From: a virus
Taxonomy: Duplodnaviria > Heunggongvirae > Uroviricota > Caudoviricetes
Virus record (IMG/VR): IMGVR_UViG_3300032116_000094
Span: 64,001 to 88,554 of that record
Strand: one strand, 5' to 3'
Length of the DNA: 24,554 bases
The notes under the pieces were generated by a model. The model had not been told where the DNA came from. It was given only the letters and a program-made list of their open reading frames with translations, and did not search any database. This document shows, in pieces, positions 1 to 24,554 of the stretch. Position numbers and translations under genes: made by a program. Position 1 is the first letter of the stretch. The number at the start of each line of letters is the position of its first letter.

Positions 1-355
1 TCATCGTCTTTTTCTTTGATTTTTTACCTCTATTTCTAAGCATTTCAAAATCTTCTCGATCTAATTTGTTATTACGATTTAAATCTATCTTATGCTGACG
101 GCCTTTTAATTCGTCATTTATATTATGTTTTTTATTTTTTGACTTTTTATTCCTTAACCTTTTAAAATCATCCCTATCCAATTTACCATTTTTATTCATG
201 TCTAGCTCCCGCTGACGGCCATGAAGCTCATCATTAATTATACTATCGTCAGTTTGCTCATTATTTAATCTTTCCTTTAAACGGGAAACTAGAGAGTTTG
301 CTTTATCTTCCAAAGCCTCATTTATAATTTGTTGTGCTATTCTATCGTATCTCAT
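1..355 (-). CDS. Hypothetical phage protein (3' end runs off the window) with two EF-hand-like repeats
   Basis: Not in the ORF track; hand-translated from the ATG at 355: MRYDRIAQQIINEALEDKANSLVSRLKERLNNEQTDDSIINDELHGRQRELDMNKNGKLDRDDFKRLRNKKSKNKKHNINDELKGRQHKIDLNRNNKLDREDFEMLRNRGKK... The frame stays open to position 1 and has TATTTATA just upstream. Confidence 0.85.
   Translation of the reverse strand, partial: MRYDRIAQQIINEALEDKANSLVSRLKERLNNEQTDDSIINDELHGRQRELDMNKNGKLDRDDFKRLRNKKSKNKKHNINDELKGRQHKIDLNRNNKLDREDFEMLRNRGKKSKKKTM
5..238 (-). repeat. Two 117-bp (39-aa) intragenic repeats, INDELxGRQxxLDxNxNxKLDRxDFxxLR
   Basis: gctgacggcc occurs at 94 and 211, 117 bp apart; each translated unit carries a D-x-N-x-N-x-K-L-D-x-x-D-F loop. 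Confidence 0.85.
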
Positions 356-363
356 CAATTAAT

Positions 364-379
364 TATTTATATATAAATA
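364..379 (-). promoter_or_regulatory. Candidate late promoter TATTTATA (372-379) within the 16-bp perfect palindrome tatttatatataaata
   Basis: Lies in the 26-bp gap upstream of the ATG at 355; the same TATTTAT core is found upstream of 4145, 14570 and 18914. Confidence 0.5.
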
Positions 380-381
380 GT

Positions 382-942
382 TTATAGATATATTTTATTC
401 AAATTTTTCTCTACTAATTTATACAGTTGAAAAAAATTAATCTGATTTTCTTCTGAAATTCGATTCAAAATATTAACTAATTGTTTTCTTTCTGTTAGTT
501 TTAATGCGTTAATATCTCCTTGATTACAGTATGGATATTTTTTACATTTCTTTTTAACCGTAACAAATTTACCCCCAGGATATAAAGGTTTCTTAGCCCC
601 CCTCCAATCTTTTTTACTGGTAGATTTAGCCCACATTGCCGGTGTTTCATATGAACCAGAGGATGACGCCCCTACAGCTTCTTTCGCTTCAGTTTTTTTC
701 GATTCAAAATTTATAGGCGCAGAATATTGGCCAGAACCCCCACTAGCGGTAGCTTCTTTACTTTCTAACTTTTTCTTAGCACAGGCTTTTTTATTCTTAG
801 GATCTTTACAGTCTAATTTTCTTTCAGATAGATTAGATGTTATTGAGTTATACATTCCGGCTCCCTCAGGCGTGGATAACGCCCCAGAATTAGATATTTT
901 CTCCCTTAACGTATCACTAAATGTTTGTAGTAAATTTGACAT
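382..942 (-). CDS. Hypothetical phage protein (Lys-rich, CxxxPYCNQG motif)
   Basis: ORF track gives 382..969. The start was moved to the ATG at 942 (MSNLLQ), which forms a TAATG overlap with the upstream stop. No family recognised. Confidence 0.8.
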   Translation of the reverse strand: MSNLLQTFSDTLREKISNSGALSTPEGAGMYNSITSNLSERKLDCKDPKNKKACAKKKLESKEATASGGSGQYSAPINFESKKTEAKEAVGASSSGSYETPAMWAKSTSKKDWRGAKKPLYPGGKFVTVKKKCKKYPYCNQGDINALKLTERKQLVNILNRISEENQINFFQLYKLVEKNLNKIYL

Positions 943-1187
943 TACGCATTTTTTAATCTTGGCTCCCATTGACCTCTATTAGCCCACATTTGGTAGTAGA
1001 ACTCACGAAAAACTTTTATTATGATGTCTTTGACATCCCCCTCCAGTTTCCCATCACGAATTTCTTTTGAGATGGTATCCAAAAGCCTATCCTCATATTG
1101 CTTAATAGTATTCTGCCCTAAGAAATCTTTAACTTCTTTGCGGACGATCACTTCAATATCTTTTATGTCACTATTTGTTAATGCCAT
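942..1187 (-). CDS. Hypothetical protein, 81 aa
   Basis: Tiles between its neighbours (1-nt gap upstream, TAATG overlap downstream); predicted helical; no recognised motif. Confidence 0.8.
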   Translation of the reverse strand: MALTNSDIKDIEVIVRKEVKDFLGQNTIKQYEDRLLDTISKEIRDGKLEGDVKDIIIKVFREFYYQMWANRGQWEPRLKNA

Positions 1188-1188
1188 A

Positions 1189-1593
1189 TTATTTTATAAT
1201 TAAAATCACAAATGTACTAACCACGTTAAAAAAAGCTGAAAGCCGGTACCAAAACATATTCTTTTTTTGTTGCTCTAGCTGATTAAATGCGATTTCATTT
1301 ATTTCTTTATACTGAGCCATTTGTGCCTTATTATTTGTTATAACTTTTAAATAGTTTGTATTAATACTATCCATCATGAATATAACACTATCTTTCAAAC
1401 CGATAATTTCTTGCTGAACTAAAATCTTATCTTCATATTTACCTAATATTTTCTCGGTAGAATCTTTCTCGATCAGTTCTTTAATTATTAATTTTGCTGT
1501 CTGCTCATTTATTTTTATCGTATTCGTATCTGGTTGAGAAAAACATATAAATGTCTGAATTATTAAAACTATCGATAGAATTAATTTTTTCAC
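1189..1593 (-). CDS. Secreted/membrane coiled-coil protein (signal peptide plus C-terminal TM); possible spanin-like component
   Basis: GTG start; MKKLILSIVLIIQTFICFS|Q signal peptide, helical middle, hydrophobic C-terminus WYRLSAFFNVVSTFVILIIK. Overlaps the upstream gene by 89 bp in another frame. The CDS is solid, the function is inferred. Confidence 0.7.
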   Translation of the reverse strand: MKKLILSIVLIIQTFICFSQPDTNTIKINEQTAKLIIKELIEKDSTEKILGKYEDKILVQQEIIGLKDSVIFMMDSINTNYLKVITNNKAQMAQYKEINEIAFNQLEQQKKNMFWYRLSAFFNVVSTFVILIIK

Positions 1594-1891
1594 TTGTGTT
1601 TGTTTTTATTGTTGATATATCTTTGTTTATTATGTCGATTTTAGAATATGTACTAACAATTTTGTTATTTATCTCTGTAATTTCAGAATTATAAGTTTCA
1701 ATCTTAGTTAGTAAGTGCTTGTTCTCAGAATGAATTGAATCCAATTCTGTCTTGATTCTTTTTATTTCATCAGCACTGTCAACACTATCGTTATTCATTT
1801 TGCGTAGCAGATACACAGTATATAAAAGGCTCAAAATAACAACAGTATATATTATTATATTTAGCAGATTGCTAGCAGATTTTAATTTCAT
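1505..1891 (-). CDS. N-terminal TM plus coiled-coil protein; i-spanin-like
   Basis: TM IIIYTVVILSLLYTVYLL followed by heptad-rich EIKRIKTELDSIHSENKHLLTKIETYNSEITEINNKI; ATGA coupling to the upstream gene. Confidence 0.7.
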   Translation of the reverse strand: MKLKSASNLLNIIIYTVVILSLLYTVYLLRKMNNDSVDSADEIKRIKTELDSIHSENKHLLTKIETYNSEITEINNKIVSTYSKIDIINKDISTIKTNTSEKINSIDSFNNSDIYMFFSTRYEYDKNK

Positions 1892-2502
1892 ACTCCCATA
1901 TTTTTAGGCGATGTTCTTTTTCTAGCAGCAGTTACTTTTGACCACTTAGCTTTAAATTTTTCATAGTAAGATTGTAAGTCATTTATCATACCTAAGAACT
2001 CTTCATCAATTTTGATCATATCTCCATTTATGTAAATTCCATTATTTTCCCCTATCGTAAAATAGAAATCTAAATCAAAATCAATAATCTTACCCCCCCA
2101 TTCTACATCATTCTGATAAATATGTAAGGCATCAAAATTAACTAATGATGAAACGTCTTCTATAAATTCATCCATTGTCTCCTGGAACGCAATTTTCTCG
2201 TCTGTTGTAAGTTCCAACTGCGAACGATCAGTTCCATGCATAGTTAATATACCACCAGAAATTCTGTAGGATTGCTGTTTGTCTCCTTTTTTATCTTCAG
2301 TATCTTCATCACCTTTTTCCTTTTTAAAGCTTTTTTTTATGCTTTTTAAAGGATTAATTCTTTGTCTTAAATCTGAAGAGTCTTGCTCTGTCAATAAGTA
2401 ATTACTAAGAATTTCATTACTTTCGCTTACTCTGTCTTTACCTAATAATCTTTTTGATGCAGATAAAAGACCGCGTATTTCTTCATACCTTGAGTCGCTC
2501 AT
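1888..2502 (-). CDS. Hypothetical phage protein, 204 aa
   Basis: ATGA overlaps at both ends; charged N-terminal half and a globular-looking C-terminal half; no family recognised. Confidence 0.85.
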   Translation of the reverse strand: MSDSRYEEIRGLLSASKRLLGKDRVSESNEILSNYLLTEQDSSDLRQRINPLKSIKKSFKKEKGDEDTEDKKGDKQQSYRISGGILTMHGTDRSQLELTTDEKIAFQETMDEFIEDVSSLVNFDALHIYQNDVEWGGKIIDFDLDFYFTIGENNGIYINGDMIKIDEEFLGMINDLQSYYEKFKAKWSKVTAARKRTSPKNMGV

Positions 2503-3092
2503 TTTTCTAATTGGTTTTTTAAAAATTTAAAATCAAAAGCAGGGCTTAAACTTGTAACTTCCATACTAAAATTACTATACGTTATAACCCCCTCATATTT
2601 TTCGGCATAATCTATTTTTGTATTATGGCCTATAAATTTTTGGTTTATGTTTAAACTATTTGTTACTTCTCTTATGACATCTATGCAAGAATTAATTTGA
2701 TCTTGTGTGTATGGCTGCCAATAAAAGTAGTCACGCCATTTTTTCTCATAAATGTCTCCATTATAAATATCTCCAATCCAATTAACAAATCCTGTTTCTA
2801 TGGGAATTTTTTCAAGCCACCCTAAATTTTCTAGAGTTATTATAACAGAGTTTTTATTCATATCCGTTTTTTTAAAAAAATTGGTATATGCATTATCGGG
2901 TAATAACTTGTATACATCACCATTCCTTGATATAACAAAATTCGGTACCTTATCGTAATCGCCATTATTACGATAAAGTACCGAATTGAGATAATCCGTA
3001 ATATTCCTGGAGGTGTGTGTTAATATGATCTGTTTCTTAGTTTTACTCTTTTGGTAATTGTTAGAAACGTAGTTTTCAACGATATTAGCCAT
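2499..3092 (-). CDS. N-acetylmuramoyl-L-alanine amidase (Amidase_2-like) homolog with a non-canonical metal site
   Basis: Motifs QIILTHTS, NFVISRNGDVYKLL, NKNSVIITLEN, PYTQDQINS, IGHN and SPAF match the order of Amidase_2/PGRP elements. Confidence 0.75.
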   Translation of the reverse strand: MANIVENYVSNNYQKSKTKKQIILTHTSRNITDYLNSVLYRNNGDYDKVPNFVISRNGDVYKLLPDNAYTNFFKKTDMNKNSVIITLENLGWLEKIPIETGFVNWIGDIYNGDIYEKKWRDYFYWQPYTQDQINSCIDVIREVTNSLNINQKFIGHNTKIDYAEKYEGVITYSNFSMEVTSLSPAFDFKFLKNQLEK

Positions 3093-3867
3093 TCCTCCTA
3101 GTATAACTTAAACGCTTTATTTTTGGTATAAGAGGATCCTCTTTAGGGACCTCTAATTCCTGTTGTGTAACTTCAGGTGTTGTTTCGGATGTATATGGTA
3201 TATCATCAACTACGGATACCTGTTCAGTTTCTGTTGGAGTCGGCTCTGGTGTTGGCTCTGGCGTTGGTTCTGGTTTAATTTCGGGTTCTGTTGGGTTTGG
3301 GACTCGTTTCAACTCAGATAATTTTTTTTCTAGCTCTTTAATTTTATCAATTAACCCAGATACATCATCGTTTTGTTTTTCTTCAACAACTTCTGCTGGC
3401 TCCATTTTACTAGATCTAAATTTAACCAACATATGTAGGAATGACAACGATATCAAAGGTAGCATTCCACCTGAGAACATAGAAAGTATTCTTTTATGAC
3501 CAACAATATCTGTTTTTTCAATATTAAATAACTCCGCAATAGGGGTTATTAGGTCAATCCAGTCTTTAAATTCTTTACTCTCTATATTAATGTATGTGTA
3601 TGAGTAGAAGATATTTCCTACGAATTGGATTATTGTTACAATAGCAAACGGAAAATATACCTTACTACCCATCTCAGCAGAAATTGCTGCCAAAGCAGCT
3701 AAGGCAGCAATTTCTACAGCAACAGATAAATAGATTGACCAACTAGCCGGATTGGTTACACCATACCAATTTGTGACATGTGATATTGAAACCAAAGCTA
3801 CCAGGATTATTGGTACTATGAACGAAAAATATATTATTGATTTAAAATTTCTTTTAATCCAACTCAT
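3085..3867 (-). CDS. Multi-pass membrane protein with a C-terminal coiled coil and PEPT linker
   Basis: About four hydrophobic segments in aa 10-150, then LIDKIKELEKKLSELK and PEPTPEPTPEPTP. Holin or lysis-accessory role is possible but unproven. Confidence 0.75.
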   Translation of the reverse strand: MSWIKRNFKSIIYFSFIVPIILVALVSISHVTNWYGVTNPASWSIYLSVAVEIAALAALAAISAEMGSKVYFPFAIVTIIQFVGNIFYSYTYINIESKEFKDWIDLITPIAELFNIEKTDIVGHKRILSMFSGGMLPLISLSFLHMLVKFRSSKMEPAEVVEEKQNDDVSGLIDKIKELEKKLSELKRVPNPTEPEIKPEPTPEPTPEPTPTETEQVSVVDDIPYTSETTPEVTQQELEVPKEDPLIPKIKRLSYTRRNG

Positions 3868-3869
3868 AA

Positions 3870-4145
3870 TTACTTTAGTTTTTTTAACTCTTCGTCAATC
3901 GCGTTTTGACGAGAAACATCTAGAAGTGTTCTATCTGTTGCTTGGATCATTCTTTTTTCAGATTCAAGGCCCATTATGGTCAATTTTTTATCCAGTTCAA
4001 CTTTAGTGTAAGTTGAGTCTTTTATCCTGCCAATATCTTTATTTATTTTAGATATTTGACCTTTCGTCGAACAAACACTAAGCAGTGTCATAATCATAAA
4101 CGCAAGCACAATCTCTGTAAAATAGTTTTTAATGAATTGCCTCAT
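3870..4145 (-). CDS. Small membrane-anchored or lipoprotein-like protein
   Basis: N-terminal hydrophobic stretch IVLAFMIMTLLSVC ending in Cys; helical C-terminus; A-rich start context. Confidence 0.7.
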   Translation of the reverse strand: MRQFIKNYFTEIVLAFMIMTLLSVCSTKGQISKINKDIGRIKDSTYTKVELDKKLTIMGLESEKRMIQATDRTLLDVSRQNAIDEELKKLK

Positions 4146-4175
4146 TTTTTTTAAAGTTTTAGTTTAGAAAATTAT

Positions 4176-4198
4176 TAGACTATCACATAAATAGTCTA
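4176..4198 (-). promoter_or_regulatory. 8-bp inverted repeat (tagactat/atagtcta, 7-nt loop) overlapping a TATTTAT motif at 4187-4193
   Basis: Seen directly in the 63-bp gap between the sigma gene stop and the ATG at 4145; could be a terminator, a promoter or both. Confidence 0.45.
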
Positions 4199-4208
4199 TT
4201 TTTTATTT

Positions 4209-5009
4209 TTATATATAGTCAAAAAGAATTGCCGTACCATTCCTAAGTTTACGCAATCCTTTCTCCTTAATCTGACGAATACGCTCTTTTGTTAGATCAA
4301 AGTCTTGTCCAATCTCTTCAAGAGTTCTACATGAACCTGTTAGTCCGTAATAATCTTCAATTATGGTTCTTTCCCTGTCATCCAAGCTACCGAGAAGCTC
4401 AAAAAGTTTATCCCTGAGAACCTTGGTACTATTGAATGATTCATCCGGTCTACTAGCATCATTATTATAAATGACATCAACCAGAGTATCACCATCTTCA
4501 TTTATTGGCTTATCAAGCCAAATCATGCTAGGTAAGTTAGCATATTTATCAGATTTAAATCCAGTACCGTTCTCTATTGCTTTTTTTTCTTTCTGAACAT
4601 CTTGTACGACATTTACAGGAAGCCTTATCGTTCTAGCATTTTCATTGAGAGAGTAAAGGATTGACTGGCGAATCCACCAAACAGCATAAGAAATAAATTT
4701 AAGGTTTTTATTCCAGTCAAAATTTTGAGCTGCTTTCATTAGACCTATATTGCCTTCAGCGATCAAATCTGGAAGATCAAGACCTTGGTTCTGATATTGC
4801 TTAGCAATTGTAATAACAAATCTAAGATTACCACGAACAAGCTCTTCGTTAATCTTTGAAACCTGGCTAGGCGTAAGTGTACCTGAACGCATCAAATCTG
4901 CAATTTCTTTTTCACGCTCAGTTGTCATAACTTCGATCTTTCTAAGATCTTTAAGATATGAGGAAATTTCAGCTTGATTAAATGGAATTGTTGTTTTCTT
5001 TTCTTTCAT
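4209..5009 (-). CDS. rpoD: Phage-encoded RNA polymerase sigma factor, RpoD/SigA (sigma70) family
   Basis: Region 1.2 SSYLKDLRK; region 2 NLRFVITIAKQYQNQGL...DLIAEGNIGLMKAAQNFD...KFISYAVWWIRQSI; region 4 HTH TLEEIGQDFDLTKERIRQIKEKGLRKLR; no region 1.1. Confidence 0.95.
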   Translation of the reverse strand: MKEKKTTIPFNQAEISSYLKDLRKIEVMTTEREKEIADLMRSGTLTPSQVSKINEELVRGNLRFVITIAKQYQNQGLDLPDLIAEGNIGLMKAAQNFDWNKNLKFISYAVWWIRQSILYSLNENARTIRLPVNVVQDVQKEKKAIENGTGFKSDKYANLPSMIWLDKPINEDGDTLVDVIYNNDASRPDESFNSTKVLRDKLFELLGSLDDRERTIIEDYYGLTGSCRTLEEIGQDFDLTKERIRQIKEKGLRKLRNGTAILFDYI

Positions 5010-5494
5010 ATTTGTTCCAAAAATTTTTTTTCTTCATTTGTGAGAGAGGATATGCCTTGTTCATTTATCTTGTCCAAGATAGTATCCATATTGAACACAC
5101 CATCGGTAAAATTGTTGTTACAAATGGTATTATACTCATAATCCTCATCATCTTCATCATCATAATAATCAAAGATTGTTGGATTAGTTATATTGATAAA
5201 TAATTCATATTCTTCTTTATCACGGAAGCTTAACACAGATGAATCATCTACAACAGTCAAAAAATAAACATTATAAATAGAATTTAGAGGCTCACGTAGT
5301 TTACTATCAATATGTTGACAATTCATCTCGCTCATAAAATGAAACATGATTGAATCTCTAGTCCTATAGAACGTAATATCTTGTTTTGTAATATCAAATT
5401 TTGGTGCAATAATCTCAACAATTTCACCAAATGTTTGCATGATTTCATTTTGCGTAATGCCAGTCTTATTACAAATTAAGTAGTATCTAGTCAT
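5006..5494 (-). CDS. Hypothetical protein with a C-terminal DUF6576-like helix pair
   Basis: Start moved from the TTG at 5506 to the ATG at 5494, because the TTG is part of the promoter element. The C-terminus DTILDKINEQGISSLTNEEKKFL resembles the DxILDKIxxxGxxSLTxxEKxFL motif. ATGA-coupled to sigma. Confidence 0.7.
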   Translation of the reverse strand: MTRYYLICNKTGITQNEIMQTFGEIVEIIAPKFDITKQDITFYRTRDSIMFHFMSEMNCQHIDSKLREPLNSIYNVYFLTVVDDSSVLSFRDKEEYELFINITNPTIFDYYDDEDDEDYEYNTICNNNFTDGVFNMDTILDKINEQGISSLTNEEKKFLEQI

Positions 5495-5503
5495 ATCGTT
5501 CTG

Positions 5504-5514
5504 CAAAGGTAATA
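5504..5514 (-). promoter_or_regulatory. Bacteroidota-type -7 promoter element TAnnTTTG (TATTACCTTTG)
   Basis: Minus strand reads TATTACCTTTGcagaacgatATG; the identical 11-mer lies upstream of the primase gene. Confidence 0.6.
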
Positions 5515-5529
5515 TTTTTTTTTTGATAA

Positions 5530-7866
5530 TTAAATTAATTCACTAATATTTTCAGATTTTTTAATCTGGCAGATATTGTCTGCCCAATTGTCTATCATTG
5601 GGTTATGCGAGATAACAAATATTTTTTCAAAATATTCTCTAATCTTGAAGAAAAAATTGCCAACTAATTCTAAATTGTCATTTGATATTTTACCAAACAC
5701 CTCATCCATTACTATAATGTTTGGTTTTGGAAGCGAACATATTTTAGACAAAACGGATCTTATGGCTAGAGATGAAATTGTCTTTTCGTATCCAGACCCG
5801 CTATTAAGCAATTTTTCAATTCCCGTAGAATTGTCTATCATGTAGAACTCAACATCATTCTTATCTGAAATCTTGATTTCAACTTTGAATGGTGCACTAT
5901 CTTTTAACAATCTTTGAAGCTCATTGTTTATTATTGGTAACATAGTTTTCATTATATACTTACTAATACCATGTTTGCCAAACAACTCTAGATATATTTT
6001 ATATATTTTTTCTTTCTCAGCTTCCTCTTCTATTTGCCGGATAAAATTGTAATTAGAGTCTATTTTATCATGATGATTTTTAATTTGCACTATTGCAAAT
6101 GTTATTTTTTCATCAAGTTTCCTTTTAGCTTGCGTAAGTTCTTCTAAACGATATTTAGCTTTCAAAAGTTTTGACTCTATCTCATTATTTTTGTTAATTT
6201 TTTCCTGGATTTCAAGGTAATCCGAAATTTTTTCTTTAGCTGAATTTATTTTTAGCTCTAAAGATTCTTTTGTTATCTCATATTTTGAATAAATTAATGA
6301 ATTTTTTTCATAAAGATCAAACTTTTCTCTTAATACAATAAGAGCTTTTTTTTCTTTTTTACATGTTTCAAGTTCAAGAACTAAAGAGTTTTTCTTCTGA
6401 TAGAGTTTTTCCAAATCCATCAATTTGTTTTTAACAAGAATGGCATTAATAATATCAATACCGCAATGTTCACACTTTATACCACCATCAACAGAGTTTT
6501 TTAACTCCTCTAACTCTGATATCTTAGAATCAATAGTTGTCAACTCAACATATATATCATTACACGCATCATTCAATTTATCGTAAACCTGTTCATCATA
6601 AAACTGATCAGGTTTAACAAGGTAAAGATTAGACATTTCTTTAATTGTATTGCTATATTGGATATTTAGTTTTTCTAACTCAGAATTTAATGTATCCAAA
6701 TTTGTTGCAGCCAAAACCGAATCAATGTCTGTGTGTTTAGAAGCCATCAACTCCTCCCTATATGATGTCCCTATTTTAATCTTTTCCTCAATTTCAGATA
6801 AAGCATTTTTGTCTATTTCTAGACATTCTTGAAATGTATCGATAAACTCTAAGTTTTTTTCAATATCCTGTTTTAGAGTTTCTTTGTTATATATATTGGA
6901 GATTAATCCCTTAGAGAATGTAGAGTATATTTCTTTGGCGATTTCTTCTTTTCTTTTTAAGAATTCTAACCCTAAAAACTTACTTAAAATTTGTCCTCTG
7001 GCTGTTGGTTTAGACTCAATCAAATCTTCTAGATTTGATCCTGTCGTAAGGATTGTCATCAAAAAGTCCTCTTGTTCTCCAATCGATGATTTTATGAATT
7101 TTTCTGTTTCACGACGTTGCTCACCTGTTAAACTTTGCAAAGATCCGTCTTTATTTTTCTTTATAAAATCTAATTCCGCTTTTACTGAATAATCCCCACT
7201 CTTGTTCTTTTTACGCTCAAGAGTCCTAATAATAAAATAATCATCGCCATCAATAGTAACCTCACCTTTAACAACTACTTTGTTTTTGTCTGTAAACTTA
7301 TTGAATATATCCTCATTTTTTGTCGTTTTAGTTGTCGTATTGAAGAATAGAAAAAGCAGAAGATCTACCGCCAGGACTGTTTTACCCCCAAAGTTAGGTG
7401 GATTCGAGGTTATAACTGTAATACCATTGTATTTGGTAAAGTCAATAACTTGATTCTCACCGAAGGACATAAAATTAGAAAATTCAATTCTTTTTAATGA
7501 CCATTTTTTAAATGCGGAGATGTCTTCATACCTAGAAATGAGTAGATCTTCTACTTGTTTATCCAATAAGTAAACGTCAGCAGCGAAATCATTGTATGAT
7601 TTAGAGTCCAAATACATATCAATTAACGACTTCTGATAATTCTTATCCATGATATTGTATGATACATCAATTGTTTGCATGGTCATCTCATCGTCCTGAC
7701 TAGAGTCCACTGTGATAACATTTATATTTGTTGTACCATACTTTTTAGAAAAGTATTGCTTAACGCTTTTTATGCGTTCTTGTGTGAAGTTATGTGGTTC
7801 ATCTTCCCAAATAACTTGTACGTTAGGTGTATATTTTTCCTCAATATCAGTTACTTCGCTGCTCAT
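5530..7866 (-). CDS. sbcC: SbcC/Rad50/gp46-like SMC-family ATPase with a 121-aa N-terminal extension
   Basis: LKRIEFSNFMSFG, Walker A-like NFGGKT, long coiled coil with zinc-hook CEHCG (about 6461-6475), signature GSGYE, Walker B IIVMDEVFG, H-loop VISH. Confidence 0.92.
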   Translation of the reverse strand: MSSEVTDIEEKYTPNVQVIWEDEPHNFTQERIKSVKQYFSKKYGTTNINVITVDSSQDDEMTMQTIDVSYNIMDKNYQKSLIDMYLDSKSYNDFAADVYLLDKQVEDLLISRYEDISAFKKWSLKRIEFSNFMSFGENQVIDFTKYNGITVITSNPPNFGGKTVLAVDLLLFLFFNTTTKTTKNEDIFNKFTDKNKVVVKGEVTIDGDDYFIIRTLERKKNKSGDYSVKAELDFIKKNKDGSLQSLTGEQRRETEKFIKSSIGEQEDFLMTILTTGSNLEDLIESKPTARGQILSKFLGLEFLKRKEEIAKEIYSTFSKGLISNIYNKETLKQDIEKNLEFIDTFQECLEIDKNALSEIEEKIKIGTSYREELMASKHTDIDSVLAATNLDTLNSELEKLNIQYSNTIKEMSNLYLVKPDQFYDEQVYDKLNDACNDIYVELTTIDSKISELEELKNSVDGGIKCEHCGIDIINAILVKNKLMDLEKLYQKKNSLVLELETCKKEKKALIVLREKFDLYEKNSLIYSKYEITKESLELKINSAKEKISDYLEIQEKINKNNEIESKLLKAKYRLEELTQAKRKLDEKITFAIVQIKNHHDKIDSNYNFIRQIEEEAEKEKIYKIYLELFGKHGISKYIMKTMLPIINNELQRLLKDSAPFKVEIKISDKNDVEFYMIDNSTGIEKLLNSGSGYEKTISSLAIRSVLSKICSLPKPNIIVMDEVFGKISNDNLELVGNFFFKIREYFEKIFVISHNPMIDNWADNICQIKKSENISELI

Positions 7867-7875
7867 TTTTCTTAA

Positions 7876-8082
7876 TTAAAGGTTTTGCTGGACGTTTATT
7901 TGGGGTGAGGGTTGTTCCTCAACTTCTGAAGTTAGCTCTGTTTCAGCCGAGGCTTTATTCTTTTCAATTGACTCTAGAAGAGTTTTAAATGCCTTACGCT
8001 GCCGATTAATATCCTCTGAAATTCTTTGGTTCCTACTTTGAACACGTTGTTTGTGACCTTTTCTGTTTTTTGATTTTGCCAT
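7876..8082 (-). CDS. Small basic hypothetical protein
   Basis: 68 aa filling the gap; Lys/Arg-rich N-terminus MAKSKNRKGHKQRV; A-rich start. Confidence 0.7.
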   Translation of the reverse strand: MAKSKNRKGHKQRVQSRNQRISEDINRQRKAFKTLLESIEKNKASAETELTSEVEEQPSPQINVQQNL

Positions 8083-8096
8083 AGTTTTAGTTTTTT

Positions 8097-8465
8097 TTAT
8101 TTTTTATTTTCTTCGAACCATTCGATTACACTGTTTAATGCCCAAACGCTTCCTGAGGCGAATAAGCCATCAACAAAGACGACAAGGCTTTCTTTCAGTA
8201 TAGAATCGATTCCACTACCAAAATGTCTGTATTCATCAATATAAGAAATATATGGTGAGAACAATACGAATGATAAGAAGAACCCAACCCATGTTGATGT
8301 ACACATAACACAGCTTAGTAGCTGAAGCACAAAGGTACTAATATTTGATATAACAGGTATCCTATTTTCCCTTAAAAAGTTTTTAAATCCATTAAAAATG
8401 GAACCGTATACCAAAATGTTTGTACAACCGTATGCGATAAAAATCCAAATAAGTAATTTAATCAT
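8097..8465 (-). CDS. Membrane protein, DUF1360-like
   Basis: Three hydrophobic segments; LLSCVMCTSTWVG resembles the LLxCxxCxSxWV motif. Confidence 0.6.
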   Translation of the reverse strand: MIKLLIWIFIAYGCTNILVYGSIFNGFKNFLRENRIPVISNISTFVLQLLSCVMCTSTWVGFFLSFVLFSPYISYIDEYRHFGSGIDSILKESLVVFVDGLFASGSVWALNSVIEWFEENKK

Positions 8466-8896
8466 AATTGATCTTTTAAATTTGTTGTTCTCAAAAACGT
8501 TGCTGATTGAGATATTGATTTAGTTTTTATTGCCGATAGCTCATCTTCTTTAGCTTGCAATTCAGATCTCAGGGTTTGTAATGTATTTGACAACTTAGAC
8601 ATTTTATCTCGTAAGTCTAACGTTTCTTTTTCGACAAGCTCACTACAATCTTTATCTTGAATCACCGACACCTCTTTAATAATTTCCCTGTCTACATATT
8701 TAATAACCTCCTTTTCTATTATCTCGATTTGTTTTTCAGGCTCTGATCCACCTAATAATCCATATTTTTTAATATCAAAACCTTGTTTTAAACATTGAAG
8801 TAAAAACTTTTCAATATCAGATATTGAATTTAAGTGACAATATTCCTGAATTGTAGAATACAATTCATTATGAATTGATAAGTTTTTCATCTCCAT
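8462..8896 (-). CDS. Hypothetical coiled-coil protein
   Basis: ATG at 8896 or 8890; IEKEVIKYVDREIIKEV repeat-like segment followed by a coiled coil; ATGA coupling downstream. Confidence 0.75.
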   Translation of the reverse strand: MEMKNLSIHNELYSTIQEYCHLNSISDIEKFLLQCLKQGFDIKKYGLLGGSEPEKQIEIIEKEVIKYVDREIIKEVSVIQDKDCSELVEKETLDLRDKMSKLSNTLQTLRSELQAKEDELSAIKTKSISQSATFLRTTNLKDQL

Positions 8897-9647
8897 TAAT
8901 TATATCATCAATACTAGTAATTTTAAAAGAAAGATAAGACCTGGGGTTTTTAATGTCAAAAAACGTATATTCATCAATTTCTAGATCATAAAGGCCATAG
9001 CCATGATAACTAACTGACTCACCATAATCTTGCTGAATAAAAGAGCCAACCATATATGCTTTCTTATTATTAGGAATATTAAAAACTTGTCTTTTGTGTA
9101 TATCGCCACATAATACTACGTCGCAGCCTGAAAATTTATTAGTATCATAACCTTCAGTAAAAACGTGGCCAACATCTGTTTTTAACCCATGAACCGCACC
9201 GTGAAATATACCTATGTTTTTTTTATCTGAAAAAACAAAGTCAGGTGGTATATTATGGTCCATTAATGAATATACACACCAATTAACATTGGAATCTTCA
9301 TAGATGCCTCTATTTTTGTAGTAAACAATATTTTTATTATTTAAAGATTCAACAACAGGAGTTATAGCGTCTAGTCGACCCATATTTGCCTCCAAAAAGT
9401 CATGATTACCTGGTATGATAATTGTTTTACATATTTTAGAACATTCCACCAATACCCAAGCAATCATGTCTATCAATTCTGGTGACATTTGGTTTTTAGA
9501 ATGAACCAAGTCACCAGAAAAAACAATTCTATCAGGATTATGTCCACGCCACTCAGAAAAGGCTTTATTTAATAATAAACGATATAATTCGTGATCTTTA
9601 TATATTTTAAGGTGTAAGTCCGAGAAGTGAATTATTTTCTTTATCAT
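8868..9647 (-). CDS. sbcD: SbcD/Mre11/gp47-like calcineurin-type metallophosphoesterase nuclease
   Basis: Motifs HFSDLH, FSGDLVH, PGNHD, FHG, CGDIH and GSFIQQDYGE; start moved from TTG 9665 to ATG 9647; close to the SbcC-like gene. Confidence 0.9.
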   Translation of the reverse strand: MIKKIIHFSDLHLKIYKDHELYRLLLNKAFSEWRGHNPDRIVFSGDLVHSKNQMSPELIDMIAWVLVECSKICKTIIIPGNHDFLEANMGRLDAITPVVESLNNKNIVYYKNRGIYEDSNVNWCVYSLMDHNIPPDFVFSDKKNIGIFHGAVHGLKTDVGHVFTEGYDTNKFSGCDVVLCGDIHKRQVFNIPNNKKAYMVGSFIQQDYGESVSYHGYGLYDLEIDEYTFFDIKNPRSYLSFKITSIDDIINGDEKLINS

Positions 9648-9858
9648 TAGATTCTTGTGTGTCAAAAATATTAAATTCTTTATTTATGTGGTTGCATTGA
9701 TTACAACAATAAACGCTAATAGGTGCAATAGCATCTTGACTCTCCCCAAGCATAATCCTAGACACTTTTTTCAGTATAAAAGCTTCTTTGAAGAGTTTCG
9801 ATCCGCATTTTTCGCAAGATATATTAGGTTGTGATCTTAAATCAATTTTTGAATCCAT
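9607..9858 (-). CDS. Small zinc-ribbon protein
   Basis: CEKC and CNQC Cys pairs in 83 aa. Confidence 0.75.
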   Translation of the reverse strand: MDSKIDLRSQPNISCEKCGSKLFKEAFILKKVSRIMLGESQDAIAPISVYCCNQCNHINKEFNIFDTQESNDKENNSLLGLTP

Positions 9859-9887
9859 AGTAATTTTAATTTATTTTTAGTTTATTG

Positions 9888-10745
9888 TCAAATTTTGTGT
9901 AATTTAAAATCGTATTGTAAAACACGATTTGTTATGTTTTGAGGAACCCTATACTCAGAATACATTGAGTCCTCATTCAAATGAACCACAATGCAACCTA
10001 ATAATTTTGTATTTTCAAATTCAGTTCCTTCAAGCATTTTTAGAAGCAATTTCCCATATAATGGCAACTGTAAATAATAGTGCCCTAAAGCAGTATCGTC
10101 TATATCGTCAAAAGGTGGTTTTAACTTTTTAGTATATTTGTTAGGAACAAAATTCTTAGATTGATTCGTTTTCCAGTCTGTGATAGCAATTCCAATTTCA
10201 CCTCTAGATTTAGATTCAAATAACCATACTTTATCTGGTTGACCAACGTACCCCAATTCAGGATGACCTATTACCATCTCAGTATCCAATAATATACCAC
10301 CACGTTCTTTCATAAGTTTAAGATATTTGTTACCGGCGGATATCATTTTATCACTAGCTAATAACTGGTATCTATCACATTCAAAAACAGGTTCTCTAAG
10401 AGTTTTTCTTAAATTAAAAAGATCTACAGAAGTTTGCTCTAAAAAATAATGTACACGATTACCAAGATTGACAGCTTTATCTCCTGATTCTTTCCATTTA
10501 AGTAATAGTTCATTCTTTTTCTGTGTATTACCTTTTGATATTTGTTCAGAAATTTGTTCGGCATCAAACTCGTCATAAAATTTTTTAATAACTTTAGTAA
10601 CGGAAGGATAATTATCACGTATATTACCATTAGAATCTATCATATGGTAGATGTGTGTATCTTCAAAAAACTTTAGTGAAAGTTCCTCTCTTTTTGTTTC
10701 AAAAACTTTTCTAAGCTCATTAGCCGTGTCATTTATATTCATCAT
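9888..10745 (-). CDS. PD-(D/E)XK superfamily (RecB/Cas4-like) exonuclease
   Basis: YPSVTKVI, LDTE, GQPD, ITDWKT and YYLQLPLY motifs in canonical order. Confidence 0.85.
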   Translation of the reverse strand: MMNINDTANELRKVFETKREELSLKFFEDTHIYHMIDSNGNIRDNYPSVTKVIKKFYDEFDAEQISEQISKGNTQKKNELLLKWKESGDKAVNLGNRVHYFLEQTSVDLFNLRKTLREPVFECDRYQLLASDKMISAGNKYLKLMKERGGILLDTEMVIGHPELGYVGQPDKVWLFESKSRGEIGIAITDWKTNQSKNFVPNKYTKKLKPPFDDIDDTALGHYYLQLPLYGKLLLKMLEGTEFENTKLLGCIVVHLNEDSMYSEYRVPQNITNRVLQYDFKLHKI

Positions 10746-11660
10746 TTATTTTATTTCATAATAATATTCGTTTATTTTTCCCCTCAAATCGCAGACATCT
10801 TTATCTGCCGGTAGTTTTAAAACCCTAATCTTACCGTATAATACCCCCCCATTTAGCTCATGATATAGTTTTAGTGCGTTATCAAAAGCATCTCCATCGA
10901 GGCATATAGTAATATTACCCTTTGCCTTGTTATATAATGCTTCAAAAAGAATATTTGGTAAATGTTTACCTAACAAGGGAATGCTATTGTTTAGAAAAAA
11001 AGAGTCGAACACCCCCTCAACTAAAAAAATATCATCGGACCAATTAATAAGGTGTTCATTAAAAATAATCAACTCCTTTTCAGCCTCAGGATTTTTATAT
11101 TTTGCTCGTGATTTTGTGTTCCAAGATCTTCCAATATAATAATTTAATTCATTGTTACTATCGTATGACGGTACTATAATTCTACCTTTGTAATCTCCTT
11201 TGGCCGCAAAACCTATTTTATATTTGTTTATTATTTCTTCTGTAATACCTCTAGACTTCAAATAATTTATAGCCTCAAGATACGGAGGATACCGTTTATT
11301 TGATTCACTTAATAACACGAAATCTTCAGGTAGTTTTATTTTCTTCCTAAAATGCGTAACTTGTTCCGAATCTTTCGGTCTTATTAAATTGTAAAGTTTT
11401 TTTAGCCTTTTATCACCATATAATTCAAATAGCTTACCCAGAGGACCATGCATTTTGCTATAATCCCCACAAGACCAGCAGTGAAATAAATGTTTAGAAT
11501 ACGATATTTCTAGGTTGCCTTTCCCATCCCCAGATTCTAATCCTTTTAATTCTGAACAATTTGGACAATCATATGATATCTGGGATTTGTTGGGATAGTG
11601 AGCTTTATGCTGACCCAACAGATCATCCAACAAGGTTATTATTACATCATGCTCTTCCAT
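10746..11660 (-). CDS. dnaG: DNA primase (zinc finger plus Toprim)
   Basis: CPNC...FHCWSC zinc finger; YLKSRGI, RIIVP, KYKNP; Toprim LVEGVFD, ICLDGDA, DKDVCD. Start moved from TTG 11699 to ATG 11660. Confidence 0.9.
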   Translation of the reverse strand: MEEHDVIITLLDDLLGQHKAHYPNKSQISYDCPNCSELKGLESGDGKGNLEISYSKHLFHCWSCGDYSKMHGPLGKLFELYGDKRLKKLYNLIRPKDSEQVTHFRKKIKLPEDFVLLSESNKRYPPYLEAINYLKSRGITEEIINKYKIGFAAKGDYKGRIIVPSYDSNNELNYYIGRSWNTKSRAKYKNPEAEKELIIFNEHLINWSDDIFLVEGVFDSFFLNNSIPLLGKHLPNILFEALYNKAKGNITICLDGDAFDNALKLYHELNGGVLYGKIRVLKLPADKDVCDLRGKINEYYYEIK

Positions 11661-11664
11661 AGAA

Positions 11665-11675
11665 CAAAGGTAATA
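11665..11675 (-). promoter_or_regulatory. Bacteroidota-type -7 promoter element TAnnTTTG (TATTACCTTTG), probably a near-leaderless transcript
   Basis: Minus strand reads TATTACCTTTGttctATG, with only 4 nt before the primase ATG; identical to 5504-5514. Confidence 0.6.
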
Positions 11676-11708
11676 AATTAATTTCAATAAAAAAAACAAG
11701 AAATAAAT

Positions 11709-12311
11709 TTAACTCCAAATGCCTTCCTTTTTTAGGAACCCTAACGCACAACAATACGCATCAGTACTATCGAAATTTTCTTTTTTCAACGTATTATTTT
11801 TAGTAAATAACCATTGAATTTGCGGTTCACGTTTAGAGACTAATTCCCATATTACCATTTTTTTATCAACATCCTTTGGATACCCACCAAACAAGACATT
11901 TTTACCCTTATCATTTTTCTGTAAAAGTTCAGGAAAGGCATTTTTCCTGGATTCATATGTTGTGATAAAATCAGGAACAATACCTAATACTTCATAAACC
12001 TCTCTAAATATTAGAGTGTTAAACCTAAGTAGCGTACCTATTGTATATGCATTATTAGAGTTCAATAACGGCTCTTCAATAACAACATGTGTGATATTTA
12101 AACTAGAATACGCTTCTAACTTTGATCTAAACATATTAGATTTTAATATTAGTTCTTCCAGTTTATTTCCAACTTCAGGTTTTGGCCTGGGGGATACATG
12201 CGTTAATTCTAATAATTCTTTAGTCGCAATATCAAATAATGCGATCCCAATAGTTTTAGTTGAAACGTCCAATCCTAGAATTTTTGGGTTATTTACAATA
12301 GTTTCACTCAT
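11709..12311 (-). CDS. ruvC: RuvC-like (RNase H fold) Holliday junction resolvase
   Basis: ILGLDVSTKTIG, VVIEEP and DSTDAYC carry the D/E/D/D acidic residues; located in the replication block. Confidence 0.8.
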   Translation of the reverse strand: MSETIVNNPKILGLDVSTKTIGIALFDIATKELLELTHVSPRPKPEVGNKLEELILKSNMFRSKLEAYSSLNITHVVIEEPLLNSNNAYTIGTLLRFNTLIFREVYEVLGIVPDFITTYESRKNAFPELLQKNDKGKNVLFGGYPKDVDKKMVIWELVSKREPQIQWLFTKNNTLKKENFDSTDAYCCALGFLKKEGIWS

Positions 12312-12362
12312 ATAATAAATTATTGATACAATAATAGTTAAATATGTTGTAATTGTGAATTA

Positions 12363-14570
12363 TTAAAAATCCAATCTTACTGCAAATTGCTGAGTACCTT
12401 GCCTTTGTATAGGTGACTGCAACTTTGTTATTACAACCAAATCTTTATCGACATCAAACAAACCAACTTCAGTTATAAAACTATTTGTTCCTGGAACCCA
12501 TGTTGGGTTAGTTGTGTTTGTAAATTGTGTTGAAACTAAATTACATAAAAACCTCATTTCATAAATAGTTGCCTCAATATCTGTCTCGATATTTCCATAA
12601 AAAAAATACTCCTCACCAAAATTCAAAAGATCTTCTTGCCCTGATGGTTCTGGTAAAGGTAAATAATCTGCTAAATCATATGTATCGGCATTATTATACA
12701 TATCGTAGCTAATAATGAATGTATTTGATGTCATAGCAGAAGGCGAAATTGCTCCATTGCAAGTATCACCGCTCACCCTATAAGTAAAATCAATTTTTTT
12801 CCAAGCTCCAGGCGAAGGTTGTGTTGTAGAACCAGAAACCAACTGAGCTAATACCATAAATTCATTCGCATTAAATCCACTAAAACAAGTGCAACCAGAA
12901 TTCATAAAAGGAAATTCCTCACCAAATTTAATAGCAACGTTTTGCCTGTCTTGATTACACTCATCACTAGGACCTTGCACTTTAGAATAATAATTACAAT
13001 GCAATGAGTCAGTAAATCCAAATGTTGAATTAAATCTATACGTAATATACATGTACTCTTGGTTATTACCTATAACACCAAAGTCATCAACGTCAGCATC
13101 ACACAAATTGGGGGCAACCAAAGACAAAGATGGTGCAGGTAATGTCCAGTTTCTATTTGATTTATACGATAAGGCTGCTACGATTTCGTCATCGTCAAAC
13201 ACAATAGTTTTTATATCAGGAAATACTTTTCCTACTCTATTTGGTGTACCTAAGTTATTTACATGTGTATCCCACAAATGATAGTATCTTAGCCCTGGAT
13301 TATTCATATCATTATCCACAGCAGATTTCATATATTTGACTTGGAATAATCCCTGAACCCCAACATCCGGATCAACATAAAAAGTCTCCCCCATTTGACC
13401 GGTAGATGACTTATGCCACATTAGCCAAGGTATTGAAACTTTAAAGTTTCTAGCAAAACCAGTCGTCTCTAAACTTTGCGGATCGAATGGTCTTAACGCA
13501 AATTTTTCACCATAAAAACTATCAATAGCATTGTTTGTATAATGAACTATAGCAATAGCCTTTTGCTCATTAGGATTTTGATAAACAGGTTTTTGATATG
13601 AATTAAAATAATAAGTATCTGTTGTTTCAGCAGTTAATGCAGGTGAAACCCAAAATGTTTGACCGCTTAGTTCTTGATAGCCAAAATATTCTTTACTACC
13701 AAGATATGTTCGTGAATTATATTTTGTGAAATCTTCATTCAAAGTAGAAACCACACCTGCCGGACTTACTGACCAAGGAATATTCATATTCCAAATTTTA
13801 ACATCGGTGTTACCTAAATCACAAATAGATTCAAAGTTAATAACATCAGGTGGCCAGTATCCTTCAGGCGTATTGTAATCATATAACTCAGTCATACCTG
13901 AAGGGTATATTAATACTCTAGCCGTTCCACAACAACCCGACTCAGAATAATTAGGTATATTCCTATCCAAAGTTAGTGTATTACCTGATACTGATTGTAT
14001 TTTATAAGTTAAAATTGGAAAGTTTGCAGTTAACCCACTATTACATGAACCAACCCCATCATAATAAATCGTAGCAAAATGACCGGAAAATGTTACTCCT
14101 GTTGTTGTAGAACAAAAATCGTCTGTTAATGTTATAGTATTACCACTATTTGAACAAAGGTCCAAAATGTAATTAGAACTAATAGTGTATGCTGAAGAAG
14201 TTTTTGCCGTCCATGAATTAGCCGAACCACTAAAAAAGCCTCTTGGTGCTGCTGTGTTGAATACCGAATAAATTTGTGAGTCCTCAAACGCTAAACCATA
14301 TGTATTGCCAGATGAACCAGATACATAATATGGATATTTTATATGCATTTTATTTGTCTCTGGATTCTGACTAGAATTTTGAGCATTATATGCGGCCTCT
14401 ATTATATTATTGTTTGTTTGATTATAACCTGGTATCTGATTATATAGCACTTCACTATCCCCAATTTGGAAATAACGAATATCTAGTTTACCTTTAGATA
14501 GCTTTAATCTACCGGTATCTGTAAACCTTGTATTTAATAGACCTGATGTATTTTTTATTATATATGCCAT
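12363..14570 (-). CDS. Putative virion tail/baseplate structural protein
   Basis: The C-terminus ITEVGLFDVDKDLVVITKLQSPI resembles the tail-collar fibre (DUF3751-like) ExGLFDxxxxL motif; N-terminal TDTGRxKLSxG...FQIGDSEV; S/T/N/G-rich; TATTTAT upstream. Confidence 0.65.
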   Translation of the reverse strand: MAYIIKNTSGLLNTRFTDTGRLKLSKGKLDIRYFQIGDSEVLYNQIPGYNQTNNNIIEAAYNAQNSSQNPETNKMHIKYPYYVSGSSGNTYGLAFEDSQIYSVFNTAAPRGFFSGSANSWTAKTSSAYTISSNYILDLCSNSGNTITLTDDFCSTTTGVTFSGHFATIYYDGVGSCNSGLTANFPILTYKIQSVSGNTLTLDRNIPNYSESGCCGTARVLIYPSGMTELYDYNTPEGYWPPDVINFESICDLGNTDVKIWNMNIPWSVSPAGVVSTLNEDFTKYNSRTYLGSKEYFGYQELSGQTFWVSPALTAETTDTYYFNSYQKPVYQNPNEQKAIAIVHYTNNAIDSFYGEKFALRPFDPQSLETTGFARNFKVSIPWLMWHKSSTGQMGETFYVDPDVGVQGLFQVKYMKSAVDNDMNNPGLRYYHLWDTHVNNLGTPNRVGKVFPDIKTIVFDDDEIVAALSYKSNRNWTLPAPSLSLVAPNLCDADVDDFGVIGNNQEYMYITYRFNSTFGFTDSLHCNYYSKVQGPSDECNQDRQNVAIKFGEEFPFMNSGCTCFSGFNANEFMVLAQLVSGSTTQPSPGAWKKIDFTYRVSGDTCNGAISPSAMTSNTFIISYDMYNNADTYDLADYLPLPEPSGQEDLLNFGEEYFFYGNIETDIEATIYEMRFLCNLVSTQFTNTTNPTWVPGTNSFITEVGLFDVDKDLVVITKLQSPIQRQGTQQFAVRLDF

Positions 14571-14574
14571 AACG

Positions 14575-14581
14575 ATAAATA
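14575..14581 (-). promoter_or_regulatory. Candidate late promoter core TATTTAT
   Basis: Minus strand reads gaTATTTATcgttATG in the 30-bp gap. Confidence 0.45.
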
Positions 14582-14600
14582 TCCTATTTAATGTAAATTA

Positions 14601-15977
14601 TTAGCCACTAGGTGGGTTATTAGGGTCTTGCTGCGGTATTTGTTGAGGTATTTGCGTGGTACTCTCAATTATTGTTGTTGGTTGAATTATAACACAATCA
14701 TTATCCACCGTAATATTTGACAAATAAGCATTTATCCCAACCGTACCTCTTGTATAACATAATGGATCGAATGTGAAGCCAGGATCAATATCTATTGTAT
14801 ATTCAATGTAACCAACAATATTTGATGTGTTATTACCTGTTATGGCTGTAGCAGAATATATATCATATGCAGCATATACATCATGTATCGGATTACATTG
14901 TGACGTAGATATATTGATGAATGGCCCACTATCTATTATTGACATTGTTTTTTGAATATTATTCACACTAATACTATGCCCTGTTGTTATAAAACTAACT
15001 GTTCCAGGCTCAGAATAGGTTTTAGTGTATGTTACAACATAATCAAACTCAATATTAACACCTACAGGCAATAATGATGTATCAATAGTAAAGTCGATTT
15101 TGTATTTTGTTAAGTCATTTATAGTTGTACCAACTCTATCCGGGCCAGCAGTAACAACCATCGGTAATTCATAAGTTTTTGGTTGAGATGGTGATAGTGT
15201 AACGTCACAACTAGTTGTATTACCTGATGAATCTTTAGCATAGACTGTATATGCCCCAGAAAATAACCCATTAAATATCCCAACATTAATAAAATTAACA
15301 TTATCTAAAGAATATTGCCAAGGAGGATTACCACCAGTTGCCACCGAAGTTATTGACCCATCATTTTCGTTTACACATGATGGACTATTAAAATTACACT
15401 TTATACTATATGTCTTATCTGCACTTTGACATTGACCCTCTGTTGATTTACAACTAAAAAATTGAGCGTTATTACCAAAGACAAACCATCCTGTCAATGG
15501 GGTATCTTTCGGGTCTGAGCTTCGTATAATTAAGCTAGGATAATCAGGTATTGGGTCTAGCTCCCAATATTGATTTATAAAATTCCATCTGGCATAATAG
15601 TTTATCAGATTTATTGTCGTAAAATACTCAGGTTTACCATTATAAGAGTTGCCGTTATAACAAAATGTATATCTTTTAAGCGTATTTGTTCTTGAATTTG
15701 TAATTGATAAACAAAAACAAGGATATGTTTTAATTGGATCTGAAATGTTTATTGTATTATACAAGCCACATAAATTGTTATATAATAATATTTTTTTACT
15801 TGTATCTGGGACTACAACTAAAACCCCTGTTATTAACTCCGAAAAAGTTAATCCTGTAGCAAATTCTGTTGTTAAATATTTAGTAGCCAAACTACTAGAT
15901 GATATATTATCATAATACACCGAAAAAGTTCCGTCAGGAGTTCCTGCTGTTATTGTTATATTAAATATCCTATTCAT
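14601..15977 (-). CDS. Putative virion protein with one SprB-like repeat
   Basis: True start is the ATG at 15977 (MNRIFNI), 1 nt after the upstream stop; the track's extension to 16097 is an alternative-frame reading of the PT repeat. SprB-like unit SCVNENDGSITSVATGGNPPWQYSLD...FNGLFSGAYTVYAKDSSG at about 15196-15407. Confidence 0.75.
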   Translation of the reverse strand: MNRIFNITITAGTPDGTFSVYYDNISSSSLATKYLTTEFATGLTFSELITGVLVVVPDTSKKILLYNNLCGLYNTINISDPIKTYPCFCLSITNSRTNTLKRYTFCYNGNSYNGKPEYFTTINLINYYARWNFINQYWELDPIPDYPSLIIRSSDPKDTPLTGWFVFGNNAQFFSCKSTEGQCQSADKTYSIKCNFNSPSCVNENDGSITSVATGGNPPWQYSLDNVNFINVGIFNGLFSGAYTVYAKDSSGNTTSCDVTLSPSQPKTYELPMVVTAGPDRVGTTINDLTKYKIDFTIDTSLLPVGVNIEFDYVVTYTKTYSEPGTVSFITTGHSISVNNIQKTMSIIDSGPFINISTSQCNPIHDVYAAYDIYSATAITGNNTSNIVGYIEYTIDIDPGFTFDPLCYTRGTVGINAYLSNITVDNDCVIIQPTTIIESTTQIPQQIPQQDPNNPPSG

Positions 15978-15978
15978 A

Positions 15979-16893
15979 TTATGGTGTCGGAGTTGGCGTA
16001 GGTGTTGGTGTTGATGTCGGAGTAGGACTAACTGTAGGTGTTGGTGTTGATGTTGGTGTCGGGCTAGGAGATATTGTTGGTATTGAACAAGTGCCAATAT
16101 TTAAAACAGACCCCAAAGAATTTGTTTGTATCCAATAAATACCGTTTGAATAATACCCTTCAACTACAGGCATTGTTAATTCATAATCATAATAAATGAT
16201 ATCCCCACTTTGCATTTCAAATATTTGTGAAACTGTTGACCAGTATTCTTTTGTTTCACCAGAACATGATGACAAGATAGTTGTTCCGCTACCTAATAAC
16301 AAATAGTTAAGTTCACTAACAGAGCCAGAAAAAATACAATCTAATGGTTCTATTAATTCGCAGCTAACGGTTGTTATAAAGTCATAATATTTATCAGTAA
16401 TTGTGGCATTATATGTACCTGCACTCAAGTTATATATTGTTGTACCAGTAGCTGTGGTATTATTAGGTAATGACCATACAACATAATATGGTGCTGTACC
16501 CCCAGTTATTGCTAAAGATAATATTCCACTATTAGGACTATTAACGTCAGGATTTATTGCAATACACTGAGCACCTAATGGAAATAATGTTATTGGTTCA
16601 CATTCGTTATATGAAACCCCTGGTATCGGAGGTGGAGGTAATGGCGTTGGCTCTGGCCCTGGACATGGCAAGCATCCTGAATATGAACATGTCATACCAG
16701 ATCCAGCATCAACCAAAGGTATATCATCATTTAGAATGGTAAAATATACCTTAATATCTGGCTCTTCAATAACTTTGTAACAAAAATTAATTGGCTTGCT
16801 GATTAATAAATTACCAACAGTGTATTTTGTTCCTGATTTTATTTTATATATTTGATTATCACAGCATCCTGTAACATAGCTACTTAAATTCAT
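15979..16893 (-). CDS. Putative virion protein: Cys-rich module, SprB-like repeat, C-terminal Pro-Thr tail
   Basis: Start moved to ATG 16893 (MNLSS); GCC...CLPC module, PGPEPTPLPPPP linker, SprB-like SGILSLAITGGTAPYYVVWS...NLSAGTYNATITD (about 16384-16566), and a PTPT tail. Confidence 0.75.
   Translation of the reverse strand: MNLSSYVTGCCDNQIYKIKSGTKYTVGNLLISKPINFCYKVIEEPDIKVYFTILNDDIPLVDAGSGMTCSYSGCLPCPGPEPTPLPPPPIPGVSYNECEPITLFPLGAQCIAINPDVNSPNSGILSLAITGGTAPYYVVWSLPNNTTATGTTIYNLSAGTYNATITDKYYDFITTVSCELIEPLDCIFSGSVSELNYLLLGSGTTILSSCSGETKEYWSTVSQIFEMQSGDIIYYDYELTMPVVEGYYSNGIYWIQTNSLGSVLNIGTCSIPTISPSPTPTSTPTPTVSPTPTSTPTPTPTPTP
15982..16080 (-). repeat. Pro-Thr dipeptide (6-bp period) low-complexity tail
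   Basis: ggtgt(t/c/a) units encoding PTISPSPTPTSTPTPTVSPTPTSTPTPTPTPTP up to the stop. Confidence 0.85.
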
Positions 16894-16898
16894 ATAAT

Positions 16899-17117
16899 TT
16901 ATATTACAATTAAAGATTTTATCACACAATTATTCCCATCTAATACCCGGATACCAACTTCACTTAAATTATTGTATGGTTCTGGAACTAAAAAAGAATA
17001 TGGTATGTCAGCATCATTTATTGTTGTAACGTATGCACACATGTTATATGTATTGTCACAAATATATACTGTGTATGGTTGTGTTCCGATTAAGTCTGTA
17101 ATAGTTATCTCTTTCAT
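16899..17117 (-). CDS. Small beta-rich hypothetical protein, 72 aa
   Basis: Tiles between virion-type genes; GTQPYTVY...VLDGNNC resembles a degenerate SprB/Ig-like unit. Confidence 0.75.
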   Translation of the reverse strand: MKEITITDLIGTQPYTVYICDNTYNMCAYVTTINDADIPYSFLVPEPYNNLSEVGIRVLDGNNCVIKSLIVI

Positions 17118-17123
17118 ATTATT

Positions 17124-18914
17124 TTAACTTACACATGTTCCCCAAACTATTGTCACAACAGTAGATCCTATTAATATTGTTGACCCACTAGACGGTATGG
17201 ATGTTCCATTTATTTTTACATTATATAATGTGTATCTAATCGGAGTGCCTCCTCCTCCTGAATTCCAATAACCTGTTTTAGTGTCTGGAGTTAAAGATAC
17301 TATCCCAGAATTACCAGTGTTAAATGTTACTAGACTGCTCAGATTATTATATTGAGCACCAGCAACACCTGATGTACAACCTATATCATCATAACCATCA
17401 CCAAAAACTGTTGAAACTGTTAAGTTACCTGTTATAGGTGTATTTAGTTCCGCAACAAATATTGGGAACGATGAACTAGATATATTGTCCATTGTTAAAT
17501 ATAATGTTGGGATAACGTCTGTCGGTGTTGGTGTTGGTGTTGAAGTCGGTGTATTCGTAGGAGTGCTTGTTGGTGCCGGAGCAGGTGTCGAAGTTGGGCC
17601 TGTTGCCGTTGGAGATAATGTAGGTGTTGGTGATATCGTGCTTGTTGGTGTTATTGTCGGTGTAGGTGTTGGCGTTGGAGTTATTGAACAGTTATCACAA
17701 CCTGGACCTAAAACCCATATTATGTCATTGAGGATAGCATTTGACGAATTACTTGATAATGACTCGTATGTTACACATTTTGAAACGCCATTTATTACAC
17801 AATTAAATGTAACTCCAGTCTCAATTGATAATCCTGAAAATACCAATGAGTCAACAACATAGTATGTGTCTCCTGATATACAATCAACTAGTTTTTTTGT
17901 TTTAGTATCTGTAAATGTATCATCAACTAAAGTATATGTTACATCACCACTAAAGCAAACGCTATAACCCGTTATTGGTGTTGCCGTAGGTGTCGCACTA
18001 GGTGTTGGTGTAGGTAATGTTGTAGCACTTAAAGAAATACTAGATAACGAACAATCAGATGTCGGCGTTGGTGTCGGTGTTGGTGTTGGAGTAGATGTCG
18101 GTGTAGGGCTTATTGTTGCTGTTGGTGTTGGTGTTATTATCTCACAATTAAAATACGCATTAAAATCAAAATCGTCGCATATTGCAGGTGTTGGCGTTGG
18201 TGTTACAACACAAACTCCTTCTGTTAATTCAGATAATGAAATGTCTGGGCAATTTTCGTAACAAGGAACTTTACCAAATAAAAAACAATCTCCACCCAAA
18301 CTATCAGATAAACACCATTTATACCCTGTATTATATAAATACCCTATTTGATCTGTACCCCCAGTATAATACGCATATCCATTATAGTTACCAACTTTAT
18401 TATAGGTCCCATCATTATCAAAATAATTATTAGTATCTAAGCAATATTGGTTAATCGGACATTCAGGCCCTATATACGTAGGTGTCGGTGTTGGTGATGG
18501 TGTAGGTGTAGGCGTTTGTGTTGGTGTAGGTGTAGGGCATGTTATGCAGCCTTCACAACTAACTTGCTGGACAAATATACCTGTTGTCCCATCATATACT
18601 GTTCCTCCACCTAAATTATCTATATAGGTGCAACCAGTATATCCTGAAACAGTAACGTGATAAAAGTTAGAAACTAATTGTGCCGGAATACCACTAACTG
18701 TAAATGTTATGCCACTATCACAACAATCCGTAAAATTGTATTGATAACTAGCACAGGCTGGACTACAACTCATGTCAGTTAATGTTATTCCAGAATATGA
18801 GTAATCGTCATTTAAACAAATTGGTGTACCAATAGTAGATCCGCTTTGGAAATAACCGCAACAATCTGTATATTGCCAGGAGCTAGAATTAGTTACACCA
18901 GATAGACAAGCCAT
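17124..18914 (-). CDS. Putative virion fibre/decoration protein with Cys-rich modules joined by mucin-like Pro-Thr linkers
   Basis: 596 aa; DCC/DC...CxxC modules; several PT tracts; TATTTATA upstream. Confidence 0.75.
   Translation of the reverse strand: MACLSGVTNSSSWQYTDCCGYFQSGSTIGTPICLNDDYSYSGITLTDMSCSPACASYQYNFTDCCDSGITFTVSGIPAQLVSNFYHVTVSGYTGCTYIDNLGGGTVYDGTTGIFVQQVSCEGCITCPTPTPTQTPTPTPSPTPTPTYIGPECPINQYCLDTNNYFDNDGTYNKVGNYNGYAYYTGGTDQIGYLYNTGYKWCLSDSLGGDCFLFGKVPCYENCPDISLSELTEGVCVVTPTPTPAICDDFDFNAYFNCEIITPTPTATISPTPTSTPTPTPTPTPTSDCSLSSISLSATTLPTPTPSATPTATPITGYSVCFSGDVTYTLVDDTFTDTKTKKLVDCISGDTYYVVDSLVFSGLSIETGVTFNCVINGVSKCVTYESLSSNSSNAILNDIIWVLGPGCDNCSITPTPTPTPTITPTSTISPTPTLSPTATGPTSTPAPAPTSTPTNTPTSTPTPTPTDVIPTLYLTMDNISSSSFPIFVAELNTPITGNLTVSTVFGDGYDDIGCTSGVAGAQYNNLSSLVTFNTGNSGIVSLTPDTKTGYWNSGGGGTPIRYTLYNVKINGTSIPSSGSTILIGSTVVTIVWGTCVS
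17521..18536 (-). repeat. Multiple Pro-Thr tracts within the 596-aa gene (about 17521-17685, 17975-18135, 18185-18205, 18477-18536)
   Basis: Runs of ggtgtt/ggtgtc/ggtgta; tract boundaries are approximate. Confidence 0.8.
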
Positions 18915-18930
18915 GAATAATGTTTTATAC

Positions 18931-18938
18931 TATAAATA
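18931..18938 (-). promoter_or_regulatory. Candidate late promoter TATTTATA
   Basis: Lies 16 nt upstream of the ATG at 18914, in the divergent intergenic region. Confidence 0.5.
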
Positions 18939-18992
18939 ACTAGAATTTAATTTTTTTGATAAAATCAATGAAAAATAATAAGCTAATTTATT

Positions 18993-19000
18993 TAATTTTG
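18993..19000 (+). promoter_or_regulatory. Possible Bacteroidota -7 element TAATTTTG for the glycosyltransferase operon
   Basis: Matches TAnnTTTG 30 nt upstream of ATG 19031; the region is very AT-rich, so a chance match is possible. Confidence 0.3.
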
Positions 19001-19030
19001 AATTAAAAAACATTATTTTTTTAACAAAAA

Positions 19031-19972
19031 ATGAAAAAAGTATTCCTAGATTTATCCGAAGCAAAAGGCTTAGGTGATACGCTATCAGCAACCCCTGTTA
19101 TTAGGAAATTAAAAGAATCATATGGTTCCAAAATATATGTCATAACGAATTATCCTGAGTTATTCCATAATAACAGAAATGTTGAAAAAGCTTATTATGT
19201 AAATGCAATTAATATAGAAAATGTAAAATCAACACAGATATATCATTCATCATTCAATAATGTTGGTAAGAAAAATGAGTTTGGTGTTGAATTTAAAAGT
19301 AATGTATGTGATATAAGACAATATCATGCTATGACGCTTGGCTTTCAATTATCTGAAGATGATTTGTATACAGAATATGAACCCGATGAATATATACCAA
19401 TTGATGGACTACCAGAAAAATTCGTTTTAATCCATCCCGCAGAAAATTGGCCCTCAAGAACCTGGGATAAAGACAAATGGGCCGATCTTGTTAATTTATT
19501 ATGCGGAAATAATATAAATGTTGTTATTACAGGTAAAAACACCGAGGAATATGGATTTTTTCACATTACAAAAAAAATATTTAGCATAAAACAAGACTTG
19601 GTTTTAGATTTATCAAACAAAAGTAATATATCGCAAACCTGGCACTTAATTGATAAATCTTCTTGTTTTGTAACAATGGATTCAGGACTGCTGCATTTAG
19701 CAGGAACAACAGATGCCGAAATAATTCAACTCGGAAGCTCCATAAATAACGAATTTAGAGCCCCATATAGATATATGTCACAAGATTACAAATACCATTA
19801 TATCTCAGGTCCTTGTGGAATATTTTGTGCTTCAGACATGAAATATGGTGTTAGAGAATGGGGTACAATACATGGTGTTCCCCCATTAATTGGCTGCTTA
19901 GAAAATAAACCTGAATTTGAATGCCACCCATCGGTAATTGATGTTTACGAAACAATTATGAAAATCATATGA
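19031..19972 (+). CDS. Glycosyltransferase family 9 (heptosyltransferase-like, GT-B) with a C-terminal four-Cys cluster
   Basis: GLGDTLSATPVIRKLK, VLIHP...SRTWDKDKW and FVTMDSGLLHLA are GT9 motifs; C-x3-C-x22-C-x8-C at 19814-19924. Confidence 0.85.
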   Translation: MKKVFLDLSEAKGLGDTLSATPVIRKLKESYGSKIYVITNYPELFHNNRNVEKAYYVNAINIENVKSTQIYHSSFNNVGKKNEFGVEFKSNVCDIRQYHAMTLGFQLSEDDLYTEYEPDEYIPIDGLPEKFVLIHPAENWPSRTWDKDKWADLVNLLCGNNINVVITGKNTEEYGFFHITKKIFSIKQDLVLDLSNKSNISQTWHLIDKSSCFVTMDSGLLHLAGTTDAEIIQLGSSINNEFRAPYRYMSQDYKYHYISGPCGIFCASDMKYGVREWGTIHGVPPLIGCLENKPEFECHPSVIDVYETIMKII

Positions 19973-22900
19973 ATAATAAACTTAAATTTGATAAAGCGTA
20001 TATTTTGTATGCAACCGAAAATTATTTTCCAGTAATAGAATGTACTATAACTAGTATTAGGAAGTTCTCTAAATTACCGATAATAGTTTATTCTATAAAT
20101 AAAAAATTTGAAACATCTAATAATGACGTATATTGTGAAGTAATGTATAATATACATTTAAGGCATAAAAATAATGATGATTTATACATTAAAGGATTGG
20201 ATGAATCTAATTTTTATATTAAAAGAGAAAACCCTCACATATATTCAATATTAATCCAAAAACCATTTATAACAATACATGCCTTAGAAAATTATGCTAA
20301 AACAGTATTCTTTATTGATGCCGACTCAGTTATATTCAACAATATTGACATTTTTTTTGATTTATATCCAGAAAATGAAAATATTCCTTATTTTACCAAA
20401 GGCATTTATGATTTTTTAGCATATAACGAAATTGGTCATGAAGACGGTTTAGAAAATACCGTTGAACACAAATTATGCGAATTATTGAATATTGATCAAT
20501 CATTTAGGCTAAATACAAGTTATAGGCAATCTGGTTATTATATATCAGGCCAGAAGAGTATACCATTTTTAAATGAATGGTATATTACTTGCGGAATGGA
20601 TATAATATTTAGGAACCATGCAATTTATGCCCCTTATAACGAAGAAACCGTATTAAACTGCTTATTATGGAAATATAAAATAGATAAGGGTTTGCCTTTA
20701 ATATATGTTAACGGATCGTTAGATAGAATTGATATTATCAATGATAACAAAAATTATTTAGGTATTGAAAACGAAATACAAGAATGGTTTAAACTACCTC
20801 CCCAGAAAAATTCTGTGTATTTTATACATGGTGAAAAAAGACCAAATATTATTATGGATATGATAAATAAAATTGATGAAATAAAAAACCGAGATAGCGG
20901 AAAAAAAACAAATATATTGTATTTAGCCCCTCATTTATCAACAGGTGGTATGCCAGCTTTTCTACTAAAAAGAATTGAGGCCATAAAAAAATACTATAAT
21001 GACGAATTTAATATTTTTGTTGTTGAATATACAAATTATGGCGATGCATTTTCAGTGCAAAAAGATATGATAAAAACTATGATCGATTCTGATAAGTTTT
21101 ATTCCTTAGGATATTTAGGTGAACCTATTGATAATAAATACAAGTTATTGGATATTATTAAATATAATAATATAGACGTAGTACATATTGATGAACCAAT
21201 TGAAGGCTTTGACTCATTTAATCCTGTGCCAAGAGATTTAATTAACCTACTATATTCTGAGGACAGATCTTGGAATATTGTCGAAACATGCCATAATGTT
21301 GTATTTAATCCTAAACAATCAAAAGAATTTCATCCTGACGCATATGCTTTATGCTCAAAATATCATAAAAATGTAACTTTTGCTGATGAAAAAGAAATTT
21401 TAGAGTTAATTGAATATCCGATTGAAAATTTCAAAAAAACAAAAGCTGAAAAATTAAAAGCGCAATTAAGTTTAAATTTAGATCCTGAAGTAAGACACGT
21501 ATTAAATGTCGGTATTTGGACACCAGGTAAAAATCAAAAAGAATTCGTAGAAATTGCAAAATTGTTTGAAAACAATAACAATTTACATTTTCATGCTATT
21601 GGTTCCTTAGCACCTAATTTTGAAGACTATTGGGGCCCAATTGTTGAAAATTTACCTAAGAACATAACTGTATGGGGTGAAAGAAATGACGTTCATGCAT
21701 TTATGGCAGCTTCTGATGTTTTAATATTTAACTCAACATTTGAGTGTAACCCAATAACTCTAAAAGAAGCTATATCTTTTGGATTGAAAATATTAGCAAG
21801 AGATCTAAATGTTTATTTAGACACATACTCACAATATATTATACCAATAGATGATAATATTTTAGACACAAAAAATAAATTAGAAAAAATTGTAAATTCA
21901 AAATTATTTTCATATACAGCAACTAATGAACAGAATTCTTTTGCGGAAAAACATGTTAATTTATATCTAAATTTAAAAAACAAAGAATCCAAATATAAAT
22001 TAGATATAGCTCAATCATTTGTTGGTCAACCTTATTTTGAAATAAAAGGAAAGGATAATAACACATATCACGTAGAATTTATTGATGAAAATAACACACT
22101 TGTTTATTCTGAAAATATCACCACAAATACTTGGATAAGACTTAACCGAAAATATTATACAAAATGGAAAACTAATGTATCTATTGATGATAAAATTATA
22201 TATTCAAAAACATTATCATTAAAAAATGAAAGAGTTTATATCGCATTCGATAGTAACTCGTTAGGCGATACAATTGCTTGGATGCCATATTGCTTAGAAT
22301 TTAAGAAAAAACACAATTGTTATTTGATTGTATCAACATTTTGGAATAAATTATTTGTTGATGTTTACCCTGAAATTGAGTTCGTAACTCCTGGTGATAT
22401 TGTTTATGACTTATACGCGATGTATAACATAGGATATTATTATGATAATAATAGTGCCCCAGAAAACCCTCAAATAATACCCTTGCAAAAGGTGGCAACA
22501 AACATTTTAGGATTAAATTACCATGAAATTTCTCCAAGGATTAAATTTAATCCGGGGAAAAGACCTATTGAATCTAGATACGTTACCATAGCAACAGATT
22601 CTACAGCCCAACTAAAATATTGGAATTATCCTAGAGGTTGGGAAATACTTTGTGAGTATCTTCAAAATTGCGGATATAAAGTTATCTCTGTCTCAAAAGA
22701 AGCGTCTAAAATTAATGGGGTTATAAACTTATCCGATACATCAATAGAAAATACTATGAATGTGATTCATCATAGTGAGTTTTTAATCGGTTTATCTAGC
22801 GGTCTATCATGGCTTGCTTGGGCATTAGATAAACATGTTGTTATGATCGCTAATTTCACGGATGAGGACCAAGAATTTAAATCAAATTGTACTAGAATTA

Positions 22901-23079
22901 TTAATAAATCAGTATGTAACAGTTGTTGGAATAACCCATTATTTAAATTCGACAAATCAGATTGGAACTGGTGTCCAGAACATAAAAATACTCCTAGGCA
23001 ATTTGAATGCCATAAATCTATAACGCCAGATATGGTGTTTCAAAGAATAAAAAAAGACATATTTAAGTATGAAAATTGA
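19969..23079 (+). CDS. Three-domain glycosyltransferase: GT-A (DxD), GT4 (GT-B), and TibC/Aah-like autotransporter strand-loop-strand O-heptosyltransferase domain
   Basis: N-terminal FFIDADS...EETVLN...FIHG (about 19969-20890); middle APHLSTGG, NVGIWTPGKNQ, SDVLIFNSTFECNPITLKEAISFG (about 20905-21980); C-terminal SLGDTIAWMPY, STAQLKYWN, IGLSSGLSWLAWA and CNSCW-x14-CPEHKNTPRQFEC (about 21990-23079). Confidence 0.88.
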   Translation: MNNKLKFDKAYILYATENYFPVIECTITSIRKFSKLPIIVYSINKKFETSNNDVYCEVMYNIHLRHKNNDDLYIKGLDESNFYIKRENPHIYSILIQKPFITIHALENYAKTVFFIDADSVIFNNIDIFFDLYPENENIPYFTKGIYDFLAYNEIGHEDGLENTVEHKLCELLNIDQSFRLNTSYRQSGYYISGQKSIPFLNEWYITCGMDIIFRNHAIYAPYNEETVLNCLLWKYKIDKGLPLIYVNGSLDRIDIINDNKNYLGIENEIQEWFKLPPQKNSVYFIHGEKRPNIIMDMINKIDEIKNRDSGKKTNILYLAPHLSTGGMPAFLLKRIEAIKKYYNDEFNIFVVEYTNYGDAFSVQKDMIKTMIDSDKFYSLGYLGEPIDNKYKLLDIIKYNNIDVVHIDEPIEGFDSFNPVPRDLINLLYSEDRSWNIVETCHNVVFNPKQSKEFHPDAYALCSKYHKNVTFADEKEILELIEYPIENFKKTKAEKLKAQLSLNLDPEVRHVLNVGIWTPGKNQKEFVEIAKLFENNNNLHFHAIGSLAPNFEDYWGPIVENLPKNITVWGERNDVHAFMAASDVLIFNSTFECNPITLKEAISFGLKILARDLNVYLDTYSQYIIPIDDNILDTKNKLEKIVNSKLFSYTATNEQNSFAEKHVNLYLNLKNKESKYKLDIAQSFVGQPYFEIKGKDNNTYHVEFIDENNTLVYSENITTNTWIRLNRKYYTKWKTNVSIDDKIIYSKTLSLKNERVYIAFDSNSLGDTIAWMPYCLEFKKKHNCYLIVSTFWNKLFVDVYPEIEFVTPGDIVYDLYAMYNIGYYYDNNSAPENPQIIPLQKVATNILGLNYHEISPRIKFNPGKRPIESRYVTIATDSTAQLKYWNYPRGWEILCEYLQNCGYKVISVSKEASKINGVINLSDTSIENTMNVIHHSEFLIGLSSGLSWLAWALDKHVVMIANFTDEDQEFKSNCTRIINKSVCNSCWNNPLFKFDKSDWNWCPEHKNTPRQFECHKSITPDMVFQRIKKDIFKYEN

Positions 23080-23434
23080 GGTATCAATTGGAGAAATTGT
23101 AGATAAGTTATCTATTTTACAAATAAAAAAAGAAAATATATCCGATGTTAATAAATTGTATAACGTAAATAATGAATTTAGTTATTTACATGATATTGTA
23201 TTCAATGAGCTTAAAATCAGTGATGACGATTATTATAATCTTTTAATTATTAATAAAAGCTTGTGGGATATTGAAGATCATATACGAAAAAAAGAAATCG
23301 ATAAATCATTCGATGATGAGTTTATCGATTTAGCTAGAAAAGTTTATATTACAAACGACAAAAGATCCGTTATAAAAAAAGAAATAAATATAAAATATAA
23401 CTCATTATTTGTTGAAGAAAAATCTTACAAATAA
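23069..23434 (+). CDS. DUF6165-like protein
   Basis: VSIGEIVDKLSILQIK...INKSLWDIED..R...FIDLARKVYITNDKRSVIKKEIN...VEEKSY matches the recalled family pattern, which is commonly found beside glycosyltransferases. Confidence 0.75.
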   Translation: MKIEVSIGEIVDKLSILQIKKENISDVNKLYNVNNEFSYLHDIVFNELKISDDDYYNLLIINKSLWDIEDHIRKKEIDKSFDDEFIDLARKVYITNDKRSVIKKEINIKYNSLFVEEKSYK

Positions 23435-23471
23435 AAAAAAATGTGGCAGAATTAACTGCCACATTTTTTTT
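23434..23471. terminator. Bidirectional intrinsic terminator between convergent genes
   Basis: A8-tgtggcag-aattaa-ctgccaca-T8, a perfect inverted repeat with a poly-T run on both strands. Confidence 0.85.
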
Positions 23472-24552
23472 ATGATAATATAGTGAAAACTAATTGTGGA
23501 TGGAAATATAATGTATATTCACTTAAAGCTACGCCAATTATCTGTACTACGTCATCTTTGGCTGATGGCGGTGTTGTAGTTATATTTCCTGCTGTAGTAC
23601 TTAAATACCAAATAGTATTAGGACCACCATATGCTCCAACACCTGAAGACACTTTTGTTACAAACCCGTGCATCAAAAAGTTTCCTGCTGCACCACTACT
23701 TAAGCTTGTTTCAAGACATAAAGCTATTGCAGGAGCTGTAGAGCCCGTATCTGCGTCAGCTTTTTTAAATTGACCAAGTGTTGCGTCAATATATACAACA
23801 TCACCAAACGCTAATGATTCACCAGCAGTAAATCTGGTTATCATACCCCAACCCGCAGAGCCTGTTGTTCCTGTTGAAATTGGGTATATTGAGGTTATAC
23901 CTGTAAGTGCTGGTGATGTTCCCGAAGTGCCAGATGTTCCACTCGAACCTGATGATCCGCTTGAGCCAGAAGACCCTGATGAACCACTTGAACCTGAAGA
24001 GCCAGAAGATCCTGATGTACCAGAAGATCCCGACCTACCGGATGTACCTGATGTTCCACTCGAACCTGATGATCCGCTTGAGCCAGAAGACCCTGATGAA
24101 CCACTTGAACCTGAAGAGCCAGAAGATCCTGATGTACCAGAAGATCCTGACCTACCGGATGTGCCTGATGTACCACTCGAACCTGATGATCCGCTTGAGC
24201 CAGAAGACCCTGATGAACCACTTGAACCTGAAGAGCCAGAAGATCCTGATGTACCAGAAGATCCTGACCTACCGGATGTGCCAGAAGTACCAGAAGAGCC
24301 TGACGAACCGCTCGAACCAGATGAGCCAGAAGAGCCTGATGACCCGCTTGAACCACTCGAACCAGATGAGCCAGATGTACCAGAAGAGCCTGATGACCCG
24401 CTTGAACCACTCGAACCAGATGAGCCAGATGTGCCAGAAGAGCCTGATGACCCGCTTGAACCGCTCGAACCAGATGAGCCAGATGTACCAGAAGAGCCAG
24501 ATGATCCTGACGAACCGCTCGAACCAGATGAGCCAGATGTACCAGAAGAGCC
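23470..24552 (-). CDS. Collagen-like Gly-Ser/Thr-Ser fibre protein with a C-terminal DUF2190/capsid-cement-like domain (5' end beyond the window)
   Basis: The frame of track ORF 23470..23844 stays open to the window end: (GSS/GTS)n-PALTGITSIYPISTGTTGSAGWG-MITRFTAGESLAFGDVVY...KADA...YLSTTAGNITTTPPS...VVQIIGVA. Confidence 0.85.
   Translation of the reverse strand, partial: GSSGTSGSSGSSGSSGSSGSSGTSGSSGSSGSSGSSGSSGTSGSSGSSGSSGSSGSSGTSGSSGSSGSSGSSGSSGSSGSSGSSGSSGTSGTSGRSGSSGTSGSSGSSGSSGSSGSSGSSGSSGSSGTSGTSGRSGSSGTSGSSGSSGSSGSSGSSGSSGSSGSSGTSGTSGRSGSSGTSGSSGSSGSSGSSGSSGSSGSSGSSGTSGTSGTSPALTGITSIYPISTGTTGSAGWGMITRFTAGESLAFGDVVYIDATLGQFKKADADTGSTAPAIALCLETSLSSGAAGNFLMHGFVTKVSSGVGAYGGPNTIWYLSTTAGNITTTPPSAKDDVVQIIGVALSEYTLYFHPQLVFTILS
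23914..24552 (-). repeat. 71 consecutive 9-bp Gly-X-Y units with higher-order 117-bp x3 (23932-24282) and 54-bp x3 (24328-24489) duplications
   Basis: Walked codon by codon: Gly at every third residue, X/Y positions all Ser or Thr except three Arg, one per 117-bp unit. Confidence 0.92.
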
Positions 24553-24554
24553 TG

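Follow-up and report, generated by a model that had tools for sequence, protein, structure and literature searches.

We analyzed a stretch of 24,554 nucleotides from a large, uncultured phage of the class Caudoviricetes (IMG/VR record IMGVR_UViG_3300032116_000094, positions 64,001 to 88,554; hereafter the window), and we consider it reasonably likely that its last part (19031-24552) is a phage fiber-glycosylation cassette. Read from its genes, the phage probably coats its own fiber with sugar, as the pairing of a TibC-like glycosyltransferase with a Ser/Thr-rich fiber recurs in many phages as well as in bacterial chromosomes. Four lines of evidence are established directly, namely the family membership of the enzyme, the conservation of its catalytic and metal-site residues, the structure of the operon that encodes it, and the adjacency of enzyme and tract in phages and bacteria.

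Operon structure and glycosyltransferase domains

The enzymes of the cassette are encoded by a compact operon on the plus strand (19031-23434), whose genes are joined by overlapping stop and start codons and encode a GT9-like enzyme, a 1036-aa fusion of GT-A, GT4, and TibC-like domains, and a DUF6165 protein. The initial annotation of this DNA, which was made from the sequence without database searches, had described a self-contained plus-strand operon with four glycosyltransferase (GT) domains and DUF6165, and the coordinates, the profile matches, and a fold match for the GT-A domain agree with that description. On its right, a bidirectional intrinsic-terminator hairpin (23434-23471), with a 16-bp stem and A8 and T8 runs on its sides, separates the operon from a convergent gene for a collagen-like fiber.

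The first gene (19031-19972, plus strand) encodes a 313-aa GT9-like glycosyltransferase that passes the gathering threshold of PF01075 (55 bits vs 22; E 9.8e-15), shows weak similarity to models of LPS heptosyltransferases and of TIGR04414 (4.3e-6), and matches PDB 1PSW (E 4.5e-4). The C-lobe of the TibC-like domain shares 26% identity with this protein over 128 aa. Homologs occur at 35 loci, counting own copies, and the enzyme is a candidate for extending the glycan. The fusion protein begins with a GT-A domain of the retaining GT8/GT6/GT24-like type (aa 1-320; 19969-20928, plus strand), which had no Pfam or other sequence-family match in the profile search and was recognized by its fold. Its AF2 model (pLDDT 78.8) matched WbbM, the catalytic domain of UGGT, alpha-1,3-GalT, glycogenin, and LgtC in a Foldseek search of the PDB (E ~2e-8, probability 1.00), and its DxD motif (Asp117/Asp119) is invariant across 10 homologs. 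The GT4 domain that follows (GT-B, Glycos_transf_1; about aa 485-660; 21421-21948, plus strand) was identified by PF00534 (1.2e-8), PF13692 (8e-8), and GT4-type matches in NCBIfam, with homologs at 74 loci when own copies are counted. The last gene of the operon (23069-23434, plus strand) encodes the DUF6165 protein of 121 aa (PF19662, 32.8 bits vs a cut-off of 27; 0.96 by Atlas features). Its homologs (48-71% identity) are found in 49 other loci, two of which (L022 and L025) have DUF6165 fused C-terminally to the TibC-like protein, and in Atlas clusters with DUF6165 fusions the partner is GT9 or GNAT. Judged from these loci, DUF6165 is a conserved companion of the TibC-like gene.

Conserved residues of the TibC-like domain

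The third domain of the fusion (aa 698-1029; 22060-23055, plus strand) belongs to the TibC/Aah-like protein O-glycosyltransferases. It matches the NCBIfam equivalog TIGR04414 (E 1.4e-91) with 307.2 bits vs a cut-off of 200, over model positions 27-373 of 374, while the heptosyltransferase I model gives 20 bits, and it aligns with TibC residues 40-379 in PDB 4RAP/4RB4 (E 1.8e-55). By these matches, the domain is a true relative of the adhesin-glycosylating TibC. In TibC itself, Asp110 is the catalytic base, Thr226 and Lys230 are ligands of the beta-phosphate, Trp305 is a heptose ligand, and Cys339/342/358/370 form a Cys4 (1Fe-0S) iron finger; Arg286 contacts adenine N1, a contact tied to ADP specificity, and its Ala mutant is inactive, while a beta-hairpin thumb with Phe265-Val266 at its tip builds a dodecameric ring (PMC4358343).

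Equivalents of Asp110, Thr226, Lys230, and Trp305 are present in the protein of the window and in 54/54 viral clusters. No substitution of Asp110, Lys230, or Trp305 occurs in any sequence compared (54 viral, 16 cellular, and 4 classical), and Thr226 is replaced by Ser in three, all among the cellular and classical set. The iron-finger cysteines keep their spacing and do not vary in any viral or cellular sequence; in one classical sequence, Cys370 is changed to Arg. As these catalytic and metal-binding residues are invariant down to ~35% identity, they argue for retained activity. The position of Arg286 is held by Thr in the window and by a residue other than Arg in 50 of the 54 viral clusters (Arg in 4/54 viral and 5/16 cellular sequences vs 4/4 of the AIDA type), and members of the viral and chromosomal clades, the protein studied here among them, lack most of the thumb hairpin through a deletion of 8-9 residues; 4/4 AIDA-type sequences keep the hairpin. 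With the thumb deleted and Arg286 replaced, both the dodecamer and the ADP specificity are doubtful, and the activity or donor of this domain may differ from those of proven bacterial autotransporter heptosyltransferases (BAHTs). In the tree, the tract-associated enzymes form several well-supported clades apart from a single AIDA-type clade (100/100), and neither the window nor the viral loci contain an autotransporter; the conserved neighbor there is a Gly-X-Y gene.

A collagen-like fiber gene and its pairing with TibC-like genes

The fiber gene, which is cut by the contig end, contains the tract that we propose as the acceptor (23914-24552, minus strand), a proline-free collagen-like sequence matching PF01391 (2.2e-31; 107.8 bits vs a cut-off of 27.2). 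It is a 213-aa run of 71 consecutive Gly-X-Y triplets (52 GSS, 16 GTS, and 3 GRS). We looked for Pro/Hyp or charged stabilizers at X and Y and found 0 Pro, these positions being occupied by Ser, Thr, and 3 Arg. The tract holds exactly 139 Ser/Thr, in agreement with the initial annotation, which had counted at least that many in the Gly-X-Y repeat of this right-hand gene. PHROG tail-fiber families match the gene (up to 7.7e-30), and it is the sole Ser/Thr-rich Gly-X-Y ORF of the 88.5-kb contig. The protein ends in a globular domain of ~147 aa (23470-23913 with the stop codon, minus strand), which may be a capsid cement (decoration) domain of the gpD/SHP kind: Atlas features place it with a Phage_cement_2 cluster (0.95), three of its four homologs match PF09956 below threshold (13.5-17.9 bits vs a cut-off of 24), and the top Foldseek matches of its pLDDT-60 model are capsid decoration proteins and the phi29 head-fiber base (best E 1.8e-3). 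These cement-type signals are each weak and are mutually consistent.

To quantify the pairing, we took the viral TibC clusters that, after dereplication, had 8 kb or more of downstream sequence (n=30) and scored Gly-X-Y ORFs with at least 40% Ser/Thr. Such an ORF lies downstream of the TibC-like gene in 22/30 clusters and is absent there in 8/30, and 30 of the 31 ORFs are convergent to the enzyme gene. Upstream, it occurs in 6/39 clusters only, and on either side in 20/23. As for background, the 88.5-kb contig has one tract ORF (the adjacent one) and the complete 322-kb relative has three, while the next-commonest non-GT neighbor reaches at most 26/54 clusters. Some of the linked fibers end in a Peptidase_S74 chaperone (5.8e-15) and the one described here in a possibly cement-like domain; on this comparison, the common factor is the tract and not the type of fiber. 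Islands of relatives also hold genes for sulfotransferases, APS-kinase-like proteins, methyltransferases, and 2OG-Fe(II) oxygenases, which are typical glycan- or collagen-decorating enzymes.

Co-occurrence of TibC-like genes with Ser/Thr-repeat fiber genes, which the initial annotation had named as a check, is thus found in these clusters, and it extends to the cultured Microcystis cyanophage Mel-JY01 and to bacterial chromosomes. In Methylobacter luteus and in gamma- and beta-proteobacterial MAGs, a stand-alone TibC-like homolog lies beside small (GTS)n/(GSS)n proteins with a signal peptide or lipobox. In one 3.8-Mb genome (G009), 24/24 (G-S/T-S/T)8 windows fall inside the two genes flanking the enzyme, and a reversed-pattern control gave 0. 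Among classical members, the enzyme is directly upstream of its substrate gene, an AIDA-repeat autotransporter, in 4/4 plasmid loci examined. The pairing recurs across separate clades and GC contents and extends to cellular chromosomes. In phages, part of the adjacency may be due to shared descent, or to enzyme and fiber genes both residing in a hypervariable host-recognition island.

Alternative explanations

The alternative that survives best, which we nevertheless regard as unlikely, is remodeling of the host envelope, in which the four GT domains would modify the LPS core, O-antigen, or capsule of the host to block superinfection or mask receptors, and the fiber would be adjacent only because both reside in a variable host-recognition region. 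The GT9, GT4, and GT8-like folds are canonical LPS-core families, P0002 matches LPS heptosyltransferase models, and the position of the island is not the same in the phage of the window and in its complete relative G001; this explanation has also been adopted for GT clusters in the tail-fiber regions of aquatic myophages (PMC7029224). However, the TibC-like domain scores with a protein O-heptosyltransferase equivalog far above the heptosyltransferase I model, and its pairing with (G-S/T-S/T)n persists in bacterial chromosomes that have no phage fiber region, where it is exclusive genome-wide in G009.

A slightly slimmer chance is that the system glycosylates proteins but has its main acceptors elsewhere, in the SGxT/Pro-Thr neighbors, other virion proteins, or host surface proteins. 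Classical BAHTs modify Ser in Gly-rich repeat loops (PMC4358343), and S-G-x-S/T also fits the GSS/GTS tract. To the left of the operon are four minus-strand genes (12363-18914) encoding proteins of 735, ~458 (from the ATG at 15977), 316, and 596 aa, in which PT linkers, Cys-rich modules, and SGxT motifs occur. As the initial annotation had stated, they carry Pro-Thr tracts (in two genes, 17124-18914 and 15979-16929) and many SGxT motifs, since exactly three of the proteins have 19 of the 22 occurrences in the contig vs 1.7 expected (~11-fold). Yet no homologs of the Pro-Thr/SGxT proteins were found in the other 83 TibC loci, PT tracts occur in 3/54 representative loci, and SGxT enrichment at p<1e-4 was seen in one other ORF among 511. 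In G001, a homolog of the 735-aa protein (p735) adjoins RuvC and carries 1 SGxT, and this block is ~90 kb away from the TibC island. The left-hand Pro-Thr genes are, on this comparative evidence, outside the conserved cassette, and their proposed role as acceptors in the module is not borne out. Nor is the earlier view that the operon interrupts a minus-strand run of virion-type genes, as window positions 1-12311 are occupied by genes of DNA metabolism and other functions (amidase, sigma factor, SbcC, SbcD, exonuclease, and RuvC) and neither Pfam nor PHROGs gave a virion annotation for any of the four genes at 12363-18914, where one SprB repeat (2.9e-7) was the sole match. A position between fiber genes is therefore not established for the operon, whose fiber neighbor is on the right only.

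Very unlikely, finally, is the absence of any functional link, with a TibC-like domain that is inactive or serves another purpose, such as the glycosylation of DNA or small molecules, and an adjacency produced by descent and island structure, because the thumb deletion, the loss of Arg286, and the one large clade (44 rows) that takes in most viral loci, so that many co-occurrences are not independent, are set against invariant catalytic and metal-binding residues and a pairing that crosses clades, GC contents, and the boundary between phage and cell.

Proposed mechanism

For fiber glycosylation, we infer the transfer of sugar, its acceptor and donor, the order of the GTs, and a benefit to the phage. 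In the host cytoplasm during infection, the TibC-like domain would put sugar on hydroxyls of Ser and Thr in the (Gly-Ser/Thr-Ser)n tract, which has no proline and belongs to the fiber whose gene lies tail-to-tail with that of the enzyme. The glycan would then be extended or diversified by the other two domains of the fusion, GT-A and GT4, and by the GT9-like enzyme, a separate protein, with DUF6165 as a putative conserved accessory. On the particle, this would yield a collagen-like or mucin-like fiber dense in O-glycans, perhaps anchored to the capsid via its cement-like C-terminal domain. This retains much of the initial annotation, in which TibC-type priming of fiber Ser/Thr was followed by extension by the other GTs: the pairing with the right-hand Gly-X-Y gene gives it comparative support, and the left-hand Pro-Thr/SGxT proteins drop out. 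To our knowledge, known BAHT acceptors are Ser on beta-helix repeats and not Gly-X-Y tracts.

The donor would be a nucleotide sugar made by the host, with ADP-heptose as the default guess. No GmhA or cytidylyltransferase-like genes were found in the contig or in four large relatives, one of them a complete 322-kb genome. The host is probably a Gram-negative member of the Bacteroidota, and heptose-1-P adenylyltransferase (TIGR02199) scored above cut-off in 97 of 151 sampled genomes of this group, a count for the group and not for the phage's own host. It is speculation that the sugar coat serves in shielding, stability, or adhesion.

Comparison with known systems

In a literature search, we found no publication on such a phage fiber-glycosylation cassette, but several known systems share parts of it. 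In pelagimyophages (aquatic T4-like phages), GT genes, notably GT8, are likewise embedded among the tail-fiber genes of a hypervariable host-recognition region, but they are read as modifiers of the host O-chain, and no TibC-like enzyme or collagen-like acceptor is mentioned (PMC7029224). The collagen-like exosporium glycoprotein BclA of Bacillus anthracis and B. cereus resembles the proposed acceptor as a bacterial-type Gly-X-Y filament, and its collagen-like region is heavily modified with O-linked oligosaccharides and forms a surface nap (PMC7793302). It differs in its GlcNAc/GalNAc-rhamnose-anthrose glycan and in its enzymes, which are unrelated and include no BAHT-type transferase. The repeats of BclA contain Pro (GPT).

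Glycosylation of mycobacteriophage virions (Freeman et al. 2023, Cell Host Microbe), as summarized in PMC12619734, decorates the capsid and tail-tube subunits of actinobacteriophages with glycans at their C-termini, and there, too, GTs encoded by the phage act in the host cytoplasm on structural proteins of the phage itself. The system proposed here differs in its BAHT-like enzyme, its proposed collagen-like acceptor, and its probably Gram-negative Bacteroidota host.

TibC-TibA and Aah-AIDA-I of E. coli (BAHT; TIGR04414; 4RAP/4RB4; PMC4358343) have a homologous catalytic domain (E 1.8e-55, ~35% identity), with the N-terminal beta-barrel region, the catalytic Asp, the phosphate and heptose ligands, and the Cys4 iron finger in common. 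In both cases the enzyme gene adjoins the gene of a highly repetitive, Ser-rich surface protein, and a cytoplasmic, hyper-glycosylating action is presumed for the phage enzyme as well. The phage domain differs in that it sits behind fused GT-A and GT4 domains, has lost its thumb and its Arg286, and falls in a clade apart from the AIDA-type enzymes, and its neighbor is a proline-free Gly-X-Y fiber, whereas that of TibC and Aah is a beta-helical autotransporter.

The operon and its TibC-like enzyme

The three plus-strand genes at 19031-23434, whose stop and start codons overlap, make up a cassette that probably glycosylates the phage fibre encoded convergently to its right. The first gene encodes a GT9-like protein of 313 aa (PF01075, 9.8e-15), the second a 1036-aa fusion, and the third DUF6165 (121 aa; 32.8 bits against a cut-off of 27). 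Residues 1-320 of the fusion are predicted from their fold (pLDDT 78.8) to be a retaining GT-A transferase domain, with no Pfam hit; the model resembles WbbM, the UGGT catalytic domain, alpha-1,3-GalT, glycogenin and LgtC, and its Asp117-x-Asp119 motif is invariant. A GT4 domain (PF00534, 1.2e-8) occupies residues about 485-660 and a TibC-like domain (TIGR04414) residues 698-1029. The four glycosyltransferase (GT) domains, DUF6165 and the Ser/Thr count of the neighbouring gene had already been reported in the initial annotation, and all were borne out by Pfam/NCBIfam, fold and triplet counts. A PHROGs search with the three operon proteins gave nothing except one marginal match. Upstream of the operon, the T4-type late-promoter motif TATAAATA occurs at chance level (7 found against 7.3 expected), and sigma-70-like sites are near shuffle expectation. 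Operon GC is 0.26-0.27, compared with 0.35-0.36 in the neighbouring 17-19 kb, but we dropped this as a mark of foreign origin because the Pro and Thr codons of the neighbouring genes can account for the gap.

The TibC-like domain belongs to the bacterial autotransporter heptosyltransferase (BAHT) family, represented by TibC and Aah. It scores 307 bits against the NCBIfam equivalog TIGR04414 (cut-off 200) and aligns to TibC (PDB 4RAP, residues 40-379) with an E-value of 1.8e-55. The TibC structure defined Asp110 as the catalytic base, Thr226 and Lys230 as beta-phosphate ligands, Trp305 as a heptose ligand, four iron-finger cysteines, Arg286 as the contact to adenine N1, and a beta-hairpin thumb through which TibC dimers assemble into a dodecamer (PMC4358343). 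Equivalents of Asp110, Thr226, Lys230 and Trp305 and all four cysteines are present in the window enzyme; these positions do not vary in any of the 54 dereplicated viral clusters, and the 16 cellular homologues and four classical enzymes depart from them in only a few, conservative cases. The identity thus stands on overall similarity and catalytic residues but not at Arg286 or the thumb: the Arg286 position is Thr in the window enzyme and non-Arg in 50/54 viral clusters, and the thumb is 8-9 residues shorter in all viral and chromosomal relatives, while it is intact in the classical, AIDA-type enzymes. Position 300 is Ser, like in Aah. By sequence, the domain is a member of the TibC superfamily and belongs to a distinct, thumb-less branch. 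A maximum-likelihood tree, with an unresolved backbone, placed the AIDA-type enzymes in one clade (100/100), the window enzyme in a mainly viral clade of 44 rows (99/98) and the chromosomal enzymes associated with Ser/Thr tracts (see below) in two further clades (each 100/100), so the tract association is spread over several branches of the family.

No GmhA or cytidylyltransferase-like enzyme was found in this contig or in four large relatives, one of them a complete genome, and the donor sugar would therefore have to be supplied by the host. A heptose-1-phosphate adenylyltransferase scored above cut-off in 97 of the 151 Bacteroidota genomes sampled and in all five cellular genomes carrying a TibC-like gene. 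ADP-heptose is a plausible donor, less surely so given the change at Arg286. DUF6165 has homologues in 49 other loci (48-71% identical); in two clusters the TibC-like protein carries it as a C-terminal fusion, and in Atlas clusters it is joined to GT9 or GNAT domains. A predicted complex with the TibC-like domain (alignments A1 and A3) scored 0.00, which has no bearing on binding either way.

The convergent fibre gene

Operon and fibre gene are separated by a 16-bp hairpin with A8 and T8 flanks (23434-23471), a predicted bidirectional terminator. Past it, the fibre gene runs off the contig end on the minus strand, with a C-terminal domain at 23470-23913 and a collagen-like tract at 23914-24552. 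The 213 visible Gly-X-Y residues comprise 52 GSS, 16 GTS and 3 GRS triplets, amounting to exactly 139 Ser/Thr and zero proline. Weak but concordant matches link the C-terminal domain to gpD/SHP-type capsid cement proteins and the phi29 head-fibre base; its model is poor (pLDDT 60), and we treat the decoration-protein matches as a lead only. Because of these three cement-domain hints, this fibre may belong to the head and not to the tail. As the query of a reciprocal search, the domain led to a single viral locus. Proteins linked to the enzyme in relatives include fibres of more than 3000 residues, several of which have at their end a Peptidase_S74 intramolecular chaperone (5.8e-15), as tail fibres typically do. 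The linked proteins have the tract in common, and not the type of fibre.

Association of enzyme and tract in phages

An IMG/VR scan identified 114 viral stretches with a TibC-like domain, and 80 fetched loci, together with three INPHARED records and the window, formed 54 clusters at 90% identity. Tract ORFs were defined by Gly-X-Y runs of at least 30 residues with at least 40% Ser/Thr. The co-occurrence of TibC-like and Ser/Thr-repeat genes, raised in the initial annotation, recurs across these phages: a tract ORF lies downstream in 22 of the 30 clusters having at least 8 kb of downstream sequence, and 30/31 downstream tract ORFs run convergently to the enzyme gene. An upstream one is present in only 6/39 clusters, and where both flanks were available a tract ORF was found on either side in 20/23. 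As background, the 88.5-kb contig holds exactly one tract ORF, adjoining the operon, and G001, a complete 322-kb relative, holds three, including one at 5 kb downstream of the TibC gene. Unbiased clustering of neighbouring ORFs recovered GT domains in 52/54 clusters, DUF6165 in 26/54 and every other family in at most 17. We consider remodelling of the host envelope, the published reading of similar GT clusters (PMC7029224), unlikely.

Against 50,697 phage records, the operon gave no blastn match and tblastn matches in four records, one from a cultured phage, Microcystis phage Mel-JY01 (PP395634). Here, the TibC-like domain ends a 1226-aa protein annotated as “methyltransferase FkbM”, and 1.7 kb upstream of this fusion a 1016-codon frame (2-3049, +) contains 606 residues of Ser/Thr-rich Gly-X-Y. 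This frame runs off the record start and is unannotated; in its place the record shows two “hypothetical proteins” on the minus strand. The phage also encodes a 639-aa “cytidylyltransferase like protein” (PF01467, 3.8e-4), about 3 kb downstream of the fusion.

Islands in relatives variably carry additional genes beside the TibC-like gene, including a sulfotransferase (11/54 clusters; locus L067, 11410-12294), an APS-kinase-like P-loop protein (12/54; L048, 2754-3347), a methyltransferase (10/54; L052, 4187-4759) and a prolyl-hydroxylase-type 2OG-Fe(II) oxygenase (7/54; L066, 11054-11683). These genes fit a toolkit for decorating glycan and collagen, and they suggest that fibre decorations are sulfated, methylated or hydroxylated in some phages.

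Genes to the left of the operon

The window forms the final 24.5 kb of an IMG/VR viral contig of 88.5 kb, whose completeness is estimated at about 30%. The operon had been described as interrupting a minus-strand run of virion-type genes, and this does not hold for positions 1-12311, whose minus-strand genes are annotated as an amidase, a sigma-70-type factor, SbcC, SbcD, an exonuclease and a RuvC-like resolvase. Given this content, it is a DNA-metabolism block, and it is collinear with 90-108 kb of G001. Between the sigma factor and SbcC genes, a 166-aa protein (5006-5506) has a C-terminal DUF6576 match (33.2 bits against 27.3).

The Pro-Thr tracts and SGxT motifs that the initial annotation had associated with the cassette are present in the four minus-strand genes at 12363-18914 (735, about 458, 316 and 596 aa). 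Pro-Thr linkers occur in these genes, and three adjacent proteins hold 19 of the 22 SGxT occurrences in the 88.5-kb contig (9, 3 and 7 copies) against 1.7 expected, an enrichment of about 11-fold; none of 2000 composition shuffles attained the observed count for the 735-aa or 596-aa protein. The SGxT enrichment is genuine but confined to this phage. The comparative evidence disfavours a link to the cassette: the four proteins have no homologues in any other TibC locus, Pro-Thr tracts occur in 3/54 loci, and among 511 ORFs only one other has comparable SGxT enrichment. In G001, the homologue of the 735-aa protein (46% identity) contains a single SGxT and lies by RuvC, about 90 kb from the TibC gene. 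We found no evidence that the left-hand proteins are virion proteins. They may be additional acceptors in this one phage only, and protein glycosylation directed at acceptors other than the collagen-like fibre seems to us slightly less probable still than envelope remodelling.

The RuvC-like gene and the gene for the 735-aa protein form a conserved pair (11709-14570; G001 109083-112085), which in G001 is inverted relative to the flanking collinear block. An Atlas search with the 735-aa protein returned unnamed viral clusters only. The gene at 14601-16097 is listed with a TTG start that, in a different frame, overlaps the upstream gene's Pro-Thr tail; translation probably begins at the ATG at 15977, a single base beyond the stop of the 15979-16929 gene, giving a protein of about 458 aa, which contains one SprB repeat (30.4 bits against 28).

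Homologues on plasmids and chromosomes

In the BAHT family, the neighbour is the substrate at the classical plasmid loci: genes for these enzymes lie directly upstream of AIDA-repeat substrates in 4/4 loci inspected. A scan of species-representative genomes yielded 20 cellular loci. Methylobacter luteus, a second Methylobacter and MAGs of gamma- and betaproteobacteria have a stand-alone homologue that adjoins small proteins with a signal peptide or lipobox and (GTS)n/(GSS)n tracts (L114, 8458-8838 and 11201-11827, both minus strand; L106, 8920-9783, plus strand), in housekeeping surroundings (mfd, queA, glycolate oxidase, miaB, two-component systems). These small lipoproteins and secreted proteins may be an undescribed class of bacterial glycoproteins. 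In one 3.8-Mb bacterial genome, all 24 (Gly-Ser/Thr-Ser/Thr)8 windows fall in the two genes flanking the enzyme, with 0 for a reversed-pattern control. We regard the chromosomal loci as the most telling of the independent contexts, and with them in view it is very improbable that enzyme and collagen-like gene lack any functional link.

A (G-S/T-S/T)8 tract on contig C151 of a Saprospirales MAG was set aside as uninformative, the 22-kb contig, which has no TibC gene, being apparently binned phage DNA. Its phage-like features are a PG_binding-like lysin and a fibre gene running from 21548 into GSS repeats at the contig end.

Proposed function and relation to known systems

If the cassette glycosylates the fibre, the TibC-like enzyme would, by analogy with Aah and TibC, act in the cytoplasm on newly made fibre, adding the initial sugar at many of the tract's Ser/Thr residues. 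Extension of the glycan would then fall to the GT-A and GT4 domains of the fusion and to the GT9 protein. More tentatively, and with somewhat less than even confidence, we propose that the thumb-less TibC/Aah branch has (Gly-Ser/Thr-Ser/Thr)n as its cognate acceptor, making densely O-glycosylated “glyco-collagen” or mucin-like filaments, a class not recognised before, both in phages, as giant fibres of head or tail that can exceed 3000 residues, and in free-living bacteria, as small lipoproteins. Some phage filaments may be further sulfated, methylated or hydroxylated. The sugars may also give proline-free tracts the stiffness or triple-helix stability that hydroxyproline lends to animal collagen. 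In a worm cuticle collagen, O-glycosylated Thr at the Y position stabilises a hydroxyproline-free helix, and a proline-free tract would thereby have a rationale.

If this is true, BAHT-type O-glycosylation widens from a few enterobacterial adhesins to hundreds of environmental phages, with non-pathogenic bacteria also included, and collagen-like tracts become a new kind of acceptor. It would explain the proline-free Ser/Thr “collagens” of many aquatic phages, which are not expected to fold unaided, and GT clusters in tail-fibre regions, routinely annotated as LPS or DNA modifiers, would be reassigned. A glycan coat on the fibres would have consequences for how hosts are recognised, how stable the particles are and how readily they stick to organic matter, and enzyme and tag would offer a simple pair for glyco-engineering.

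In a full-text literature search, no paper connected TibC/Aah-type enzymes with phages or collagen-like acceptors, and nothing turned up on DUF6165 or Mel-JY01. Precedents exist for BAHT enzymes that act on a repetitive neighbour and for phages that glycosylate themselves; the enzyme branch, the acceptor and the setting are new here. In function, the nearest parallels are BclA, with its many O-linked oligosaccharides on the collagen-like region (PMC7793302), and the virion glycosylation of mycobacteriophages, as cited in PMC12619734.

What the first reader, a model, noticed from the sequence alone, without database searches (positions are those of the whole stretch)
19969..23079. 1036-aa triple glycosyltransferase ending in a complete TibC/Aah-like domain with exact iron-site cysteine spacing
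Seen: the C-terminal third has the beta-rich pre-domain (WIRLNRKYYTKWKTNV...TLSLKNERVYIAF), the LGD catalytic-base motif, IGLSSGLSWLAWA, and C-x2-C-x15-C-x11-C (22915-23010). Established: this is the tetracysteine ferric-ion motif spacing of the bacterial autotransporter heptosyltransferase TibC, so this is not a generic LPS GT9. Fusion to a GT-A (DAD) domain and a GT4 domain suggests a single-chain glycan assembly line (inference).
Basis: partly seen in the sequence, partly recalled or inferred. Interest (0 to 1): 0.8.

Follow-up and report, generated by a model that had tools for sequence, protein, structure and literature searches.

The report
Phage fibre-glycosylating three-domain sugar transferase
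A giant lake phage of Bacteroidota encodes one 1036-residue enzyme made of three sugar-transferase domains, the last a true relative of the E. coli adhesin-glycosylating enzyme TibC, and it most likely sugar-coats the phage's own proline-free, serine-packed collagen-like fibre encoded next door, which no experiment has yet tested.

Summary
ORF 19969-23079 (+) encodes 1036 aa with three domains: a GT-A fold with a DxD motif, a GT4 domain with EX7E, and a TibC/Aah-type domain. The last scores 307 bits on TIGR04414 (cut-off 200). Its model fits TibC 4RAP at Z 36.5, barrel included. The catalytic Asp and the C-x2-C-x15-C-x11-C iron-finger cysteines are conserved.

Three things differ from TibC. 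The adenine-contacting Arg286 is an invariant Thr in this subclade. The oligomerisation "thumb" is about 10 residues shorter. No autotransporter gene lies nearby.

The window is the end of an 88.5-kb fragment of a roughly 290-kb Bacteroidota phage. Tail-to-tail with the enzyme operon lies a gene for at least 71 Gly-Ser/Thr-Ser collagen triplets without Pro or acidic residues. This pairing recurs:
- 37 of 48 related loci with enough flank have such a fibre.
- 15 of 46 viral records picked only by the repeat carry a TibC-type gene, against 0 of 42 controls.
- None of 74 cellular TibC-family loci has it.

I read this as a virion-fibre O-glycosylation module (confidence about 0.65). The sugar is unknown, and no ADP-heptose pathway was found in four near-complete relatives. 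Earlier reports of this scan reached the same reading on other phage DNA. I found no paper describing it.

The parts
19031..19972 (+). P0002, a 313-aa barrel-less GT9 glycosyltransferase with a GLGD motif near its N-terminus. Its stop overlaps the start of the large gene (ATGA).
   Evidence: Pfam PF01075 scores 55 bits against a cut-off of 22. All LPS heptosyltransferase equivalogs fall below their cut-offs. It shows weak similarity to the C-lobe and the FECH end of the TibC-like domain. Homologs occur in 19 of 82 related loci.
19969..20904 (+). Domain 1 of P0001 (aa 1-312): GT-A fold with a DxD motif (D117, D119) and a conserved His287, resembling retaining enzymes of GT6, GT8 and GT24.
   Evidence: It has no Pfam hit and no PDB sequence hit. 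The AF2 model has pLDDT 94. VIA-align gives Z 15-16 over about 215 residues to BoGT6a 4ayj, WbbM 6u4b, LgtC 1g9r and UGGT. D117, D119, E226, N230 and H287 are invariant in 51 sequences. Only 147 cluster representatives match among 1.8 billion proteins.
20905..21990 (+). Domain 2 of P0001 (aa 313-674): GT4-type GT-B glycosyltransferase with an EX7E motif (E592, E600).
   Evidence: Pfam PF00534 scores 35.1 bits (cut-off 26.4) and PF13692 scores 33.1 bits. G326, G327, K521, E592 and E600 are conserved in at least 97% of 121 homologs.
21991..23079 (+). Domain 3 of P0001 (aa 675-1036): TibC/Aah-type (BAHT) protein O-glycosyltransferase with the flattened beta-barrel, the GT9 catalytic core, catalytic D767 and the four-Cys finger.
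   Evidence: TIGR04414 scores 307.2 bits against a cut-off of 200. Match to 4RAP: E 1.8e-55 by sequence; Z 36.5 and rmsd 2.8 A over 356 residues by structure. D767, T879, K883, S943, W948 and the four Cys are invariant in 121 homologs. T929 replaces TibC R286.
22915..23010 (+). Iron-finger motif C983-x2-C986-x15-C1002-x11-C1014.
   Evidence: It aligns residue for residue with TibC Cys339/342/358/370 and is invariant in 121 phage-type and 74 cellular homologs. Metal content cannot be tested here.
23069..23434 (+). P0003, a 121-aa DUF6165 protein overlapping the end of the large gene. It is a candidate accessory component of the module; its function is unknown.
   Evidence: Pfam PF19662 scores 32.8 bits against a cut-off of 27. 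A profile of it matches 43 of 82 related loci, 2 of the 6 phage-type cellular loci, 0 of 74 classical BAHT loci and 0 of 117 control loci. It is fused in frame to the C-terminus of the transferase in L069 and L072. 36 alignment columns are invariant.
23434..23471 (.). A 16-bp hairpin flanked by A-runs and T-runs, looking like a bidirectional terminator between the convergent operon and the fibre gene.
   Evidence: Consensus scan. This is a match to a pattern only; its function has not been shown.
23470..24552 (-). 3' part of a collagen-like fibre gene (P0318), cut by the contig end. It shows 71 uninterrupted Gly-X-Y triplets (52 GSS, 16 GTS, 3 GRS; no Pro, Lys, Asp or Glu), then a C-terminal domain of about 147 aa. 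It is the proposed acceptor.
   Evidence: Translation and composition. Pfam Collagen PF01391 scores 114.5 bits, E 1.8e-33. Its C-terminal domain is 34% identical to that of a repeat-bearing ORF in L050. Equivalent fibres in relatives match PHROG tail-fibre families.
12363..18914 (-). Four fibre-like structural genes, divergent from the operon, rich in (Pro-Thr)n linkers; one carries an SprB repeat. They are possible additional acceptors.
   Evidence: Translations. SprB repeat PF13573 scores 30.4 bits. Homologs were found only in L001, L003, L061 and L073, so this linkage is far narrower than the collagen-like one.

Best explanation
The gene encodes a single-chain, three-active-site glycosyltransferase of a large Bacteroidota phage. 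Together with the upstream GT9 (P0002) and the downstream DUF6165 protein (P0003), it forms a late-gene module that O-glycosylates the phage's own collagen-like fibre in the host cytoplasm.

Inferred steps:
1. The C-terminal TibC-type domain uses D767 as the base to put the first sugar on Ser (and perhaps Thr) hydroxyls of the (Gly-Ser/Thr-Ser)n repeats. This parallels TibC hyperglycosylating Ser in the repetitive TibA rod.
2. The GT4 and GT-A domains, both retaining-type by family or fold resemblance, extend that sugar into a short oligosaccharide.
3. Relatives add methyl-, pyruvyl- and further glycosyl-transferase domains to vary the glycan.

The repeats contain no proline and no Lys-Glu/Asp pairs. 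Dense O-glycosylation is therefore the only known remaining way to stabilise such a triple helix, and it would also shield the fibre.

Shown here: domain identities, conserved catalytic residues, and the genomic pairing with the fibres. Inferred: the acceptor, the order of action, and the role in helix stability. Open: the donor sugar, which could be heptose or something else.
For: Domain identities:
- TIGR04414 scores 307 bits against a cut-off of 200.
- TibC 4RAP matches at E 1.8e-55 by sequence and at Z 36.5 by structure.
- GT4 is supported by the Pfam hit and the conserved EX7E motif.
- The GT-A fold matches at Z 15-16, with an invariant DxD.

Architecture: the domain order is kept in 121 of 121 homologs. 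Many carry extra FkbM, GT25, GT32 or pyruvyl-transferase domains.

The fibre:
- It lies 391 nt downstream of the P0001 stop (36 nt after the DUF6165 gene that closes the operon), convergent, with at least 71 GSS/GTS triplets.
- It matches Pfam Collagen at E 1.8e-33.

Forward association:
- 55 of 82 loci with relatives of the enzyme have S/T-rich GXY runs.
- Among loci with at least 8 kb downstream, 37 of 48 have a run downstream and only 5 have one upstream.
- All 52 downstream runs lie on the opposite strand, at a median distance of 2.6 kb.
- Fibres reach 919 triplets and 3117 aa and match PHROG tail-fibre families.

Reverse association: 15 of 46 IMG/VR records chosen only by a (G-S/T-S)x6 DNA pattern carry TIGR04414 (14 above the cut-off), against 0 of 42 chosen by a G-P-X pattern. 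Fisher p is 2e-5.

Specificity within the family:
- S/T collagen-like runs lie next to 3 of 6 phage-type genes in GTDB genomes and next to 0 of 74 classical BAHT genes.
- The viral clade separates from the cellular BAHTs with support 1.0.

The pairing also occurs in other gene orders, so it is not only inherited synteny:
- Microcystis phage Mel-JY01 has the fibre upstream on the same strand.
- The huge phage LR756501 has it too.
- So does L329.

Precedent from the literature:
- TibC modifies Ser, not Thr, of a repetitive rod (PMC4358343).
- (Gly-Pro-Thr)10 becomes triple-helical only when its Thr residues are galactosylated, and the collagen-like protein BclA is O-glycosylated (PMC11923368).
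Against: - No glycan has been observed on any such fibre; the link rests on gene neighbourhood alone.
- Many of the loci are related phages, so the counts are not independent events.
- About two thirds of the fragmentary records that carry the repeat show no TibC-type gene. One record rated 100% complete (G051) also lacks it.
- The TibC Arg286 that reads adenine is Thr in all 121 close homologs.
- Four near-complete related phage genomes encode no GmhA and no above-threshold RfaE domains. The textbook donor, ADP-heptose, is therefore unsupported.
- The thumb that TibC needs for its active dodecamer is shortened, and its tip is not conserved.
- Pro-Thr-rich fibre genes on the other side of the operon are alternative acceptors.
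Confidence: 0.65

Rival explanations
1. The module glycosylates other virion proteins, not the collagen-like fibre. Candidates are the Pro-Thr-linker fibre proteins encoded divergently upstream (12363-18914), or capsid or tail proteins, as in mycobacteriophages.
For: The operon is flanked on its 5' side by four fibre-like genes with long (PT)n linkers. Their homologs occupy the same position in L001 and L003. Phage enzymes that glycosylate capsid and tail proteins are known (Freeman 2023, PMC10527164, cited from the reference list seen).
Against: Homologs of the PT-rich genes accompany the enzyme in only 2-4 of 82 loci, against 55 of 82 for collagen-like runs. TibC modifies Ser and not Thr, whereas PT linkers are Thr-based and the collagen repeat is 58% Ser.
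Confidence: 0.15
2. The enzyme modifies host molecules during infection, such as a host surface adhesin, an S-layer or gliding protein, or LPS. The purpose would be to block superinfection or alter the cell surface; the fibre neighbour would be coincidental synteny.
For: Phage glycosyltransferases that modify O-antigen are well known (general statements in PMC7029224 and PMC10202952). GT9, GT4 and GT8-like enzymes are typical LPS-core enzymes. Classical BAHTs act on secreted adhesins.
Against: The TibC-type domain, with barrel and finger, is a protein-directed enzyme rather than an LPS enzyme. No membrane segment or signal peptide is evident in the sequence (by inspection only). The association with collagen-like fibres holds in different gene orders and in very different phages, and it is absent from 74 cellular BAHT loci.
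Confidence: 0.12
3. The domains make a free or lipid-linked oligosaccharide, or modify phage DNA, with no protein acceptor.
For: Multi-domain transferases such as WbbM, which is a structural match of domain 1, build polysaccharides. Phage DNA glycosylation by GT-B enzymes is established knowledge.
Against: The closest characterised relative of domain 3 is a protein Ser O-glycosyltransferase, and its catalytic and substrate-side modules are conserved. No polysaccharide export, flippase or hydroxymethyl-base synthesis genes were seen among the window's ORFs.
Confidence: 0.05

Closest known systems
TibC-TibA and Aah-AIDA-I of E. coli (bacterial autotransporter heptosyltransferases, BAHT; TIGR04414; PDB 4RAP/4RB4; Yao et al. 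2014, PMC4358343)
   Same: The fold matches over 356 residues, including the N-terminal barrel (Z 36.5). About 32% of residues are identical. The catalytic Asp, the phosphate-binding Thr and Lys, the sugar-binding Trp and the four iron-finger Cys with identical spacing are all present. Ser occupies the stereoselectivity position, as in Aah. The presumed logic is also the same: many Ser residues of a long repetitive rod are modified in the cytoplasm.
   Different: The enzyme is viral, not cellular, and sits in a separate clade (support 1.0). It is fused behind two other transferase domains. The adenine-contacting Arg286 is Thr. The thumb hairpin needed for the dodecamer is about 10 residues shorter and its tip is not conserved. 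The neighbouring gene is a collagen-like fibre, not an autotransporter. A DUF6165 partner is present that classical BAHT loci lack. The donor sugar is unknown.
BclA of the Bacillus anthracis exosporium, and galactosyl-threonine collagens (Riftia cuticle collagen; the (Gly-Pro-Thr)10 peptide), as summarised in PMC11923368
   Same: These are Gly-X-Y repeats with hydroxy amino acids that carry O-linked sugars, and glycosylation can substitute for hydroxyproline in stabilising the triple helix.
   Different: Those repeats contain proline and are glycosylated on Thr by unrelated enzymes. Here the repeats are Pro-free and mostly Ser, and the candidate enzyme is TibC-type. Glycosylation is not demonstrated here.
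Mycobacteriophage virion glycosylation (Freeman et al. 2023, PMC10527164)
   Same: Phage-encoded glycosyltransferases placed among structural genes modify the phage's own virion proteins.
   Different: The enzyme families, the acceptors (capsid and tail-tube C-terminal extensions) and the hosts (Actinobacteria) all differ. No TibC-type domain and no collagen-like acceptor are involved.
Retaining GT-A enzymes of families GT6, GT8 and GT24 (BoGT6a, LgtC, the WbbM C-terminal domain, UGGT)
   Same: Domain 1 shares the GT-A fold (Z 15-16), a DxD motif and a C-terminal His.
   Different: Identity is only 10-15%. No Pfam or PDB sequence match was found. The domain belongs to a small family of 147 cluster representatives, found almost only inside multi-domain proteins.

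Membership tests
BAHT / TIGR04414 (TibC, Aah) | Profile score above the curated equivalog cut-off | tested here: met
   307.2 bits against a cut-off of 200, at aa 698-1029, covering profile positions 27-373 of 374.
BAHT / TIGR04414 (TibC, Aah) | N-terminal flattened beta-barrel packed on the GT9 N-lobe | tested here: met
   Model strands at residues 25-94 align with TibC from residue 19. Z is 36.5 against 19.8 for barrel-less GT9 structures. Caveat: AlphaFold may have learnt from 4RAP.
BAHT / TIGR04414 (TibC, Aah) | Catalytic base Asp110 and donor-binding Thr226, Lys230 and Trp305 | tested here: met
   D767, T879, K883 and W948 align with them and are invariant in 121 homologs.
BAHT / TIGR04414 (TibC, Aah) | Arg286 contacting adenine N1 of ADP-heptose | tested here: not met
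   Thr929 occupies this position in all 121 close homologs. Arg is present in all 74 cellular BAHTs and in a few basal viral members.
BAHT / TIGR04414 (TibC, Aah) | Four-Cys 1Fe-0S iron finger (C-x2-C-x15-C-x11-C) | tested here: met
   The sequence motif and spacing are identical and invariant. Iron binding itself cannot be tested with these tools.
BAHT / TIGR04414 (TibC, Aah) | Beta-hairpin thumb with a hydrophobic tip (Phe265/Val266) that builds the active dodecamer | tested here: inconclusive
   The hairpin region is about 10 residues shorter. The tip positions vary: V/C/A/Q at one and E/T/I/S at the other. The oligomeric state cannot be derived here.
BAHT / TIGR04414 (TibC, Aah) | Cognate autotransporter adhesin as neighbour and substrate | tested here: not met
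   No autotransporter was found among the window's ORFs. The neighbour is a collagen-like fibre.
BAHT / TIGR04414 (TibC, Aah) | Transfer of heptose from ADP-heptose to Ser | not testable with these tools
   No ADP-heptose pathway was found in the 88-kb fragment or in four near-complete relatives. Host supply is unknown.
GT4 (Pfam PF00534 Glycos_transf_1) | Profile score above the gathering cut-off, plus the EX7E motif | tested here: met
   35.1 bits against 26.4. E592 and E600 are conserved in at least 97% of 121 homologs.
Retaining GT-A clan (GT6/GT8/GT24) | GT-A fold with DxD and a C-terminal metal-binding His | tested here: met
   Z 15-16 over about 215 residues. D117, D119 and H287 are invariant.
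Retaining GT-A clan (GT6/GT8/GT24) | Sequence membership of a named family (for example Pfam GT8) | tested here: not met
   No Pfam or NCBIfam hit on aa 1-312 at E up to 0.1, and no PDB sequence hit at E up to 10.
Collagen triple-helix repeat (PF01391), for the proposed acceptor | Uninterrupted Gly-X-Y repeats scoring above the cut-off | tested here: met
   71 triplets. 114.5 bits against a cut-off of 27.2. Triple-helix formation itself cannot be tested.

The most novel reading that the evidence does not exclude
These phages make a new kind of collagen: proline-free, uncharged (Gly-Ser/Thr-Ser)n rods, up to about 900 triplets long, that can fold and persist only because a dedicated viral TibC-type enzyme line coats nearly every triplet with an oligosaccharide. 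The Thr-for-Arg subclade would also have switched to a donor other than ADP-heptose. That would be a glycosylation-dependent alternative to prolyl hydroxylation, spread through thousands of aquatic phages.
Probability: 0.3. Interest if true: 0.85.

Novelty: new variant of a known kind. Interest (0 to 1): 0.7.

Why it matters
TibC-type enzymes are known only as virulence-associated glycosylases of proteobacterial adhesins. It is wired to a different kind of repetitive rod, a Pro-free Ser/Thr collagen-like tail fibre.

If the link is real, three things follow. First, virion O-glycosylation is widespread in aquatic phages. Second, it would show how such odd collagens can be stable. Third, the variable accessory domains would diversify fibre glycans, which bears on host recognition and on particle survival.

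The module also offers compact, soluble, multi-step glycosylation enzymes with a simple repeat acceptor. The idea can be tested directly by co-expression and mass spectrometry.

Tried and rejected
1. Joint fold of the TibC-like domain with DUF6165 (complex prediction). It gave no answer, so I draw nothing from it in either direction.
2. Profile of DUF6165 against PDB sequences. Only a marginal coiled-coil hit to the DC-SIGNR neck appeared, which is not informative, so the function of DUF6165 stays unknown.
3. PHROGs on P0001, P0002 and P0003: no family matched.
4. megablast of the whole window against deposited phages: no match.
5. Literature searches for TibC or heptosyltransferase with phage or collagen-like, for DUF6165 and for Mel-JY01. 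No paper describes this module. The paper on related 'bS21' Bacteroidetes phages does not mention glycosyl or collagen.
6. Search for an ADP-heptose pathway (gmhA, PfkB/RfaE domain I, RfaE domain II) in the fragment and in near-complete relatives. Only sub-threshold generic kinase and nucleotidyltransferase hits appeared, so a phage-encoded heptose supply is not supported.
7. I first took loss of Arg286 as the signature of the whole viral clade. The tree showed that basal viral members keep Arg, and that at least two of them (L153, L084) lie within about 6 kb of S/T collagen-like repeats (L186 was itself fetched by the repeat pattern). The fibre association therefore belongs to the clade, not to the Arg loss.
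8. Terminal repeats of the contig: none. The contig simply breaks inside the collagen repeat.

Full report
**Observation.** The window is 30% GC. ORF 19969-23079 (+) is open and encodes 1036 aa.

**Context.** The window is the last 24.5 kb of an 88,554-bp IMG/VR virus record that CheckV rates 30% complete, which implies a phage of roughly 290 kb.
- Genes in the window include a sigma-70 factor, an SbcD-like phosphoesterase, a primase, a RuvC-like resolvase and an amidase.
- One fibre-like ORF carries an SprB repeat, which points to a Bacteroidota host.
- Earlier notes of this scan place the genome among freshwater Bacteroidota 'bS21' jumbo phages. That paper mentions neither glycosyltransferases nor collagen.

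**Domain 3 (aa 675-1036) is a true TibC/Aah relative.**
- NCBIfam TIGR04414 scores 307.2 bits against a curated cut-off of 200. LPS heptosyltransferase models score about 20 bits.
- phmmer finds only TibC in the PDB, at E 1.8e-55.
- An AlphaFold model of aa 655-1036 (pLDDT 86) aligns to TibC 4RAP with Z 36.5 and rmsd 2.8 A over 356 residues, model 21-382 to TibC 19-392. The N-terminal barrel is therefore present. Barrel-less GT9 structures reach only Z 18-20, starting at model residue 93-100.

I mapped the functional residues of Yao et al. 2014 (PMC4358343) onto the alignment:

| TibC residue | Role | Here |
|---|---|---|
| Asp110 | catalytic base | D767 |
| Thr226, Lys230 | beta-phosphate binding | T879, K883 |
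| Trp305 | heptose O4 | W948 |
| Pro300 | stereoselectivity | S943, as in Aah |
| Cys339, 342, 358, 370 | iron finger | C983, C986, C1002, C1014, same x2/x15/x11 spacing |

All of these are invariant in 121 homologs.

Two features differ. Arg286, which reads adenine N1 and whose mutation cripples TibC, is Thr929 in all 121 homologs. The beta-hairpin thumb that builds the active dodecamer is about 10 residues shorter, with a non-conserved tip.

**Domains 1 and 2.**
- aa 313-674 match Pfam Glycos_transf_1 (35.1 bits against 26.4). G326, G327, K521 and the EX7E pair E592/E600 are conserved.
- aa 1-312 have no Pfam, NCBIfam or PDB sequence match and only 147 cluster representatives among 1.8 billion proteins.
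- They nevertheless fold with pLDDT 94 into a GT-A domain. Its best structural matches, at Z 15-16 over about 215 residues, are retaining enzymes of GT6, GT8 and GT24.
- D117, D119 (the DxD motif), E226, N230 and H287 are invariant.

All three active sites therefore look intact.

**Relatives.** A search for proteins of similar length scored 2694 at E <= 0.001 among the 8000 candidates it could score; the 120 best cover 69-100% of the query (about 100 of them 98-100%), at 48-62% identity apart from three close relatives at 82-95%. Many carry added FkbM or other methyltransferase, GT25, GT32 or pyruvyl-transferase domains. All 120 listed keep the order GT-A, GT4, TibC-like. A further 4811 shorter proteins, many of them stand-alone TibC-like forms of about 395 aa, also exist. 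JGI already labels many of these 'autotransporter strand-loop-strand O-heptosyltransferase' automatically. Among deposited phages only four records match, and only on domain 3: three huge uncultured phages and Microcystis phage Mel-JY01.

**The neighbour.** After the large gene comes a DUF6165 gene that overlaps its end, then a hairpin that looks like a bidirectional terminator (23434-23471). Then, on the opposite strand, comes the 3' part of a gene that runs off the contig. It encodes 71 uninterrupted triplets (52 GSS, 16 GTS, 3 GRS) with no Pro, Lys, Asp or Glu, followed by a C-terminal domain of about 147 aa. Pfam Collagen scores 114.5 bits on it.

**Forward test of the pairing.**
- In 82 loci that encode relatives of the enzyme, 55 have S/T-rich Gly-X-Y runs of at least 8 triplets.
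- Among the 48 loci with at least 8 kb downstream, 37 have such a run downstream and 5 have one upstream.
- All 52 downstream runs are on the opposite strand, at a median of 2.6 kb from the enzyme gene.
- Fibres reach 919 triplets and 3117 aa. One example matches Collagen at E 1.7e-69 and also matches PHROG tail-fibre families.
- Several loci without a run end, like this contig, a few kb after the enzyme gene.

**Reverse test.** I fetched IMG/VR records solely by a DNA pattern for (G-S/T-S)x6.
- Of the 46 records that could be searched whole, 15 contain TIGR04414 at E <= 1e-10, and 14 of them exceed the cut-off. This is despite a median completeness near 20%. Among records at least 90% complete, 3 of 4 contain it.
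- Of 42 records fetched by a G-P-X periodic pattern, none does. Fisher p is 2e-5.

**Specificity within the family.** In one-genome-per-species GTDB contigs, 74 classical BAHT genes (32-39% identical; Burkholderia, Bradyrhizobium, Acetobacter and others) have no S/T collagen-like run within 10 kb. Three of the six phage-type genes (41-59% identical, on MAG contigs) do, and the other three sit on contigs of 2-8 kb.

A FastTree phylogeny separates the viral clade from the cellular BAHTs with support 1.0. Basal viral members keep Arg at the Arg286 position. At least two of them, L153 and L084, lie within about 6 kb of S/T collagen-like repeats, and L186 was itself fetched by the repeat pattern. 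The fibre association therefore belongs to the viral clade. Arg loss is a later event in the subclade that holds this protein.

**Not only inherited synteny.** In Mel-JY01 the collagen-like gene lies upstream on the same strand. It is read correctly only on the + strand; the deposited annotation calls PEVP-type ORFs on the other strand. In L329 the fibre lies downstream on the same strand. In LR756501 it lies 5-6 kb upstream.

The caveat remains that many loci are related phages. The counts are not independent events, and no sugar has been seen on any fibre.

**DUF6165.**
- A profile of P0003 matches 43 of 82 related loci and 2 of the 6 phage-type cellular loci.
- It matches none of the 74 classical BAHT loci and none of the 117 control loci.
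- In L069 and L072 it is fused in frame to the C-terminus of the transferase.
- It has 36 invariant columns, many of them charged.

It is thus a specific component of the module, with unknown role.

**Donor.** The 88-kb fragment has no gmhA, PfkB or cytidylyltransferase-like genes. Four near-complete relatives have no gmhA and only sub-threshold kinase and nucleotidyltransferase matches. Together with the loss of Arg286, this leaves the sugar open. Heptose from a host ADP-heptose pool is possible but unsupported.

**Mechanism proposed.** The TibC-type domain primes Ser hydroxyls of the repeats. TibC is Ser-specific on a repetitive rod, and the repeat here is 58% Ser. The GT4 and GT-A domains, and perhaps the separate GT9, then extend the glycan. 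Accessory domains in relatives diversify it.

The repeats lack every known triple-helix stabiliser. (Gly-Pro-Thr)10 becomes triple-helical only when galactosylated (PMC11923368). Glycosylation may therefore be needed for the fibre to fold; this last step is inference.

**Comparison and novelty.** The closest known systems are:
- TibC-TibA and Aah-AIDA-I, which share the enzyme family but differ in acceptor, context and fusion;
- BclA and the galactosyl-Thr collagens, which share the kind of acceptor but use unrelated enzymes;
- mycobacteriophage virion glycosylation, which shares the concept but differs in enzymes and acceptors.

I found no paper on this module. Earlier reports of this scan describe the same pairing in other phage genomes. 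I had reached the reading, before seeing them. I rate it a new variant of a known kind.

Noticed in passing
G000:C1:190-13125 (+), outside the window: About 30 tandem paralogous genes of 101-119 aa, 35-78% identical to each other, fill the first 13 kb of the contig. Earlier notes of this scan discuss their repeat-spacer-like tails.
   Followed up: no
G000:C1:35743-45127 (-), outside the window: A run of about ten divergent paralogs of roughly 300 aa (23-33% identity), head to tail on the minus strand.
   Followed up: no
L083 (PP395634.1, Microcystis phage Mel-JY01) 1-3052: The deposited annotation calls two minus-strand ORFs made of PEVP-type repeats, plus a separate + strand ORF at 2519-3052. 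One + strand frame, open from the start of the record to 3052, instead reads as a collagen-like G-S/T-S protein of at least 1016 aa with non-repeat ends. The annotation there is probably on the wrong strand.
   Followed up: partly
window 23069-23434 (+); L069 and L072: DUF6165 is a highly conserved protein of about 122 aa with many invariant charged residues (E9, D12, K13, E69, R73, D97, R99, K103, K104). It is specific to the viral TibC clade and is sometimes fused to the enzyme. It looks more like an enzyme or a ligand-binding module than a passive linker.
   Followed up: partly
window 2-358 (-), continuing to genome 63318-64358: A Lys/Arg-rich protein carries two copies of a 13-residue motif that resembles EF-hand calcium-binding loops (D-x-N-x-N-G/N-K-L-D-R-D/E-D-F), judged by eye from the translation.
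   Followed up: no
window 12363-18914 (-): Four large fibre-like proteins have long (Pro-Thr)n linkers and Cys-rich modules, and one has an SprB repeat typical of Bacteroidota gliding adhesins. They have homologs only in the closest relatives, L001 and L003.
   Followed up: partly
L001 14629-17644 (299-kb ENA contig): In a 51%-identical relative the enzyme operon is followed by genes for a sulfotransferase, an APS kinase and a small cytidylyltransferase-like protein. This hints that some of these phages sulfate their glycans or fibres.
   Followed up: no
window 24552-24554, the contig end: The assembly breaks inside the collagen-like repeat. Several related contigs also end a few kb after the enzyme gene, so these fibres are probably under-represented in assemblies.
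   Followed up: partly
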